A stretch of 64,000 nucleotides of DNA from a virus. The translations under genes and the position numbers were made by a program. The DNA lies in the IMG/VR virus record IMGVR_UViG_3300045922_000709, positions 1 to 64,000 of that record; one strand, 5' to 3'. Positions 1 to 64,000 of the stretch are shown one piece after another. Below the pieces are notes generated by a model. It saw only the letters and a list, made by a program, of their open reading frames with translations. It searched no databases and had not been told where the DNA came from. The stretch's first letter is position 1; each line of letters begins with the position of its first letter.

Positions 1-2
1 GT

Positions 3-44
3 GACAAAGAAGCAGGCATTGTCTGCTTCGAGTATACTCGATAA
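3..44 (+). CDS. 3' end of a small ORF truncated by the window edge (..DKEAGIVCFEYTR*)
   Basis: Open frame ending in TAA at 42-44 and followed by the same pseudoknot motif that follows other early genes. Confidence 0.3.
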   Translation, partial: DKEAGIVCFEYTR

Positions 45-65
45 GCGGAAGCGAGAAACCCCGAA

Positions 66-91
66 CGACCTCGACAAGTCGCAAAACTGTC
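66..91 (+). ncRNA. Small H-type pseudoknot motif A, copy 1
   Basis: CGAC-CT-CGACA-A-GTCG-CAAAAC-TGTC; S1 = CGAC/GTCG, S2 = GACA/TGTC. Confidence 0.6.
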
Positions 92-100
92 CACTTGATT

Positions 101-127
101 ACCTTGCCGGTAGGGTGGTTAAACCGG
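101..127 (+). ncRNA. Small H-type pseudoknot motif B, copy 1
   Basis: ACCTT-G-CCGGT-AGGGT-GGTTAA-ACCGG; S1 = ACCTT/AGGGT, S2 = CCGGT/ACCGG. Confidence 0.45.
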
Positions 128-143
128 AAAATATATAACTTAA

Positions 144-168
144 ACCTTGCGGTGAACAGGTCAACCGC
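144..168 (+). ncRNA. Small H-type pseudoknot motif B, copy 2
   Basis: ACCT-T-GCGGT-GAAC-AGGT-CA-ACCGC; S1 = ACCT/AGGT, S2 = GCGGT/ACCGC; ends 8 nt before ATG 177. Confidence 0.5.
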
Positions 169-176
169 TATATATT

Positions 177-377
177 ATGATTCAGAAATATTCTTCTGAG
201 CTCGATATCTCGAAAGATGTCGAGCTCTGCACAGGCGATGAAAAAGCAATCATCGCCTACTTACGTAAAATGGGGTATGAAAACCCCAGATTGATTTTCA
301 TTTGCGCCGAAATGGCGCATTTTGTCCACGGCCCGATACAGCTCGAGCCGTGCGACATTCCGGAAATCATATTTTAA
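177..377 (+). CDS. Hypothetical early protein (paralog of 487-690)
   Basis: DEKAIIAYLRKMGYENPRLI aligns with DEKLVKFLINLGYKEPKII. Confidence 0.75.
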   Translation: MIQKYSSELDISKDVELCTGDEKAIIAYLRKMGYENPRLIFICAEMAHFVHGPIQLEPCDIPEIIF

Positions 378-383
378 TTGCTT

Positions 384-410
384 CGACCTGAGCATGTCGT
401 TAAACTGCTC
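384..410 (+). ncRNA. Small H-type pseudoknot motif A, copy 2
   Basis: CGAC-CT-GAGCA-T-GTCG-TTAAAC-TGCTC; 6 nt after stop codon. Confidence 0.65.
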
Positions 411-486
411 ATTTTACAAAAACAAGTTACTGTCGAACGCGAAAGCGTTTATAAACCTTTTCTGTTAATGGTCAAACAGAACGCTA

Positions 487-690
487 ATGTTATTCAAAGA
501 ATATGTTAGCTCAATCAGTGTTTTAGGCACTGATTTTGAAAATATCGACGATGAAAAACTAGTCAAATTTTTGATAAATTTGGGTTATAAAGAACCTAAA
601 ATTATCAAAAAAGCCAAAAAAACCGTGAAATTTGAACACGGTAGGTTAATGATACCAGGAATGGTAATCAATAAACCTGAAAAACTGTAA
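487..690 (+). CDS. Hypothetical early protein (paralog of 177-377)
   Basis: ORF track; similarity to 177-377. Confidence 0.75.
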   Translation: MLFKEYVSSISVLGTDFENIDDEKLVKFLINLGYKEPKIIKKAKKTVKFEHGRLMIPGMVINKPEKL

Positions 691-717
691 TGTCGAACGC
701 TTTTTAATTTTTTAAAA

Positions 718-1536
718 ATGATTGTCAACGAAACCATCAACAGCATGCTCACTGAAGAAGAGTATGTTTATTCTCCTGTACTCCGAGAGTACATCGAGAT
801 ATTGTCTGTCGAAGACGAGCACGGCGCGCACGTAGCTCGTGACCAGTTTGGAATGTTCCATGTCGATTCTAAGTACAATCCGCTGTATGTTCAGCGGTTT
901 GACAAAGTCGGCTGCTTTAATTCGACTGCAACAACTGTAGCCGAATTAAATGGAGAGCAATTCCATATTAATTTTCAAGGCGAAGCCCTTTATAGCAAAC
1001 GATTTTGGTTTGCCGAACCATTTGAGTTTGGCGTTGCAATTGTTATTCAAGATGGTAAATACTTCTTGATTAACATGGACGCGGAGCGTGTGTCAATCGA
1101 TTTTGAAAAAATCGATAAATTCAACTCGATTGGAATTGCTGTTGCCCAATACGATGGTAAACAATTTCACATCGACACAAACGGAAATCCAATTTATGAT
1201 TTTCGTTTTGACAAAGTTGATCGTTTCAACGAAAGTGGAACGGCTGTTGCAACGTTAAATGGAAAACAATTCCATATAAACTTTTTTGGTAAAGCAATTT
1301 ACCAAGAAAGGTTCGACAAAGCTCGTCCATTTGTCAATGGATTTGCAGTTGTTGATGTAAATGGAGAAAGATTCCATATCGACTTTTCGGGTAAAGCAAT
1401 TTACTCGAAAAAATTCGATTATGTGTCAGATTTCAACCCATCAAACTCAAAATTCCCATTTTTTAACGCTTATGCGAAAAAAAATGAGGAATGTTTCTTC
1501 ATTAACCCACAAGGTGAAGAGTTTGACATTTGTTAA
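718..1536 (+). CDS. WG-repeat (WG_beta_rep/KWG-like) protein, type A
   Basis: About six ~37-aa repeats: FHIxxxGxxIYxxRFDxVxxFxxGxAVV. Confidence 0.85.
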   Translation: MIVNETINSMLTEEEYVYSPVLREYIEILSVEDEHGAHVARDQFGMFHVDSKYNPLYVQRFDKVGCFNSTATTVAELNGEQFHINFQGEALYSKRFWFAEPFEFGVAIVIQDGKYFLINMDAERVSIDFEKIDKFNSIGIAVAQYDGKQFHIDTNGNPIYDFRFDKVDRFNESGTAVATLNGKQFHINFFGKAIYQERFDKARPFVNGFAVVDVNGERFHIDFSGKAIYSKKFDYVSDFNPSNSKFPFFNAYAKKNEECFFINPQGEEFDIC

Positions 1537-1541
1537 ATAAT

Positions 1542-1568
1542 CGACCTAGGCACGTCGTTAAAAGGCCC
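1542..1568 (+). ncRNA. Small H-type pseudoknot motif A, copy 3
   Basis: CGAC-CT-AGGCA-C-GTCG-TTAAAA-GGCCC; 5 nt after stop 1536 and 7 nt before ATG 1576. Confidence 0.55.
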
Positions 1569-1575
1569 AATTTTT

Positions 1576-1746
1576 ATGGAAGAGGAAATTATCGATAAAC
1601 TTTTGCTTAATATTAAGCTTAATTCAAAATTGACTAAACTTCTTACACCACAAGAAGTTTACGAATTTGAAAAAATGCTTAAAAGCAAAACGCTGACTTT
1701 CCAAAATTCAATTTTGGAAAAGTTTATTGTCGAACGCGAAAATTAA
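1576..1746 (+). CDS. Hypothetical protein, 56 aa (MEEEIIDKLL...FIVEREN), absent from ORF track
   Basis: Translated by hand; fills the intergenic gap. Confidence 0.65.
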   Translation: MEEEIIDKLLLNIKLNSKLTKLLTPQEVYEFEKMLKSKTLTFQNSILEKFIVEREN

Positions 1747-1780
1747 TTTTAACTTTTAACTTTTAACTTTTAACTTTTAA
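1747..1780. repeat. Tandem TTTTAAC heptamer, about 4.5 copies
   Basis: Seen directly upstream of ATG 1783. Confidence 0.7.
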
Positions 1781-1782
1781 TT

Positions 1783-1956
1783 ATGTCGGATAAAGTGATT
1801 GAAGGTTTTGAAAAATCTTTAGCAGCTTTGGATAGGTTTAAAACAATTGTACCTGTTAATCTGCAAAAAGAAATTCAAATGAAGGTTGTGCAAAAAGCTT
1901 TCGACTTAAAAATAAATCTTTTGTCAAGATATATTGAAAGTCGAGAAAAAAATTAA
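1783..1956 (+). CDS. Hypothetical protein, 57 aa (MSDKVIEGFE...YIESREKN), absent from ORF track
   Basis: Translated by hand; T-rich leader. Confidence 0.65.
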   Translation: MSDKVIEGFEKSLAALDRFKTIVPVNLQKEIQMKVVQKAFDLKINLLSRYIESREKN

Positions 1957-2011
1957 TTTTTCTTTTTCTTTTCTTTTTTCTTTTCTTTTTTCATTTTTCA
2001 TTTTTAAAACC

Positions 2012-2191
2012 ATGTATTGTAATAATAAAACGCATGAACAACAGTTCATTGATATTTGTCAAAAGCTCGAAACTCTTTTTAATTTTGAAGAGCTTGACGA
2101 AATAATGAACGAAGTCGACGTTAAATATTTCAATTTCTTTATTGAAGAACTCACTAAAGAAACGGAACCTTATAAATTACACGAAAACTAA
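2012..2191 (+). CDS. Hypothetical acidic protein (start moved to ATG 2012)
   Basis: The track's 5' extension overlaps the upstream ORF and runs through a pyrimidine-rich spacer. Confidence 0.6.
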   Translation: MYCNNKTHEQQFIDICQKLETLFNFEELDEIMNEVDVKYFNFFIEELTKETEPYKLHEN

Positions 2192-2202
2192 ACCAACCTT
2201 AA

Positions 2203-2268
2203 GCCGAAACAAGAGATTTTATCTCTTGTCTATTCAGAGTAGTGTCTGAATACTGACGATGGCAGCTA
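2203..2268 (+). ncRNA. Type II hammerhead ribozyme; predicted cleavage after GUC (C2230)
   Basis: GCC-GAAA-[CAAGAGAT ttt ATCTCTTG]-TC-[TATTCAGA gtagtg TCTGAATA]-CTGACGA-T-GGC: full core (GAAA, GUC, CUGANGA) with perfect stems III and I. Confidence 0.9.
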
Positions 2269-2290
2269 AATGATTTGGAATAATAGTTAG

Positions 2291-2318
2291 TGGGGTGGCT
2301 TATAGCCACCTCATTTTT
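2291..2318 (+). terminator. Intrinsic terminator
   Basis: TGGGGTGGCT-TAT-AGCCACCTCA followed by a T-run. Confidence 0.75.
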
Positions 2319-2388
2319 ATTTTTCAACTTAATTTATTTTTATATTTTTTTCTAAAATTTAAAATTTTAACGTTATTTTGAATAATTT

Positions 2389-2652
2389 ATGAAAAAATAC
2401 ATGAAAAGGTCTCAATTTCTAAAAGAATTATCGGATTGGGGTCATGTAATTCAAGTTTCTGTTTTATTTGAAGACAAAAATAATGTCGAACGCGAAAAAA
2501 TAATATGGTGTGATGGTTGGGGTTATTTTCGTAAAGATATTATTGCTGGCCCTACTATTCCAATTAGAGTATGGAGATTAGCTAAAACCTACGGATATAA
2601 AATTTGTATTAAAAGTTCTTATTTAAATAGAAACGAAATTTATTACATTTAA
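2389..2652 (+). CDS. Hypothetical protein
   Basis: ORF track; AT-rich leader. Confidence 0.65.
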   Translation: MKKYMKRSQFLKELSDWGHVIQVSVLFEDKNNVEREKIIWCDGWGYFRKDIIAGPTIPIRVWRLAKTYGYKICIKSSYLNRNEIYYI

Positions 2653-2662
2653 TTGTTTTTTT

Positions 2663-2872
2663 ATGAAAAAGAAAAACTTTTTGAAACGTTTGTCTAAAAA
2701 CAAATATTCAAAATATCCAACAGCTTTGCAATTTACTGTCGATTGCTGTTCATATTTGAATATTAAAGACATTGAAATGAAAAAAGCAATTTACACCGAA
2801 TGTGTAAAGCAACAAAAAAACTATGAAAAAGTATATTGTGATTTGGATAATTATTATTCGGACATGGTATGA
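2663..2872 (+). CDS. Hypothetical protein
   Basis: ORF track; ATGA overlap with next gene. Confidence 0.65.
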   Translation: MKKKNFLKRLSKNKYSKYPTALQFTVDCCSYLNIKDIEMKKAIYTECVKQQKNYEKVYCDLDNYYSDMV

Positions 2873-3165
2873 GTGGTATTAAAGTAGGTTCAAAAGTCGT
2901 TTGTATAAACGACAAAATAACTAATCCTTTAGTGTATGTGGACTTTAAACATTGGATTGTCGAAGGCAAAACATACACAGTTAGAGCTATTTGCAATTCT
3001 GTTTATGGTTCTAAAGGTGTTTTACTTGAAGAAATTGTAAACCCTGACATCTATGTTTCCATTTTACATGGATATATAGAGCCTGCATTTTTAATTAGTA
3101 GATTTGCACCAATTGAACCTGAAAAAGAACTTGAAACAGAAGTTCTTGAAAAAGTTTTAGTTTAA
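2869..3165 (+). CDS. Hypothetical protein, possibly SH3-like beta-barrel
   Basis: IKVGSKVVCIND...GKTYTV...GVLLEEI...SRF pattern. Confidence 0.7.
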   Translation: MSGIKVGSKVVCINDKITNPLVYVDFKHWIVEGKTYTVRAICNSVYGSKGVLLEEIVNPDIYVSILHGYIEPAFLISRFAPIEPEKELETEVLEKVLV

Positions 3166-3197
3166 TTTTTTTTTTTTTGTAAACTTTTTTCTTTAAT

Positions 3198-3416
3198 ATG
3201 GAAAGTTCCCTTCTTTTCTCTTTTGTTCCGCATGAAGCACTTTTTGCTTCTGCAAATAAAATAAAAGCTACCATAATTCAGGGTAGATTTTATTTAAGAA
3301 ACGAAAATCCTGTCGAAGGCTATTGTTTGAATGTTGAAAAACCTTTTGAAGAAAGGCTTTATTTTGAAACATACGACAATGCCAAAAAATATTTATCGTA
3401 CATGCTTGAGCAATAA
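3198..3416 (+). CDS. Hypothetical protein, tandem paralog 1
   Basis: Highly similar to 3477-3695 over 72 aa. Confidence 0.8.
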   Translation: MESSLLFSFVPHEALFASANKIKATIIQGRFYLRNENPVEGYCLNVEKPFEERLYFETYDNAKKYLSYMLEQ

Positions 3417-3476
3417 AATCAAAAAAATTGCTCTTAAATTTTGTTTTTTCTTTTACAACTCTTAATTTTGCTAAAA

Positions 3477-3695
3477 ATGGAAAGCAACCTTCTTTTGTCT
3501 TTTGCTCCGCACAAAGTTGTTTTTGGTTGTGCAAAAAAAGTAGAGGCTACCATATTTGAAGGTAGAATCTATATAAAAAACCAAAATCCTACAGAAGGCT
3601 ATTGTTTAAGTGTGCATAAGCCTTTTAGAGAAAAACTCTATTTTAACACTTACAAAAGTGCCAAAAAACACTTAGAACAAATGCTTGAGCAATAA
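3477..3695 (+). CDS. Hypothetical protein, tandem paralog 2 (start moved to ATG 3477)
   Basis: MESNLLLSFAPH vs MESSLLFSFVPH; both end MLEQ*. Confidence 0.8.
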   Translation: MESNLLLSFAPHKVVFGCAKKVEATIFEGRIYIKNQNPTEGYCLSVHKPFREKLYFNTYKSAKKHLEQMLEQ

Positions 3696-3749
3696 AATTA
3701 AAATTACAGCAGTGGCCACCCTTTTATCCCACGTAAGACTGTAATTTTC

Positions 3750-3834
3750 GCTTTGGTGGTGGAATGGTAGACACGACAGACTTAAAATCTGTTTCTCTGT
3801 AAAGAGAGTGCGGGTTCGACTCCCGCCCAAAGTA
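3750..3834 (+). tRNA. tRNA-Leu (anticodon TAA)
   Basis: Acceptor GCTTTGG/CCAAAGT, anticodon arm ACAGA-CTTAAAA-TCTGT, long variable arm, T arm GCGGG-TTCGACT-CCCGC; CCA not encoded. Confidence 0.92.
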
Positions 3835-3837
3835 CTT

Positions 3838-4027
3838 AATTTAAAATTAGTTATCGTCCTTGAAAAGAGCTGAGTAATCAGCCCTTTTGTTTCTAATTTT
3901 GTCAAAATTTAAAATTACGATGGCGATTGGAAAGGGTCGAGTAATCGGCCCTTTTGTTTTTCGTCTTCTCAAAATTTAAAATTAGTTAGCGTCCTTGGAG
4001 AGGGTCGAGCAATCGACCTTTTTTTTT
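3838..4027 (+). terminator. Three tandem ~65-70 bp units, each ending in a GNRA-capped terminator-like hairpin
   Basis: AAGAGCTGA-GTAA-TCAGCCCTTTT; AAGGGTCGA-GTAA-TCGGCCCTTTT; GAGGGTCGA-GCAA-TCGACCTTTTT; each unit starts AATTTAAAATTA. Confidence 0.7.
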
Positions 4028-4036
4028 AAGGTTTAT

Positions 4037-4110
4037 TGAAGAATAGCTCAATTGGATAGAGCATCGGTCTTCTAAACCGACGGTTATGGGTTCGAGTCCC
4101 ATTTCTTCAA
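4037..4110 (+). tRNA. tRNA-Arg (anticodon TCT)
   Basis: Acceptor TGAAGAA/TTCTTCA, anticodon arm TCGGT-CTTCTAA-ACCGA, T arm ATGGG-TTCGAGT-CCCAT. Confidence 0.92.
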
Positions 4111-4132
4111 CTTTTAATTTAACTTTATTTTT

Positions 4133-4711
4133 ATGAGAAATTATTTAGAACGCTTATTTTCAAATACAATTTCTTATTTAATCTTGTTTGCTATGTTTAT
4201 TGTAAATAACCTATTAAAAAATTTAGTTTTGTTTTTTATATCGATTATTATTTTATTGAAAGTTTTTTCAATAAAAAAAACAATAAATGATATAGAAAAT
4301 AAAATTAAAAAAGACACAGTGTACGTCCGAACGCCAGAATATTCTTATGTGAGTTTTGAATACATAGAATATGAAGGAATTAAACAGGGTTTACCCGATA
4401 GTGTAGCTAATTTATTAGCCAGAATAGCTGTACAAGAATCAGGCTATGCGCTTAATTCAAATGTTGCTAAAAAATATAATAATTATTTTGGAGCGCATTT
4501 AAATAAAATTTGCAATGATAATCCTAATAAATTGTGTTTTGCAAAATATGATAATTGTAAAGAAGCAATTAAAGCGTGGGTTAAATTTTATGATTCTGAT
4601 CCTATTTGCGGAAATGAAACTTTAAAAGAATGGTTAATTAGAAGGCGATATAATTTAACACCAGGTTATTATGAAAAACTTAAAAAAGTTTATGTAAAAC
4701 CGTTAAATTAA
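4133..4711 (+). CDS. Membrane-anchored glucosaminidase (GH73-like) peptidoglycan hydrolase
   Basis: Hydrophobic N-terminus; AVQESGY, NNYFG and FAKY motifs. Confidence 0.75.
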   Translation: MRNYLERLFSNTISYLILFAMFIVNNLLKNLVLFFISIIILLKVFSIKKTINDIENKIKKDTVYVRTPEYSYVSFEYIEYEGIKQGLPDSVANLLARIAVQESGYALNSNVAKKYNNYFGAHLNKICNDNPNKLCFAKYDNCKEAIKAWVKFYDSDPICGNETLKEWLIRRRYNLTPGYYEKLKKVYVKPLN

Positions 4712-4825
4712 ACTTTTGCATGAATCGCTATTTTTATGTTTCATCTAAATGCGAAAAAGTTAAATCTACCAATAAACATTTAAAGTTATTTAATTATTTA
4801 TTTAATTGTTTAATTTAAATTATTT

Positions 4826-5413
4826 ATGATTGCTTTTGTAGATCATTCAAAAGATACCTATTCTAAAATCAAAAAACTGTTAGAAGAAACAGATGAAGAT
4901 TTTATTTGTTTAGGTAATTATCGCATGGAAAATGTTTTAAAATATATAAATTTATGTAAAAAATATAAAGACAGGCTTATTTTGTTGTCGAGAGAATATT
5001 ATAATTTTTTAGAAATTAGGCCTTATAAAAACAGTAAAATGTTGTGTAAACAATATTTTAAACGTTGTTATTTTGACCAAAAAACAAATATTTTATTTAC
5101 AGAAAGCATTATTTTTAGAAGAAGACTTAAAGTTGTATGTAAACATAGTCCTTATTTTTTAAGCTTAAATAATCATCAGCAAGAAAATATATTAGATTTT
5201 AATATAGAATCTGATGGTCAAATTATAGCTAATGTTATAAATGATTCGGAATTTGATTTTAATGAATTAAACAATAGTTTTTTAGACTATCGAAATGAAG
5301 AATACTTTCAAAAAAAAGGTATTCAAGTTTCTAAGTACAGTTATTGCGATGTAACATTCGATTATTCTTCCGATTGCAGTTTGGTTTTAGTTTCAAAATC
5401 TAAACACTTTTAA
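4826..5413 (+). CDS. Hypothetical protein; possibly a degenerate calcineurin-like phosphoesterase
   Basis: FVDH / CLGNY / LLSREY fall at the spacing of DxH / GDxxD / GNH[DE] but metal ligands are lost. Confidence 0.5.
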   Translation: MIAFVDHSKDTYSKIKKLLEETDEDFICLGNYRMENVLKYINLCKKYKDRLILLSREYYNFLEIRPYKNSKMLCKQYFKRCYFDQKTNILFTESIIFRRRLKVVCKHSPYFLSLNNHQQENILDFNIESDGQIIANVINDSEFDFNELNNSFLDYRNEEYFQKKGIQVSKYSYCDVTFDYSSDCSLVLVSKSKHF

Positions 5414-5452
5414 TTTTTCACTTTTAATTTTTTCATTTTTAATTTTTTTCTT

Positions 5453-6004
5453 ATGTCTGGTTTTAATTTCTCGAATCTGGGTTCTTCTGCACCAAGAATG
5501 GACATGAACCCTTTGCAAATTCAGTTCAAAAATGGTTCTGAATTTATCCGTTTTCAATTTTTGTCTCCTGACAATAAATTGATAAATTTTATTCGTCCAA
5601 TGAGCTTCATTAGCTCTTTGAGATTAAGCGCACCTGATTCCATGCAACATCTAAGCGATTTGGATTTTATCCATGCGTTTAATGATAATTGGAATAGCTA
5701 CAAAGAAGTGAGAAATGCTTTTAAAGAAATCATGTCTTACTTCAAAGTTTGTACCTATGTTAATACAAAAGGTCAACCTACTGAAAAATGGATTGCTGAA
5801 TTTAATTCAACAATTCAAGAAATGGGAGAATCTTTTTGGACAAGTTATTTGCCTGAAAGATTTGAAAAAGAAATCAAAAGCTTAGGTGTTTCTTTTAAAA
5901 TCATCGAAGTTTTTGAACCAATTATGAATACTGTCGAAAGCACAATTGAAAAACAAATCGTTATTTCACATAACGCTTTTGATTCTAATGAAAAAGATGC
6001 TTAA
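5453..6004 (+). CDS. Hypothetical protein
   Basis: ORF track. Confidence 0.8.
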   Translation: MSGFNFSNLGSSAPRMDMNPLQIQFKNGSEFIRFQFLSPDNKLINFIRPMSFISSLRLSAPDSMQHLSDLDFIHAFNDNWNSYKEVRNAFKEIMSYFKVCTYVNTKGQPTEKWIAEFNSTIQEMGESFWTSYLPERFEKEIKSLGVSFKIIEVFEPIMNTVESTIEKQIVISHNAFDSNEKDA

Positions 6005-6230
6005 AAAATTGCGCAATGATTATAACTCCGTCGGATTATTCGACGGAGTTATAAATGTTGATGGAAAAGAGTTGATTTTTAGAATGAAAGCTCAAAATGA
6101 AGAGTCTGCTAAAAATAAACTCATTAGTATTTACAAAAACACGGTTGAGCAAAACGCAAATTCTATAATTAAAATAGATTTGCGTCGAATTAAAAAACTT
6201 GACAAGAAATTTATCAAGTTTTGTGTTTAA
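5997..6230 (+). CDS. Hypothetical protein (start probably ATG 5997 or 5988)
   Basis: ORF track; short overlap with upstream stop. Confidence 0.6.
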   Translation: MLKKLRNDYNSVGLFDGVINVDGKELIFRMKAQNEESAKNKLISIYKNTVEQNANSIIKIDLRRIKKLDKKFIKFCV

Positions 6231-6293
6231 ATGAACAAACAAACAAACAAACTTTTTATTTTTCTTTTGTTTTAAACTTTAATTTTACATAAA

Positions 6294-6899
6294 ATGTCTT
6301 TTGTTTTTGTTAAAACCAACGATGAAAAAATTAATATTGACGAATCGTTGGTTAAAGATTTCAGTATTGCTTTAGGTGTTGTAAGTCAATACAGAGTCGA
6401 AGGTTCTTATCCTAAAAACATCGGTGGAAGTCCTCAGCTTCTTGTTAAATTTCCTGTAAACTTTGAGTCTCTTCAAGAAATGATACTGTATTATATTCAA
6501 GTAATTGAATCTAATACTTTAAGATTAAAGAAAAGACTTGCAAAATATCGTTCTGAATTTAAAAAAGAGAACGAAAACATTAAACCTTTTAAGTCAAGAA
6601 CTACAATTCTTGACGAATTTAACAACACAAAAGATGTTTTGATTAAAAATAATCAAAACATCAACTTAAAAAACGAAACAGAATATTCGTTGTGGTTGCA
6701 CAATTCAATTTTAACTGAAAATGCTTCAGAAAACGAAAATTTTGTGAAAAATAATTTAGGGTTTCACATAAACACAAACATTGGTTTTTCTTTTATGATT
6801 AACAAAGAACATTACAATGTTTTTTCAGTTAGTAAGCAAACAATAAACGGTAAATCTGTTTATTATTTGTACGAAAAAACTCTTTTCAAAAAACTTTAA
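6294..6899 (+). CDS. Hypothetical protein
   Basis: ORF track. Confidence 0.75.
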   Translation: MSFVFVKTNDEKINIDESLVKDFSIALGVVSQYRVEGSYPKNIGGSPQLLVKFPVNFESLQEMILYYIQVIESNTLRLKKRLAKYRSEFKKENENIKPFKSRTTILDEFNNTKDVLIKNNQNINLKNETEYSLWLHNSILTENASENENFVKNNLGFHINTNIGFSFMINKEHYNVFSVSKQTINGKSVYYLYEKTLFKKL

Positions 6900-6926
6900 C
6901 GTTTCAAACTTTTTATTTTTTGTTTT

Positions 6927-7262
6927 ATGGTAAACAAAAGTTATTTTAAAACAAATTCAGAGTTGCCGAAATCTGAAGAAAAAGCTCAAAATTCAAATTG
7001 GGCAAACACTTTTGGTTTTGAAAAAGCTCTTGAATTGTTAAAAGAAGGGTCTAAAGTCACTCGTTTAGGTTGGGAAAACATAAGTCATATACAACTTATG
7101 CAAATGATAACCGACGACGAGTTTAAAACTACTAAACTCGAAATAGTTTCGAGAAACCTTAATTCTTCTATGTTTCATACATATTTCGTTTCTAACGTAG
7201 ATATATTGGCAACAGATTGGATTGAGGGAACTCGCACAAAATACGAGCAGTATGTTAGTTAA
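6927..7262 (+). CDS. DUF2829 / Tad2-like anti-defence nucleotide sponge
   Basis: FGFEKALELLKEGSKVTRLGW and SNVDILATDW match the family's N- and C-terminal signatures. Confidence 0.8.
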   Translation: MVNKSYFKTNSELPKSEEKAQNSNWANTFGFEKALELLKEGSKVTRLGWENISHIQLMQMITDDEFKTTKLEIVSRNLNSSMFHTYFVSNVDILATDWIEGTRTKYEQYVS

Positions 7263-7267
7263 TTAAC

Positions 7268-7292
7268 AAAAGGGGGAGAAATCCCCCTTTTT
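7268..7292 (+). terminator. Intrinsic terminator
   Basis: AAAGGGGGA-GAAA-TCCCCCTTTTT. Confidence 0.8.
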
Positions 7293-7307
7293 AACTTTAT
7301 TTTTTTA

Positions 7308-7769
7308 ATGGAACCTGTCGAACGCGATAATAAAATTAAAAATGATTTATATATTTCAAAAAAAGCAAAAATGTATTTAATAGAAAATGTAAATTTTGAG
7401 ATAACAATTGATGAAGAGTATTTTAGAAAAAGAGACATTTGGCTCAACGAAATCATAAAAAATTTACATAAAAATAAAGAATTATTTACATTGTCTAAAT
7501 TTTTCAACTGCATTTTTGTCGAACGCGATTGTGTTTGCAATTCAAAAATAATTCATCGTTTAAATTATTTTCATAAAGTTATCGATTTCAATTTATGTTT
7601 TGAAATATATGATACATCAATAATTTTAAAAGTAAATAACTTAATTATATTTGAAAATGAAGTTTATAATTTTAAAAATTTTAGACTTTTTTATAAAAAC
7701 TTTTTAAATTTTTTAAAACAGGATTTGTCGAACGCATATCTTTCAGATTTAAATTCTGATTTAAATTAA
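7308..7769 (+). CDS. Hypothetical protein (contains 3 TGTCGAACGC copies)
   Basis: ORF track. Confidence 0.6.
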   Translation: MEPVERDNKIKNDLYISKKAKMYLIENVNFEITIDEEYFRKRDIWLNEIIKNLHKNKELFTLSKFFNCIFVERDCVCNSKIIHRLNYFHKVIDFNLCFEIYDTSIILKVNNLIIFENEVYNFKNFRLFYKNFLNFLKQDLSNAYLSDLNSDLN

Positions 7770-7809
7770 TTTATTTTTTTAAAATTTATAATTTTAATTT
7801 ATTTAATTT

Positions 7810-8298
7810 ATGGTAACAGCATTAATAGGTATGACAGGTGCAGGTAAAACCTCTCTTATGGAAAAGCTTATAAAAGACGGATATAGAAATTTACCTATTT
7901 ATACAACAAGATATCGTAGAGAAAACGAAGGTTATTTAGAATATGAATTTTGTCAAAAAGAATTTTTTGAAGAAATGATTAAAAACAAATTTTTTGCAAA
8001 TTATCAAATATATAAAAATAATTATTATGGTTTTCCTAATTATTATCTAACTTATGGAGAATATAATAATAAAGTTAATCACGTTATGATTGTAAATCAT
8101 GAATTTGTAAAAGAACTAAAATTAAATAAAAGACCTAATTTTGATGTAGTTTTTTTAGATTGCCCTGAATATATAGCACGAGAAAGATTAGTTAAAAGAG
8201 GCGATGATGAAGCAGAAATTAATCGTAGATTAGCGATAGAATCAGATTTGTTTCGCAACTTTAATGATTATAATACTAAAATTGAAATTGTTATTTGA
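7810..8298 (+). CDS. gmk: Guanylate kinase-like NMP kinase
   Basis: GMTGAGKT P-loop, YTTRxxRxxE, YxNNYYG, RLxxRGD. Confidence 0.85.
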   Translation: MVTALIGMTGAGKTSLMEKLIKDGYRNLPIYTTRYRRENEGYLEYEFCQKEFFEEMIKNKFFANYQIYKNNYYGFPNYYLTYGEYNNKVNHVMIVNHEFVKELKLNKRPNFDVVFLDCPEYIARERLVKRGDDEAEINRRLAIESDLFRNFNDYNTKIEIVI

Positions 8299-8479
8299 TT
8301 TATAAAAAATCTTTAAATTATAGTATATTTAAACACTATTAAATAATTTTTAAATTATAATCAATTATTAAAAAATATATTAAATCGTTTTTAAAACTTA
8401 AAATAGAAACATATCATTGTGTATATTTAACTGTTAATGTTGTATTAAAAAAAATCACAACGCAATTTTAATTTAATCA

Positions 8480-9004
8480 ATGGAAAATTTACAAAAATCT
8501 ATCGTTATAGAAAATTATATAATTTATGAAGATAAAAAAGATATATTAGATTATGAAAATTTATTAGAAAAAATATCAAATTTAACACATGAAGATATAC
8601 AAAAAGAAATATCTTCTGAAATAACAAATATAATAGAAAATAATAATGTAAAATATATGTATAACAATTTAGGTATTAAAGATAATAAAACAAATGAAAT
8701 AATAGAAGTTTTATTATCAAATAGCTATAGCTCGTTTCAAGATTATGCATATGATGAATCTTTAAATTGGCCTTATGATATGAGAGATTTTCTTAAAGAT
8801 ATTGTAAAATATATAGATGATAAAGAATTTTCTAAAAATGATATTAAATTGTTTTTTAATCCCGAAATTAAAAACTTTTTATGTATTGAATTATCGGCAA
8901 ATAATAAATTAAAAGAATTACAATCTGAATATTGTTTACAAAACCCTAATGTTTATATAAAAGAAACATTAGATTCTGATTATTTAGTTTTAAAACAATC
9001 TTAG
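8480..9004 (+). CDS. Acidic hypothetical protein, paralog 1
   Basis: IENYIIYEDKKDILDY aligns with IEMYILYEDNYSIRDY of the next gene. Confidence 0.75.
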   Translation: MENLQKSIVIENYIIYEDKKDILDYENLLEKISNLTHEDIQKEISSEITNIIENNNVKYMYNNLGIKDNKTNEIIEVLLSNSYSSFQDYAYDESLNWPYDMRDFLKDIVKYIDDKEFSKNDIKLFFNPEIKNFLCIELSANNKLKELQSEYCLQNPNVYIKETLDSDYLVLKQS

Positions 9005-9013
9005 TTTACTATC

Positions 9014-9547
9014 ATGGAAATTCCAATGACATCTATCGAGATGTATATTTTATATGAAGATAATTATTCAATAAGAGATTACAAAACACTTATTTCAGAA
9101 ATAGAATCTAAATCTGAAGAAGAAGTAAAAGAAATAATAGACGGAGTTATAGATGAAATTATAAATTCTAACGAAATTGAAAAAATATACAATCAATATA
9201 TTTTTGATAAAATTGAACCAGATTCAAAAGAAGTTTCAAAAATTAAATCTTTGACAATTGGAGAAGATTGGGATAGAAAAAAAGATGGCCCTATAGAAAA
9301 AAATTACAGTCCTATAGATTCTTTTAAAAAAACAATAGATAATTTAAAATTTATGGGAATTTTAAAAGATATACCTGAATCAGATTTAGAAGAATTATAT
9401 AACATTGAAGTAAAAATATTTCATTGCTTGTACATAGACGTAGATGAAGAATATGAAAAATTAGAATATTTTTCTAAAAATCAAAATTTGGTTTTATCTG
9501 ATTGTGTAATACCTCATTTTTTAATTTTAAAAGAAAATTTATTATGA
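9014..9547 (+). CDS. Acidic hypothetical protein, paralog 2
   Basis: Similar to 8480-9004 at both termini. Confidence 0.75.
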   Translation: MEIPMTSIEMYILYEDNYSIRDYKTLISEIESKSEEEVKEIIDGVIDEIINSNEIEKIYNQYIFDKIEPDSKEVSKIKSLTIGEDWDRKKDGPIEKNYSPIDSFKKTIDNLKFMGILKDIPESDLEELYNIEVKIFHCLYIDVDEEYEKLEYFSKNQNLVLSDCVIPHFLILKENLL

Positions 9548-9888
9548 TAAACAATAAAAAAACAGAAAAAGAATTTGAAAATTCTGTTAAGCTTGTTTTT
9601 CGCAAAAAAGATATATGGATAGCACATAAAGGAAATGAATGGTTTTATGCAGATTTAAACGAAAAACCAATATATGATGCTCGTTTTGAATATGTTTGGC
9701 ATTTTTTTGAAGACATTGCTTGTGCAAAAATAAATGGACTTTATTGTCATATAAATAAAAAAGGAAAAATATTATATGATGAAAGATATTATATAGTTCA
9801 TCATTTTAAAAATGGAAAATCACTTGTAAAAGAAACCGAAAAATCTAAACCATTTTACATTAATAAAAATTTTATACGTATTAATTAA
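9544..9888 (+). CDS. WG-repeat protein, type A (start moved to ATG 9544)
   Basis: HINKKGKILYDERY repeats; ATGA coupling to upstream stop. Confidence 0.8.
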   Translation: MINNKKTEKEFENSVKLVFRKKDIWIAHKGNEWFYADLNEKPIYDARFEYVWHFFEDIACAKINGLYCHINKKGKILYDERYYIVHHFKNGKSLVKETEKSKPFYINKNFIRIN

Positions 9889-9894
9889 AATATC

Positions 9895-10443
9895 ATGATC
9901 AATTTCAAAATAAAAATAATCAAAACCCCTGAAGGGCTTTGTCATACCGATGAGTCAGAACAGCCAATTTACGAGTATCGGTTTAATTGGATAAGCCAAT
10001 TTAAAGACGGTATAGCAGTTGCAGAAAAAAATAATGAATGGTTTCATATAAATTTATCTGGCGAACTAATTTATAAAGCAAGATTTGATAATTTATTTAA
10101 TTTTTATAACGATATAGCAGTTGCTGTAAAAAACGAATTTTATTTTCATATAAATTTATCCGGTTTACCGCTGTACGAATCAAGATTTGATTGGGTAGAT
10201 AAATTTAGAGATAACGTAGCAACTGTAAGAAAAGATGACAAATGGTTTCATATAGATTTATCAGGTTTACCTATTTATGAAGAAAAATTTGATTGGACAA
10301 GAGAATTTTATAAAAACATAACAGTTGTTGAAAAAAATTGTTTATTTTATCATATAAATAAAAAAGGTCAACCGCTTTATGAATTAAAATTTGATTGGGT
10401 TAGTCAATTTAAAAATGATATAACAACCGTATCTGATTTCTGA
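9895..10443 (+). CDS. WG-repeat protein, type A
   Basis: WFHINLSGxPIYxxRFDWVxxF, about 5 repeats. Confidence 0.85.
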   Translation: MINFKIKIIKTPEGLCHTDESEQPIYEYRFNWISQFKDGIAVAEKNNEWFHINLSGELIYKARFDNLFNFYNDIAVAVKNEFYFHINLSGLPLYESRFDWVDKFRDNVATVRKDDKWFHIDLSGLPIYEEKFDWTREFYKNITVVEKNCLFYHINKKGQPLYELKFDWVSQFKNDITTVSDF

Positions 10444-10488
10444 AAATTTAATTAAACTTTTTAACCATATTTTAAAATAAAATTTATT

Positions 10489-11130
10489 ATGTCATTGTTA
10501 AACGATTCTAAAATTTTAAATAAAACAAATTTTGAAAATATAAAAAAAATATATAATTCTAAAAATTATGCTTTTTTTGAAAAAGGAAATTATAATTTAA
10601 ATATTTTTGGGATTAGAAATAGTAATCATAAAGCAGATCAATTTGATGATGTTTTAGGTGTAGTTTATATAATAGATGGTAAAAATTATACACATTTGTG
10701 GCCCGCTACAACCGACCCCGGCGCAACTGAACTAACTAATCCTTCTTTTCCAAATGCTATCGCCAAAGGCGTTGCTATAATGGCAGAAGGACAATATAGA
10801 GGTGCTTATCAATTAGGATTTCACGGTAGTGGCACATGGAGACATGAAGCTTTAGTGCAAATAAAACCTGTTCGTATTTATAGAGATTCTAATCGAAATA
10901 CAATATTAGATTTTTTACCTAAAACTCTTGAATCAGGTCTTTATGGAATTAATATCCATGGTTCTTCTCTTTGGGGTGTAGCTCAAAATGTAGGTAGAGC
11001 TTCAGCAGGTTGTCAAGTATTTCAAGCAGGTAAAGATTTAAGAGAATTTATAGCTATTTGTAAAAAAGCATCTGCTGTTTGGGGTAATTCTTTTACTTAT
11101 ACTTTATTTAATCAATCTGATTTTAATTAA
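10489..11130 (+). CDS. Putative endolysin/peptidoglycan enzyme with an L,D-transpeptidase (YkuD)-like His-Cys site
   Basis: GINIHG-x11-SAGCQV; also NIFGIR, ATTDPG, YRDxN. Confidence 0.7.
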   Translation: MSLLNDSKILNKTNFENIKKIYNSKNYAFFEKGNYNLNIFGIRNSNHKADQFDDVLGVVYIIDGKNYTHLWPATTDPGATELTNPSFPNAIAKGVAIMAEGQYRGAYQLGFHGSGTWRHEALVQIKPVRIYRDSNRNTILDFLPKTLESGLYGINIHGSSLWGVAQNVGRASAGCQVFQAGKDLREFIAICKKASAVWGNSFTYTLFNQSDFN

Positions 11131-11168
11131 TTTATTTAATTTATTTAATTTTAATTAATTTATTTAAA

Positions 11169-11615
11169 ATGAAAAGTCAATATGATAAAATTTATCCTTT
11201 TTCAAACGAAATAGCTATTGTTGAATTAAATAACAAATATAATTACATAAATAAAGATATGAATCTTATATCTAAACAATGGTTTGATAAAGCTTACAAT
11301 TTTGATAAAAATTATGGAATTGTATTTTTAAATAATAAATTTAATTTAATAAATAAGCAAGGTGAATTATTTACAGATTCTTGGTTTGATAAAATAGCTA
11401 AATTTAATAATTTAGTAGATATAAAAGATAAAGAACTATTTATGAATATCAAAGGAGAATATATTTTATCTAATTGGGTAAATGCTATACTTGCTTTTTG
11501 TCAAAATTTATATGTAGTTGAAAAAGATAACAAATATAATTTCATAAATGAAAAATCTGATTTTATATTAAAAGAATGGATAGATGGTTCATTTAGTTTT
11601 GAAGAATTTAAGTAA
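11169..11615 (+). CDS. WG-repeat protein, type B
   Basis: KYNxINKxxxLxSxxWFD repeats. Confidence 0.85.
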   Translation: MKSQYDKIYPFSNEIAIVELNNKYNYINKDMNLISKQWFDKAYNFDKNYGIVFLNNKFNLINKQGELFTDSWFDKIAKFNNLVDIKDKELFMNIKGEYILSNWVNAILAFCQNLYVVEKDNKYNFINEKSDFILKEWIDGSFSFEEFK

Positions 11616-11651
11616 AATTAAAATAAATTTTTAATTTTTAATTTTTAATTT

Positions 11652-12677
11652 ATGACTTTTCAAATAAAACCTGAAAATATTAAACCTTTTATTAATGGTT
11701 TATGTATTGTAATTTCGCAAAATGGTAAAAAAAATTTAATTTCTTCAAATAAAAATTTTATATTCGATACTTGGGTTGATGATATATATCATTTAAAAAA
11801 TGGTTTAAGTGTAGTTGTGTTAAATAATAAATATAATTTATTAGATAAAAATAATAAGCTTATGTTTAAAAAATGGTATAGTGCTTTAGATTCTTCAGAT
11901 AAAGATTTTATTAAAATAAAAACAGGTAAAAAATGGAAAATTTCAGATGTTTCTGGTAGATTTTTAACTAATGAAAAATTCGATTACATAGGTCGTTTTA
12001 ATAAAGATTTTGCTCAAGTTGAATTAAAAAATAAATCGAATTTTATAAATAAAAAAGGAGAAATTTTATGTGAAAAATGGTTTGATGATATTTATGGTTA
12101 TTTTGACGATTTAATTTTAGTTGAATTAGACGACAAACGCAATTTTATAAACAAAAACGGGAAACTTATATTTGAAAAATGGTTTGATAAAGTAATTTCA
12201 ACGATTTGTGATTTTTTTATAGTAAAATTAAACGATAAATATAATTTTTTAAACGAAAAAGCAAATTTTATATCTGATCAATGGTTCGACAGCGTTTATG
12301 GTTTTAATTCATTTTTTGGAATTTTTAAACATTTAGCAAAAATTAAATTAAACAATAAATACAATTTTATAAATCGAAAAGGTGAATTTTTATTAAATCA
12401 GTGGTTTGATAATATTTATATATTAAATGAAAATTTAATAATAGGTAAGTTAGATAATAAATATGCATATGTAAGTCTTTCTTATAAAATTTCATTTATT
12501 GAAAATTTTGATGAATTATATGATGATTGGTTTGATAAATTTGGTATTTCAAAAAATAATTTAGCTTTAATTAGAAAAAAAAATAAATATAATATTTTAA
12601 AAGATGATGGAACACTTGTGTTTGAAGAGTGGCTTAATAAAGATTGTGAAATAATTAATCATTATTTTGAAAAATAA
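11652..12677 (+). CDS. WG-repeat protein, type B
   Basis: About 8-9 repeats: NFINKxGxxxxxxWFD. Confidence 0.85.
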   Translation: MTFQIKPENIKPFINGLCIVISQNGKKNLISSNKNFIFDTWVDDIYHLKNGLSVVVLNNKYNLLDKNNKLMFKKWYSALDSSDKDFIKIKTGKKWKISDVSGRFLTNEKFDYIGRFNKDFAQVELKNKSNFINKKGEILCEKWFDDIYGYFDDLILVELDDKRNFINKNGKLIFEKWFDKVISTICDFFIVKLNDKYNFLNEKANFISDQWFDSVYGFNSFFGIFKHLAKIKLNNKYNFINRKGEFLLNQWFDNIYILNENLIIGKLDNKYAYVSLSYKISFIENFDELYDDWFDKFGISKNNLALIRKKNKYNILKDDGTLVFEEWLNKDCEIINHYFEK

Positions 12678-13721
12678 ATGGAAAACTTAAAAGAACAAAA
12701 ATTTAATAAACTTTATTATTTATCAACAGGTTTTTATAAAGCTGAATTAAACGATAAATATGTTTTAATAAACGAAAAAAACGAATTAATATTAGATACA
12801 GAATTTGATTTTATTGATAGTCTTTATTATCCGCCTGTTTATGATAAAATATTATTTCTTGTTAGACTAAATAATAAATATAATTTAATTAACGAAAAAG
12901 GAAAAATATTATTTGATGAATGGTTTGATTATGTTGATTTATCTTATGGGAATTTAATTAAAGTCAGATTAAATGGAAAATATAATTTTGTAAACAAAAA
13001 TGAAAAATTAATATTTAAAAAAGGATTTAATGAAGTTTATTGTTTTGAAAAAAATTCTTGTCTACATAATGTTTTATATAAAGTTAGAATAAATAAAAAA
13101 TATAATTTAATAGACAAAAATGGAAATTTACTTTTAAACAAATGGTGTAATGAAATTTTCACTCATTGTGACAATATTCTTAAAGTAAAATTAAATAAAA
13201 AATTTAATTTTGTAAATAAAAACATAAATTTTATATCAAATCAATGGTTTGATGAAGCTTATGGATTTTCTAAAACTTATTTTTTTTATAAAGATATAGC
13301 TCGAGTTAAATTAAATAATAAATATAATTTAATAAATAGAGAAGGAGAAATATTAATTGATGAATGGTGTGATAATATAAGTATTTCTCAAGAATATAAA
13401 AATGTTTGTAAAGTTTCATTAAATAATAAATTTAATTTAATTAATCAAAAAGGAAAATTTTTATTAAAAGATTGGTGTGATTTTATAAATTTTTTAACTG
13501 AAAATCTTATATTAATTAAAATATTTAATAAAGAAAAAATTGTAAATATATTAGATGAAGATATATTTGATAAATGGGAATATAACTGGTTTGATAAACT
13601 TTTTTTAACAAAAAATGAAAAACATATAGTGAAATTGAATAATAAATATAATGTGGTAAATAGTGATGGAAAATTTATGTATAATGAATGGGCTGATGCA
13701 TATGGTGAATTTAATTTTTAA
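12678..13721 (+). CDS. WG-repeat protein, type B
   Basis: About 8 repeats: LNNKYNLINxxGxxLxxxW. Confidence 0.85.
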   Translation: MENLKEQKFNKLYYLSTGFYKAELNDKYVLINEKNELILDTEFDFIDSLYYPPVYDKILFLVRLNNKYNLINEKGKILFDEWFDYVDLSYGNLIKVRLNGKYNFVNKNEKLIFKKGFNEVYCFEKNSCLHNVLYKVRINKKYNLIDKNGNLLLNKWCNEIFTHCDNILKVKLNKKFNFVNKNINFISNQWFDEAYGFSKTYFFYKDIARVKLNNKYNLINREGEILIDEWCDNISISQEYKNVCKVSLNNKFNLINQKGKFLLKDWCDFINFLTENLILIKIFNKEKIVNILDEDIFDKWEYNWFDKLFLTKNEKHIVKLNNKYNVVNSDGKFMYNEWADAYGEFNF

Positions 13722-13724
13722 GTT

Positions 13725-14837
13725 ATGAATGATAATATGGAATACGACATTGTAAAACCTTACGGTGAAAATTTACATATTGTAAAATTAAAAAAAAAAT
13801 ATAATATTATAACAGATAAAAAAACATTTACATTAAATAATTGGGTTGATAATATTGGTCTAATAACTAATGAATTTGCTATAGTTGAATTAAATTATAA
13901 ATATAATTTTATAAATCAAAATGGAAAAACTTTATCAAATCAATGGTTTGATCATGCATATTATGAAAAAAATAATATAGGTGTGGTAGAATTAAATGAT
14001 AAAATTAATTTTATAAATATAAAAGGTAAACTTTTATCAAAAGAATGGTTCGATTATGCTTATTCTTTTATAAATGAATTTGCAAAAGTAAGAAAAAATA
14101 ATAAATTTAATTTTTTACATATATCAGGTAAACTTTTATCAAAAGAATGGTTTGATAAATGTGAAAATTTTATAAATGATGTTAGTATAATAAAAATAAA
14201 CAATAAATATAATTTAATAAACAAAAAAGGTGAATTTATATTTAATCAATGGTATGATTATATTTTTAGCAGCTATAAAGATTTTAAAAAAATAAAAAAT
14301 AATAATAAATATAATCTTATAGACAATAATTATAAATTAATATCAGATCAATGGTTTGATGAAATTTACGAATTTGAAAATTTTTCTGATTTATGTAAAG
14401 ATTCATATAAAGATTTATATTTAGTTAAAATAGACAAAAAATATAATTTAATGAACAAAAAAGGCAAAATTGTATTTAATCAATGGTTTGATAAAATTTA
14501 TAGTCCTTTTAGTACTTTGCGTAGAGTTTTTAAAGATAATAAATTTAATGTATTAAACGAATACGGGGAAACAATATTTAAAGAATACATAGATAAAGAT
14601 TCTAGTTTTAATAAAAATTATGATTTTTTAGAAAAAATATATGCTGTTGAATTAAACAACAAATACAATTTAATAAATGAAAAAGGAAAAATATTATTTA
14701 ATCAATGGTTTGATAATATTTCTATATATGATGAAAACAATTTTATAATTAAATTGAACGGAAAAACTAATTTTATAAACAAAAATGGAAATATTATATT
14801 TAACAATTGGGTTAATTTAATTTTTAATAATTATTAA
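13725..14837 (+). CDS. WG-repeat protein, type B
   Basis: About 9-10 repeats. Confidence 0.85.
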   Translation: MNDNMEYDIVKPYGENLHIVKLKKKYNIITDKKTFTLNNWVDNIGLITNEFAIVELNYKYNFINQNGKTLSNQWFDHAYYEKNNIGVVELNDKINFINIKGKLLSKEWFDYAYSFINEFAKVRKNNKFNFLHISGKLLSKEWFDKCENFINDVSIIKINNKYNLINKKGEFIFNQWYDYIFSSYKDFKKIKNNNKYNLIDNNYKLISDQWFDEIYEFENFSDLCKDSYKDLYLVKIDKKYNLMNKKGKIVFNQWFDKIYSPFSTLRRVFKDNKFNVLNEYGETIFKEYIDKDSSFNKNYDFLEKIYAVELNNKYNLINEKGKILFNQWFDNISIYDENNFIIKLNGKTNFINKNGNIIFNNWVNLIFNNY

Positions 14838-14867
14838 TTTTGTAAAATTTTAATTTATTTTAATTTT

Positions 14868-15860
14868 ATGTCTAAATTTAATTTTTTCGATAAAAATGAA
14901 ATTTGGGAAAACAAAGCAGAGATTTTACGTTTAGCTAAAAATGAAAAAGCTTGCAGTACAGAACTTGAAAAAGCTGAAAATGCAAAAACAAAAGATGAAT
15001 TTTACAAGGTTTGTTTTAGAAATATACCTTGGTTATTAAAAAGAAATTTATTTAAAACAACTTATCAAGATATATTAAATTTTAACGATAATTTTTTAAA
15101 AGTTATGATTAATAAAAAATATAATTTAATTAATGATAAAAATAAATTAATGCTTGAAAAATGGTATGATCAAATAATAGATTATGAAAAAGGTAAAATA
15201 AAAATTACAAAATACAACAAAGATAATATTTTAATTAAAAATTTAAAACTTCTATCAGATCAATGGTTTGATGAAATTACAAAAATAAAAAATAGTTTAT
15301 ATTTAATTGAATTAGATAATAAATATAATCTTATGAATAAAAAAGGAACAATTATTTTAAAATCTTGGTATGACGATATTTGTTATTTAGAAGATACTAG
15401 ATTTTTTAAAATTGAATTGAATAAAAAACAAAACTTTATAAATAAAACAGGAAAAGTTTTATCAAAGCAATGGTTTGATCATGTTTTTAGTTTTTCAGAA
15501 GATTTTGCAAGAGTTAAATTAAATGATAAATGGAATTTTATAAATATAAACGGAAAATTAATATCTGATCAATGGTTTGATTATGTTTTTGATTTTAACA
15601 GAGGTGTTTCATCTGTTATTTTAAACGACAAATGGAATTTTATAAATGATGAAGGAAAGATTTTATCAAAAGAATGGTTTGATTATGTTCGTAATCATTA
15701 TGATATTTTTAGTTCAGTTAAATTAAATGACAAATGGAATTTTATAGATTCAAACTTAAAATTACTATCAGATGAATGGTTTGATGAAGTAATGTTTTTT
15801 CATAATCAATTGTGTGGTAAAAAAAATAATAAATGGCACGATATATATATTTATCATTAA
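14868..15860 (+). CDS. WG-repeat protein, type B, with a distinct N-terminal helical domain
   Basis: N-terminal LRLAKNEKAC...NIPWL, then LNDKWNFINxxGKxxSxxWFD repeats. Confidence 0.85.
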   Translation: MSKFNFFDKNEIWENKAEILRLAKNEKACSTELEKAENAKTKDEFYKVCFRNIPWLLKRNLFKTTYQDILNFNDNFLKVMINKKYNLINDKNKLMLEKWYDQIIDYEKGKIKITKYNKDNILIKNLKLLSDQWFDEITKIKNSLYLIELDNKYNLMNKKGTIILKSWYDDICYLEDTRFFKIELNKKQNFINKTGKVLSKQWFDHVFSFSEDFARVKLNDKWNFININGKLISDQWFDYVFDFNRGVSSVILNDKWNFINDEGKILSKEWFDYVRNHYDIFSSVKLNDKWNFIDSNLKLLSDEWFDEVMFFHNQLCGKKNNKWHDIYIYH

Positions 15861-16006
15861 TGTTATATTTTACAACGATATAAATAAACAAACAGTCAAA
15901 CAATGGTATTTTTTGAAATTTTAAATTATTTATCGAACAAAACAAATATTTTTTATCTAAATAGTTATATAAATTTATTATTTTTTTATTTAAAACTCTT
16001 ATATCA

Positions 16007-16864
16007 ATGGGTAAAACGATAAGATCTGAAGTAGTTCTTCATACAAAATATAAAGATTCTGGAATAGAAATATTTACTTTACATTTAACTTTTCCTACAA
16101 TCATTCTTGCTGAATTAAACGTACATTCTCTTTTGGCTAAATCTACCAGAAGCCTTAGAGCGGTGCCGTTTAAGCGTTTAGTTAAAGATGCTACTTTCAC
16201 ACCTTATGTATTTGGAGAAAACTGTGCAGGAATGTCACATAAACAAGAAATTAAAACAAAACGATTAAGTAAATTTTTATGGAATGCTGCTAAATATTCA
16301 AGTGTTTTCTGGGCCACTATACTTAATGAAATAAAAGTGCATAAACAAGTGGTTAATCGTATTTTAAGCCCTTACATGTGGTCTGAAACGGTTATAACAG
16401 GCACTAAGCTTGCATTTGAAAACTTTATTAGACTTAGGAACACAGAGTTTGCAGAACCTCATATTCGCATTTTAGCTCAAAAAATAAAAGAATGTTTGGA
16501 ACAAAATGTTATTCAATTGAGCGTTGAAGATAGAGATTGGCACATTCCTTACATATTAAAAAATGAACAAGATTTACGTTTAACCACTAAACTTAAAATA
16601 TCGGCAGCAAGATGTGCAAGAGTTTCTTATAAATCTTTTTTGACAAATGAACCATCTACAGTTGAAGAAGATTTAAGACTTTTTGAAAAACTTTATTCTA
16701 ACGAACATCTTTCTCCAATGGAACATCAAATATTAATAGGTAAAGAAATTAAAAAAATAAATAGAGTGTTTATGGCAGAAGGTATTTTTAGAAATAGTAA
16801 TATATTTTTAAAATTTGGTTCACTTAATTTCAGAAGCTATTTAAATGAAAATCGAGACGATTAA
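16007..16864 (+). CDS. thyX: FAD-dependent thymidylate synthase
   Basis: AELNVH..SLRAVP, HKQVVNRIL, FIRLR, SAARCARVSY, HLSPMEHQ. Confidence 0.85.
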   Translation: MGKTIRSEVVLHTKYKDSGIEIFTLHLTFPTIILAELNVHSLLAKSTRSLRAVPFKRLVKDATFTPYVFGENCAGMSHKQEIKTKRLSKFLWNAAKYSSVFWATILNEIKVHKQVVNRILSPYMWSETVITGTKLAFENFIRLRNTEFAEPHIRILAQKIKECLEQNVIQLSVEDRDWHIPYILKNEQDLRLTTKLKISAARCARVSYKSFLTNEPSTVEEDLRLFEKLYSNEHLSPMEHQILIGKEIKKINRVFMAEGIFRNSNIFLKFGSLNFRSYLNENRDD

Positions 16865-17120
16865 AAAAAGGTTAAAACCTTTTGATTTATTTCAAAATCC
16901 TTATTATCCTGACACTGTTTTTTGTTTTACTGAAACAGGTGAAATTTTAATAGATAATAAGTACACTTCTTGGGCATATTTTATTATTCCCGAACATCTT
17001 TTGAATGATTCCAAATGGACAAAAGTTAAAAAAAGTAAAAATAAAAAACAAGAAACAGAAGGCGTTGTGTTAAATTTGAAATTAGATTCTAGTTTTAATA
17101 AAATTACAAAGCCGATTTGA
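16845..17120 (+). CDS. Hypothetical protein
   Basis: ORF track. Confidence 0.6.
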   Translation: MKIETIKKRLKPFDLFQNPYYPDTVFCFTETGEILIDNKYTSWAYFIIPEHLLNDSKWTKVKKSKNKKQETEGVVLNLKLDSSFNKITKPI

Positions 17121-17123
17121 TTT

Positions 17124-17690
17124 ATGTTAAAGTTTTTGAAAGTTTCTAAAAACAAAATAATTGTATTTATATTATTGTTGTTGTTTTTGTTAATAACTCA
17201 ATGCAAAACAAAACAACCATTTATTTATAATAATCCTCCTGTTGTAATCGATAGTTCTTTTATAATTGATAGTTTAATTAAAATAGAAGGATATAGTAAT
17301 TTATTAAATATTAAATTATTTGATGAACACAATAGAAGGCTTTATCAAATTGATAGTTTAATAGAAGTGTATGAAGATAGTTTAATTAAAGTATCTATGT
17401 ATCAAAAAGAAGATGGTGTTCAAATAAAAACTGTTTATAAAGATAGATTAGTTTATATTAGAACATGTAATGCTGATTCTTTTATAGCTGTTATAAATAG
17501 ATTAGCTCGTGAAAGAAATGAAAATGGTGCAAAATTGGCTAAATTACAACAAGAATATAATACTCTTGAAGTTAAATTAAAACAAATAGATAAAAATAAT
17601 AAAAATAATATTTTTTGGTTGATAGGTATTATAATTGTTTTAGCTATTATAGCAGCTATTATAATGTTTGTATTTATGCTAAAACGATGA
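17124..17690 (+). CDS. Membrane protein, possible unimolecular spanin
   Basis: Signal-like N-terminus ending LLITQC, coiled coil, C-terminal TM followed by KR. Confidence 0.55.
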   Translation: MLKFLKVSKNKIIVFILLLLFLLITQCKTKQPFIYNNPPVVIDSSFIIDSLIKIEGYSNLLNIKLFDEHNRRLYQIDSLIEVYEDSLIKVSMYQKEDGVQIKTVYKDRLVYIRTCNADSFIAVINRLARERNENGAKLAKLQQEYNTLEVKLKQIDKNNKNNIFWLIGIIIVLAIIAAIIMFVFMLKR

Positions 17691-19564
17691 ATAGTTTTTG
17701 GGCTTTTGATATTGAAGTTTATCGCAATTTTTTATCTTTTACTGCTGTTAATGCAAAAAATTCAAAAGATGTTTTTCAAATATATAGTTTTGGAAATAAA
17801 GTAAATATTGATTTTTTAAAAGAGCTTCACAATTTTATAACAAATAAAATAGATTATTTGGTTGGCTATAATAATATCAAATACGATGATATTATTGTAA
17901 CAGAGCTTATAACCAAGTATTTGAAAAAAGAAGAAGTGTATCATAATGATATATTTTTATTAGGTCAGTCTGTTATAGAAAATGAAGAAGAAAATCATTC
18001 AGTAAAAACTCAATCAAAATATTATAAAAGAATAGATTTAATGAGAATGCTAAGATTAGATAAATTAAAAATTAGTCTAAAACATTGTGGTGTTGTTTTG
18101 TTTTATAATAATATTCAAGATTTACCTATAAAATTTTACGAAACAATAAAAGAAGATCAAATTGATATTTTACTTAAATATAATCTTAATGACGTTTATC
18201 TAACTATAAAAGTATTAAAATACGCAAAAGATCAATTAAAATTTAGATTTGATTTATCTAATTTATATAATTCAGATTTTTTAAACGATCCAGAAACTAA
18301 AATTGCCGATAAAGTTTTAACATCTTTTTATCTTGAAAAATCGGCTATTGTAGAATATGAATTAAAACAATTAAAAACAGATAGAAATATTATATATTTC
18401 AATGATATCATAGACCCTAATATTACATTTACATCTAAAAAAGGTAATGATTTTTTAAATAAACTTAAAAATATTATTTGGCGAAAAGACATAGGTTTTG
18501 AAAAATATATAGATGGTAAATTTACAGAACAATTAAATATAGGAAATAAATTCTATAGTATTGGAATAGGCGGACTACACAGCATCGATAAAACCATATT
18601 TTATGAATCAAATAATAAATATAAACTTATCGATGCTGATGTAGCATCTTTTTATCCAAAAATAATTATAAATTTAAATATTTGCCCTGAACATTTAGAA
18701 AAATCTATATTTTTAGATATCTATAAAGAGGTTTTTGAAAAAAGAATTTTATTTAAAAAAGAAGGAAATGTTACAAAAGCACAAGTTTTAAAATTAATTT
18801 TAAACTTAATTTTTGGAAAATTTAATGATAAATACAGTTGGTTGCATGATTTACAATGTACTTTTCAAGTCACTGTAAATGGTCAATTGTATCTTTTATC
18901 TTTAATAGATGAGTTAGAAAGTAATAACATAGAAATTTTTAGTGCAAATACAGATGGAATTACTTGTAAAGTTCCACCAAACAAAGAAGAATTATATAAA
19001 GAAATTTGTTCAAAATGGGAAAAGAAATATAATTTTTCTTTAGAATATGTAAATTATAAAAAAATATATATGCGAGATGTAAATAATTATTGTGCTATAA
19101 CAGATTCAGGTAAAGTTAAAACAAAAGGAGATTTTGTAGAAATTCCTGAAATTCAAAAACAACTTGACGCTCCTATTATTAAAAGAGCGTTAGTAAATTA
19201 TTTAATTTATGATAAACCTATTTCAGAAACAATAAATGAATCTTCTTCTATTTATGATTTTTTATATTCTATTAAATCAGATTCTAAATTTGAAATGGTA
19301 GAATTAATTAAAAATGAAAAAGATTATGTAGAAAATGTTCTACAAAAAACAAATAGATTTTTTGTTTGTAATGATTCGAGATCTATTTTTAAAAGAAATA
19401 AAAACACAAAAGAAATTATAAGGCTTTTCGTGGGTAAAAACCTAAAAGTTGCAAATAAAATTGTTGATCCTGTAAAGGAAATCGAAAATGTAGATAAAGT
19501 TTATTATATTTCTCAAGCTGTAAAATTAGCTAATGAAATTAAACAATTTAATAATTTATTTTAA
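17687..19564 (+). CDS. DNA polymerase, family B (start moved to ATG 17687)
   Basis: FDIE ExoI, GYNNxxYD ExoII, YNxND ExoIII, DADVASFYP, KLILNxxFGK, NTDG; ATGA overlap. Confidence 0.92.
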   Translation: MNSFWAFDIEVYRNFLSFTAVNAKNSKDVFQIYSFGNKVNIDFLKELHNFITNKIDYLVGYNNIKYDDIIVTELITKYLKKEEVYHNDIFLLGQSVIENEEENHSVKTQSKYYKRIDLMRMLRLDKLKISLKHCGVVLFYNNIQDLPIKFYETIKEDQIDILLKYNLNDVYLTIKVLKYAKDQLKFRFDLSNLYNSDFLNDPETKIADKVLTSFYLEKSAIVEYELKQLKTDRNIIYFNDIIDPNITFTSKKGNDFLNKLKNIIWRKDIGFEKYIDGKFTEQLNIGNKFYSIGIGGLHSIDKTIFYESNNKYKLIDADVASFYPKIIINLNICPEHLEKSIFLDIYKEVFEKRILFKKEGNVTKAQVLKLILNLIFGKFNDKYSWLHDLQCTFQVTVNGQLYLLSLIDELESNNIEIFSANTDGITCKVPPNKEELYKEICSKWEKKYNFSLEYVNYKKIYMRDVNNYCAITDSGKVKTKGDFVEIPEIQKQLDAPIIKRALVNYLIYDKPISETINESSSIYDFLYSIKSDSKFEMVELIKNEKDYVENVLQKTNRFFVCNDSRSIFKRNKNTKEIIRLFVGKNLKVANKIVDPVKEIENVDKVYYISQAVKLANEIKQFNNLF

Positions 19565-19567
19565 TTT

Positions 19568-19741
19568 ATGAAATCTTATATAAATATATCTGATTTTGAA
19601 GATTTTGATGATGATTTTTTAGAAAAACATAAACAAAAAATAGAAATTTTGTTAAAAAAAGCAAACGAAAATATAGCAGAATATATTGTTGAAATTTTCA
19701 ATATTATAAATTCTGAAATTAACAATTATGAAAATGATTAA
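19568..19741 (+). CDS. Small acidic hypothetical protein, 57 aa, absent from ORF track
   Basis: MKSYINISDFEDFDDDF...NYEND*; fills the gap. Confidence 0.6.
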   Translation: MKSYINISDFEDFDDDFLEKHKQKIEILLKKANENIAEYIVEIFNIINSEINNYEND

Positions 19742-19753
19742 TTTATTTTATTT

Positions 19754-20023
19754 ATGTTAGTTTATTATTTTGAGTCTGATCCATTAGATATACTTTATTA
19801 TTTAAAAGATAAAGAATGTATTACAGAAGATGAATTTGAAAATTTAATATACGATGAAAAAACAATAGATATGATTCAAGATAAAACAAGAGAGTTATAT
19901 CAAAATATAGATAATTTTATGGGAAATAAAATAACAAATTCAGAAAACGAGCTTTTGGAAAAAATTAAGAAAAGATACAAAGAAATTGTAGCTGAAAATT
20001 TTAATCAATTTAATTATGAATAA
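19754..20023 (+). CDS. Small acidic hypothetical protein
   Basis: ORF track. Confidence 0.7.
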   Translation: MLVYYFESDPLDILYYLKDKECITEDEFENLIYDEKTIDMIQDKTRELYQNIDNFMGNKITNSENELLEKIKKRYKEIVAENFNQFNYE

Positions 20024-20462
20024 TTTGAATATTATTGTAGCTCCTTATTCAAAACTTCTTTCAAAAGAAGATTTTAAAAACTTGTATTTACCTAAAAAAG
20101 CAAATGATTCTGATGTAGCTTATGATTGTTTTGCAAGAGAAATTAAAATAACTTCAGAATTTGTAGAATATTTTTTAGGTTTTAAAATTCAAGTTCCTGA
20201 AAAATATGGTGCATTTTTGGCCGCTAGATCTTCTTGCAGTAAACATAATTTAACTTTAGCAAATGGTATAGGTATAATAGATCCATATTATAAAGACGAG
20301 GTTAGAGCAAGATTTTATTATAATGAAAAAAGTAAATTTTATAATATTGGCGATAGAGTTGCTCAAATTTTTATTTTACCGATACCTGAAATTAACTTTA
20401 TTTTTAAATCAGAATTAAACGATAATTGTTTTAGAGGTGGTTTTGGATCAACAGGAAATTAA
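20016..20462 (+). CDS. dut: Trimeric dUTPase
   Basis: AYD, ARSS, GIIDPYY, RVAQ, RGGFGSTG motifs. Confidence 0.93.
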   Translation: MNNLNIIVAPYSKLLSKEDFKNLYLPKKANDSDVAYDCFAREIKITSEFVEYFLGFKIQVPEKYGAFLAARSSCSKHNLTLANGIGIIDPYYKDEVRARFYYNEKSKFYNIGDRVAQIFILPIPEINFIFKSELNDNCFRGGFGSTGN

Positions 20463-20463
20463 A

Positions 20464-21198
20464 ATGGAAAAATCAATAGAATTAGAAGCAGAAGAAGTAG
20501 AAGTGACTTCTGAAACTATTAAAGCAGTTGAAAAATTAGAAGAAAATAAAATAGAATCAATTGGCAAAACAGAAGATAAATTTTCTTCTCAATTTAATTT
20601 ACTTAAAAAGTCTGGTGCATTACCCTCAACTTGGAAAAATGAAGGTTATGCGAGACTTTGTCTTCAGGCTAAAGAAGACTATAATTTAGATATTGTAGAC
20701 ACATTAAAAAGTGTTTATGTTATTAATGGTGCCATTGGTTTTTCAGCAGCTTTAATGCTTAAATTAGCAATTAGAGATGGTCATTTTGTAAAAATTGTAA
20801 GAGCTGGTGTACCGTTATATAAAACAGACGATCCATCAGAATTTTATTTAAAAGGTGAACCGTTAAAAACAACAAAAGCCGATGGCACTATATCTAATGT
20901 ACAAGATGTGTTTAAAATTGGAGACAAAGTTTATGCAAATAAAATTGCTACAGTTGCTATAATTAATAGAGAAATTCTTAAAATTTTAAAAGAATTTAAA
21001 GAGCCTTTATCTTATAGTTATTTTCATTTTACTTTAGCAGATGCTGTTAGCGCCGATTTATATCCCGCTAAAAGCCCTCTTTCACCTTGGAATAAATACA
21101 CGTCTCAAATGCTTGTTAATAGAGCTTTAGCTGCAGCTATTCGACAAGGTTGCGGATATGGTAATTTTTACACTAATGAAGAATTAAGTTCACTTTAA
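20464..21198 (+). CDS. RecT/Redbeta-like ssDNA-annealing protein (start moved to ATG 20464)
   Basis: SVYVING; PWNKYxxQMLxxRALxxAIR. Confidence 0.75.
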   Translation: MEKSIELEAEEVEVTSETIKAVEKLEENKIESIGKTEDKFSSQFNLLKKSGALPSTWKNEGYARLCLQAKEDYNLDIVDTLKSVYVINGAIGFSAALMLKLAIRDGHFVKIVRAGVPLYKTDDPSEFYLKGEPLKTTKADGTISNVQDVFKIGDKVYANKIATVAIINREILKILKEFKEPLSYSYFHFTLADAVSADLYPAKSPLSPWNKYTSQMLVNRALAAAIRQGCGYGNFYTNEELSSL

Positions 21199-21203
21199 TA
21201 TTT

Positions 21204-21431
21204 ATGAAATTTATCAAAGTAAAAGCCTTATTTAAACTTAATGAAGAAGTCGGATACACCGATTTATTAATTAACAAAGAACTTATAGAAAGAGTTGAAA
21301 AAATGGTTGTAGATGAAGGAGATGTTAAAAAAGAAGAAAACTGTTTAGTTTTTTTAGCAAATAAAAACTATCCGATTATTGTAAATCAATCTTTTGATTC
21401 TTTTGTTGAAAATCTTTTTATATTTGTTTAA
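21204..21431 (+). CDS. Small hypothetical protein (FlbD-like beta pattern)
   Basis: LINKELIERVE...VNQSFD. Confidence 0.6.
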   Translation: MKFIKVKALFKLNEEVGYTDLLINKELIERVEKMVVDEGDVKKEENCLVFLANKNYPIIVNQSFDSFVENLFIFV

Positions 21432-21454
21432 CCCTTAATTTTAAAATTAAATTT

Positions 21455-21937
21455 ATGATTAACTTTGTTCGTGGCTTTTCTGAAAATCAAAAAGCTAAAA
21501 CTGAAAAATTAGACAAAACCGCTTTGATCATTCACATTGGTCATGAAAAACCTCAATTTGACAGAGCTAATTTAGCTCAATTTAAAGGTTCTATTTTTAA
21601 AAAATGCGAAAGTGTTGGTATTTCTTTTGATGAAACTTGCGGATTTCTTTCAATTGCAAAAAATCCGGAAAGTACTTTTGTAATTAGAGGAGATGGTTAT
21701 TTTTATAATTATAAAGTGGGTAAAGAAAAATATATTTTTAATGAAATTTTAAAACATGCTCCAAAAGAATTTATAAAAAATATAAAAAACAATAGAATTG
21801 TAGCTAATGTTTTTGAGTCAACAGATTCATATATGATTTTTAAACTATGGGATATTTCTAAAAATGATATTAATAAAGAAATAATTAAAAAACACGAAGT
21901 ATTACCTGAAATTTCTTACGGATGTTCAACTTTATAA
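21455..21937 (+). CDS. Hypothetical protein
   Basis: ORF track. Confidence 0.7.
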   Translation: MINFVRGFSENQKAKTEKLDKTALIIHIGHEKPQFDRANLAQFKGSIFKKCESVGISFDETCGFLSIAKNPESTFVIRGDGYFYNYKVGKEKYIFNEILKHAPKEFIKNIKNNRIVANVFESTDSYMIFKLWDISKNDINKEIIKKHEVLPEISYGCSTL

Positions 21938-22005
21938 ATCAAAATTTTATTATTACAAAACAAATCTATTTATTTAAATTTAAATCAATTTAAGTTTCAA
22001 TTATT

Positions 22006-22701
22006 ATGTTTGACAAACTTTCTTTTAGTTCTGAAGACTTTGTAGGTAAAAGTCGATTTGAAAATGGTGTTCACAAAGATGTGACATTTAATATTCGTTA
22101 TTCTTCAAAAGACATTAAAGGTCAAAATCCCAGAAATGTACCTGTTTTTGAATTGGAATTTTCAAAAGTTGTAAAAAATGAAGATGGTTCAGAAACAATT
22201 TTTCAGCATATTCAACAAGAAGCTGTTTTTACAACTAAATCTTTTGAATTTTTAACAACCGTTATTCTTAAAAATATTGTTGGTTTTGGGCTTGGTGGCA
22301 CCCCTAAAAACAAAGAGATTATTTTGAATACTTTTGCTCGCTCAAAAGAAGTTCAAGAAATTGAAAATATACAAATTACAGAACAACAAGAAAATGAAGG
22401 ATTAACAGTGCTTCATTTACAAGTTCAACGCATGGCAGAACTTATCGGAGAGCTTATTAAAGATAAAATGCAACCGATTCAAATTAAAATTGGAAATAGA
22501 ACAAACGATAAAGGTTATTCTAGCAGTGGTGTTTATTTTCAATTAAACGGATACACTGGAAATAATACAATGAAGCTAAATTATAATCCTGTTACAGAAG
22601 CTTATGTTGCTAAAGAAAAACCTGTTGTTGTTCAACATGTTATTGAACCGGTTCAAGAACTTGATGTAGATGATTTACCTACTGAAGAAACACCTTTTTA
22701 A
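22006..22701 (+). CDS. Putative single-stranded DNA-binding protein
   Basis: Acidic tail ending DVDDLPTEETPF; lies directly before primase. Confidence 0.65.
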   Translation: MFDKLSFSSEDFVGKSRFENGVHKDVTFNIRYSSKDIKGQNPRNVPVFELEFSKVVKNEDGSETIFQHIQQEAVFTTKSFEFLTTVILKNIVGFGLGGTPKNKEIILNTFARSKEVQEIENIQITEQQENEGLTVLHLQVQRMAELIGELIKDKMQPIQIKIGNRTNDKGYSSSGVYFQLNGYTGNNTMKLNYNPVTEAYVAKEKPVVVQHVIEPVQELDVDDLPTEETPF

Positions 22702-22711
22702 TTAAAATCAC

Positions 22712-23728
22712 TTGAAATTAAAACATTTTTGTTTTAATTATTGTGATTTAATTGAATATCTGCCTGATGGAGAATTATCAATTGCTAATCTTTTCGATAT
22801 TGAAATTAAATTAGGATTGACTAATTCTCCATTCAGAGTAGATAAAAATCCTTCTTTTTATACATATTTAAATAAAAACAATGTTTTAAGATTTTTAGAT
22901 TATGGTACAAATGTTTGCAATGGATTAGTTTTTCATATAGCTAAATTAAAAAACATAAAAGTTTATGATGTTTTAAAAGCAGTGTCAGAAGCTTATCACG
23001 TTGATATATTTACAGATTTTTCATTTATTGAAATTTCAAAAGTGAATAATGTAAAATTTGAAAAAGCAAACACAAAAATTAAAATTTCAAATACAAATAA
23101 AAAAAATACAAATATTAATTTTTTGTTTAAAAAAGATTTTTCAGAAAAAGATTTATTGTTTTGGTCTAAATATAACATAGATAAAAAAACATTAAATAAA
23201 TTTAATGTAAAACCTTTGGAATTTATAATATATGATGAAAATCCTGTATATGTTGGTCAAAATTTAAGTTTTTACTATGGTTTAAATAATAAATCATGGA
23301 AAGTTTACCAGCCTTATTCTTATCGAAAATGGCTATCTCATGTAACTGAAAATGTAATTGAAGGATTTGATCAATTAAATTACAATAAAAAAGATTATTT
23401 AATTTTAACGAAAAGTTATAAAGATGTAATGAGCTTACATACAATTAAAGTTTCTGCTGTGGCGTTGCATTCAGAAGTTTACAACCCTCCTGAAAATCAT
23501 CTCATATTTGATGTTTTGAAACGTTTTAAGAAGGTTTATGTGTTATACGACAATGATACCACAGGTAAAGAAAGATCGCTTTACTGGGCCTCTAAAGGCT
23601 TAATTCCTATTTTTATGAAATCTGCAAAAGACTTTTCAGATGTATCTTCTCTTAAAGGTATTAAATTTGCAGCAAAAGAACTAAAATCAATTTTAAACTC
23701 AATTCCTAGTTATGAAAATCAAGTATAG
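22712..23728 (+). CDS. DnaG-type TOPRIM primase
   Basis: SPFRxDKNPSF, TKSYKDVM, YDNDxxG, KDFSD; TTG start. Confidence 0.85.
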   Translation: MKLKHFCFNYCDLIEYLPDGELSIANLFDIEIKLGLTNSPFRVDKNPSFYTYLNKNNVLRFLDYGTNVCNGLVFHIAKLKNIKVYDVLKAVSEAYHVDIFTDFSFIEISKVNNVKFEKANTKIKISNTNKKNTNINFLFKKDFSEKDLLFWSKYNIDKKTLNKFNVKPLEFIIYDENPVYVGQNLSFYYGLNNKSWKVYQPYSYRKWLSHVTENVIEGFDQLNYNKKDYLILTKSYKDVMSLHTIKVSAVALHSEVYNPPENHLIFDVLKRFKKVYVLYDNDTTGKERSLYWASKGLIPIFMKSAKDFSDVSSLKGIKFAAKELKSILNSIPSYENQV

Positions 23729-24014
23729 TTTCAAAAATAAAAAAAATAATTTTAATTATGATTTAATTAAAACTATGTATGATAATTTTTATACAACTAT
23801 AACTTCCGAAATGGAAAAATTAAACGAAAAAAAATCTGAAACAATAAAAGATTCAAAAAATACAGACGATTCAAAATGTCCAAAATGTTCAAAATGTTCA
23901 GCTGATAAAAAATCAAAAGACACAGATGATCTTTCAGACATTGAGATTTTAGACACAATAATATCAGATCTTATGGATTTACTCAATGAAATATCAACTA
24001 ATAAAAAGCATTGA
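23712..24014 (+). CDS. Hypothetical protein with short CxxCxxC repeat
   Basis: SKCPKCSKCS encoded by a 9-bp tandem repeat. Confidence 0.55.
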   Translation: MKIKYSFKNKKNNFNYDLIKTMYDNFYTTITSEMEKLNEKKSETIKDSKNTDDSKCPKCSKCSADKKSKDTDDLSDIEILDTIISDLMDLLNEISTNKKH

Positions 24015-24513
24015 ATTTCCAGCGTTTCCTGTATTTATAAAACTTTCTGAATATAAAAAATCCAAAAAAGGAAAAATAAATATACCAAGATATATAAAAA
24101 TAAACGGTCAAAATGTATATAATAGAACATATAATGTATATAATCAAGCAAAGATTATAAAACACATGAGCGACTATATGACTTATTATATAAAAAAATT
24201 AAAAATTGAACCTGTGGAGCAAAATCAATACCCTATTTCAATAGAATATGAGATTCATACATCTAAATATCATGGTGGATATTATGAATCAAATGGTCAA
24301 TTTAAGCTTAAAAAAGTGTTAAATTGGGACATAGGTAATTTTTGGTTATGGAATAAAGTTGGAGATGATGCTTTAACTAAAAATAAAATAATAATCGATG
24401 ATTCAATTGAATATGTTGTATCTACAGGAAAATTAACTTTTGTAGAATGTGAAAATTATAACGATAGGAAATTATTAATTAACATTTTTAAAGCAAGTGC
24501 TAGATCAATTTAA
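23986..24513 (+). CDS. RusA-like Holliday junction resolvase
   Basis: WDIGN...KxxxDALxxxxxIxDD. Confidence 0.7.
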   Translation: MKYQLIKSIEFPAFPVFIKLSEYKKSKKGKINIPRYIKINGQNVYNRTYNVYNQAKIIKHMSDYMTYYIKKLKIEPVEQNQYPISIEYEIHTSKYHGGYYESNGQFKLKKVLNWDIGNFWLWNKVGDDALTKNKIIIDDSIEYVVSTGKLTFVECENYNDRKLLINIFKASARSI

Positions 24514-25489
24514 GATGTTAGATGAAGAATCTAACGAAAACAGAGAAATCTGTAGTTTAATTTTAGAAACAGATGAAGATTATTTTAATTATCCTGCTTT
24601 AAATGCTAGTTTAATTAAAAAAATTACAACATCAGGATTTTATAATGCTTTAGAAGGAGAAATTGATGAAGGTAATAAAGAGTCTTTTAAATTAGGTTCA
24701 GCAATCCACAATGGTATTTTAGTACCTGATACTTTTTCTAAAAACTACACGACTATATTTGGGCCTATTCCAAATTCTGAACAAAAAAAAACATTTTGCG
24801 AATTAGTTGCTAAAGAAGGAGCCGAAGATCTTTTGTCTATATATAACAGATCTTATAATAACAAAAAAAAAGAAGATGAAAAATTTAAAGAAGCAGTGGA
24901 TCTATACACAGAATACAATCCTTATATTTCTGCTTTAGCATCTGGTAAAACAATTATAAATAAAGAAGATGTAGATTTAATCGATAAATTAAAAAGCAGA
25001 TGGAATGCACATGAATCTATTAAAGAGCTAAATAAATTTAGAAATTATAGCGAATTAGGATTTGTTTTCTTTTTATATAATTGTGAATGTAAAATTAAAA
25101 TCGATAGATGTTCAATAGATGATGAAAATAAAATAGTTTATCTTTTAGATTTAAAAACTACATCAAACGCTGAAAAATTTAAAAATGATTTTTTTACATA
25201 TAAATATGATATCCAAATGGCGTTTTATGAAAAAGGTATAATGTCAGAAGAAGGTAAACAAGTGTTTAATATAACAGATGAATACACAGTTGTTAAAGTT
25301 ATTGTGGCTGTTCAAAAAACTAAACCTTTTCTTTTAATTTGGTACGGTATTAATTTTGGAACAGAGACCCAAGAAAGATTAGATGAAATTATTCGTGATT
25401 GCTGTTTTAAATTTAATGAATGGAATTTTAAGAACGAAAAAGAAAAACAAAAAGACCTATTAAACCAATGTTCGACCATAACTTTTTAA
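24497..25489 (+). CDS. PD-(D/E)xK exonuclease (RecE/ExoVIII, DUF3799-like)
   Basis: LNASxIK, GSAIH, KIKID, DLKTT, YxYDIQMAFY. Confidence 0.85.
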   Translation: MLDQFKMLDEESNENREICSLILETDEDYFNYPALNASLIKKITTSGFYNALEGEIDEGNKESFKLGSAIHNGILVPDTFSKNYTTIFGPIPNSEQKKTFCELVAKEGAEDLLSIYNRSYNNKKKEDEKFKEAVDLYTEYNPYISALASGKTIINKEDVDLIDKLKSRWNAHESIKELNKFRNYSELGFVFFLYNCECKIKIDRCSIDDENKIVYLLDLKTTSNAEKFKNDFFTYKYDIQMAFYEKGIMSEEGKQVFNITDEYTVVKVIVAVQKTKPFLLIWYGINFGTETQERLDEIIRDCCFKFNEWNFKNEKEKQKDLLNQCSTITF

Positions 25490-25899
25490 TTTTGTATTTA
25501 ATTTTACCGTCTTTAATTCAACACAAATATGTTCAATATAAAAATTGTAAATTTAAAATAAATAAAGACAAATCTGAAATAAAATGTTATGAAGACGGCA
25601 ATTTGAAAACTACAATTGTAGTAGAAGACGCATTTGTAAAAAGTGTAATAGATAATATTTTAAATGGTATTTGCGCTAAATTACCAGAAGATATTAAAAA
25701 AATTATATTATCAAATGTATTATTACAACACAGGAATAAAGTAAAAAGAGTTTTATATCCTTCAGATGAAGATTTAACTTTTTTAGCAGAAAGTTTATCT
25801 GGTTCTGACGACATCGATTCAAAAATGTTAAAAATTATATTTGAAACAGGCGAATTAGTGCCTATTCCTAACCCTGAATTATTATATTTTAATGAATGA
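25468..25899 (+). CDS. Hypothetical protein
   Basis: ORF track. Confidence 0.65.
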   Translation: MFDHNFLILYLILPSLIQHKYVQYKNCKFKINKDKSEIKCYEDGNLKTTIVVEDAFVKSVIDNILNGICAKLPEDIKKIILSNVLLQHRNKVKRVLYPSDEDLTFLAESLSGSDDIDSKMLKIIFETGELVPIPNPELLYFNE

Positions 25900-26224
25900 T
25901 ATTGGTACTTTTAATTTATTTACGAATATAAAAGGTGTTTATAATCAAGAAGCCACTGATGCAGGTTTTCACAATAACATTGCATCTAAATTATATATAG
26001 AATTAAATGAAGATAATTTATTAAATTGGAAAAATGTATCTGATGAAAATATACAAAAAAATTACATGAGTATGTTTGAAGGTATTGCTTTCATAGTATT
26101 GTGTAGCGATACTTTTACATTTAATGATGTTAATACTTATAGATTTGAAAAAGATAATTTAAGCAATATTTATTGTTTTTTTAATCAAAAGTTAACTTAC
26201 GTTTATTTATCCTCTTTCCGATGA
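25892..26224 (+). CDS. Hypothetical protein
   Basis: ORF track; overlapping neighbours. Confidence 0.65.
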   Translation: MNDIGTFNLFTNIKGVYNQEATDAGFHNNIASKLYIELNEDNLLNWKNVSDENIQKNYMSMFEGIAFIVLCSDTFTFNDVNTYRFEKDNLSNIYCFFNQKLTYVYLSSFR

Positions 26225-26454
26225 TTATTTTTAATTTTCCCCAATGTTTCGAGTATGCAGGTGCAAGTGTAAATGAAAAAACCTGCAATTATTATTATGC
26301 TCACAAAAATAAAAATGTGAGTTTTGCTGTACAAATACCAATTGGTTTTGATTTTACAAAAAACACAACTTATTTAGTTAGAGAATCTGATGAAATTAAA
26401 GCTGAAACTTCATTAACTGAATTTTTCTCTAAATATGACACTGACGAAGAATAA
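26221..26454 (+). CDS. Hypothetical protein
   Basis: ORF track; ATGA overlap. Confidence 0.65.
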   Translation: MIIFNFPQCFEYAGASVNEKTCNYYYAHKNKNVSFAVQIPIGFDFTKNTTYLVRESDEIKAETSLTEFFSKYDTDEE

Positions 26455-26465
26455 AAATAAAATCA

Positions 26466-27776
26466 ATGGTATTTACAGAAAAGCAAATGGAAGTTTTGAC
26501 AAGTTTGTCAAACTGGGCCATTAAAAATAAATTTAACAGTCCTCAAACAGCTGTTTTAAGCGGTTATGCAGGCACTGGTAAAACAACTATATTAAATCAT
26601 TTTGTTCATTCTGCTAAAGTAATTAATAAATTAAATGTAGCGTTAACAGCAACAACTCATAAAGCAGCGTTAGAATTGAAAAAAAAAACAAACGAAGCTG
26701 CATTTACTGTTCATAAATTTATAGGATTATCACCAGATTATTCGTTAGATAATTTTACAATGCAAAATATAAAATTTATAGCGTCTGCATATAATAAAAT
26801 GGATAATATAGATATTTTAATTATAGATGAATGTTCAATGATAAATAGAGAATTATATAAATATATAACGACAAAAAGCGAGTTATTAAATACTAAAATA
26901 CTTTTTGTAGGAGACCCTTTTCAAGCACCACCTATCGGCGAAGATATTTCAGATTGTTTTGAAAAATCACACGTTAAATTAAATTTAACGGAGGTGTTAA
27001 GACAAGAAAAAACAAACCCAATTGTAAAATATTCTATGAAAATTAGAGAAAATAAAGATTTTAAAATAGTGTTTAAAGAAAAAGAATCTAAAAATTTTAA
27101 TGTAAGTAGAGACGATTTGAAATTTAAAAAATGGATTAAAGAAAACATGAATAATTCTTCAAAAATAATAGCTCACTCAAACGATAAGGTTAAAAAATAT
27201 ATAACTTTATATAGAAATATATTAAAAAAAGAAAAACCTTTTGATATTGGAGAACCATTAATGATGTATTCTAATTCATTAGAATTAAATATGTTTAATG
27301 GTGAAGAATATACTATACTTAAAAGAGAAGAAAAGTTAAAAACTTTTAACAACAGATATACGGGTAAATCAACAGATATTAAAGGTTTTGAACTTTTGGT
27401 TCAAGGAGAAGAAGAAAAAAAAAAGATATTTGTAGTTGATGAAAAATTACAAATAGAAAAAGTTATTTTTGAATTAGATACTTACAAAACCTATGCTATT
27501 AGAGAAAAAGATAAAGATTTAAAAAAAGCAAAATTTAAAGAGTTTTTTGATTTAAAACAAAGATATTTGTTTACGAGACAAATAAGTAAAGATTATGGAA
27601 AAGATATAGATTATGCCTATGCGATTACAATTCATAAATCTCAAGGCTCTACTTACGATAATGTATTTTTTGACATGTCTTCTTTAGAATATATTCAAAA
27701 TCAAGAAGAAAGAAATAAATTAATTTATGTGGCGGTCACAAGACCCAGAAACAACATTTATATTTATCAAAATTAA
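26466..27776 (+). CDS. SF1B (Dda/RecD-like) DNA helicase
   Basis: GYAGTGKT, IIDECSM, GDPFQ, TIHKSQGST, YVAVTR. Confidence 0.92.
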   Translation: MVFTEKQMEVLTSLSNWAIKNKFNSPQTAVLSGYAGTGKTTILNHFVHSAKVINKLNVALTATTHKAALELKKKTNEAAFTVHKFIGLSPDYSLDNFTMQNIKFIASAYNKMDNIDILIIDECSMINRELYKYITTKSELLNTKILFVGDPFQAPPIGEDISDCFEKSHVKLNLTEVLRQEKTNPIVKYSMKIRENKDFKIVFKEKESKNFNVSRDDLKFKKWIKENMNNSSKIIAHSNDKVKKYITLYRNILKKEKPFDIGEPLMMYSNSLELNMFNGEEYTILKREEKLKTFNNRYTGKSTDIKGFELLVQGEEEKKKIFVVDEKLQIEKVIFELDTYKTYAIREKDKDLKKAKFKEFFDLKQRYLFTRQISKDYGKDIDYAYAITIHKSQGSTYDNVFFDMSSLEYIQNQEERNKLIYVAVTRPRNNIYIYQN

Positions 27777-27784
27777 TTTAATTT

Positions 27785-29767
27785 ATGGACGTTTTTAAAG
27801 CACTTAGCGAATGTGTGGTATATGACAAATATGCTAAATTTATACCTCACTTAAACCGTAGAGAAACATGGCCTGAAATTATTGACAGATATTGTTTGGC
27901 TTTAACAGACAGATTAGATGAAATTAAAAATGATCGTAAAAATAAAAACATCAATATACCGGCAATAGAAAGTTTAAAAGAATATGTAATGAATGATGTA
28001 AAATATTATTTAAATGAAAAATTAATTATTCCTTCTATGAGAGCTTTGCAATTTGCAGGAGAACCTCTTAAAAAAAGACACAATAGAATATATAATTGTG
28101 CGTTCATGCATTTTGAAAATGTTAATTCTTTTGGAGAATTAGCATATAATTTGCTTTGCGGAACAGGTGTTGGATATTCAGTTGAAAAAAAACATTTAAA
28201 AAATAAATTTAAAAAAACAAACGAAAATGAATTTAACAAAATATCATTTTTATCAGTTGAAGATTCGATAGAAGGTTGGGCTGATTCTTTTGTTTTTCTT
28301 ATAGAAAAAAGTCTCAAAGGAAATATTGTAGAATTTGGTTATTCTAGTATTTCAAAAAAAGGAACACCTTTATCTTCTGGTGGTAAATCTCCTGGCCCAG
28401 ATCCTTTGGAAAAATCTCATAAAAAAATTGCAGAAATTATAGCAGAAGCTCCTTTGGGAGTTTTGTCTTCATTTACAATCCACAGAATTGCTTGTGTTAT
28501 TGCAGATTGTGTCGTAGCAGGAGGTATAAGAAGAGCTGCTCTAAGTTGTTTATTTGATAATACAGATGAAGAAATGCTCACTTGTAAACAAACATCAGAT
28601 TGGTATATTAAATATCCTGAATTAGCTAGATGTAATAATAGTGCAGTTTGGTATAGAGAAAAATTAAAAGATAAAGTTTATCTTAGAAAATATAAAAAAT
28701 TCTTAAAAAACTTATTAAACAGTGGATTTGGAGAACCTGGGATTTTTCTTTCTTCTAACCCTTCCATGGGTACAAATCCTTGTTTTGAAATTGCTTTAAA
28801 TAATAAACAATTTTGTAATTTAGTAGAAATTAATGTAGAAAAATATAAAAATTTTAAAAACAAACCAATTGCTTCTAAATTTCCTGTTAAAGCAAAAAGT
28901 CTTATAAAAGCTGCTACAACAATTGCTACAATTCAAGCATCTTTTACAAAATTTAAATATCTTAAAGGCTGGGATAAAATAACTGAAAAAGAAGCTTTAA
29001 TTGGTGTTAGTAAAACAGGATTTATTAGCAACCCTTCAACTGTTTGTTCAGATCATGATGATTTTAACAATCATAAAGAATTAGTTGATTCTATTAATAA
29101 AGATGTAGCAAGAATAATTGGTATTAACCCTGCTGCAAGAACAAGAACAATTAAGCCTTCCGGCACAGCAAGTTTGGTTCTTGAAACATCTCCCGGTATT
29201 CACCCTTATTATGCGCCTTTCTTTTTAAGAGCTGTTAGATACAACAAAGATTCTGCTATTGCAAAACATTTTATAAATACTTTAGGTTATGATAGCGGTT
29301 TAGTTGAAGATGACAAAATGTCTAAAAACACAATTGTTGTATATTTTCCAATTAAAGTTAATGTAGCAAGAAAAGACACAGCTGTTGAACTAAAACCAGA
29401 AAATATGTTAAATTATACTTTTAGCACATATAAAAACTGGATAAAAACAGACATGGATATACCTTTTGAAAACACAAATAATGTAAGTGTCACTGTTAAT
29501 TATGATAATCGAAACGAAAAAGAAAAAAAAGAAATTATAAAACTATTAATCGAAAACATTGAAAATTATGCAGCTATATCTTTTTTACCTAAATCTCACG
29601 ACTACCCTCAAGCACCTATTTCAGAAATTACAGAAGACGAATATAATAGAAAAAGCAAGATATTTTCCGAAAGATATATTTCGGTTGTGAATATTAAAGA
29701 ATTTGAAGACAATGTTAATTTTGATAACTCAATAAGTTGTGAAGGAGCATCATGCGAGATTTTGTAA
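27785..29767 (+). CDS. nrdJ: Class II (B12-dependent) ribonucleotide reductase
   Basis: YNC, NPCFEI, CNL, TIKPSGT, C-terminal CEGASCEI; no small-subunit gene in this window. Confidence 0.88.
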   Translation: MDVFKALSECVVYDKYAKFIPHLNRRETWPEIIDRYCLALTDRLDEIKNDRKNKNINIPAIESLKEYVMNDVKYYLNEKLIIPSMRALQFAGEPLKKRHNRIYNCAFMHFENVNSFGELAYNLLCGTGVGYSVEKKHLKNKFKKTNENEFNKISFLSVEDSIEGWADSFVFLIEKSLKGNIVEFGYSSISKKGTPLSSGGKSPGPDPLEKSHKKIAEIIAEAPLGVLSSFTIHRIACVIADCVVAGGIRRAALSCLFDNTDEEMLTCKQTSDWYIKYPELARCNNSAVWYREKLKDKVYLRKYKKFLKNLLNSGFGEPGIFLSSNPSMGTNPCFEIALNNKQFCNLVEINVEKYKNFKNKPIASKFPVKAKSLIKAATTIATIQASFTKFKYLKGWDKITEKEALIGVSKTGFISNPSTVCSDHDDFNNHKELVDSINKDVARIIGINPAARTRTIKPSGTASLVLETSPGIHPYYAPFFLRAVRYNKDSAIAKHFINTLGYDSGLVEDDKMSKNTIVVYFPIKVNVARKDTAVELKPENMLNYTFSTYKNWIKTDMDIPFENTNNVSVTVNYDNRNEKEKKEIIKLLIENIENYAAISFLPKSHDYPQAPISEITEDEYNRKSKIFSERYISVVNIKEFEDNVNFDNSISCEGASCEIL

Positions 29768-30309
29768 TTAGAAAAAATCATGAAATAATAGGTTGGAAAA
29801 TCATAAATAATTTTGATGTAGAGCCTTGCATAGGTTGGAACAATTCACACTATTATTGTTTAGAAAAAACAAAAAATAGCGAATATATTATAAATAAAAA
29901 AAAATTAGATAATCCTAATAATATTTTTAAAACTAAAACAGATTTATTAGAAAAATTATTAAAAAATTGGATAGAGATTCAAGATATATTTATACCTTTT
30001 AGTTTTATATCTTTTACAATAGATAATTCACATCAAAATTTTTATTTTAATTATGATAAATCATTAGATTTACAATATGAAAATTACGAACGTTTAGATA
30101 AAAATAAAATATATGCGGTTAATAAAACTACAAAAAAAATAGAAATAAAAGATAAACACAATATTGACGAAAGTAATTTTTTATCTGTCACAAATAATTT
30201 AATAACTTCTATTCATTCTGCTTTAAATTATATATTTAAAAATAATGGTGCTAATATAACTTTTATAATTTTTTACAAACCGTTTTTTCTATTTTATGAT
30301 GAAAAATAA
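29752..30309 (+). CDS. Hypothetical protein
   Basis: ORF track. Confidence 0.6.
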   Translation: MRDFVIRKNHEIIGWKIINNFDVEPCIGWNNSHYYCLEKTKNSEYIINKKKLDNPNNIFKTKTDLLEKLLKNWIEIQDIFIPFSFISFTIDNSHQNFYFNYDKSLDLQYENYERLDKNKIYAVNKTTKKIEIKDKHNIDESNFLSVTNNLITSIHSALNYIFKNNGANITFIIFYKPFFLFYDEK

Positions 30310-30595
30310 AACAAAAATAGGGTTTGATTCAAATATTTTAAAATTTAATAACGGCGTTGGGCTTTTAAAAACATTAATAAAAGATTATGGTAAAGAATAT
30401 ATATATATATTTCACGAACCTTATTTTGACTTAGAATATTTAAACTCATATATAAAAATTGCAAATATTATACAATTAAATGAATTTTATATATGTGAAG
30501 ATTTTATAAAAGAAAAAAATATATCTATTGTATACACGAATAGAGAATTAGATTTATATAAAATAGAAAATCTTATTATTCATTGTTTTGATTAA
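30296..30595 (+). CDS. Hypothetical protein (weak, degenerate HAD-like start KIGFD)
   Basis: ORF track. Confidence 0.6.
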   Translation: MMKNKTKIGFDSNILKFNNGVGLLKTLIKDYGKEYIYIFHEPYFDLEYLNSYIKIANIIQLNEFYICEDFIKEKNISIVYTNRELDLYKIENLIIHCFD

Positions 30596-30597
30596 AT

Positions 30598-30626
30598 AAA
30601 AAAAGGGGCTTCGGCCCCTTTTTTTT
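30598..30626. terminator. Bidirectional intrinsic terminator between the convergent arms
   Basis: A-run-GGGGC-TTCG-GCCCC-T-run. Confidence 0.92.
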
Positions 30627-30642
30627 ATTAAAATAAGTTTTA

Positions 30643-33600
30643 TTAATTTAATACAGGATTTTCTGAAACAGCTATATTTGTGTTTCTTCTAAATCTTTCT
30701 ATACCAGATGCACCAGGAATAAGACTTAAGAAAGAATTTACAAATCTATACCTAAACGTATCATTATTATCATCGTCTGTTTCAACAACCATAGATCTCA
30801 TTAAATAAGGATCTGTTTCGGTTTCTACTATAGCATCTTTAACATCTGCAAGAAAATTAAAAATTTTATAAACATACGATATACCAGAATCAGCTTTTGT
30901 AGCAGCTGCTATTATACCCGCATTTAAAGGTTTTTTATCATAAAATAATGTTGCTACAGATATAGGTAAAAATGCCATAGAAGCAACTTCTCCTTTTAAT
31001 TTTGAAGTTAAATTATACATTAATTTTTCCCATCTATTTAAATCTTCCCATGCTTCTGAATCTTCTTCTTCATCGTCACCCCAAGAAGGTAGCATGTGAG
31101 TAAAAACTGTAAATATTAAAGAAACAATTACATATGACGCAAAATCTTTATAAGATTGTTCGTTAAATAAATCTTTAACCATGTCGTTTTTATCTTTACC
31201 TGTCATTAATATAAATATATTTTTTAAGTGATTTGAAAAATCTTTGCTAAAAAGACCCATCATAACACTCATTGAACTTTTTCTTTCTTCACCTGTCGTT
31301 ATGTCAAAATAATCTTCAAAACCTAAACTAATCCATTGAAATATCCAAGATTTAAACACTCCTATTGATCTAAAAAAAGCTGTCATGTTTAAATAAATAG
31401 GTCTGTTTCTATCCATGTTTCCTGAAATTTTTTCCATAATAATTCTATATTCTAAAGCAATTTGCGTCAATTTATCTTTATACATAGGATTTACTATATA
31501 TTCGTTTGTTTCTTCATCTTTTATTAACACATCGTCTATATTTAAATCTTGTTTATTAAGTAATGTTAAAAGAATAGTTTGTCCATAAAATTTACTAACT
31601 ATTTCTTGAAAAATATATAAATCAAATTTATCTCTTATTCTACCTACTATTGTTTTATCAGGATCTCCTAAACCATAAATAATTTTATCTATATTATTAT
31701 CTAAATTTAAAGCTTCAAATAAATATCCCATTTTAGTTTGAAATCTTTGATTTATCCCATTACCCACATGTTCAAAATCAAAAAATCTAAAAATAGGATT
31801 AAATGTTTTATCGAGATGTTTAAAACGAGTGTTGTTTAAATTTAAAAGATCTCTCCAAGTAAAAAATTCGCCGCTCATTGCAAGTCTGGCAAGAGTCATT
31901 AGGCCTTGAAAAAAGTCCATTGTAGCAGTGACTAAACTAAAGCCTAAGCCTGTAAGACGAGACATTGTAGCCAAAGAATCTAAAATAGCATCTGGGTGAG
32001 TTTTTTCACCTATGTTTAACATTTCATCTTCTAAATGTCTAACCATGTATATTTTTTCATCTTCTGTAAATCTATTAGAATTTAATATAGACTCTATAGA
32101 TTTTTGAATTTTTGTTATTTGTTTTTCTTGCTGTCTGTTTTTAGAAAAAGAATTAAATATTTCTAGTTTTAATTGTTTTAATTTTTCATTAGCTTCATTA
32201 ATTTTAGAAGTAGAATTAGTTGCTAATGCTTCTTTTAATTCTTCTACAATCTGTTTCCATTGCGGATAAAACTTTTTATCGTTATACCTATCGGTTTCAT
32301 CAAACACTTTATCTACATTTTTTGTAAAATCGGGATTACCTCTCCTTTGATATTTTTTAGAACTACCATATAAATCTGCTTGCTGATAAAAAGTTAAAAG
32401 ATCAATTTCTTTTCTTAAAACAGATTCATCGGTGTATGTATCTTCTAAAATAGTTTGAGCAGCATTATAAACAGGTACTAATTTTTGTTTTTCTAAATAA
32501 GCTTCATGATTAGTTTTTGCTCTTAATATAATAGTGTAAAGAGCTTGAGATTTATCTGAACCCCCTATATTCCCTAATTGTCTTGGAAAATAAACGGTTT
32601 GGTTGTTTCCTTTTGCTAAATCCAACCCTTCTCTTAATTTTGATCTATCTAATTTATAAAAGCTTTTAATAAAATCTTTAGCTTGTTCGGGAAATATTCT
32701 TAAAAAATAATCGCTCGGATTATTATATTCTTCTTTTAATGTTTTAGCCATCTCATATATATACGTATGATGAGGTATATCTAAAGGATTTTGAGAATTA
32801 GCCCAAATAATACCCATTTCTAAAGACACAAAAGTTAAATACTCTACCTTTGCTCCAATTTTGTGATTTTTTTGTGCTTTTACAAAATAACTACCTTGTT
32901 CAGTTCTTTTTATTTCAGCGTTTTTTAAATAATCGATATAATCACTTATATATTCTGTGTTTTTAATATTTATCATTTCTCCATCTAAACCTGGTATTTG
33001 ATCTTTGTATTTAAATTTAATTAAACCTTTCTTTTGTAAAGATTCGCTTGTGCTTCTAAATTGTTCATCAAACATTGGGTGCAATGTCGGATCATTCATT
33101 GTTTCTATAAAAAATAAAAGTCTATCTATTTGAGATAATCCATAGATTTTATTATTCATTATATCACTATTTAAATCTGAAATAAGTCTTTCGTTTGTAG
33201 CCTGTATAGCTAAAAAAGCTTCCATATTTTCTACATTTTGAATCATCATTTCTCTTGCTTCATCTATATTATTTACATTTTTAAATGTAGGGTCAACAAG
33301 AGGTTCAAATCTTTCTATAATTTTAGCAGGATTTCTAAATTTTTGTTTACCCACATCGCTAAATACATAAGCTTTAATCGAATCATATAATTCTCTTGAT
33401 ATAAATACTTTATCTACTGCTGAATTAGGCCCAGAATGTAGCTTTTTATAAGTTTCATTGTCTGTGTTTAATGTAAATTGTAAAAAATCACAAGCAATAG
33501 AACTTTGCAAATACATTCCACTTGCATTCAATATATTTTTTTGCAATCCTTCATTTAAAGTTGTGAAAAGTTTACTTTTAGCAAAATTCCCTTTTAATTT

Positions 33601-34656
33601 ATCTATCGTTGCTATAATATCAGTATCTTTATAACCGGCTTTTCTAAAAGATTTATAAAAACCATCTAACGTAGATTTAAAATTAAATACACTAACTGAA
33701 ATATTTTCTCTAATTACTTCAGATAATTTAGCAGTTAATTGAATAGCGACATTTTGTTTTTTAGCATTAGATATATGTCTCCAAATTAAACCAGGTAAAG
33801 GTTTAAATTTATCGACAATAACCCAACCTTTTTGAAAATCAAATGTAAAAATATTACTTTTTTTAGACAAAACTTTATGATATTCTCCTAATCTAATAGA
33901 ATATGTTTCTGCCATTATTTTTTGAATTTGTAATTGTTTTGTCATAAAAGAATTTATTTCTGCATTTTGTTTTTTTAAACCATCATTAATTTTATTGTTG
34001 TTTTCTTTATCTTTCGGATTTTTTTGATTTTCTATTTCTATAAGTTTATCTAATGTAGCTTCTAATAAAGTTAAATCTTTCAAAACCTCATTATAAGACT
34101 TTGCAACGTCCATAAATTCCATTAAATGTCTAAATTCATCAGTATCTTCAATAGTACCTAAACCTATTTCATCTATATTTCTGTCTAATTTTTCAGATAT
34201 AAAATCTTTATAAAAATTCAAATCTAAATTTTCAGGAAAAGCTTTATCGAAATAAATACCATGCAACTGTTTAAAACTTTCTATAATTTTTATTTTAGCT
34301 TCAACTACAGACTTTTTTATATAAACATTTCTTGTTTCTTTTTTAATCTCATTTGATTTAATTTCTAATTGACTTACTAAAGATGAACTAAGAGACTGAA
34401 ATTTACCATGTTTAATTTTCTCTAAAGCTTTATTAAAAACATTTAAAGGTGTGTTGATAGGTGCTGATTTTAATAAAAAATAAGCATCAATAGAATCAAT
34501 TGTAGGCTCTCCGTTAGAGTCCTTTTCAAATTGATCCCATTTACTAAATATTTCATCACCGTATACATTGGTGTAAATTTGTTTAGCTTTTGCTTCCCCA
34601 TACTTAGAAAGCAAATTCCTAAACAGTTTTGAATTAGATAAAGAAGAACAATTCAT
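30643..34656 (-). CDS. Large virion cargo/ejection protein (1337 aa)
   Basis: Abuts the RNAP gene; N-terminal MNC...DSNGEP; hydrophobic helices near the C-terminus. Confidence 0.75.
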   Translation of the reverse strand: MNCSSLSNSKLFRNLLSKYGEAKAKQIYTNVYGDEIFSKWDQFEKDSNGEPTIDSIDAYFLLKSAPINTPLNVFNKALEKIKHGKFQSLSSSLVSQLEIKSNEIKKETRNVYIKKSVVEAKIKIIESFKQLHGIYFDKAFPENLDLNFYKDFISEKLDRNIDEIGLGTIEDTDEFRHLMEFMDVAKSYNEVLKDLTLLEATLDKLIEIENQKNPKDKENNNKINDGLKKQNAEINSFMTKQLQIQKIMAETYSIRLGEYHKVLSKKSNIFTFDFQKGWVIVDKFKPLPGLIWRHISNAKKQNVAIQLTAKLSEVIRENISVSVFNFKSTLDGFYKSFRKAGYKDTDIIATIDKLKGNFAKSKLFTTLNEGLQKNILNASGMYLQSSIACDFLQFTLNTDNETYKKLHSGPNSAVDKVFISRELYDSIKAYVFSDVGKQKFRNPAKIIERFEPLVDPTFKNVNNIDEAREMMIQNVENMEAFLAIQATNERLISDLNSDIMNNKIYGLSQIDRLLFFIETMNDPTLHPMFDEQFRSTSESLQKKGLIKFKYKDQIPGLDGEMINIKNTEYISDYIDYLKNAEIKRTEQGSYFVKAQKNHKIGAKVEYLTFVSLEMGIIWANSQNPLDIPHHTYIYEMAKTLKEEYNNPSDYFLRIFPEQAKDFIKSFYKLDRSKLREGLDLAKGNNQTVYFPRQLGNIGGSDKSQALYTIILRAKTNHEAYLEKQKLVPVYNAAQTILEDTYTDESVLRKEIDLLTFYQQADLYGSSKKYQRRGNPDFTKNVDKVFDETDRYNDKKFYPQWKQIVEELKEALATNSTSKINEANEKLKQLKLEIFNSFSKNRQQEKQITKIQKSIESILNSNRFTEDEKIYMVRHLEDEMLNIGEKTHPDAILDSLATMSRLTGLGFSLVTATMDFFQGLMTLARLAMSGEFFTWRDLLNLNNTRFKHLDKTFNPIFRFFDFEHVGNGINQRFQTKMGYLFEALNLDNNIDKIIYGLGDPDKTIVGRIRDKFDLYIFQEIVSKFYGQTILLTLLNKQDLNIDDVLIKDEETNEYIVNPMYKDKLTQIALEYRIIMEKISGNMDRNRPIYLNMTAFFRSIGVFKSWIFQWISLGFEDYFDITTGEERKSSMSVMMGLFSKDFSNHLKNIFILMTGKDKNDMVKDLFNEQSYKDFASYVIVSLIFTVFTHMLPSWGDDEEEDSEAWEDLNRWEKLMYNLTSKLKGEVASMAFLPISVATLFYDKKPLNAGIIAAATKADSGISYVYKIFNFLADVKDAIVETETDPYLMRSMVVETDDDNNDTFRYRFVNSFLSLIPGASGIERFRRNTNIAVSENPVLN

Positions 34657-37600
34657 TTAACAAATGTTAATACCTAAAGCTTTTAATCTGGCAATGCCTG
34701 TTAAATCTACTTGATTACTAGTCTTAATGTTATCTGCAAGAAAAGTAGAATTAAATTCTTCAACAAACAACTGTGCTAAATTTATATCATTAGTTTTATT
34801 AAAAATAAATCTTTTTAACACATCACTTATTTCCTTAATTATTCTATGGAAATAAGTTTCATCTTTGGTTATATTGACATCGTTCATAAGACTTCTAAAA
34901 GAATTATATCTAAAAAATGCAGCTGTAAATTCAGCAACACCTACTTCCGGACTTTTAGCAAAAGATTGGGCTAAATAATCCAACACATGCTGCTGTTCTT
35001 GTGTAATTCTTAAACCTTTTTTCTTTCTTTCTTCCAAATCTTTAATTAAAAAGTTATAAATGCTTTGGAATTTTTGAACTGTAGCCTTGTTATTAACTAT
35101 ATTATCTATTGTAACAGCATGAAAAACTTCTTCAAATAAAATATCATTAAATATTTCAGCACTTATATTCCCTTTAACTGTTATCGTATTACTATTTCTA
35201 TCAAAAAATCCAGGAGAACTATTAGGTAAAGTGTCATCAATTACAAGATTTATAGATCTTAAATCAATGCCTGCAAATTTTGCTAACTCTAATATTAAAT
35301 TTTTCTTATAAGACGGCAGTTTGTCTAAATAATCAATTATATTAGGATTAGCTATTTCTTTAGTTTTTTCAACTTCTTTTATTAAAGTTAAAGTAGGCGT
35401 TTTAGATTCAAATATCTCTTTAAATTTATCTACAAAAGTTTTAAAAAATGGAGAGTTAAAATCTAAAAAATCAGAATAACTTTTATTTTTTATATATACT
35501 AAATAATCAGAAGGAATGTAAGGAAATAAAGTTTTATTTCCAAAACTTGTAGCATTTGTCATTAATGTGCTTTTTATCAAAAGTATAGCAAATTGATTAT
35601 CTAACACATCGTTAGACATTAATAAACTATACCAATCATTAACTATTTGATTTTTATCAGGTTTTACCAAATTATTTATACCATAATAGCCTTCGTCATA
35701 AAGTTCTAAACTAATTAAAAGTTTATTATTAGGGTGTCTTTTTCTAACGTAAGGTAATAGTTCGTTTAATTTATCAGTTATAATCTTTAAATTTTTAAAT
35801 TCGCCAACAACCGCTTCTGAATAAACATATCCATTTAATACATTAAAGAAATATACTAACGACTTTTTAAAAGAACCTAAAGATTTAAATGCAGATTCTA
35901 AGTTACTTAACAAATTATCTCGATATAAAGGTATTATATTTCTTAAAACCTTAGATGGTAAATTTAATACAATATCGTTCATTACTTCATATATAGTTTT
36001 ATTATCATTTGTATTATCTATTAAATACTCAATGTTTCCAAAAGGACTTTGACCAGCTTTACTTAAATTTCTTATTTTAGCTAAATCTTGTTTTTGTCTT
36101 ATGTTGTCTATTACAAATGCTCCTGCTTTTTTAGCTTGAGGTCTTATAACACTTTGAGTACCTCGATAAGCATCTGCAAGTTTAACTATAGCTGCAAAAT
36201 TTGCTAAATCTAATTTATATTTAGTTCCAATAACTTTTCCTTCAGCATTTAATATATTTTCTTCTTTAATTATAGCGTTAGTATTAGGTATTACATTTTC
36301 AGTTTGCATCATTTCTTCAACAGCCATATTCATGTCTTGAAGTTTTTCATATTTTTCAATATATCTATTTATTAAAGCTTGATTATCTGTAAATGTAGAA
36401 ACAATGTCTTTTTCTGAAAAACCAAGAGCTGCTAATAAATTACAAATATATTGAGTTGCATCTTTAATTAAAAGAGTGTTTAGTTTAGGGTCTTTAATAT
36501 TATCAAGCGCAAGGTTTTGGAGTTGAGACAAAACGTCAATTCTTTTAGATGTTCCGTCAATTGTTTTTTCACCAAAAAATTCTGCAAATAATAAATTTTG
36601 ACCATTTGCTTTTTTAATTACAACATGGTGTTTAGGTTTAAGATATACTTTTGCTTCTTGAAATTTAACAAAGCCTGTTACACCTAATGAAAACGCACCC
36701 ACCGCTGTTTTACCAGCTTTAGCATCTTCATAAAGTCCCATTTGATAATCAAGACCAGCTGGGTCAAGAGATGCCGGTTTAGCTTTATCTAATTCAGTTG
36801 CTAATTCTGCAAATTTACCACCCCCAATTGCATAAAACATTTCATGATATCTATTTGGATCTTTTATCAATTTTAATTTAGTTCTTATAAGTCTATTAGA
36901 TAAAGAATTATTTTTAGAAGGGTCTACTTTATAATAATAATGTTTATCAATATCGAAGTCAGCTCCCATCGATACCAAGACAGTTGGGTCACAAATAATC
37001 ATGTTACCCATTATAGGTGATAAATAACCTACTATAGTTTGAGGTCTTGCTGACTGAAGTCCTGATGTAGGCAATCTAAACCCTAATATTTCTTTAGGTA
37101 AAAACTTATTATATTTTTCAGGATTTTCTAAATATTTTTCAAAACCTTTTATTTTTGCAGAATTATCTGAACTTGGTTTAAAGCGTTTAGTTTTTTCATC
37201 ATATGCGTAATCCCAAGGTATAATTGTCTCATTTACACCTAATTGTTTTTTATTTTTATCAAACATATATATTCCGTTTTTATTTTGTAAATCATCTATT
37301 CTATCTAAATAATCATCAGACAACAAAACAGCAGCGTTACCTGGTAATTTTAAATCAATTGTTTTTGAAAATAAAGCTAAAATTTTAGATTCAAAAATTT
37401 TCCAAGAATTAGATTCAAATAAACTTTGACCTAATTCAAGTTCTCTTAAAGCGTTTATATCATTTAAATCTTTCTTTAAAATATCTCTTAATTTTTTATC
37501 TAAATTTTCAATAAGCTGATTAAAATCTTCAGAATCTTCAGCTAAATTTTCTATGTTTTCTACACCTAATTCTTTTTTTAGCACAGCTTCATTTTTTAAA

Positions 37601-40600
37601 ACTATTTCTTTAATTAAATTAAAATATTGTTCTTTTTTAGATTTAAGTTTTTCATTATTAAAGTTTTGTAAAATAAGAATCATTAGCTGTGTACCAGCTG
37701 TAATTTTAGTTTTACTGTTTTGTGAAATCTCTAATTGATTAAAAAAATACTGTCTTTGTAAAACATCTACATTTTCAGCAACTATTTTTTCAGCAGATTT
37801 TTTAATAAAATTATCAATAGATATTTTTTTATCTAAAGTGGCTTTTTTACCACTACTCATGACAACCCTTACGGACTTAACTTCTTGAAAAGATTTATAT
37901 AAAAATTCAGCATTAGGTTTTCCGTTTTTGCCAATTTCTCCATTAGCGTATTCTAATACAAGATCTAATAAAGATTTATCAGAAGACACTTGTATTTGAT
38001 TAATTTCAATTTCGCTTATTTTATCTAATAAAGGCGATTTACCAAAAATATAAGATAAAGGATAAGCAGACGTTTTAACATAATGAAATTTTGAATCAGA
38101 GCTTGAATAACCAGCATACACCGGTTTATAAGCTTGAAAAACAAAATTTACATTATTTAATAATTTTTGAGCTATTTCTTTTTTACCATGCTTAAATAAT
38201 ATATCAGCACATATAATGTCTAAAAATTCGGTTTTAGATATTTTACCTTCTGCTAAATATATTTTAGCAAATTCAAGTAAACTAACATATTCTTGAGCGT
38301 CTGCTTTTGCTATTTTAGAATATGCTTTAATATTGTCTTTTCTACCCTCTGCTTCTAATCTTTCTTTTACAGTTTCTTTTCCACCTTCGTCTGTGCTATC
38401 TTTTGGAATTTCAATAGGATTTTTATCTAAATCAAATCTTTCATCTATTGGTTCTTCAAGAACAATAGAATAAAATTCAGGATTTTCATAATTACCAATA
38501 GTACCGGGTGCCACTAAAGCAGCATTTCTTTTATTAACTTCTTTCCAAACATTTTCAACAGACTTTAAAAAATCATTTATTTTATTAGTGTCAAATTCGC
38601 TTGTAAATAAAGTAAATAAATTGTCAAATTTTAACTTATTATGAAAAGTTGCAGGGTCTGAAGTAAGCTGTCTAAACTTAGTGTGAAGATATATAAATTT
38701 TCTATTAGTTACATCAGTGTAACCAATGGATTTAAAAATAGCATCAAAATCAGCAGGATTTATCCCGGTTTTTTGAAAATTAACAGTTCCATTTTCAAAA
38801 GTTATCGAACCATCTCTAATTTTCCCCAACAAGGGTGTTGCTTTCTTATATTCTTCTGAAACGTTTGTAGAAACAACACCATTATTTATAGACGGTAATA
38901 ATAATTTACCATTTGCATCAACTCTAACTATATTTAAAATAGGCATCATATAAAAGATTCTTTCTGAATCTTTTAATGTAAAATCAGAGATTCTGGCTAT
39001 TTCTGGCCCAACAATTTCATTCAAAAATGTTTCATAATATTTTTGAGAGTTCATTTTTCTATTAAATTCGTTCACCTCTTCTGCTTTTAATTTTAAAATA
39101 GGTGCCGAAGGTTTATCTGATAAAGCAGGAGGTAAAAAATAAACCTCTTGTCTTGAATCTAATAATCGTCTTGTTAAATCTCTTCTTTGCTCTTTACTTA
39201 ATTCTGTAAATTTATAAACTCGACCGTCAATAGATATAGATGATAAATTTCTATTATCTATATCAAATATACCTAAACTTTCTACAACAGGTGCTCTAAA
39301 TGGATTTTTTAATAATTCTTCTACAAAACTATTAAATGAATTTTTTAATTTAGAAAATATTTCAGATATAAATGTTTTTCTTGAAATATTTTGATATTGT
39401 TTTTGATGTATCCTAGTTGATTGATTTAAAGGAAATAATCCTAATTTAGAAGCTTCATTTAATAACTCAAAATAATTTGGATCTTTAAGTAAAGCTAAAT
39501 CAGTTAAGCTTAAACTAGGATTTTTAACTCTAAAATTACTTAATTTAACTTCAAAACTTAATAATAAATTATTAAGATTTATATTTTTTTCTGCAAGCTT
39601 TCTTTGCAATACTTCAAATTGGTCATCTGTTAAAACAACACCAAATATATTTCTTATATTTAATTTTTGTCCATTTTTAGTAGCTCTTACAAAAGCATTA
39701 ATAAAAGCATTTCTATAATTAATAAAAGTATTATATTTGTTTTCATCATTAAAATATAAAGTGTTTTCTTCTTTAATTGAAACACTACAATGAAATACTT
39801 TTGAATGACTAAATATTTTAATTAAATCATTAGTATAAACATTGTCTTTGTCTTTTTCTACAAAGTATTTAAGAGCAGCTGCCTCAACACTACCATATTG
39901 ACTAACTAAATCTTCAAGCTGAATTAATAATTCATCTTTAGTTTTAGGGCTATTTAAATGAGTTGCTAAATAAACTAAAGCATTTTTATCATCTAAAAAT
40001 AGCTCTAATCCATTTTCTGAAAGAACACCTGTAGTTGCATAATATCGACCATCTTCATATTCAATATTAAAAACAGGTAATCTTTTAAATAAATTTCTTG
40101 TTCTTTTGCTTAAAGATTCAATAAAATCTTTTACAAAATTAACATCTTCTCCAAAAACTTCAGAAGGTTTGGAGTTTTCTCCATCGACCACATCTATTTC
40201 TAATTCTTCTGATTTTTCTTCTTGTGTTTCTGTAGTCAATCCTTCTAATGTTTCTATTTCTTCTAAAGCTTTTTGATCTTCTTTTGCTTGTTCTAAAGCT
40301 TTTAATTTATTTTTAAATAATTCATTATCTTTAATTATATTTAACTGAGCTTGTTTTGCAATAGCTTTTAGATTGTTTTCTTCAAGAATTGCTTTAAGTT
40401 TTATAATATCTAATTCATCAATTTCATCTCTTTCTTCTAATTCTTCTAATTCTCTTAATTTATTTTCGATATTTGTTTTTACATATTCAATAGGATTTTT
40501 TATATTTTTATCTACTGCTAAAATTAAAAATGAAGCAAAAAAATTAGAAGCTTGTTTAAATAGTTCATAATCCAATATATTTGCGTTATCTAAAGAATAA

Positions 40601-43600
40601 CCAATGGTATATTCTTTAAATCCTTGTTCAATAAAATTTTCAAGTTCGGGTGTTATAGGTTGTTCTTGAAAATTACTTATAATGGGTGCAGAACCTAAAG
40701 CAGAAGAATTATCTATAACCGCTTTTCCTTTTCCTTTTCTTTTTCTTTTTTGTTTAATTTCTGGTTCATTTTCATTTTCGTTTTCATTTTCGTTTTGATT
40801 TTCATTTTCGTTTTGATTTTCGTTTTGATTTTCGTTTTGATTTTCGTTTTGATTTTGATTTTGATTTTGATTTTGATTTTCTTGTATCAATTGATCTATT
40901 TTATTTTTAATAAAATTTTCTATTTCAACAATATCTTTTTTATTATTAATATCTTTAGATGCAACTAAAGAAATAGATTCAATTGAGTTTTCTTTTTCAA
41001 TATAAATATTTTTATTATCCCGTAAAGTATATTTATATCCGTTGTAATTATTTTCAATTAAAATATTACTTGATAAATTATTAGTATTGTTGTTAGCAGT
41101 TGTATTAACAGCTACATTAGCGGTATTATTATTATTAGTAGATGTATTATTAGTATTATCATCTAATTCTTCAGATTCATTATATTTAGATTCTGGGTCA
41201 AATTCTTCTAATAATCTTAATGAAATATCGGGATTAAATTTAGATAAAGTGATTAATTTTTTTTGATCCCCTAATGTTTCAATTAAAGAATATGTTAATT
41301 TACTAGAATAAGCACCTGCAATTTCCAAATATTCTTTTAAATTTTTAGCATTTTCTTGATTATATGTATTTCCTTTTTGTAAAACTTGTTGAAAATTAGT
41401 TTCATTTAAGTTAAAATATATAGAATTATTAAGAGATGTAAATAAAGCAGCGACTAATAATTTTTTTGTTTCGTTGTTTGAATTTTCTTCAGGATAATTT
41501 TCTTTAACATATTCATCTATAAAACCCCTAAGACCTTCTGCTTCTTCAAAAGTTTTTTCAGCATATTCTACTATTAAAATATATTTTTCTCCATCTTTAA
41601 TCGATACATTGTTTAAAAAATATTGTAAATGATTTAAAGAATCATCTTTATTTTTAAATTTAAAAATTGAACCTAATGATTCTTTTAAATCTTCATAAGT
41701 AAATACATTGTTTTCATTATCAACTTTAATTGTTAGTTTTCCATCTTCCCATTTTGTTTTAAAATTAAATTTTTTATCGCTATTTATAAGTTTATCTACA
41801 AATTTTATAAAAGGAGATTCTAAATTATTTAAAGGATTATATAATAAAGAATTAAATATATCGTTATTTTGAGCATAAAAATATAATATGTCATAAATTG
41901 GTTTACCATCTTTACTTTCACTTACTTTAATAGGTACTAAAACACCTCTTTTATTATGTGAATATTTTATAATTTGATCTATTAAAGAACCTTGATATCC
42001 TAATTTTTCTAAATATTCTACTGTTAATTTAGTATTTGGCGTAACAGAAATAGCCAAATTAAAAAGAATGTTGGTTCCACTAATTTTAATATTTTTAAGT
42101 TGTTCAATATTCTGATTTTTTTCTATAAAATTCAAACCTAAACTATATGCCGCATCATATCTAAAATCAAAAATAATTCTAGGTTTACCGTTATCAAATT
42201 TAATTGAAAATTTACCTCTGTTTTCTCTAAGTTTAATTATTTTTTCTATTTCGTTTTTGTCTAAACTAATACCTAAAGTTGCCAAAAGATTCAAACTATT
42301 TTTTACAATTTTTGAATACTCTTCGCTAAAATTAGGATTATTTAATGTTTTAACTATAGTTCTTAAATCTTCAAGTTGACCTTCATCTAAAGCTACATTA
42401 AATGCTGCAATATCTCTGCTATCTTCTACTAAATAACCAGAGTTTTTCTTAGTTAAAGCAACTTTAAGTTTATCTCCTGGTTTTAATCCTTTGTTTTTAA
42501 GATGTTTTAATAAAATTTCAGAATTAATTTTATCTTGTTGAATAGTTCTTTCTTGATTTTCATTTTCGCCAGGTAATGGTAAATGACCTATTTTTACACC
42601 TTCTTCATCTACAAAAAATAAATAATCTTTTCCTTTTTCATTTACATATGTTAAATAACAAATAATTTGACCATTACTATGTAGTCTCAATACTTTTAAT
42701 AAATTATTCATTTTTTTAAATAAATAATTTCCACTTTTTAGTAAAGCTTTATTTAAAGAAACATTATTTATAACTTGATTTTCGTTTGTAGAAACAACTA
42801 TTTTAACACCTTGTGCTTCTTCAACATCAGATGGAATTGGCTCTAAATGCAATAAATCTTTGGGTTTGTTAGGATCTTTACTTTTATTAGCATCTAAATT
42901 TTCAGAAGCTTCTACGACAGGAACATAAGCGCGAGCATATTTTTCACCAAATTCATTAAAAAATAAATCAAGTGCTGTTTCTTCAGCTAATTCAGATAAT
43001 GATTTTTTTAATTTTTTAGATTTTTTAGATTTATTTTTAGGTTTTGATTCGCTGTTTTCATTAAATTCATTATTTTCATTATTTTCATTAGATTCATTAT
43101 TTTGATTGTTTTGATTGTTTTGATTAGACTCTTCAGAATCATCTACAGTTTCTTCATTTTCTGATTGCTGTTCTTCATTTATGTTTTCAGCTTTTTTGTT
43201 TTTTCTTTTATTTCTTTTTCTATTTTTTTTGTTTTCTTCTACCGCATCATTAACTTGTTCTTTAGAATTTTTTAATTTTTCTTTTAACTCGTTTATTTGA
43301 GCTTCTAATTCATCGATTTCTTCTGCTAAATTATTTAATTGATTTGATTGATCATTATAATTAGGGTTGTTTGTTGAACCAGCATCTAATAAAATATTTA
43401 ATTCGTCATGCTTTATTTGTTTTTGCTTTTTTAATTTTTCTAAATCATTTATTTGTTGTTGAATAGATATTGGTTCTTGAGCTTTTTCAACAATTTCTTC
43501 ATTAGATTCAGCTTTATCTATATCTTCTTCTTTAATTCCATTTTTATTTAAAACCTCATCTGCTTGTTCTTTTTTAGATTTGTTAAATTTATCTTTGTAT

Positions 43601-45999
43601 TTTGCTGAAAATTCATCAATTTGTTGTTTAAAAAAGTTTTTTCTATCTTGCTCTTTTACTTTTCCTTCTGCTGTTTTTCTTCTAAACCAGTTTTTGAAAT
43701 TACCAATCCAACCTTCTTCCCCATATAAATTTTTAAGTCGATTGCTTAAATTTTCTCTTGCTTTTTTAATTTGAGTATATTTATAATGAGCATTTTTTAA
43801 TTCTTCAAAATTGTCTAAATTAGGTACATTATCTATAATCGGATCGTCTAAATCTGAAATATCTGCTATAATTTCAGCTTTTTCATCATTAGTACCAACT
43901 ATTTTTGATGAAGCTTTTTTAACAGCTTCTTGATATTCTTGTTTTGCTTCTTTAAAATCTCTTTCAATAAGATCTCTTCTTATATTATCTTGAGCATACA
44001 TTAATCTAGCTTTTCTTGTTTCTTCTTCATTTAAATCTTTACTTTTGTCTCCAAATTTTTGATGAGCCGTAGCATAATAATTTTCAAAGTTTTCAAAATC
44101 TCTAATTAATCTTTCAGAAGATTCTTCTAAAATAGGTTTGTTTTCTTCTTTTGCATTATTTGATAATTCACTTAATTGATATTCTAAAAGATCAAGAGCT
44201 TGTCTATCTGAATATTGTTCGTATAAACTTGAATAAATTTCAGATTTTATTTTATATAAAGATTCAAAATCATTATTGTCAATAGCTTCTTTTGCTTGAG
44301 CAAAGAAAATATCATGTTCAATTTGTGATTGTATATATTTTTTAGCAGTTTCTGGAATTACATCAGATTCCCATATATTTTCAATCATTCCCATTAAAAC
44401 TACATTTCTTTCTAATTTTTCTTTTTGAGATAAATTTTTAATAAAATCTGTTTTTAATCCTTCAATTAAATCATAATCTTTTTTAGTTTTTATTCTATCT
44501 GATACACCAGCTATTGCAGATGTAATTGAAGAACCCAATAAACCTTGAAGACCTGCTTCTAAAACTTCAGGATCAGTTGCATAATATAAAGGGGAAAAAA
44601 TACCATGAGCGTATTGATTTTTTCCTGCTTTTTGAATCATTTGCACTAAGCTTTCTTCAAAACTTTCTTTTAAACTTTCACCTACAAAAGTATTTAATCC
44701 TGAAAATGTAGAAGGTTTTAAAACTTTTTGAGATGCCCAATCAACACCATATTTTGCGCCTAATCTTGCGCCAGCTTTAGCATCACCTAAAAGAGAAAAT
44801 AAATTATAATTTAATGCAGTGGTAACAGCAGAAGTTGAAGAGTAAACTAAAGATGCGTTTTTTGCTGCAATTTGTTTGATTTCTTCATCATTATATTTAC
44901 CTTCTGCTGTTAATTTTTCTACAATATTATTATATACTTCTGATGCTGAAGATCTTGCTTCTAAGCTTGCAGCAACCATCGACCCGCTTAAAATATCTTT
45001 ATTTAAATGAGCTTCTTTAATAGCATGTGCAGCATTTGTTTGAACTTTACCTATTTTACCGCCAACATTTAAATTGCCTAATCTAGTAATTTTATTTGCT
45101 ACATCTAATGCTCCAAAAGTAAAAGGATCTTGTACATAATTAGATACACCTTTTGTAGCTTTATTTATTCGACCCATTGCAAGACCCGATGCAACACCGC
45201 CAATAGAACTTGTACCAGCAGAATGAATAGCTCCTGCTATATAACTTTTATCAAATAAATTACTCCATTCTATTCCTTCTTCAGTAAAAACTCTTTTGTT
45301 AGGTACTTTATAACCAGTTATTTCTTCTATATTTGCTCTTTGATCATTTAATGCTTTTGATATATTATAACCACCAATCGATAAATCATAAGGATTATAA
45401 TTAGGATCTGTACTGTATTTTACATTATATTTAGAAGCAGCGTCTAAAAATGCACCTGTTAAAACACTGCCCGCAAGAACATAACCTGCTCTACCAACAC
45501 CTATTTTAAAACCAGCAGCAGCTCCGGGTAAAGCTCCTACGCCACCAAAAAAAGCACCACCTACAGCACCAGCACCTGTATACGTTCCAATTGTAAGTAA
45601 AGCGTTAGATACACCAGCTCCTATATGATCTGGTGTACTTTTCAACAAATCTACAAAAAAATCATCTAATAAGCCGTCATTAATTAATTTAGGTAAATTT
45701 TTAGAAAAATCTACACCCGTTTGACCAATTACAGCAGTTGAAGCTAATCCTTCAGCTGCCATTAAAGCACTGTTTAATACAAAAGAAGAAGCATAACTAG
45801 TTATTTTATCAAATGTAGATTTTTCTTCTTGTTTAACTTTTTCTTTAACAGCATATTCACCAATTCTAGATCTATCTTCTTCTATTTCATCATAACCGCG
45901 TTTACGAGCAGCTTCAATATAAGTACCGTCAAGAAAAGATTTAAGAAGAGCGTGTTTTTCACCTAAAGAAGATGTATCTCTTTCTATTAAATGTCCCAT
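34657..45999 (-). CDS. Giant virion-packaged DNA-dependent RNA polymerase (crAss-like, phi14:2 gp66-type), multidomain
   Basis: RLPTSGLQS and MGADFDIDK (DFDID at 36946-36960); Gly/Ala-rich hydrophobic N-terminus; zincin-like segment near the C-terminus. Confidence 0.88.
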   Translation of the reverse strand: MGHLIERDTSSLGEKHALLKSFLDGTYIEAARKRGYDEIEEDRSRIGEYAVKEKVKQEEKSTFDKITSYASSFVLNSALMAAEGLASTAVIGQTGVDFSKNLPKLINDGLLDDFFVDLLKSTPDHIGAGVSNALLTIGTYTGAGAVGGAFFGGVGALPGAAAGFKIGVGRAGYVLAGSVLTGAFLDAASKYNVKYSTDPNYNPYDLSIGGYNISKALNDQRANIEEITGYKVPNKRVFTEEGIEWSNLFDKSYIAGAIHSAGTSSIGGVASGLAMGRINKATKGVSNYVQDPFTFGALDVANKITRLGNLNVGGKIGKVQTNAAHAIKEAHLNKDILSGSMVAASLEARSSASEVYNNIVEKLTAEGKYNDEEIKQIAAKNASLVYSSTSAVTTALNYNLFSLLGDAKAGARLGAKYGVDWASQKVLKPSTFSGLNTFVGESLKESFEESLVQMIQKAGKNQYAHGIFSPLYYATDPEVLEAGLQGLLGSSITSAIAGVSDRIKTKKDYDLIEGLKTDFIKNLSQKEKLERNVVLMGMIENIWESDVIPETAKKYIQSQIEHDIFFAQAKEAIDNNDFESLYKIKSEIYSSLYEQYSDRQALDLLEYQLSELSNNAKEENKPILEESSERLIRDFENFENYYATAHQKFGDKSKDLNEEETRKARLMYAQDNIRRDLIERDFKEAKQEYQEAVKKASSKIVGTNDEKAEIIADISDLDDPIIDNVPNLDNFEELKNAHYKYTQIKKARENLSNRLKNLYGEEGWIGNFKNWFRRKTAEGKVKEQDRKNFFKQQIDEFSAKYKDKFNKSKKEQADEVLNKNGIKEEDIDKAESNEEIVEKAQEPISIQQQINDLEKLKKQKQIKHDELNILLDAGSTNNPNYNDQSNQLNNLAEEIDELEAQINELKEKLKNSKEQVNDAVEENKKNRKRNKRKNKKAENINEEQQSENEETVDDSEESNQNNQNNQNNESNENNENNEFNENSESKPKNKSKKSKKLKKSLSELAEETALDLFFNEFGEKYARAYVPVVEASENLDANKSKDPNKPKDLLHLEPIPSDVEEAQGVKIVVSTNENQVINNVSLNKALLKSGNYLFKKMNNLLKVLRLHSNGQIICYLTYVNEKGKDYLFFVDEEGVKIGHLPLPGENENQERTIQQDKINSEILLKHLKNKGLKPGDKLKVALTKKNSGYLVEDSRDIAAFNVALDEGQLEDLRTIVKTLNNPNFSEEYSKIVKNSLNLLATLGISLDKNEIEKIIKLRENRGKFSIKFDNGKPRIIFDFRYDAAYSLGLNFIEKNQNIEQLKNIKISGTNILFNLAISVTPNTKLTVEYLEKLGYQGSLIDQIIKYSHNKRGVLVPIKVSESKDGKPIYDILYFYAQNNDIFNSLLYNPLNNLESPFIKFVDKLINSDKKFNFKTKWEDGKLTIKVDNENNVFTYEDLKESLGSIFKFKNKDDSLNHLQYFLNNVSIKDGEKYILIVEYAEKTFEEAEGLRGFIDEYVKENYPEENSNNETKKLLVAALFTSLNNSIYFNLNETNFQQVLQKGNTYNQENAKNLKEYLEIAGAYSSKLTYSLIETLGDQKKLITLSKFNPDISLRLLEEFDPESKYNESEELDDNTNNTSTNNNNTANVAVNTTANNNTNNLSSNILIENNYNGYKYTLRDNKNIYIEKENSIESISLVASKDINNKKDIVEIENFIKNKIDQLIQENQNQNQNQNQNENQNENQNENQNENENQNENENENENEPEIKQKRKRKGKGKAVIDNSSALGSAPIISNFQEQPITPELENFIEQGFKEYTIGYSLDNANILDYELFKQASNFFASFLILAVDKNIKNPIEYVKTNIENKLRELEELEERDEIDELDIIKLKAILEENNLKAIAKQAQLNIIKDNELFKNKLKALEQAKEDQKALEEIETLEGLTTETQEEKSEELEIDVVDGENSKPSEVFGEDVNFVKDFIESLSKRTRNLFKRLPVFNIEYEDGRYYATTGVLSENGLELFLDDKNALVYLATHLNSPKTKDELLIQLEDLVSQYGSVEAAALKYFVEKDKDNVYTNDLIKIFSHSKVFHCSVSIKEENTLYFNDENKYNTFINYRNAFINAFVRATKNGQKLNIRNIFGVVLTDDQFEVLQRKLAEKNINLNNLLLSFEVKLSNFRVKNPSLSLTDLALLKDPNYFELLNEASKLGLFPLNQSTRIHQKQYQNISRKTFISEIFSKLKNSFNSFVEELLKNPFRAPVVESLGIFDIDNRNLSSISIDGRVYKFTELSKEQRRDLTRRLLDSRQEVYFLPPALSDKPSAPILKLKAEEVNEFNRKMNSQKYYETFLNEIVGPEIARISDFTLKDSERIFYMMPILNIVRVDANGKLLLPSINNGVVSTNVSEEYKKATPLLGKIRDGSITFENGTVNFQKTGINPADFDAIFKSIGYTDVTNRKFIYLHTKFRQLTSDPATFHNKLKFDNLFTLFTSEFDTNKINDFLKSVENVWKEVNKRNAALVAPGTIGNYENPEFYSIVLEEPIDERFDLDKNPIEIPKDSTDEGGKETVKERLEAEGRKDNIKAYSKIAKADAQEYVSLLEFAKIYLAEGKISKTEFLDIICADILFKHGKKEIAQKLLNNVNFVFQAYKPVYAGYSSSDSKFHYVKTSAYPLSYIFGKSPLLDKISEIEINQIQVSSDKSLLDLVLEYANGEIGKNGKPNAEFLYKSFQEVKSVRVVMSSGKKATLDKKISIDNFIKKSAEKIVAENVDVLQRQYFFNQLEISQNSKTKITAGTQLMILILQNFNNEKLKSKKEQYFNLIKEIVLKNEAVLKKELGVENIENLAEDSEDFNQLIENLDKKLRDILKKDLNDINALRELELGQSLFESNSWKIFESKILALFSKTIDLKLPGNAAVLLSDDYLDRIDDLQNKNGIYMFDKNKKQLGVNETIIPWDYAYDEKTKRFKPSSDNSAKIKGFEKYLENPEKYNKFLPKEILGFRLPTSGLQSARPQTIVGYLSPIMGNMIICDPTVLVSMGADFDIDKHYYYKVDPSKNNSLSNRLIRTKLKLIKDPNRYHEMFYAIGGGKFAELATELDKAKPASLDPAGLDYQMGLYEDAKAGKTAVGAFSLGVTGFVKFQEAKVYLKPKHHVVIKKANGQNLLFAEFFGEKTIDGTSKRIDVLSQLQNLALDNIKDPKLNTLLIKDATQYICNLLAALGFSEKDIVSTFTDNQALINRYIEKYEKLQDMNMAVEEMMQTENVIPNTNAIIKEENILNAEGKVIGTKYKLDLANFAAIVKLADAYRGTQSVIRPQAKKAGAFVIDNIRQKQDLAKIRNLSKAGQSPFGNIEYLIDNTNDNKTIYEVMNDIVLNLPSKVLRNIIPLYRDNLLSNLESAFKSLGSFKKSLVYFFNVLNGYVYSEAVVGEFKNLKIITDKLNELLPYVRKRHPNNKLLISLELYDEGYYGINNLVKPDKNQIVNDWYSLLMSNDVLDNQFAILLIKSTLMTNATSFGNKTLFPYIPSDYLVYIKNKSYSDFLDFNSPFFKTFVDKFKEIFESKTPTLTLIKEVEKTKEIANPNIIDYLDKLPSYKKNLILELAKFAGIDLRSINLVIDDTLPNSSPGFFDRNSNTITVKGNISAEIFNDILFEEVFHAVTIDNIVNNKATVQKFQSIYNFLIKDLEERKKKGLRITQEQQHVLDYLAQSFAKSPEVGVAEFTAAFFRYNSFRSLMNDVNITKDETYFHRIIKEISDVLKRFIFNKTNDINLAQLFVEEFNSTFLADNIKTSNQVDLTGIARLKALGINIC
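40766..40884 (-). repeat. Hexamer microsatellite encoding a (QN/EN)n linker in RNAP
   Basis: TTTTGA/TTTTCG/TTTTCA units. Confidence 0.85.
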
Positions 46000-46036
46000 T
46001 ATTATTAATTTAAATATAAAATTAAATTAAAAATTA

Positions 46037-48055
46037 TTAATTTGTATCTTCAAAATTTGTTACTAAATTTTTTAAAGCTTCTATTCTTTGTTTTTTATTA
46101 TATGTTAATAATAAACTTTTAATAAAATTTGAAGTTTGTTCATCGCCTATAATTTCAGCAAGTCTTTCTTTTATACCAATTTCAGTATCTTGAAGAGGAA
46201 ATAAAAAATCAATTTCGGAAGCTGATTTAATACCCCCTTTAGAATTAGTGTTAACAATTCCTCCAAAACCTATTATAAAATTATTAGTAACAGGATTGTA
46301 TCTTATTATAAAATTTTTATTTTTTACCGTGTTTTGACGAGAAGTAACATTTCCATCAAATTCATAAGAAAAAGATCTATATATTTCTTTTTCTTTATCA
46401 GTAATTTTATTTTGTGCTTGTTTATTTTCTAAATATGCTTTAGTTTTTTCAAGTAAAGCAGCAACAAGATTTTTATTATTGCTATTATCTGTAGATAAAA
46501 TATAAAAATTAGTGAGTTTATTTAAATGTTTAGCCGCTTTCATATAATATATATCTAAAGCAGTTCCTATTTTTTGATCTTTTTCATCAAATCCTTTTAT
46601 CATTAATTTATGTAAGTTTGCTTTATCAGTTGAATTAAGTGTTTTAACTTGATCCAATATTGGTAATTTTTCTAATCCTTGCGGTATTGTTTGATTTGCT
46701 AAAAAAGCTCTAACAGCTTCAAAATCATTTTTATTGTTGATTACAATATTTTTATATTTTGTTTTTATTTTTTCTTTTAAATTTTTAAAATCTTCACTAT
46801 TAAAAAATTCATTTTTAGCAAAATCTCTAACATGTTCATATAATTCGCGCGGTATAGCACCTTCATCATACCAAATTTTATTATTGTATATACCAAAAGT
46901 ATTAGCATCTATACCATATATATAGTTTTCTTGTTTTTTCTTTTTATCTCCCGAACCACCGCTTTGTTTTGGCCCTTTCATATAAGATTGAGTTACGCTA
47001 ACCGATTTATTATCGTAAGCTTCTAAACCAGCATATGTTTCAATTAAAGATACCAAATAATTATTAGAGTATTTTTTTAATTCCTTTTCAGCTTCGACTT
47101 TTTCTTCTTCATTTTCTGAAAAAAGTTGTAAATATTTAGAAGGATCGTTTTTAAAAAACTCATATTTTGATTTTAAATCAACGGTATCGTAAAATTGACG
47201 ATAAATAGATTTAGCTCCATTACTATTTAAAAAAGAACCGAATTTTTCAGCAAGATATTTTTTAGACTCTGGTAAAGTCATTCCACTAATAGCTGTTTTT
47301 GTTGATTTTAATAAATTTAAATTTTCTATAAAACCTAAACCAGACTGAAAAATTTGTTCATTTCTTATTGGTTTATCATTTACAATTTTTTTAAATTCTT
47401 CAACAGGATTTACAGTGTTTCTAAAAAGACTATCTAATGCTACACCATTATCTACTAATAAATCTAAAGAACCTTCTAAAGATTTAATAGGATTATATCC
47501 TTCTTCTATTCTTTTTTTTACTTTTTCAGCAATAGCAGGATTTGTTAAAATATCCATTATTATTTCAGGAGATTGAGAAAACCTATCTTGCAATTTAGAA
47601 TTTTTAATAGCATCTTCTACATTTTTAACCTTACCTTCTAATTGACCCGCCTGACCAGCCAAACTTTGCATTTTGGCTACAGAAGTTTGAACTTGTAAAG
47701 GGGTTAATTCGCTTTTACTAACTTTATCTATAAGTTCATTTTGAGCCGTGTATAAAGTGTTTAATAAATTATTTCTTTGATTTAATAAACTAGAATTATC
47801 AGTTAAAAGATTAACTCCTTCAATACTTAAAGTTGGTGTTTCTGTAAATTTATATCCACCTAAAACATTACCAAGCTCTTTTAGCATTTTTACATTTTCT
47901 TTATCATTTTCTTCTTTAGCTTTATTTTGAGAAGCATAAACCTTACTTAATGTGCTATATACATATTGTCCTATATCTAATGGTACAATTTCGGGTTGTT
48001 CTTGATCTAATATAGTCCCCTCATTTAATTTAGGGGATTGTCTGTTGGTTCTCAT
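46037..48055 (-). CDS. Virion cargo protein (672 aa)
   Basis: Synteny between cargo-1-like gene and RNAP; helical composition. Confidence 0.65.
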   Translation of the reverse strand: MRTNRQSPKLNEGTILDQEQPEIVPLDIGQYVYSTLSKVYASQNKAKEENDKENVKMLKELGNVLGGYKFTETPTLSIEGVNLLTDNSSLLNQRNNLLNTLYTAQNELIDKVSKSELTPLQVQTSVAKMQSLAGQAGQLEGKVKNVEDAIKNSKLQDRFSQSPEIIMDILTNPAIAEKVKKRIEEGYNPIKSLEGSLDLLVDNGVALDSLFRNTVNPVEEFKKIVNDKPIRNEQIFQSGLGFIENLNLLKSTKTAISGMTLPESKKYLAEKFGSFLNSNGAKSIYRQFYDTVDLKSKYEFFKNDPSKYLQLFSENEEEKVEAEKELKKYSNNYLVSLIETYAGLEAYDNKSVSVTQSYMKGPKQSGGSGDKKKKQENYIYGIDANTFGIYNNKIWYDEGAIPRELYEHVRDFAKNEFFNSEDFKNLKEKIKTKYKNIVINNKNDFEAVRAFLANQTIPQGLEKLPILDQVKTLNSTDKANLHKLMIKGFDEKDQKIGTALDIYYMKAAKHLNKLTNFYILSTDNSNNKNLVAALLEKTKAYLENKQAQNKITDKEKEIYRSFSYEFDGNVTSRQNTVKNKNFIIRYNPVTNNFIIGFGGIVNTNSKGGIKSASEIDFLFPLQDTEIGIKERLAEIIGDEQTSNFIKSLLLTYNKKQRIEALKNLVTNFEDTN

Positions 48056-48084
48056 AAAAAAATAGGAGTTTATTAACCCCTATT
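48056..48084 (-). terminator. Terminator-like hairpin after the 2307-aa gene
   Basis: Minus strand AATAGGGGTT-AATA-AACTCCTATT followed by a T-run. Confidence 0.55.
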
Positions 48085-48090
48085 CTACGA

Positions 48091-51000
48091 TTATTTAATA
48101 CGCCTGGTTCCTTTTCGTAGTTTGTTTATTTGTAGCTTACCTAAATTATTCAATGCTTTATTAGGATCTATATTACCTGAATATTGCAATCCGCCTAAAA
48201 GAAGACCTAAATTATTAGCATTTTCAGCAGGAGGCATTAAAGGAGAAGGACGATAATCAGGATTAAATGGTGAAGGGGTGTAGTTTTCGTCATTATTATT
48301 AACACCTGTTCCTGTAGTAGATTCACCCGCTGTTTGTGTTTGTGTACCTGGTGTTTGAGTTCCCGGTTGACTTGTAGCCCCTGTGTATTTATCAAATTCT
48401 GCACCACCGCCTTTCATTTGTCTTTCTAATAAAGCTCTGTTTAAAGCATCTCTTTGTGCTCTATATTTATTTATATTGTCTAATTGAGCTTGTTGATAAT
48501 TTTTATATTCATTTTTATCTGCAATATATTGAGCATCTGTTTGCATTGCTTCAAAGTTTTTGTTAGTAGCATTAAATCTATTCATCGCATTAGTATTTCT
48601 AACATCAACTATTTCTGACAAATTCTTTTCATTTGCAGTATTAGCCAATTGATTGTTATATTGATTTTCTTGGTTTCTTATTTGAATATTTTGCAAATCT
48701 GTTTGATAAGCTCTTTGATTTTCTTCAGAATTAATTTGTCTGTTTTGATTAAACGATTGAGCACTTGCATTACCTAAATTAGATAAAGCAGAACCTGCAC
48801 CTAAATTTCTAATTTGACCAGACATAATTTGTCTTTGTCTTTCAGCTTCCATTCTATTTTGGTCAGATAAATCTCTATATTGATTTTCTTTTAAATTTAA
48901 ATATTGAGGATTAAAAACAGCAGCATCAGCATCGGGAGGTAATAAATTATATTTTCCCCTTTGGAATTGACCGGGTTTCATTGCGTTTAATGCAGCATCG
49001 TCTAAGTCTTTATCTCTTTTAGATGCTTCAGAAGCAGCAGCAGTAGGATCTTGACCATTTATGGTAATTGGGCCAATACTTGCACTACCGCCAGTTGCAG
49101 AGCCGCCAGTTGCTGTGTTATTATTAATTGTTTTTTGTTGTTGTGCAGGGCCTGAACCACCAGGTTTTGTTTCTATTTTTTCTTTTTCTTCAACTTCATC
49201 GTTAGTTTTTTCCTCATAAGTTCTTAAATTTCTACCATTTATTTCTATTTTTCTATTATATTTTCCTGCAATTTCAGCAGCTCTTTTTTTAATTTCTGGT
49301 GGAGCAGATTCCCACCAAATAACATTTGGTTTTACACCTTTTCCACTTTTTAAATCAAGCTCTAATTGTTTTAAAGCATCTTCAAAATTAATTTTGCCTT
49401 TGCCAGTTCCTTTAACCGCCACTGCGGTTTCATCATATCTTTTTTCAGTTTTTCCGGGTTTTACACGTCTTTCTTTTGTAACAACAACTTCACCACCGCC
49501 ACCTCCACCACCAGCATTTATAATCATATCTCCATCTCCATCGCCTACACCTTTAGTTCCTTTTCTAAACATATTTTTTTTTTCAATTCTTTGAGTTCCG
49601 TTTCTAAGACTAAGTCTAAGCTTACCTTTAGCTATTTCTAAAGCGTTTTTTCTAGCTTGTTCTTTAAAATTTAAAGGAGAAGAAGTGTTAGATGTACTAT
49701 TTTGTTTAGTTTCAGAAGTAGCACCGTTAATAATCATATCTCCTTTACCATCACCCACACTTTGTTGTTGGCCGCCGCCGGGGCCAGATTGTTGTTGTCT
49801 TACAGAAGAATTTGAAGTAGCTGTACCTCCTTCTGCTTTACCTCCTTCTACTTTCACACCACCAAAATAAACACTACCGCCAGTTGCTCTACCACCAGTG
49901 GCTGTTCCACCGCTAGCATTACCACCAGTGGCTGTTCCGCCAGTTGCTGTATATCCTTCATCAGCACCGGGTATTCTATTAAAATTCCTAAACATTCCAC
50001 CACCGGATTGACTATTTTTATTAGAAGCTATATTTGGATTTTGTAATCTTTCAGGTGCTTTTTTAGATAGTTTTCTTACATTACCGTAAGTAGAGTATTC
50101 TTGATCATTTAATTGTTCAAGTTGATTTCTTTTTAAATTTCTACCCCTTGCTATTTTAAGTTCGTTTTTAGCTTTTTGAGCTTCAGTCTTAGCTTCAAAT
50201 CTTTCGGTTTTAGATTCTAATCTATCTTTAATATTTTCAGTTCTTGCTTGATATTTTCCTGTTCTTTTTGTTGGAGTATGTCCGCTTTCGCCTTCTTCTC
50301 TTTCTTGTTTTACATATCTTGGAGCTTTTTGAATTTTACCTTTAACTGCATCTAATTTTTGCTTAGCTTCTTCACGTGCAACTTTTGCATCAATTCGAGC
50401 TTCATATTTTGCTGTTTTATGTTGTTGCCGAGATGTAATAGCTTGTAAAGCATCTTCTCTACGAGTGGCATTTGCACTTTCAATACCTGATCTTTTTTCA
50501 GATACACCTCTTGCTTTTTCAGCAATACGTTCGCCTTCTTTAAGTTTTAAATTAGATTCAGCTTTTTGATCTTCAACTTTTTGTTTTAATTGATCACTTT
50601 TTTGTTGATATTTTGCTTCTTGAGCTTTTTGTTGTTCATCTGCTGCATTTTTTCTTTCTAATGCTTGTGTTTCGTATTCTTGTGCTCGTTGAGCAGTCAA
50701 AGTTTCTACAGATTTTCTTCTTTGTTTTTGTTGTTCACTCAAAGATTCATTATCTTTTTCTTCATATTCAGCTTTAGTTTTATTTAAATTTGCTTTAGAT
50801 TCGTTTAATTTATTTCGAGCTTCTCCTTCTTCTCTTAATTTTTTTTCTTTTAAATCTATGCGTTCTTTCTTTTTAACTAATCTTTGAGCTTTTCTAGAAG
50901 TTACTTCACCGCCTTCTTCAAATTTAGGTACAACACCCCCGTTTCTAAATATAGGAACAATGCCGCCTTGTTTATATTGTTTTGGTTTTGACATCATATG

Positions 51001-54000
51001 TTGTATTATTTTTATTTTATGTTTTATTGGAGCAGAATTATAATCATCTTCTGAAAAACGACCAAAAGCTTTTTCAATAACGTCTCTCTCTTTAAAATTA
51101 TTACCTCTTTCAAATCTAAGTTTTTCTATTGCTTTTTCAATTCTTTTTACCGTCATATATTCGGCAAAAGCGTTATCAAAAGAACCTTTACCGTATTCGT
51201 TATCAAATTCTATAGCTTTTTCGTTAAATTTTTCTAACCTTTTATTATAGGTTTCAACATTTTCATTATCTGGAGCATTATAAAACCCTGAAAACAAATC
51301 TATAATATCAGAAGTAAACGGTGAATTTTTTTGTTGACTTAGAAAATAAAAGGTTTTAGGTTCAGGTTCAGCTTGTGTTGTAGGTGAATCGCTTTGTTGA
51401 GATGGTGTTTGTTGAACAGGCGTTTGTATAGAAGGTAAACTATCTTGTCGAATAGGAGGTTGAATAGGAGGTTGAATAGGAGGTTGAATAGGAGGTTGAA
51501 TAGGAGGTTGAATAGAAAGTGTTTGAGAAGAAGCTGAACTAGAAGTATTTGGTATATTATTAGATTTTTTCTTTATTTTACCGTCTCTTATATCTCTTAA
51601 CATTTCTAAAGTTATATATCCTTGTTCATTAGGTTGATATTCTTTTAAAAGTTTATCATAAGCTTCTTCAGTTTTACTTTTGTTTTTATTTCCACTTACC
51701 CAATAACCGGTTGGAGTACCAACATCATAACCTAATTCATTTAATATAGTTTGATATTCTTTAACTCTATTTAAAGTTTCTTTTGTCGGTTTGCTTGTTT
51801 GAGGATTTTTAGAATTTTGAGAATTAGATTGAGCTGAAGCAACTTGAGAATTAGATTTAGATGCATTGTTATATTTTTTAAGCATCAATTCAAATTCATC
51901 AAGAACATTAGGTTGAAAAGCAGCATATTTACTAAAACTATTATCGTATATTCCTAAATTTTCGTTTTCTTTATTTAAAGACTGAAGTTGTTCAAATTGA
52001 CCAATATTAAAAGAAGGAACATTATATTCTCTTTTAAAATTATCGTATTGTTGTTTTATAGCTTTTTTTGGATCAGTTTCTGTAATTTCTTCTTTATTTT
52101 GTAAATTATCTAAATAATATTTATACTTTAAACGATCTTCTTCTTTAATTGAATCAAAATCAACTTCACCTCCATCTTTATATTTATTTAAAATTTCTGG
52201 TTTTTTGTTTTCAGGTTTAGACAAACTTGAAGGATTATTTTTTATTCTATGTTGATTTGCATTTTTTTTTGCATCTTCATAAAATTTTTTATAACTGTCA
52301 AAATCTATAAATTTTCTATACTCTTCGTAAACTTCTTCATATAATTTTTTAGAAACTTCTGAAAAATCAAGTGGTTTAGCTTTATTAGCTTCTTGTGCTA
52401 ATTTATTTTTCATAAATCTATCATAATATGCTACGTTAATAATATCACTTCCGTATATTCCTTCTATTTCATTAAAAAAATCTCCAGTTATTTCATCGTA
52501 AAAATATTTATCAAATAAATCTTTGTATTTTTCACCAAAATCTTTTATAATATTTTTTCTATCTGAATATCTAGCGTAAAAAGCATTAGAATCATCAAAA
52601 GCTTTTTTCTTTTTATATGCTTCATTTAAAAATGGACTTGGTAAATAATATTCGCTAAGACGGTTTTTATTTGAAAGTTCATTTGGAAAAAGAATTGAAT
52701 AACCATTTCTGTTTTCAAAATTAAATACAGGCGTATTATCTACCGCACTTTCTATAAAATTTTTAATATCTTGGTCATAAGAATTATCTAATAATTGAGA
52801 ATTTGAATTATCAGATTGTTGAGAGTTATTTGAAGAAATTTTATTTGAATAAATTTGTCTTAATACTTCCAAAGGTATTTTTCCATAATTTTCTTCTTTT
52901 AACTTAGGGTAAGCATTCAAAAGTTGTTCATAAGCATCTTGAGTTTTGCTTGTTTTAGAATCTTTAGTAAACCAAGCACCATCTACAACACCTGCATTAT
53001 AACCTAATTTATTTAATAAATCTTGATATTCTGCTACTCTTTCATTACCTCCTGGAACTAAGTTTCTTGTAACTTTACCGCCTTCTTCATAAATTTTAGG
53101 AAAATTTAATAAATGATCAGGCAATCTATTTTGTGGACGAGGCACTTTTAAAAGATTTAAAGGAAGTCTTAAATAAACACTAGAATTATCTGAGGGTACA
53201 TTAGGTGGAATAATTGGATAATTTTTATTTCTAAAAACTTCTTGAATAAGTTCATTTTTTCTAAAATTTTTCATATCCTCATCGTAAGAATTATCTAAAA
53301 CATTATCGTTTGATAAAGATTGTTCATTTTTTGAAAATATTTCTACAGGAGATAATTGTTGGTTTCTTTTTTTATAAATATCTTCTAATACTTCTAAAGG
53401 TATTTTTCCTCCATATTGTTCTGCTAAATTTGAATTATTTTCTAAAAATCTTAAATAAGCATCTTGAGTTTTGCTTGTTTTAGAATCTTTAGTAAACCAA
53501 GCACCATCTACAACACCTGCATTATAACCTAATTTATTTAATAACTGTTGATATCTTGCTACTCTATCAGTACCCCCTTTAGTTAATTTTCCTTTAACTT
53601 CACCGCCTTCCTCATATTTATTTCGAGTTAATTTATTAATAATTTTATTTAAAAAACTAACTTTTGTGTTTTGAGGATTTTGTTCTAATTCTCTACTTGC
53701 TTTTTCTGTATCTTGATTTAAAGAATCAAAAGGAATGTTATACCAAAGATTATCTATCCTTGATTGCTCTATAGCTCTTTTTTGAGCTTCTGCTTTATAA
53801 TCTTTAATAACACGATTTCTATCTTTTTCAAATCGAGTGTTAGGTAAATTTCTATTTTGCATAAATATTCTCATATCTTCAAGATAAAAAGGATTTTCTC
53901 TAGTTCTATTATTTTGAGCATGATGTAATGTAAATTGATCATATGCGGCTTCTGTTTTAGGCCCCCAAATACCATCAATTTCATCATTATATAACCCTAA

Positions 54001-55014
54001 TTGAGATAAATATTTTTGATATTCCTTAACTCTTTCGTTATTACCCCTTACTTGACCGCCTGTTTTATAAGCTTTATTTTTTGTAAAATATTCATCTACA
54101 AATTGCTCTATAACACCACCATGATGCATCATTGGCATACCGCCACCAGCACCACCTAACATATTTAACATACCCATCATGTTTCCCATGTTTGATCCAC
54201 CAGTAGCGTTTCCTTGAGGTTGTTGACTTTGTTCAACAGCTGTTTGCATGTTCATAACACCGCCAAGATTAGACATTCCCGCTTGTCCGGCTGCAAAAGC
54301 ATTATTCATGGCTCGATTTGTATTACCTTGACCTAAATTATTCGCCATGTTGAATAATTGAGGTATTTGAGAAAAATTAATCATTTCGTTTTTTTTACTT
54401 GAATTAGAACTAGGTAAAGTGTCTTTTAAAATTTCAAATTTTTCTAAATCGAAAACTTTAAGAGTTTTTGGATCTACAGTTGTTGCTACAATATCTTTTA
54501 ATTTAGCAGGAAAAACAATATCTCCGACTTGTGCTACAAAAGGTTCACCCCCTTCTTCATGAGTATAACCCCCTGTAAAGTCAGCTATTAATCTATAAGT
54601 GTTTCCTTCTGGTCTAAAAATATATTCGTTTCTTTCAACTTCAATTAATCTATTTTCATCGTTTTCTAAACCATCTTCTGCTATAACAGTATTATCTCTA
54701 TTTCTCATCATATCTTTAACTTGAGTGGCTTCTTTACCACCATATAAATAATTCAATCTATCTATATTTTCATTATCAAATTCTGCAATATCTGCTTTTG
54801 ATTGAATTTTATTTTTTTCTTGATTTCCTCTAATTAATCCTGAAATAGATCCTCCAATAGCACCTACCCCAGCACCAATCATTTGACCCATAGGTCCTCC
54901 AGCAATCATTCCTATTTTACCCCCTATTGCTTCTCCAGCAGCCGCATCGTTAGTTACAAAATTGTCTACAACTTGGGGACTGGGGCCAGGCGGAACCGTT
55001 AGCTTTTGATACAT
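48091..55014 (-). CDS. Virion cargo protein (cargo-1-like, 2307 aa) with glycine zipper, four peptidoglycan-binding-like domains, coiled coil and low-complexity repeats
   Basis: GKIGMIAGGPMGQMIGAGVGAIGG; IEVERNE...THEEGG; YQxxLxxLGY..DGxW..KTxxAY four times. Confidence 0.78.
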   Translation of the reverse strand: MYQKLTVPPGPSPQVVDNFVTNDAAAGEAIGGKIGMIAGGPMGQMIGAGVGAIGGSISGLIRGNQEKNKIQSKADIAEFDNENIDRLNYLYGGKEATQVKDMMRNRDNTVIAEDGLENDENRLIEVERNEYIFRPEGNTYRLIADFTGGYTHEEGGEPFVAQVGDIVFPAKLKDIVATTVDPKTLKVFDLEKFEILKDTLPSSNSSKKNEMINFSQIPQLFNMANNLGQGNTNRAMNNAFAAGQAGMSNLGGVMNMQTAVEQSQQPQGNATGGSNMGNMMGMLNMLGGAGGGMPMMHHGGVIEQFVDEYFTKNKAYKTGGQVRGNNERVKEYQKYLSQLGLYNDEIDGIWGPKTEAAYDQFTLHHAQNNRTRENPFYLEDMRIFMQNRNLPNTRFEKDRNRVIKDYKAEAQKRAIEQSRIDNLWYNIPFDSLNQDTEKASRELEQNPQNTKVSFLNKIINKLTRNKYEEGGEVKGKLTKGGTDRVARYQQLLNKLGYNAGVVDGAWFTKDSKTSKTQDAYLRFLENNSNLAEQYGGKIPLEVLEDIYKKRNQQLSPVEIFSKNEQSLSNDNVLDNSYDEDMKNFRKNELIQEVFRNKNYPIIPPNVPSDNSSVYLRLPLNLLKVPRPQNRLPDHLLNFPKIYEEGGKVTRNLVPGGNERVAEYQDLLNKLGYNAGVVDGAWFTKDSKTSKTQDAYEQLLNAYPKLKEENYGKIPLEVLRQIYSNKISSNNSQQSDNSNSQLLDNSYDQDIKNFIESAVDNTPVFNFENRNGYSILFPNELSNKNRLSEYYLPSPFLNEAYKKKKAFDDSNAFYARYSDRKNIIKDFGEKYKDLFDKYFYDEITGDFFNEIEGIYGSDIINVAYYDRFMKNKLAQEANKAKPLDFSEVSKKLYEEVYEEYRKFIDFDSYKKFYEDAKKNANQHRIKNNPSSLSKPENKKPEILNKYKDGGEVDFDSIKEEDRLKYKYYLDNLQNKEEITETDPKKAIKQQYDNFKREYNVPSFNIGQFEQLQSLNKENENLGIYDNSFSKYAAFQPNVLDEFELMLKKYNNASKSNSQVASAQSNSQNSKNPQTSKPTKETLNRVKEYQTILNELGYDVGTPTGYWVSGNKNKSKTEEAYDKLLKEYQPNEQGYITLEMLRDIRDGKIKKKSNNIPNTSSSASSQTLSIQPPIQPPIQPPIQPPIQPPIRQDSLPSIQTPVQQTPSQQSDSPTTQAEPEPKTFYFLSQQKNSPFTSDIIDLFSGFYNAPDNENVETYNKRLEKFNEKAIEFDNEYGKGSFDNAFAEYMTVKRIEKAIEKLRFERGNNFKERDVIEKAFGRFSEDDYNSAPIKHKIKIIQHMMSKPKQYKQGGIVPIFRNGGVVPKFEEGGEVTSRKAQRLVKKKERIDLKEKKLREEGEARNKLNESKANLNKTKAEYEEKDNESLSEQQKQRRKSVETLTAQRAQEYETQALERKNAADEQQKAQEAKYQQKSDQLKQKVEDQKAESNLKLKEGERIAEKARGVSEKRSGIESANATRREDALQAITSRQQHKTAKYEARIDAKVAREEAKQKLDAVKGKIQKAPRYVKQEREEGESGHTPTKRTGKYQARTENIKDRLESKTERFEAKTEAQKAKNELKIARGRNLKRNQLEQLNDQEYSTYGNVRKLSKKAPERLQNPNIASNKNSQSGGGMFRNFNRIPGADEGYTATGGTATGGNASGGTATGGRATGGSVYFGGVKVEGGKAEGGTATSNSSVRQQQSGPGGGQQQSVGDGKGDMIINGATSETKQNSTSNTSSPLNFKEQARKNALEIAKGKLRLSLRNGTQRIEKKNMFRKGTKGVGDGDGDMIINAGGGGGGGEVVVTKERRVKPGKTEKRYDETAVAVKGTGKGKINFEDALKQLELDLKSGKGVKPNVIWWESAPPEIKKRAAEIAGKYNRKIEINGRNLRTYEEKTNDEVEEKEKIETKPGGSGPAQQQKTINNNTATGGSATGGSASIGPITINGQDPTAAASEASKRDKDLDDAALNAMKPGQFQRGKYNLLPPDADAAVFNPQYLNLKENQYRDLSDQNRMEAERQRQIMSGQIRNLGAGSALSNLGNASAQSFNQNRQINSEENQRAYQTDLQNIQIRNQENQYNNQLANTANEKNLSEIVDVRNTNAMNRFNATNKNFEAMQTDAQYIADKNEYKNYQQAQLDNINKYRAQRDALNRALLERQMKGGGAEFDKYTGATSQPGTQTPGTQTQTAGESTTGTGVNNNDENYTPSPFNPDYRPSPLMPPAENANNLGLLLGGLQYSGNIDPNKALNNLGKLQINKLRKGTRRIK
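51450..51515 (-). repeat. 12-bp tandem repeat x5.5 encoding (IQPP)5
   Basis: GAATAGGAGGTT units. Confidence 0.9.
52930..53544. repeat. Perfect 90-bp direct repeat (52930-53019 and 53455-53544) in PG-binding domains
   Basis: Base-by-base comparison by eye. Confidence 0.85.
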
Positions 55015-55021
55015 CTTATAA

Positions 55022-58000
55022 TCATCTTAAATTACGTCTAAAAATATTAATTGTATTTATTAAAGTAAACTTATGGTCTTTATTTCTTTCGTTGTTAAAT
55101 ATCAATTTTTCTATTAAATATTTTCCTTTAAATCTTGCAGGTATTCGTTGATAATCTGGTAAATTATTTAATAAATTATATATTGTTTCAGAATATTTCA
55201 CGTTATTTAATATATCAAATATATTTAAATTATTATCTGAAGTTGCTGAAAAAGGTATTTTTATTTGATATTGAGAATTTGTATAATTAACATTATATTC
55301 AAATATATTATATTGCGGCTGAGATTTATCTACAACTTTTAAATCAACTATGCCGGAATATTGTTTTTCGTTAAAACATTCAAGTTTATAGAAAAAATTT
55401 AAAAATTTAACCAATTGATCTGAATTTCTAAATTCACAATTTACAATTATATTATCAAAAGTTTTACTTAAAGCAGGATCACCATTCGATACATATGTTA
55501 TATACGAGTCATAAAAATTATTTATATAATACCCCATGCGTTTTCTATCTGTTTCATATAAAACACCATCTCTTGTTATATAAAATTTATTATTTAAAAA
55601 ATAAGAAAGAGCTGGTGTATAATCATGAAAACTAGTCCATGTTTTTGTAAATAATGAATATGAAATAGTTTCATCTTTTATTTTAAATATAATTCGTCTA
55701 TTTGAGGGATCATATAAAGATAAAATACCATTGTTTATTTGTGTTTTATTTTCTATTTTATCTTTTAATAAATTTTGAAAATAATTAAATAATCCTTGCT
55801 CTGAAATTTCTTCAGGTGCATTACCATTAAAATAAAAAATCTTTTGCTGTAAATTGTCTACAAAAAAAACACCAAAAGGTGTGTTTAACACACTTCTGTC
55901 GTGAAGTGTTCCGCAATAACCTCCTTTTATATTATATATTTGATTCGGAGGCAATGCTAAAACACCACCAGTGCCTAAAATAAGCTCATTGGTTGTGCTT
56001 GGAACAATCGCCTTATCGTTGACAAAGGTTCTCCATAAAGACCGCTCTGTGTGGCAATAAAGTGTATTATTAAAATCAAATAAACTTGTTATTTGTCCTT
56101 TGTCTTTTGGAATTTCTTGAAAATTATTTGGTAAAAAATATTTGTATTTATCTGATTGTTCTTGTTCAATTGAATTTAAAGAATACACAATCCTGTTAGG
56201 AAATTCGACAATGTCGATTAAACCAAAAGGTTTTAATATAAATTTTTTAATTTCATTTTCTTTAGAGTATTGTATATTGTAACCAGAAGAATTACCCATT
56301 TCGGATTCATAATCTAAACAAGCAACTATATCATTTTTTGGATAATAAGGTACACCTGATTTAATTACATTTCCGTCGTTATCTCTTTCTACAGGTCGAT
56401 GTCGATATGCGCAATTTATATCTGATTCTACCGGTAAATAATGAAGCATTCTAAGTTCAGCACCGTTTTTATTAAATAATCTAAACCAACCACCATTCAT
56501 TTCGCCTGAAATTAACGGATCGTCTCCATAAGGCATTTTATAATCTTCGCCGCTCCATGCTACATAAGAGTTTCTATAATTAATTCTAATTGAATTTCTA
56601 TATGAAAACATAGAAATAAAAGTATCTCCATTATAACACAACAAACTATTTTTAATTTTTCTTAATCTTGTATTTATAGGAGTGTTTGTATAAAAAGTAT
56701 CTACTAAAATATATTCATTAGCATCTAATTCGCCATATTGACTTTTGTTTTCAGATTCTATCGAATATAAATATCTATAAGCATTTAATCCTGAATCTTT
56801 TTTAGCAATGGTTTCATTAGAAGGAATAGATGTATTAGTATCTAAATAATATAATGCATTTGCACCTGCAAGTTTATTTTTATCATTGTTTATTTCAAAA
56901 TTAGTAAAACAATCGTCAGGCCAAGTTTCTGCACCATCATTATTATGATAAGTTACACCTATTGAAGCTAAAATACCCCCTTCATATTCACTTTTATATA
57001 AATCTTTATCTAATTCCATGACAACTGACGATTCAGTGTCATACATATTTAAAGGATATTTACCTTTTATAATAGTGTTTAAGTTAGTAAATGTTTCAGG
57101 CCCTCTTATTTCACCATTAGATTGAGCATATTGATAAGAAGAAATAATATTTGTTTTATTTATAAATTTTGAATAAAATTTAATAGGATTTAACCATTGA
57201 CCAAACATATGAAAATACGGAGACCTTGGCGTTAAACTTAAAGGAAATTTAACGTCATCAGAATAATTACCTCTACTTAAATCATAAGCTGTTAATTTAA
57301 AATTAGGTGGTAAATCACCCGATGTTCCTGCATCAGCAGATGTAATGGTTCTTTTTTCATCAAATACTTCAGAAACAAAAGACGATAAATCAGCCACCGG
57401 TTTTAATCTACAACCATTTGGTATTTGAAAGTTTTTTTCTAAAAATACAGTTTCAGGGCTATAAAAAAATATAGAAGACCTGGCTATTGGATCAATTGAT
57501 TCAAACACAAAAGTCCCCACAGGTTCTTTTTGAGGAAATATTCCGTTATATTTTATTAAATCGTTAGGGTGACCGGGAAAATAAGTGTCATTTGAACCTG
57601 TGCCAATTTTAAAATATACTCGAGTCCCTATTTGACCTGAGATAAAATTATATCTTATTTGACCATTAATAAAAAATACAGCATTATAATCAACTATTAA
57701 AGTTTTACCAAAAAAAGGATTTTGTATTAAACTTGCTTTGTAATCTGTAACATCTTTGTCTCTATTTGAAACTCTTTTTTCTTTATCTTCTGTAGTTTTA
57801 AAAGATTCAAAATCACTATCGTCAGATCTAAAAACATTTGGTATAACCCCATCTTGCAACAACATATCGTTAGCAAAACCTTGTGAATACACACTTTTAT
57901 GACTAAATGTGTTTCTTTGTTGTCTTACTAAAGATATAGATTCAATTTGATCTTTAATTGAAGGATATTGGTCTAATATATCTTCTAAGTTTTTAATAAC

Positions 58001-59533
58001 AATACCTATTGGTCTTGCTTTAATAGGTTCTATATCAAAAGGGTTTAGACTTCTAGTAAAAAAAGGTAATTGCTCATTGTCAGGAATAGTCCAATGCCTA
58101 ATACCTTGGCCATATAAATCAGCACCTGTGAATTTATCAAAATAATAATCTTTTTCATTATATTTTACTGAAGAAATATAAGTGTTTAAAGGCCCTGTTT
58201 GAACATCTAAAGAATCATTAAATGAAAAATTTCTTATTATAAAACCAGCGTCTGATATATCGCTAAAAGGCTGATTAATAGATTCTCCCGGTCTTACGTC
58301 AGCAGGTATATGATGAACAAAAGTTTCTTCTCCTGTTTTTAGTTTAGCTACAATACCGAAGCTATATGTTTCTCCTCTTCTATATCCTTTTTTAAAATAA
58401 GTGTAATTTTCAAATTTATATAAAGGTTTTGCTTTAGTATTTAATGAAATTAAAGCTTCTTTTTCATAAAGCCATTCTAATTCTAATCTATTAGCTATTA
58501 ATTGCAAATCTACTTGTGATTTCTTTTTTAAATTAGCTAAAAACAATATGTTGTCTTTTTGAATTATATGAGCAGCACTTGAATAAATTGTTCTTATATC
58601 TGCAATTTGTTCAACTGTTAATTTCTCATCTTTTAATAATCCATCGAAAGTAACATTCATAGAAGATCCTTCTATAATTTTTCTTGCAAATATTGAAGAT
58701 TGAAAAGAAGAATCTCCACCAGTAAAATAAATTACAGCAATCTCTAAATATTTATAGTTTTCGTCAATGTTTTCTATATTAAGTTTTATAGATTTTGATA
58801 CAGGGGGTGCATCGAAATTTTCACCATCGTAATTTTGCCAATCTTCATCTGGGTTTTCATTAACAATAGGTATTATGTTTGTAACATAACCAAATCCTGT
58901 AGGGTCTAAATTTTCATTTAAATATCTTGCTGTAAACTGATAAACCCCGCATTTTAATTGACCGCCTTCTACAATCTTATCTAAAAATATATGAGGATAT
59001 TTATAGTTGTCTTGAAGTCTTAATTGATTACTAAGTTGTCTAAATTTTTCAACCGTATAATCTTTGTTTATGTTTATAACCCTTGGATAATTTAAATTAT
59101 CAACAAAATATACTAATATTTGACCATTAAAATCTTTTTTAGCTGTTGAATTAATATGATAATTTATATCGAAATTTAATCTTTGTTCAGGGTCTATAAA
59201 TCCATTTAACCAATAAATTGAGTCTAAATCATCTACAACAATATTGTAAATATTATTTTGTATATAACCTATTTGAGAAGAAAATTCAGATTTAGAAAAT
59301 ATAACAATTATGTCATCAATCTGACAAAATCCTAAAATAATTGAATTAGGTCTTTTTAAATTAAAATCACTATATATTTTAAAACCTTCTTCATTAGATA
59401 AAGAATAAGTTGAAGATCCATCGAGACTATTTAACACTACATTTCGAGCATCTACATATTGAGATTGATTTATTAGAGATGGGTGAACATCTTTATTTAA
59501 ACCTTTTTCAAAAGAATTTACATGATGATTCAT
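55022..59533 (-). CDS. Tail stabilization / muzzle protein (P22 gp10-like, crAss Tstab)
   Basis: N-terminal NSFxKGLNKD...YxDAxN; YNGDTFI; TWTSFHDY; synteny. Confidence 0.8.
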   Translation of the reverse strand: MNHHVNSFEKGLNKDVHPSLINQSQYVDARNVVLNSLDGSSTYSLSNEEGFKIYSDFNLKRPNSIILGFCQIDDIIVIFSKSEFSSQIGYIQNNIYNIVVDDLDSIYWLNGFIDPEQRLNFDINYHINSTAKKDFNGQILVYFVDNLNYPRVININKDYTVEKFRQLSNQLRLQDNYKYPHIFLDKIVEGGQLKCGVYQFTARYLNENLDPTGFGYVTNIIPIVNENPDEDWQNYDGENFDAPPVSKSIKLNIENIDENYKYLEIAVIYFTGGDSSFQSSIFARKIIEGSSMNVTFDGLLKDEKLTVEQIADIRTIYSSAAHIIQKDNILFLANLKKKSQVDLQLIANRLELEWLYEKEALISLNTKAKPLYKFENYTYFKKGYRRGETYSFGIVAKLKTGEETFVHHIPADVRPGESINQPFSDISDAGFIIRNFSFNDSLDVQTGPLNTYISSVKYNEKDYYFDKFTGADLYGQGIRHWTIPDNEQLPFFTRSLNPFDIEPIKARPIGIVIKNLEDILDQYPSIKDQIESISLVRQQRNTFSHKSVYSQGFANDMLLQDGVIPNVFRSDDSDFESFKTTEDKEKRVSNRDKDVTDYKASLIQNPFFGKTLIVDYNAVFFINGQIRYNFISGQIGTRVYFKIGTGSNDTYFPGHPNDLIKYNGIFPQKEPVGTFVFESIDPIARSSIFFYSPETVFLEKNFQIPNGCRLKPVADLSSFVSEVFDEKRTITSADAGTSGDLPPNFKLTAYDLSRGNYSDDVKFPLSLTPRSPYFHMFGQWLNPIKFYSKFINKTNIISSYQYAQSNGEIRGPETFTNLNTIIKGKYPLNMYDTESSVVMELDKDLYKSEYEGGILASIGVTYHNNDGAETWPDDCFTNFEINNDKNKLAGANALYYLDTNTSIPSNETIAKKDSGLNAYRYLYSIESENKSQYGELDANEYILVDTFYTNTPINTRLRKIKNSLLCYNGDTFISMFSYRNSIRINYRNSYVAWSGEDYKMPYGDDPLISGEMNGGWFRLFNKNGAELRMLHYLPVESDINCAYRHRPVERDNDGNVIKSGVPYYPKNDIVACLDYESEMGNSSGYNIQYSKENEIKKFILKPFGLIDIVEFPNRIVYSLNSIEQEQSDKYKYFLPNNFQEIPKDKGQITSLFDFNNTLYCHTERSLWRTFVNDKAIVPSTTNELILGTGGVLALPPNQIYNIKGGYCGTLHDRSVLNTPFGVFFVDNLQQKIFYFNGNAPEEISEQGLFNYFQNLLKDKIENKTQINNGILSLYDPSNRRIIFKIKDETISYSLFTKTWTSFHDYTPALSYFLNNKFYITRDGVLYETDRKRMGYYINNFYDSYITYVSNGDPALSKTFDNIIVNCEFRNSDQLVKFLNFFYKLECFNEKQYSGIVDLKVVDKSQPQYNIFEYNVNYTNSQYQIKIPFSATSDNNLNIFDILNNVKYSETIYNLLNNLPDYQRIPARFKGKYLIEKLIFNNERNKDHKFTLINTINIFRRNLR

Positions 59534-60264
59534 TATACAACACCTTTATTAAATGTATTAAAATCTTGTCTTAAATCAGTAGAGTTTGCATATCCAAAAA
59601 TAGATTGACCAATTGTAGGCAACAGCCTATTGTAAGCGTTTCCAATAGCTACAATCTCATCGGGCGAAGGCATGGTAATTGTCGATATAAATTTTAATAT
59701 TTTTTTTCTATATTCAGCATGATGAAATTTATATAATTCTGGGCTTGCGCCTTTAGTTTTCATATATTCTGCATATTTAAGTTTATATGTAAAGTATTCT
59801 ATACAAGCTTCTACAAAAAGAGCATGGTCAGGAACCAAAGGTAATCCGTGTTCATCTAAATGAAATCCTAAATAAAATAAATCTATTTCACCTTTTTCAT
59901 AAGATATAAACAATTTATCATTACTTACAGTGTAAGAATCCAAAGGTATTAAATGTGTAAATTTAGTTTTATCTATTTCACCTAAATGAAGTAAAGTGGT
60001 CGGTAAATTTGTTTTTCTTAAAAAAGTATCTCCATATTTTACTTGAACCACATTAATTAAATCACAAGGTAAATCTGCTACATGATTATTTATTTTTATT
60101 TTTTCATATTTATTCACCATTGTAGCAGTAAATCGATTTTGTTCCATAATGGAATAAATCCATTCTAATAACCTGTTTTCGCCAATTGTTTTATCTAAAT
60201 CAGAATCTAAATAAAATTGAGCTATTATAAATAAAGGACTTTTAAATCTTAACGTGTTTGCCAT
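59533..60264 (-). CDS. Tail ring/tubular protein
   Basis: ADLPCD, LxYxGxxLDExGLPLVPD; position before Tstab. Confidence 0.7.
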   Translation of the reverse strand: MANTLRFKSPLFIIAQFYLDSDLDKTIGENRLLEWIYSIMEQNRFTATMVNKYEKIKINNHVADLPCDLINVVQVKYGDTFLRKTNLPTTLLHLGEIDKTKFTHLIPLDSYTVSNDKLFISYEKGEIDLFYLGFHLDEHGLPLVPDHALFVEACIEYFTYKLKYAEYMKTKGASPELYKFHHAEYRKKILKFISTITMPSPDEIVAIGNAYNRLLPTIGQSIFGYANSTDLRQDFNTFNKGVV

Positions 60265-60776
60265 CTTTGTTTTAAATAATTAAAAGCATAATCGAATAAC
60301 TTGTGTTTTACAAACTTAGAACTTTTAAATCTATAAAGTTTTTTTGTGTAATTTAATCTACCTAATTGAATAGAAGTGACTATTCTATAATAATAACCAT
60401 TAGAGTGTTCATTAAAGAAATATTGAGGACAACCTTCTGCAATACTCCCTTTAATATTATATAATGGCTTCATAACTAATAGTTTAATTCTACTTAAGCG
60501 CAATCCATAACTATTAAATATCTTGCTATTATATATAACTTCGTCTAAAATAGTTATAAAAAGTGATTTTAAATATCTTTTAAATTCTTGTCTAGATAAA
60601 GGTTTAATATCTAATTCTCTACATCTAAAACAATAAACTCTATAAAAAATAAAAAAACCCACCACAAGGTGGGGATTAGATAATCTTGAAAATACATGGG
60701 TATTAAAAGGAAATTGCTCGCTTATTTCAGATAAAGCGATGTATTTACTCTCCTTCTTTTTGATTGTCTTTTCCAT
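60249..60776 (-). CDS. Basic, putative IHF/HU-like DNA-binding protein of the crAss tail module
   Basis: Basic; FFNEHSNGYYY; lies between ring-protein genes. Confidence 0.55.
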   Translation of the reverse strand: MEKTIKKKESKYIALSEISEQFPFNTHVFSRLSNPHLVVGFFIFYRVYCFRCRELDIKPLSRQEFKRYLKSLFITILDEVIYNSKIFNSYGLRLSRIKLLVMKPLYNIKGSIAEGCPQYFFNEHSNGYYYRIVTSIQLGRLNYTKKLYRFKSSKFVKHKLFDYAFNYLKQRWQTR

Positions 60777-61410
60777 CGTTGTTGTCGTAAGGTCTCATTG
60801 AAGCATAATAAGAAGTGTATTTTTGTAAAATATTTTGAGTTAATTCAGGAATCATATGAGCAGCTATCGGATAATTTGACTCTTCTGTATAACAATAACT
60901 ACCGTCACAAGTTGTATATTCTTTAACTTCTTCAGGATTTTTAAATATACCTCTAGCCGTTATATATTTCAACCCTTTTGGATTAATTACATATAGTTTT
61001 TTATTCATATAAAAAACTCTTGTTTTATCTCCAGTGTATTTTAAATTTTTAATATTTATCGCATGATGATATTTTATCATATCTATCGGTCTTTTATTAA
61101 CCGTTCCAACAAAAGTTATAAGCTCTATAATAGGTTCAGGAATTTCTTTTGTTTTCCAAATCACTGTGCCGCTTGAAAAACCTATTTCGCAACATTCAAT
61201 TTCATCAGCGCAATGTAATTCTAAACAGCCTAAATCTTGAACAACATCTTCATATATTGTATTAAAAGTTAAAAAATCTTTAAGTAATAAAAAAACTCTT
61301 TCGGAATTTATCCAAAATTTGATTTGTTCTAATTGAAGTTTTTCATCATCTGATGTTCTACCACCAGTTAAACTGTTTAATATATTATAAGAAAGTTCGC
61401 TTAATGTCAC
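60745..61410 (-). CDS. Tail tubular/ring protein (crAss Ttub-like)
   Basis: QIKFWINSERxxL, QDLGCLEL, RGIFKNP, YPI; GTG start. Confidence 0.7.
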   Translation of the reverse strand: MTLSELSYNILNSLTGGRTSDDEKLQLEQIKFWINSERVFLLLKDFLTFNTIYEDVVQDLGCLELHCADEIECCEIGFSSGTVIWKTKEIPEPIIELITFVGTVNKRPIDMIKYHHAINIKNLKYTGDKTRVFYMNKKLYVINPKGLKYITARGIFKNPEEVKEYTTCDGSYCYTEESNYPIAAHMIPELTQNILQKYTSYYASMRPYDNNDGKDNQKEGE

Positions 61411-61934
61411 GGCGCATAAGGTAAAGCAGGTGGATAAATAGAATTAACAAAAGTTATTGCAAAAGAATATATATCAATGCCTTCAGGATAAGTTTGTTCA
61501 TCATAAGTTAAAGAAGTTATTTCTAATTTTATTTTCCAAGAAGGATATAATCTTACAGCATTAAAAGAAGGAGATAAAAAAATGTCAGGAAAAGAAATAG
61601 TATTTTCATTTGAAACATATCTTGGATTATCGTCTTCGTCTAAAATTTCATATTTATGTCCAATTTCACATTCTTGATTTGATTCTATATATGCAAAAGT
61701 TAAAACAATACATGTATCTGTATCATTTGTAAAAATATTACCAATTACGCCAGTTTCCGTTATAGTAAATTTATTTTCTTGAATAATTACTGGCGAATTG
61801 TTACTTGTTGTTTCAGCATTCCATTCACCACTTCTAAACACTAAACTCTTACCTTCAAGATTATTATTAGCTTGAGGTTTTGAATTATTGTTTAATGGAA
61901 ATTCTTCAATTGTTATTTTCCGTCCGTTGCTCAT
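61407..61934 (-). CDS. Hypothetical (probably structural) protein
   Basis: ORF track; beta-rich. Confidence 0.6.
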   Translation of the reverse strand: MSNGRKITIEEFPLNNNSKPQANNNLEGKSLVFRSGEWNAETTSNNSPVIIQENKFTITETGVIGNIFTNDTDTCIVLTFAYIESNQECEIGHKYEILDEDDNPRYVSNENTISFPDIFLSPSFNAVRLYPSWKIKLEITSLTYDEQTYPEGIDIYSFAITFVNSIYPPALPYAP

Positions 61935-62220
61935 TTGATTTACCTAAATAAGAAGTTAAAAAATTTATAATTTGTTTAAAAAACAATTCATAAAAAGATG
62001 TTAAAACACAGTAGTTTATAACTAAAACTGGCCAAGTAGCATAATTTAAAATATAATATATAAAAGCTATAATTGTAGCTATAAAAAATGTAAGATATGT
62101 TTTTTGAGTTCTGTTTAATTCTTTTTTAAATTGAGCTTTTATAATATTTGTTATAAAAAATGTAATTGCAAAAACTAGCAATATATATTCTATATTAAAT
62201 AAAGAAGTTACCCATTCCAT
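61906..62220 (-). CDS. Putative holin (about 3 TM)
   Basis: Three hydrophobic segments and a charged C-terminus. Confidence 0.6.
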   Translation of the reverse strand: MEWVTSLFNIEYILLVFAITFFITNIIKAQFKKELNRTQKTYLTFFIATIIAFIYYILNYATWPVLVINYCVLTSFYELFFKQIINFLTSYLGKSNEQRTENNN

Positions 62221-62462
62221 TTTATTAAATTAGAAATTAAAGTGGCTAAAAAAGAAACACCTATAGTTATAGTTATATAAGTTTGGTGTAATTTTGTTTT
62301 AAATTGTTCAAGAACAGTTATTCTTTTTTCTTGTTCTGTAACTTTATTTATAAGAGAATTGTTTCCATCAATACCTTGAATAATATAATGTAATTTATCA
62401 ACTTCTTTTTTTAAAGAGTTTATTTGTTCTTCTAAGTTCTTTTGAATGTTATATTCCATCAT
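62208..62462 (-). CDS. Small coiled-coil protein with C-terminal TM (XhlA-like/holin-like)
   Basis: EKRITVLE followed by a hydrophobic tail. Confidence 0.55.
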   Translation of the reverse strand: MMEYNIQKNLEEQINSLKKEVDKLHYIIQGIDGNNSLINKVTEQEKRITVLEQFKTKLHQTYITITIGVSFLATLISNLIKWNG

Positions 62463-63999
62463 CGTGAATAATAGTTAAGGTAAATTGATTAAACCCGGGA
62501 TCTCCACCAAAAAAAGGAGAAGTTTTAAGATCTGACTCATTAGGCGGTGTCAACCCTCTATGAATTATAACCATTATTCTATCTCCTGCTGTAACAGACA
62601 TAACACCTTGAAAAACAGCATTTGGTGCGGCTACTGTTTGTTGAAAATTACCACAACCCATGGTGGCTATATGCAAAGGATTGGATCCTGAATATATATT
62701 TCCCGATGGAGATACCCAAGCTCCATTTGAAGTAAATCTATCCCAATTTGTAGTTGAATAATTAACTAAATGCCACAAAAGACCATGGCGAGAATTTCTT
62801 GGGTAAGCATTTTGTCCAGGAGGCCCTGTTAATTGATTAAATGTTTCACCACCAGTTCCACTAGAAAAATAATGATCAGGATTATCATAATCTACACCAT
62901 CGGGTACTAATTTTGTTGCAGATATTGCAAACATACCGGTTGGTGTAAAATCAAAAATTGCAGTACCATCTGATGTAAATTCAAAAATCCTTGTATAATA
63001 ATATACTCGCTTATTTGTATGAGCTGTTTGATCATAACCATATGCTGTAAAACCATTAGGTGTACTTGATATAAAAGTGTTTTCATCAAAAGTAAGACTT
63101 GCATCATTTCCAATTACATTATTTGGAGTAGACCAAGGTATTAAAGCAATATAAGGTACAGCTATTCCACTAGATATTGGAAAAGATTCATTAAAATTTT
63201 TTCTATCAATACATAAATATATTTTAAATGTTCCAGCATTTTGTATACTATTTGACGCATTTCCCGGTATTACAATTGCTCTTGAACCATCTATAAAATC
63301 ATAATTATAATCAATACCATTTAATTTAATCGTGTTTTGAGGTCTTAATAAATTAGGTTTAGCTGATTCACCTGCTGAATTTCCATGCCAACTTCTTTTT
63401 AAATTATTTCTATTTGAAATATACACAACTTGATTTGTTGAAGCATCTGTTATTAAAACAGCTATTTTAAAATTTACTAAATTAGGATTATAGTTAGTGT
63501 TAATTGTATAAGATACTAAACTTAAAGATGTATTAGGTAATGCTAAAGCACCTCTTGTATAACCAATGATTGCTATTATAAAAGGATCTCCCGGATTACC
63601 TGTGTAAAAAACATTTGTTGGACATTGAGTGTTATGACTCTGAAGTAATTTGGCTTGTAAAAATTTATTTCCTTGAGTTATACCAGGATTAGGTACATCT
63701 TGTCCTATACCATCAGAAGCATAATTTAAAAATACTTGGGTGTTAAATACAGTGTTTTTAAAAGTAGTGGCTAAATTTGTAAAACCATCTGTGGTATTTG
63801 TAGTATTGTCTCCAAGAGGATTAATAAAACTTTTATGATTATCTATTATACCTGCAGTTAAATCTACAACCGGACTTTCTACTATTATTTTAAATATTCT
63901 ACTAAAATTAGATGCACCATTACATTGACTAAAATTTAATCTTATTTTTAAAGTTTGAGCAAGAACAGGTGTTATACCTAAATATGTTAACGTTAATGT
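62449..63999 (-). CDS. C-terminal part of a structural/tail fibre-like protein, 5'-truncated by the window
   Basis: Frame stays open from 63426 to the window edge (hand translation TLTLTYLGITPVLAQ...); rich in G/T/N/P. Confidence 0.7.
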   Translation of the reverse strand, partial: TLTLTYLGITPVLAQTLKIRLNFSQCNGASNFSRIFKIIVESPVVDLTAGIIDNHKSFINPLGDNTTNTTDGFTNLATTFKNTVFNTQVFLNYASDGIGQDVPNPGITQGNKFLQAKLLQSHNTQCPTNVFYTGNPGDPFIIAIIGYTRGALALPNTSLSLVSYTINTNYNPNLVNFKIAVLITDASTNQVVYISNRNNLKRSWHGNSAGESAKPNLLRPQNTIKLNGIDYNYDFIDGSRAIVIPGNASNSIQNAGTFKIYLCIDRKNFNESFPISSGIAVPYIALIPWSTPNNVIGNDASLTFDENTFISSTPNGFTAYGYDQTAHTNKRVYYYTRIFEFTSDGTAIFDFTPTGMFAISATKLVPDGVDYDNPDHYFSSGTGGETFNQLTGPPGQNAYPRNSRHGLLWHLVNYSTTNWDRFTSNGAWVSPSGNIYSGSNPLHIATMGCGNFQQTVAAPNAVFQGVMSVTAGDRIMVIIHRGLTPPNESDLKTSPFFGGDPGFNQFTLTIIHDDGI

Positions 64000-64000
64000 A

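Follow-up and report, generated by a model that had tools for sequence, protein, structure and literature searches.

A 27-nucleotide pseudoknot repeated in a crAss-like phage belongs to a widespread phage RNA family whose closest known relative is coremin

Near the start of the first 64,000 nucleotides of the virus record IMGVR_UViG_3300045922_000709, the stretch of DNA that we call the window, a short sequence able to fold into a pseudoknot recurs several times. This locus raises the question of whether the repeats are a genuine RNA element and, if so, what the element does for the genes around it. Using a pattern search, we found exactly three plus-strand matches to CGACCTN6GTCG in the 64-kb window, starting at positions 66, 384, and 1542. 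The chance expectation is 0.16, even with one mismatch allowed and on either strand, and none of 100 shuffled sequences matched the observed count. Thus, the three repeats proposed by the initial annotation are real. A fourth copy lies beyond the window, at the other end of the 80.5-kb record (G000:C1:79771-79797), and all four copies are on the plus strand. The record belongs to a crAss-like phage, and its metagenome of origin is that of a hot spring or microbial mat. No close relatives of this phage were found by megablast against GenBank phages or by protein-seeded scans with the 272-amino-acid (aa) protein and the muzzle N terminus. The copies in the window are as follows.

66..92, + strand: pseudoknot copy 1, CGAC-CU-C-GACA-A-GUCG-CAAAAC-UGUC; exact pattern match, 30.3 bits with covariance model R1; stem S1, CGAC 66-69 with GUCG 78-81; loop L1, CU(C); stem S2, GACA 73-76 with UGUC 88-91 (4 bp); loop L3, CAAAAC.
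384..411, + strand: pseudoknot copy 2, CGAC-CU-GAGCA-U-GUCG-UUAAAC-UGCUC; pattern match, 46.7 bits; core 384-410, with an optional sixth S2 pair (U389:A411); AUUUU follows.
1542..1568, + strand: pseudoknot copy 3, CGAC-CU-AGGCA-C-GUCG-UUAAAAG-GCC; pattern match, 21.4 bits, E=0.0135.

The covariance model, which was built mainly from other phages, found exactly these four copies in the 80.5-kb record, at 46.7, 30.3, 26.1, and 21.4 bits; the 46.7- and 30.3-bit copies are rows of its training alignment, and the 26.1- and 21.4-bit copies are not. It was used in place of a generic pseudoknot descriptor, which gave 0 to 8 matches per strand over the genome, equal to the noise in shuffled sequence. 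The CGAC/GUCG S1 and a C as the first loop base are present in all four copies. Copy 2 is identical to the family consensus and is the only canonical copy in the genome. Copies 1, 3, and 4 have 4, 3, and 4 S2 pairs, respectively, and all three have variant L3 loops (CAAAAC in copy 1, UUAAAAG in copy 3, and AAAAAC in copy 4, compared with UUAAAC in copy 2). In copy 3, S2 consists of only 3 bp (GGC 1549-1551 with GCC 1565-1567) plus an A.C mismatch, and its loop is a variant that is present in many other phages too.

The surroundings of the copies in the window contain the following features.

95..122, + strand: 12-bp hairpin starting 3 nucleotides (nt) past copy 1; RNAfold of 92-140 gives -10.3 kcal/mol.
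177..377, + strand: small open reading frame (ORF) of 66 aa, from the ORF list, of no known family and with no PHROG match; its TAA ends 6 nt before copy 2.
718..1536, + strand: ORF of 272 aa, from the ORF list and PHROG search, with no assigned function; its TAA ends 5 nt before copy 3.
1576..1746, + strand: small ORF of 56 aa; its ATG at 1576 is 7 nt past copy 3.
2202..2271, + strand: type II hammerhead ribozyme (Hammerhead_II, Rfam RF02276), 48.7 bits against a gathering score of 37.

Copies 2 and 3 thus bear out the earlier observation that two copies begin 5 to 6 nt after a stop codon. In copies 3 and 4, the fold stops 6 to 7 nt ahead of the next start codon, with no recognizable cut site. 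Copy 1 is the only copy here with a downstream hairpin in the style of coremin, an element of RNA viruses; the sequence at 98-135, first suspected to be a fifth copy in tandem, is better explained by this plain 12-bp hairpin. The hammerhead is transcribed in the same direction as the pseudoknots and begins 10 nt past the stop of the ORF at 2013-2191, and the terminator scan placed a terminator-like hairpin after it at 2289-2315. It adjoins no copy, lying 634 nt downstream of copy 3. The genes at this end of the record are labeled early from the layout of crAss-like genomes and are presumably so. No RNA runs were listed that cover window positions 1 to 2400; the only two runs listed were DNA metagenomes, possibly the source of this DNA.

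In phages, 27- to 28-nt H-type RNA pseudoknots form a very widespread family, of which the repeats are members, and we are nearly certain that this family is real and conserved as RNA. Its layout is NNNC-CU-S2a-N-GNNN-UUAAAC-S2b: S1 is 4 bp long, with a conserved C:G as its closing pair; L1 is C(U); S2 has 5 to 6 bp; the junction is 1 nt; and L3 is UUAAAC, lying along S1. Each of two pattern scans of IMG/VR, one with S1 fixed and one with S2 fixed, listed upward of 115 loci. When the pattern fixed S1, S2 occurred in many complementary variants, including G-U pairs, at no fewer than 118 IMG/VR loci; with S2 fixed, more than 25 complementary S1 variants occurred among the matches listed. In the 126 distinct sequences among those matches, 95.5% of cells were paired, compared with 77.4% in shuffles, and 160 cells were altered on both sides, compared with 31 in shuffles; slid controls were 23 to 53% paired. 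Columns 1 to 4 of S1 pair with columns 13 to 16, and C4:G13 is present in 124 of the 126 sequences listed, in which double changes number 27 at the second S1 pair and 34 at the third. The five pairs of S2 have 95.4% of cells paired, with double changes at four of them. C5 is invariant in alignment A3, yet it was fixed by both search patterns, and UUAAAC was likewise imposed by both, so that its conservation in this alignment is by construction. No conserved sequence was found outside the 27 to 28 nt. Compensatory changes had been the ground for proposing a functional RNA pseudoknot, and they are now seen in both stems across homologs. S1, which had been described as invariant, is so within the present genome but covaries freely elsewhere.

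A scan with Rfam 15, including the Pistol, PreQ1, and RAGATH motifs, placed nothing over any copy in the window or in 31 related loci at gathering scores, and no match fell on the copies at E<=10 in window positions 1 to 2400; the element thus matches no Rfam family, and the initial annotation had assigned it to none. Our literature search for this fold in phages, for coremin in phages, and for pseudoknots after phage stop codons found nothing relevant. The closest known element is the coremin/xrRNA-WCC motif. Coremin (xrRNA-C) and its Watson-Crick variant, xrRNA-WCC, occur in beny-, cucumo-, hypo-, chryso-, and picorna-like RNA viruses (Dilweg et al.; PMC10520033, PMC10321173, PMC6546385), and the coremin papers that we consulted make no mention of phages. 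The phage search pattern also retrieves contigs of ourmia-like RNA viruses with a Lenarviricota-like RdRp and an S-domain coat protein, an assignment based on conserved motifs, an Atlas match, and a coat-protein match; Pfam and PDB sequence searches gave no name for the RdRp-like ORFs of this subgroup. The fold in these contigs separates the RdRp gene from the coat gene, with a hairpin directly after it, as in coremin.

The position of the fold is tied to the upstream stop codon and not to the downstream gene. Our set comprised 289 copies and, after dereplication, 236 copies with an upstream ORF. Among the matches listed, 145 of the 236 (61%) begin within 18 nt of the upstream stop, compared with 11% of random non-ORF positions. 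The onset is sharp: 1, 6, 37, and 18 copies begin 3, 4, 5, and 6 nt past the stop, respectively. Distances of 5 to 18 nt occur in all three phases (62/47/36 modulo 3), the upstream ORFs come from many unrelated families, and the distance to the next start is not fixed. Among the downstream ORFs scanned, roughly half encode a head scaffolding protein, and phrog_194 is the commonest single PHROG family (13 of 46). The late operon of phiJB, for example, has the order portal, minor head, fold, scaffold, and capsid, and the Staphylococcus aureus phages phiNM4, phiETA3, and 96 have one copy each between head-morphogenesis and scaffold genes; in S. aureus phages, the fold is thus internal to the late operon. 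The phiJB record labels the site of the fold a "putative promoter." Carriers are phages and prophages across many phyla, with quite different transcription strategies, and RNase J was absent above the family cutoff in five carrier genomes (Polynucleobacter, Methylococcus, Beggiatoa, Fluviibacter, and Segatella).

Some copies adjoin sites at which the transcript would be cut. In three units of locus L294 and two units of locus L239, a type III hammerhead confirmed with Rfam begins at the final base of the fold, which places the GUC/GUA cleavage site 6 to 7 nt past the fold in these five cases. Each L294 unit therefore reads stop, 6 to 7 nt, fold, 6 to 7 nt, and cleavage site. In eight cases, the 5' end of a same-strand tRNA lies 1, 3, 4, 4, 4, 5, 6, or 7 nt past the fold, whereas the 3' ends of upstream tRNAs (ARAGORN calls) are at least 16 nt from it. 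The fold also sits between tRNAs as a spacer in tRNA arrays. A pistol ribozyme starts at +1 past the fold in one case (L108). The link to ribozymes that the initial annotation drew from the nearby hammerhead therefore holds for the family but not for the window itself. Most copies have no ribozyme or tRNA alongside. The 12 nt past the fold are poor in G (12%, compared with 22%) and less structured than controls.

From the fold, covariation, placement, and neighbors that we observed, we infer, tentatively and at somewhat less than an even chance, that the element is a 3'-end shield of the upstream message and a punctuation mark between cistrons; nuclease resistance and the side on which it acts are the inferred parts. 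The fold occupies the very start of the intergenic region, as near to the stop codon as possible without being melted by the terminating ribosome, which would account for the onset at 5 nt. It also lies just upstream of the places where the transcript may be cut, namely, a hammerhead site, the RNase P-cut 5' end of a tRNA, or a single-stranded stretch that is poor in G and rich in U. Once the transcript was cut, the fold and a tail of 1 to 7 nt would form the 3' terminus of the upstream message. We propose that a compact fold braced by loop-helix contacts would deny 3'-5' exoribonucleases a foothold, so that the stop codon and ORF would be kept intact and each cistron would have its own defined, stable end. 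The occurrence of the fold across many phyla and in genomes without RNase J fits a universal target, such as 3' exonucleases or the ribosome. The anatomy favors an element that stabilizes or punctuates the upstream cistron at its 3' end, and the functions listed earlier (exonuclease block, stabilizer, processing signal, or translational control) are narrowed toward it.

Several findings count against a 3' shield. Coremin, the nearest characterized relative, acts on enzymes coming from the 5' side (PMC10520033, PMC10321173). In tRNA arrays, the fold would come out as a free spacer, protecting nothing. Pistol cleaves near its own 3' end, and so the L108 fold would not be close to the new 3' end. 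In the present phage, the next start codon follows copies 3 and 4 at 6 to 7 nt with no cut site to be recognized there, and S2 is weakened in three of the four copies. Finally, an identifiable cut site adjoins only about 5% of copies, and cleavage in a U-rich stretch is assumed for the rest.

The strongest alternative is that the fold is a phage xrRNA, a roadblock to 5'-to-3' traffic such as RNase J, 5'-end-dependent scanning by RNase E, or Rho, which would shield or insulate downstream sequence such as the highly expressed scaffold and capsid genes. We consider this doubtful, though it deserves serious weight. The layout is nearly the same as that of coremin/xrRNA-WCC, the RNA-virus contigs retrieved with the same pattern have the hairpin after the fold, and xrRNA folds stop bacterial RNase J1 in vitro (PMC5760640). 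The frequency of scaffold genes downstream agrees with such a role, as does the centering of conservation on S1, L1, and L3, where resistance to unzipping from the 5' side would reside. However, the identifiable cut sites are downstream of the fold and would sever it from the RNA to be protected, and the fold follows the upstream stop codon rather than the downstream gene. Coremin requires a hairpin directly downstream, hp2, for resistance to Xrn1 (PMC10520033, PMC10321173), whereas such a hairpin is not enriched in the phage copies: one lies 0 to 3 nt past the fold in 27 of 234, compared with 39 and 55 in controls. That the fold serves everywhere purely to block 5'-3' exonucleases, one of the roles first suggested, is disfavored by the position of the fold upstream of cut sites and by its presence in the five genomes without recognizable RNase J.

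The sharp onset at 5 nt, with 37 copies at that distance and almost none closer, raises an unlikely second alternative, in which the fold is directed at the ribosome. With the stop codon in the A site, it would stand at the mRNA entry channel and block read-through or post-termination sliding and reinitiation, or tune termination; neighboring cistrons would thereby be uncoupled and ribosomes kept off structured RNAs downstream. The onset matches the spacer geometry of frameshift-stimulating pseudoknots and agrees with the position of the ribosomal helicase, at roughly +11/+12. The ribosome is also universal, in agreement with the broad host range. Coremin itself stalls scanning ribosomes and stimulates -1 frameshifting (PMC10520033, PMC10321173). 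Against this, the distances spread over 5 to 18 nt, the fold also lies between tRNAs, where no ribosome passes, no extended ORF runs beyond it, and the 5-nt limit is equally explained by a fold that needs to escape ribosomal melting. A frameshift or read-through stimulator in particular was rejected because the stop-to-fold spacing has no fixed phase.

Its close contact with ribozymes and tRNAs could also mean that the knot, fast to fold and self-contained, is a folding insulator or processing helper, capping the upstream sequence so that the adjoining ribozyme or tRNA folds correctly, perhaps by stacking on hammerhead stem III or the tRNA acceptor stem. The gaps of 0 to 1 nt to type III hammerheads, the pistol at +1, the tRNAs at 1 to 7 nt, and the filling of spacers in tRNA arrays are all consistent with this idea. 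We nevertheless judge it improbable, given that most copies have no such neighbor, that strict loop-base conservation across phyla points to a specific three-dimensional property and not to structure of a generic kind, and that RNase P would probably be hindered in binding the leader by a fold 1 to 4 nt before a tRNA.

Still less probable is that the fold is an aptamer for a small ligand (a riboswitch like preQ1-I), an intrinsic terminator of unusual form, or a hidden ribozyme that cleaves itself. In having P1, a pseudoknot with the loop, and a linker rich in A, the architecture is like that of preQ1-I and of the 5' half of pistol, and a T4+ tract lies within 10 nt past the fold in 57 of 234 copies, compared with 10 in controls. 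However, no PreQ1, Pistol, or other Rfam match appeared at E<=10, the U tract is present in only 24% of copies, and the consensus scan called no intrinsic terminators at the window copies. Moreover, the element is tied to the preceding stop and not to a regulated gene, it lies inside late operons whose downstream genes need expression (phiJB), and there is no conserved sequence past 27 to 28 nt for a catalytic core.

A DNA-level signal, such as a repressor site or a promoter used by the crAss-like virion RNA polymerase, or a chance repeat has almost no probability left: although all copies cluster in the presumed early region and phiJB has its promoter label at the fold, the covariation of both stems includes G-U pairs, which can form on one strand only (this strand-specific covariation led us to reject the promoter reading), the fold is present in phages of quite different transcription strategies and in RNA viruses, and only 0.16 matches are expected by chance.

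If the 3'-end shield and punctuation function holds, a 27-nt fold in a great many phage genomes, one not in Rfam, had escaped notice, and it would explain how each gene of a long phage transcript acquires its own stable end. More broadly, phages of most bacterial phyla and eukaryotic RNA viruses may share one minimal "unpickable" knot, the coremin fold, used in phages as punctuation that defines and protects the ends of messages cut from long transcripts; we hold this possible, while leaning against it. If so, the fold would be the first prokaryotic counterpart of viral nuclease-resistant RNAs, the xrRNA concept would reach from eukaryotic RNA viruses into bacteria, and a tiny, host-independent module, a portable 27-nt stabilizer, would be available to control mRNA stability. 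The window adds one crAss-like phage carrier to the family.

Comparison with coremin shows where the two folds agree and where they part. Both have a 4-bp first hairpin, hp1 in coremin, closed by C:G and with C as the first loop base (PMC10520033, PMC10321173). The spacer after the hairpin is UUAAAC in coremin and in the phage consensus, where the search patterns imposed it. In both, the bases after the spacer pair with the loop to make a pseudoknot of the H type, and S1 pairs 2 and 3 are variable (coremin, C-GUC-C-GAA-GAC-G-UUAAAC-UAC; phage consensus, NNNC-CU-NNNNA-N-GNNN-UUAAAC-UNNNN). However, the phage S2 has 5 to 6 Watson-Crick pairs, whereas that of coremin has 3, often noncanonical, and the phage loop is 8 nt long, whereas that of coremin is 4 to 6 nt (YGAD or YGNNAD). 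Coremin blocks enzymes coming from the 5' side and not the 3' side (PMC10520033, PMC10321173) and requires hp2; the phage copies, with no enrichment of hp2, are in double-stranded DNA phages and prophages, right after stop codons and upstream of cut sites.

Other known structures share parts of this anatomy. The luteovirus-type -1 frameshifting pseudoknots (BWYV and PLRV) and the MuLV read-through pseudoknot are compact H-type folds with a short L1, an A-rich L3 in the S1 minor groove, and a 5- to 9-nt spacer from the decoding site. The phage fold has similar dimensions, and its 5-nt minimum from the stop resembles their spacing, but it has no slippery site, occurs in all three phases and also between tRNAs, and has no extended frame beyond it; the UUAAAC of L3 itself includes UAA. 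In the pistol 5' domain (RF02679) and the preQ1-I riboswitch (RF00522), as in the phage fold, a hairpin loop pairs downstream past an A-rich linker that comes directly after the 3' strand of the stem, whereas the phage fold has no model match at E<=10, no P2/P3, no cleavage site, and no ligand-binding consensus, and its placement differs. Stabilizer stem-loops at message 3' ends, such as terminator hairpins and REP elements, halt 3'-5' exonucleases and set the stability of each cistron in processed polycistronic RNA. Like the phage fold, they are structures right past an ORF; they are G+C-rich hairpins with no fixed sequence, whereas the phage fold is a 27-nt pseudoknot with conserved loop bases that recurs across phyla.

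Using the pattern CGACCT-N6-GTCG, we found three matches in the window (66, 384 and 1542), every one on the + strand, where the chance level was 0.16 (dinucleotide shuffles, one mismatch permitted). The initial annotation had read three repeats in the first 1.6 kb, and re-reading the sequence alongside this pattern match showed that reading to be exact, as was its placement of two copies 5 to 6 nt past a stop codon. The window covers the opening 64 kb of a linear IMG/VR record (80,476 bp), and over that whole record a covariance model trained mainly on other phages' copies detected four copies only (46.7, 30.3, 26.1 and 21.4 bits), the two scoring 26.1 and 21.4 bits being outside the training set.

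66, + strand: pseudoknot copy 1
384, + strand: pseudoknot copy 2, starting 6 nt past the TAA of the ORF at 177-377 (sequence, ORF list)
1542, + strand: pseudoknot copy 3, starting 5 nt past the TAA of the ORF at 718-1536, with an ATG (1576) 7 nt beyond its end
79771-79797, + strand: pseudoknot copy 4, close to the other contig end in the same orientation, with an ATG 6 nt further on

Among the four, copy 2 alone has the canonical form. The second stem, S2, has four pairs in copies 1 and 4 and three in copy 3, and the loop reads CAAAAC in copy 1, UUAAAAG in copy 3 and AAAAAC in copy 4.

To follow the fold in other genomes, IMG/VR was scanned with each stem held fixed in turn. With S1 fixed and S2 free (CGACCT-N6-GTCGTTAAA; at least 118 loci), the five bases past CU were complementary to the five past UUAAAC at nearly all loci, as GAGCA/UGCUC, UUCCA/UGGAA, AGUUA/UAACU, GGUCA/UGACC, GGGAA/UUCCC and others, including G-U pairs that are valid on this strand alone. 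With S2 fixed and S1 free (CTGAGCA-N5-TTAAACTGCTC), S1 took the form NNNC/GNNN in more than 25 distinct complementary combinations among the matches listed. Across 126 distinct sequences, 95.5% of cells in the drawn structure were paired, compared with 77.4% in shuffles (0 of 500 as high); cells changed on both sides numbered 160 versus 31 in shuffles, and sliding the partners lowered pairing to 23 to 53%. The compensatory pairing first noted in three copies is borne out by the two scans and these 126 sequences as reciprocal covariation of two stems in homologs. The earlier observation holds, and the RNA fold is both genuine and conserved. A sixth S2 pair, U6:A28, is possible in about 70% of the S2-anchored set and would reduce loop L1 to one base, the classical geometry of a loop across a 6-bp deep groove. 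Rfam models gave no match on any copy, either at gathering scores (the window and 31 related loci) or at E ≤ 10 (positions 1-2400), and literature searches found no published description of the fold in phages. Tandem pairs separated by a few nucleotides occur at three loci (L120:1085-1140, L095 and L063), an arrangement that recalls flaviviral tandem xrRNAs.

Judged by its sequence, the phage is crAss-like: the ORF at 55022-59533 (- strand) resembles the Crassvirus muzzle protein (PF25731, 1e-77), and a 3780-aa ORF contains DFDID, which is the catalytic motif in the virion RNA polymerase of crAss-like phages (bioRxiv 10.1101/2020.03.07.982082). Sequencing runs containing its DNA were hot-spring and microbial-mat metagenomes only. 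The small ORFs near the copies, which we presume to be early from genome layout, matched no known family. The same region holds further elements.

431-440, 691-700, 1728-1737, 2484-2493, 7316-7325, 7517-7526 and 7726-7735, + strand: TGTCGAACGC, exact
2958, 3311 and 5932, + strand: TGTCGAACGC, one mismatch
1747-1780 and 1957-2005: two early-region intergenic spacers with tandem (TTTTAAC)n repeats and pyrimidine-rich repeats of the CTTTT type
2202-2271: type II hammerhead (48.7 bits), starting 10 nt past the stop of the ORF at 2013-2191
2289-2315: strong terminator-like hairpin and U tract after the hammerhead
3750-3835 and 4037-4111: tRNA-Leu(UAA) and tRNA-Arg(UCU), early/middle region

Because the terminator-like hairpin follows it, the hammerhead would cleave the transcript shortly before the transcript's end. 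Neither tRNA of this phage is flanked by a pseudoknot copy. All 10 copies of TGTCGAACGC are on the + strand inside 431-7735, with none in the rest of the 80.5-kb record (chance expectation, 0.39). They lie 17 to 55 nt ahead of small-gene starts and about 25 nt past a terminator-like hairpin (7268-7291), and TGTCGAACGC may be an early promoter or 5'-leader signal of this phage. A study of phi14:2 reportedly saw no shared motif upstream of virion-RNAP transcripts, and given that lack TGTCGAACGC possibly merits separate study. Four 38-nt tandem repeats at the extreme contig end (G000:C1:80316-80476 of the full record; L004:2046-2206) probably caused the assembly break there.

Next to genes, the fold is tied to the stop codon upstream. 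Among 289 dereplicated copies, 236 had a same-strand ORF within 400 nt upstream, and in 145 of these (61%) the fold started no more than 18 nt past the stop, compared with 11% of random non-ORF positions. The onset is abrupt, with 1 copy at 3 nt, 6 at 4 nt, 37 at 5 nt and 18 at 6 nt. A 5-nt limit would be expected of a fold that must survive a ribosome sitting on the stop codon, given that the helicase of the ribosome works about 11 nt away from the first base in the P site. The ORFs upstream are of many unrelated kinds, and the next start codon follows at no fixed distance. Of the downstream ORFs scanned, about half encode a head scaffolding protein, and 13 of 46 match one PHROG family, the most frequent; in Staphylococcus aureus phages (85 records) the fold lies between a small post-minor-head ORF and the scaffold gene. 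In the phiJB record (NC_028669, L323), the pseudoknot region at 1559-1599 is annotated "putative promoter P5R," and the small ORF ahead of it is labeled "dCMP hydroxymethylase," which looks like a carry-over of the PHROG name for a 68- to 81-aa protein. Firmicutes siphophages have a second small hairpin or pseudoknot 20 to 45 nt past the fold, directly ahead of the scaffold gene's Shine-Dalgarno sequence (L086, L105, L059, L066, L110, L012, L065, L076 and L072); its stem covaries (CGUGG/CCACG, CGCCA/UGGCG, CGCUG/CAGCG), its loop is GCGUWG followed by UAAAA..ACG, and it had no Rfam match at the loci scanned.

Downstream, Rfam-confirmed type III hammerheads start at the fold's last base in three units of L294 and two of L239, which puts the GUC/GUA cleavage site 6 to 7 nt past the fold; every L294 unit runs stop, 6 to 7 nt, fold, 6 to 7 nt, cut. 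At eight loci a same-strand tRNA 5' end, the RNase P cut site, lies 1 to 7 nt past the fold, and upstream tRNA 3' ends are at least 16 nt away (ARAGORN calls); at L008 one weak Rfam tRNA match ends 6 nt ahead of the copy. At L108 a pistol ribozyme begins at +1 (62.5 bits). These neighbors place the fold just upstream of RNA cut sites, and cutting would leave it as the 3'-terminal structure on the message before it. Elsewhere, the 12 nt past the fold are G-poor (12% versus 22%), less structured than control stretches and often U-rich, a T4+ tract following 57 of 234 copies compared with 10 in controls.

Three candidate mechanisms, each drawn from anatomy, survive. We favor a 3'-end shield that also punctuates cistrons because of the cut-site anatomy, the tie to the upstream stop and the host range, fold-bearing contigs being assigned to Bacillota, Bacteroidota, Campylobacterota, Chloroflexota, Cyanobacteria, Patescibacteria and alpha-, beta-, gamma- and deltaproteobacteria. 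A phage xrRNA acting as a 5'-to-3' roadblock would fit the likeness to the RNA-virus motif coremin, the scaffold genes downstream and the blocking of RNase J1 by xrRNA folds (PMC5760640), but where cuts are identifiable the fold is severed from the downstream RNA, and the lack of RNase J above the TIGR00649 cut-off in five carrier MAGs of unknown completeness (Polynucleobacter, Methylococcus, Beggiatoa, Fluviibacter and Segatella) is suggestive evidence against it. A barrier acting on ribosomes at the stop codon would suit the 5-nt onset, although stop-to-fold spacings spread over all three phases and some copies sit between tRNAs. A riboswitch, terminator, ribozyme or DNA signal is unlikely.

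Coremin, C-GUC-C-GAA-GAC-G-UUAAAC-UAC, has a 4-bp C:G-closed hairpin, an obligatory C/U first loop base, and a conserved spacer that interacts with the loop, by Watson-Crick pairing in the xrRNA-WCC variant; it must be followed immediately by a second hairpin, and it stalls Xrn1 as well as scanning ribosomes and promotes -1 frameshifting (PMC10520033, PMC10321173). The phage fold likewise has a C:G-closed 4-bp hairpin, a pyrimidine first loop base, a spacer and a loop-spacer interaction, C5 and the spacer being imposed by our searches. Unlike coremin, the phage copies show no excess of downstream hairpins (27 of 234 versus 39 and 55 in controls), copy 1 with its hairpin at 95-122 being an exception, and because this defining feature fails we do not file the phage fold as a coremin member. 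We treat it as a coremin-type variant, probably with the core fold in common. Among the at least 118 loci listed from the S1-fixed scan, 12 to 15 are RNA-virus contigs of 1.3 to 5.6 kb (L006, L010, L038, L046, L052, L058, L074, L091, L114, L116, L117 and others). Their upstream ORF carries the RdRp motifs SGDYxAATD, GQLMGSxLSFPILCxxN and NGDD and resembles Lenarviricota polymerases (protein atlas), and their downstream ORF encodes a coat protein with an S domain of the tombusvirus type (PF00729, 6e-33). The fold lies 9 to 18 nt past the RdRp stop, and a conserved GGGGU...ACCC hairpin follows 1 to 3 nt past it, together with CCAAAACGGUG. These folds are probably natural xrRNA-WCC-type elements yielding a coat-protein subgenomic RNA. 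One sequence signature therefore occurs both in RNA viruses with coremin's complete layout and in dsDNA phages.

Follow-up and report, generated by a model that had tools for sequence, protein, structure and literature searches.

What is the function of a ten-base word, TGTCGAACGC, that is repeated on one strand of the early region of a phage genome, and what reads it? The window analysed here is the first 64,000 nucleotides of IMG/VR virus record IMGVR_UViG_3300045922_000709, whose whole contig comprises 80,476 bp; the sequencing runs with this stretch were DNA runs only, from a hot-spring or microbial-mat sample, which is probably its source. Judged by its encoded proteins the phage is crAss-like and very divergent. 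It encodes crass-type terminase, portal and capsid proteins, and the closest terminase relative in the searched public data has 46% identity. The giant protein of 3,780 aa aligns with the giant protein of cr118_1 (Crassvirales) over LGxRxPT and GxDFDIDK with a pairwise E-value of 1e-13; no PHROGs family was found for it, and a PDB sequence search with its DFDID region gave nothing meaningful. The DFDID motif and this alignment of the giant protein, encoded at 34657-45999, support the crAss-like affiliation on which the original prediction had drawn. Crass-like phages are among the most abundant viruses, and all are thought to start infection with an injected RNA polymerase.

The exact copies of TGTCGAACGC are seven, starting at 431, 691, 1728, 2484, 7316, 7517 and 7726, all on the + strand, and no further copy was found outside 431-7735 on either strand of the 80,476-bp contig; the count thus agrees with what had been claimed. 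The number expected by shuffling was 0.01, with none of 100 shuffles giving seven. The original prediction had put the expectation far below one and proposed a k-mer count against a Markov background; under an order-3 model this count gave 0.005 expected copies against the seven present. The three one-mismatch copies that it had also listed are present on the + strand, inside 431-7735 as well, and all of them are altered at position 8, those at 2958 and 3311 reading TGTCGAAGGC and that at 5932 reading TGTCGAAAGC. A local model of the + strand of 1-8300 predicted 0.11 such copies, and at least three were obtained in 0 of 1500 simulations. Copies with two mismatches occur in about the number given by chance, and the family is therefore sharply defined. 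The exact copies (M1 to M7), 201 to 4832 bp apart and spread over 7.3 kb, lie within about 10% of the genome. They are listed below together with the elements that surround them.

384-415: pseudoknot-like element with a T-run; M1 starts 16 nt after it
431..440, + strand: M1, within TGTCGAACGCGA; intergenic, 56 nt before ATG 487
691..700, + strand: M2, non-coding, directly after the stop codon of ORF 487-690; 27 nt before ATG 718, with an in-frame ATG at +54
1728..1737, + strand: M3, in the last codons of ORF 1576-1746; 55 nt before ATG 1783
2202-2271: hammerhead II ribozyme
2289..2315, + strand: terminator after the hammerhead ribozyme, closing the unit that holds M1-M3
2484..2493, + strand: M4, in ORF 2389-2652 (VERE); next gene start at 2663, 179 nt downstream
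2958..2967, + strand: variant TGTCGAAGGC, in ORF 2869-3165 (VEG)
3311..3320, + strand: variant TGTCGAAGGC, in ORF 3198-3416 (VEG)
5932..5941, + strand: variant TGTCGAAAGC, near the end of ORF 5453-6004; 56 nt before ATG 5988
7268..7291, + strand: strong intrinsic terminator closing the preceding unit
7316..7325, + strand: M5, 25 nt after the terminator 7268-7291; 55 nt before ATG 7371
7517..7526, + strand: M6, in ORF 7308/7371-7769; 201 nt after M5
7726..7735, + strand: M7, 209 nt after M6; 84 nt before ATG 7810
7810, + strand: ATG opening the first gene of the long + strand unit, guanylate-kinase-like
30601..30622, + strand: terminator at the end of the + strand arm, bounding the 23-kb unit headed by M5-M7
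34657..45999, - strand: candidate virion RNA polymerase gene, 3,780 aa, with GADFDIDK at residue 3014

The comparison of these positions with the start codons showed that an ATG opening an ORF of at least 50 aa lies at +54 to +56 from four of the seven exact copies and from the variant at 5932, the background rate being 1.55% of positions (P = 2e-6). Downstream of the terminator 7268-7291, copies M5, M6 and M7 stand in tandem. They open a 23-kb stretch and represent the only repeated signal heading this unit, since no other strong + strand terminator occurs between 7291 and 30601. The ATG spacing of 54-56 nt and the three copies after the terminator fit a gene-expression signal. The members at 431, 691, 1728, 5932, 7316 and 7726 lie on the coding strand at the head of an early unit, which is not the case for those at 2484 and 7517. 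The early region itself has a content typical of phage early arms, namely small genes without known function together with a Tad2-like anti-defence gene.

The reading that we favour, with a probability of roughly 45%, is that the injected virion polymerase reads TGTCGAACGC as an early promoter specific to this phage; the promoter role, the place of the transcription start and the polymerase involved we all infer. It is supported by the presence of seven copies where 0.005-0.01 were expected, on one strand and within 7.3 kb of an 80-kb genome. In the rightward early arm the word, usually followed by G or A, would be the promoter core, written on the coding (non-template) strand. The transcription start would probably fall on the purine run GAAA or GATA, at the 3' end of the word or immediately beyond it. 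M1-M3 would drive the first small early genes, and the tandem M5-M7 would drive the 23-kb unit, with its nucleotide-metabolism and replication genes, as far as the 30.6-kb terminator. As the reader we consider the crAss-type two-barrel RNA polymerase (DFDID) most likely, which the virion would contain and inject together with the DNA. The promoter reading is weakened by M4 and M6, which lie in mid-ORF with no start codon nearby, and by the units following the terminators at 2315 and 4021, which have no exact copy at their heads.

A fixed distance to the ATG is, moreover, unusual for promoters and also fits a signal in the leader RNA, which weakens the promoter reading further. The motif could be read in the transcript, as UGUCGAACGC, and mark places where the early mRNAs are cleaved or processed, affect their stability, or bind a translational regulator or enhancer at a fixed distance before the start codon. 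We consider such an RNA-level role rather unlikely. In its favour, a spacing of 54-56 nt would be expected of a translation or leader signal more than of a promoter, the copies keep strictly to the sense strand of the early genes, and other RNA elements, namely the hammerhead II ribozyme and the pseudoknot-like element, are found in the region; however, folding of the seven copies with their leaders revealed no shared secondary structure and nothing conserved in the leaders, and no start codon lies near M4 or M6. A set of three tandem copies right after a terminator is better explained by a restart of transcription, and an RNA-level role would leave the 23-kb unit without a visible start signal.

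The ten positions of TGTCGAACGC carry about 18.8 bits, which is close to the information required to single out a site among 2 x 80 kb. The edges of the motif are sharp; the base that follows is G in five of the seven exact copies, and the extension to TGTCGAACGCGA is likewise present in 5/7. Among the copies no second box or conserved partner at a fixed distance was found, and their flanks show no similarity. The hairpin GAACGC-GAAA-GCGUUU, to which the original prediction had joined the copy at 431, does exist, but the other copies lack it, hairpins of 6-7 bp with 4-nt loops being present only at 431 and 7517.

In coliphage N4 the early promoters P1-P3 share one strand, precede the early genes and serve a virion polymerase that is injected; in this phage, too, several same-strand motifs head early genes and would be read by an injected enzyme. 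The N4 promoters, however, form hairpins in the DNA (stem of 5-7 bp, loop of 3 nt), and their reader is a T7-like single-subunit enzyme, whereas here no hairpin is common to the copies and the giant protein, aligned to the Crassvirales two-barrel polymerase, appears from its DFDID motif to be of the two-barrel type. An N4-style hairpin promoter, one of the possibilities raised originally, is not supported, since the seven copies share no hairpin. A partly similar arrangement is reportedly that of the PeSL cassettes of T4-type phages (attributed to Arbiol et al. in 2010), in which repeated promoter units are said to alternate with hairpins between small early genes, the promoters being of the host sigma-70 type and the flanking homology mediating gene shuffling; in the present genome, unlike PeSL, the flanks have nothing in common and the box does not look like a sigma-70 element.

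A host sigma-70-type promoter (TTTG / TAnnTTTG, as in Bacteroidota, or TTGACA / TATAAT) was also discarded, the motif being a single GC-rich box with no conserved partner; neither consensus is enriched in the genome, and TGTCGAACGC is unlike the TTTG / TAnnTTTG type. A promoter of host type, TTGACA-N16-TAACTTTG, does precede the first rightward gene at 79,370, and the host polymerase may therefore also transcribe the rightward early arm, which speaks against the favoured reading. This touches on the proposal that the motif is not the promoter of the virion polymerase but is bound, as DNA, by a transcription factor of the phage or the host which redirects the host RNA polymerase (as at the MotA box of T4 middle promoters), or by a repressor that switches off early genes. 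The box is short, exact and asymmetric and stands before early genes, given a short leader its distance to the ATG would correspond to about -30 to -40 relative to the transcription start, and the host-type promoter lies further upstream on the same arm. Nevertheless we judge such a site unlikely: it has no conserved -10 or -7 partner at a fixed distance downstream, no DNA-binding protein or sigma factor is recognisable among the early ORFs (most of which are orphans), and the product of an early gene could not drive the very first transcription. The same lack of a conserved downstream partner led to the rejection of an ECF-sigma -35 reading (GAAC) and of a MotA-box-like reading.

Within ORFs the motif reads V-E-R-E/D at 1728, 2484, 7316 and 7517 and L-S-N-A at 7726, in agreement with the original prediction, and seven of the eight in-ORF members of the family read in the V-E-x frame. 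Such a frame preference is not predicted by the promoter model and weakens it; it speaks for a repeated peptide (VER-E/D) or the remnant of a recent duplication with no signal function. This explanation is nonetheless hardly tenable. The in-ORF copies always use the same rare codons, GTC and CGC, each accounting for only 4.4% of its codon family in this genome, VER elsewhere in the genome is encoded by other codons, and the flanks of the copies are dissimilar; M2 is non-coding, M1 lies between genes and M7 is in another frame. The use of codons rare in the genome indicates that selection acts on nucleotides and not on protein, as had been proposed, and the codon analysis brings the peptide repeat close to refutation. 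ORF 3198-3416 has a paralogue at 3477-3695 in which T replaces V at the motif position and which has no motif copy; the variant at 3311 is therefore the weakest member of the family.

Just upstream of the motif region there are a long AT-rich non-coding stretch and a tandem array, which may point to a nearby genome end or origin. Together with the clustering on one strand in about 10% of the genome, this would suit a DNA signal unrelated to transcription, such as nick sites, an ejection or translocation pause, Chi-like protection or iterons. We regard a signal of this kind as improbable, because it predicts neither the fixed ATG distance nor the position after a terminator, and spacings of 200-5000 bp are not iteron-like. 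Replication iterons and a packaging signal were rejected, the copies being 201-4832 bp apart over 7.3 kb and tied to start codons. The ejection or translocation signal considered in the original prediction gained no support of its own and leaves the start-codon spacing unexplained.

For a promoter read by the virion polymerase there is a precedent in the Thermus phage P23-45, which has a two-barrel virion RNA polymerase, gp96. Mapped transcript starts and ChIP-seq led to the proposal that gp96 initiates at an AT-rich, strongly conserved motif that precedes 14 mapped starts and is kept in related phages (10.1101/2022.12.01.518664); this supports the promoter reading. Both phages have a repeated phage-specific motif and a two-barrel polymerase related to the crAss type. 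In the present case, however, the motif is GC-rich, 10-12 nt long, known from sequence alone and absent from the relatives found. The reading is weakened by phi14:2, the single crAss-like phage investigated as a model, in which the early transcripts made by the virion polymerase gp66 have no detectable common upstream motif (10.1101/2020.03.07.982082). Phi14:2 resembles this phage in its polymerase family (DFDID motif) and in an early arm divergent from the structural arm, and differs from it in that the motif described here is very sharp.

The relatives were found by a terminase profile in viral and metagenome contigs, and most are fragments. TGTCGAACGC was absent from all of them, none exceeding 46% terminase identity. 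No equivalent exact word was found in L104, for which 5.5 kb of early arm is available, nor in the two nearest long records (G001 and G002). The lack of the motif in the nearest relatives (40-46% terminase identity) weakens the promoter reading. In viral contigs no relative was found by the early protein 6294-6899 or by the terminase alone, and a scan for TGTCGAACGC-N185-215-TGTCGAACGC returned only unrelated contigs of 52-67% GC.

Support for the promoter reading comes from two other crAss-like genomes that have one-strand arrays of their own at the early arm. FpV4 contains four copies of CCCTCACTTATT, and the IMG/VR record L062 contains six exact copies and two variants of TTCACTCACT. As in this phage, each is an exact, strongly over-represented word, on the early-arm strand only and clustered at the head of the arm; the words are unrelated to TGTCGAACGC, and all are candidate signals by sequence. 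In L062 the word precedes each ATG by 12-14 nt, and in FpV4 it lies further upstream. Taken with the box of this phage, these different boxes suggest a promoter word particular to each crAss-like lineage, which changes with its polymerase.

It is tempting to speculate that an injected two-barrel polymerase of the crAss type needs as its promoter only this sequence box of 10-12 nt, which lacks a hairpin and any further element, a tentative proposal that we hold to be possible though somewhat doubtful. No description of promoter recognition by such a polymerase was found in the literature; if the proposal is true, the box would offer this enzyme family its first minimal template open to direct test, and the constant leader of about 45 nt would be a sign that initiation by the polymerase is coupled to the start of translation. 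A sharp, short and self-sufficient box would also lend itself, as a defined template, to in vitro transcription and to binding assays, and the transcription map of this genome would comprise two promoter clusters, the second feeding the 23-kb replication unit.

Some minor features of the locus may be added. A pseudoknot-like element occurs just before two ATGs in the motif region. The complement of the motif, GCGTTCGACA, is similar to the T-arm and T-loop of tRNAs, and GTCGAACG to a conserved stretch of 16S; we take both likenesses to be coincidence.

The decamer TGTCGAACGC is present in seven exact copies in the window, at 431, 691, 1728, 2484, 7316, 7517 and 7726, every time on the + strand, where shuffling of the window gives an expectation of 0.01 copies. 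The window constitutes the first 64 kb of a single-contig virus record of 80,476 bp, and beyond these seven copies the word is absent from both strands of the whole record; an order-3 Markov model predicts 0.005 copies, against the seven observed. Three one-mismatch copies (2958, 3311 and 5932) were found on the + strand of the same region; 0.11 were expected under a local model, and none of 1500 simulations reached three. Since all three are altered at position 8, and two-mismatch copies occur in about the number due to chance, the family consensus is TGTCGAA[C/G/A]GC, and substitution at position 8 would be tolerated. The ten positions of the motif carry about 18.8 bits, five of the seven exact copies continue with G, and no further conserved element was detected from -25 to +40. 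Counting bore out the original prediction in every detail, that is the copy positions, the one-mismatch variants, the + strand and the restriction to the early region; the hairpin noted at 431 is real and local to that copy.

TGTCGAACGC and a coding repeat at 11-16 kb are the two 10-mers most over-represented in the genome. The word AATGGTTTGAT, found 15 times on the + strand at 11278-15570 within four tandem paralogous genes (11652-15860), was rejected as a signal like the motif, being a coding repeat of WG-repeat proteins. Positions 1-8300 contain GATC only three times (0.36 vs 1.63 per kb elsewhere in the genome) and TCGA at a fivefold density (6.6 vs 1.3 per kb), and the first 2 kb of the window are much richer in GC (36%).

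Four exact copies read V-E-R-E/D inside ORFs, always by means of GTC and CGC, codons that each account for 4.4% of their family in the genome; the three VER tripeptides found elsewhere in the genome are encoded by other codons. The remaining exact copies comprise one in another reading frame, one between genes and one non-coding, and the flanks of the copies show no mutual similarity. The motif is selected as nucleotides and not as protein, as had been proposed, and this is supported by the rare codons, the change of frame and the copies outside coding sequence.

At five sites, one of them a variant, counting 54-56 nt from the motif's first base leads to an ATG that opens an ORF of 50 aa or more:

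431, + strand: exact copy, ATG at 487
691, + strand: exact copy, internal ATG at 745 (first ATG 718, at +27)
1728, + strand: exact copy, ATG at 1783
5932, + strand: one-mismatch variant, ATG at 5988
7316, + strand: exact copy, ATG at 7371

Such an ATG follows 1.55% of the positions in the region, and at least four of seven exact copies having one corresponds to P = 2e-6, a value that needs a roughly hundredfold discount for the post hoc choice of the distance window and is still small. This fixed distance would suit an RNA leader signal and is atypical of promoters, which counts against a promoter; the motif-to-ATG leaders share neither a common sequence nor a common fold. The leader of ORF 1783-1956 (1740-1782) contains the simple repeat (TTTTAAC)x5, and that of ORF 2012-2191 (1957-2010) a TTTTC-rich run.

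The following terminators were located:

2289-2315, + strand: strong intrinsic terminator
3930-3955, + strand: strong intrinsic terminator
4000-4021, + strand: strong intrinsic terminator
7270-7289, + strand: strong intrinsic terminator, hairpin 7268-7291
30601-30622, + strand: strong intrinsic terminator

The copy at 7316 begins 25 nt past the hairpin 7268-7291, and the next copies follow 201 and 209 nt further on. Because no strong + strand terminator occurs between this hairpin and 30601-30622, the tandem triple 7316/7517/7726 heads a 23-kb unit in which no other start signal is visible. Copy 431 begins 16 nt after a pseudoknot-like element and a T-run.

The box is sharp, asymmetric and self-sufficient. 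Since it is confined to the early arm (the side of rightward genes) and there to the sense strand, is tied to start codons, follows terminators and is unlike host-type promoters, it is best read as a phage-specific promoter, and a promoter of any kind would have a probability of about 0.6. Against this count the mid-ORF location of copies 2484 and 7517, the lack of an exact copy heading the units after the terminators ending at 2315 and 4021, the single reading frame common to seven of the eight in-ORF members, and a host-type promoter before the gene at 79,370. This host-type promoter, TTGACA-N16-TAACTTTG, is predicted to be a good one and lies at genome position ~79,285 (15285-15322 of L001, the remainder of the record, offset by 64,000), with the first rightward gene (79370-79702) starting about 50 nt further on. 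The motif is absent from all relatives found, and the closest one with an early arm (L104, terminase identity 40%) has no equivalent exact word; this too counts against a promoter, though with little weight at such distance.

The candidate reader of such a promoter would be the virion polymerase, an assignment held more tentatively, at somewhat under even odds. The ORF 34657-45999 (- strand) encodes 3,780 aa with GADFDIDK at residue 3014, and in the databases it matched giant genes of Crassvirales genomes alone; the alignment with the cr118_1 giant protein (pairwise E-value 1e-13) spans LGxRxPTxGL and GxDFDIDK. Genes for a crAss-type terminase, portal and major capsid protein lie at 70-77 kb. 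These features support the predicted crAss-like phage with a giant polymerase-like product. The terminase is ~30% identical to known Crassvirales, and its best identity is at most 46% among 5.8 billion proteins; given these low values beside crAss-type giant and structural genes, the phage is a very divergent crAss-like one, and public data hold no close relative of it. The DNA derives from a metagenome of a hot spring or microbial mat.

For a promoter motif of a two-barrel virion polymerase the known precedent is P23-45, in which a strongly conserved AT-rich motif precedes early transcripts attributed by the authors to that enzyme (10.1101/2022.12.01.518664). The early transcripts of phi14:2 are reported to lack a common upstream motif (10.1101/2020.03.07.982082). 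In the papers found, among them the crAss001 study and a review of 2023, no promoter of a crAss-like virion polymerase is described. One-strand word arrays of their own were found in the early arms of two other crAss-like genomes. In the contig L062 (32% terminase identity), TTCACTCACT occurs six times with two variants on the early-gene strand at 2228-4903 (18182-21364 of IMG/VR record G006), the copies ending 12-14 nt before the ATGs of small genes, six of them consecutive early ATGs. In Flavobacterium phage FpV4 (KT876724.1), a four-copy array (3, 262, 83696 and 87794), confined to the head of the early arm and to its leftward strand, is written CCCTCACTTATT or TTCAAAACCCTCACTTATT, the latter being the most over-represented word of the genome. 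The present array would thus be a further instance of a recurring crAss-like feature of which no description was found in the literature, set apart by the shortness and GC-richness of its box, copy number, fixed leader length and lack of a relative.

The two gene arms converge at 30.6 kb, the rightward one starting at ~79.3 kb and passing through position 1, the leftward one starting at 77.9 kb. Within the first 8 kb, two tRNAs, a hammerhead II ribozyme and a Tad2-like gene lie among small orphan genes; ORF 6927-7262 gives a Pfam hit to the Tad2-like domain (Thoeris anti-defence 2; E = 7e-10) and is likely an anti-defence gene of the early arm. ThyX, a primase-like gene, a nuclease, a helicase and ribonucleotide reductase follow at 16-30 kb. 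Small early genes form the paralogous pairs 177-377/487-690 and 3198-3416/3477-3695, the latter a 238-nt direct repeat of 76% identity. The ribozyme (2202-2271; Rfam 48.7 bits, gathering score 37) sits immediately 3' of ORF 2012-2191, ahead of the terminator 2289-2315. Three ~67-bp direct repeats (3838-4027), each ending in a terminator-like hairpin and T-run, occupy the gap between tRNA-Leu (3750-3835) and tRNA-Arg (4037-4111).

The element CGACCT-N6-GTCG-NNAAAN-N5 occurs four times on the + strand (window 66-99, 384-417 and 1542-1575; genome 79771-79804, L001 15771-15804). Its invariant CGAC/GTCG pair is interleaved with a co-varying GAGCA/TGCTC, GACA/TGTC or GGC/GCC pair, an arrangement that would resemble a small H-type pseudoknot; two copies finish 5-8 nt ahead of an ATG (1576, 79804), and a comparison with Rfam gave no match. 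Between the gene arms (genome ~77,960-78,640, L001 13960-14640) lie tandem CGAAGGGT-type repeats, ~400 bp made up almost entirely of TATA-type sequence and a GC-rich stretch that probably folds; this region could be a replication origin or lie close to a genome end. The contig finishes in no fewer than four perfect tandem units of 38 bp (genome 80,300-80,476, L001 16300-16476), ahead of which lie a GGTGGTGG/CCACCACC hairpin and a terminator, and it was probably at this array that the assembly broke.
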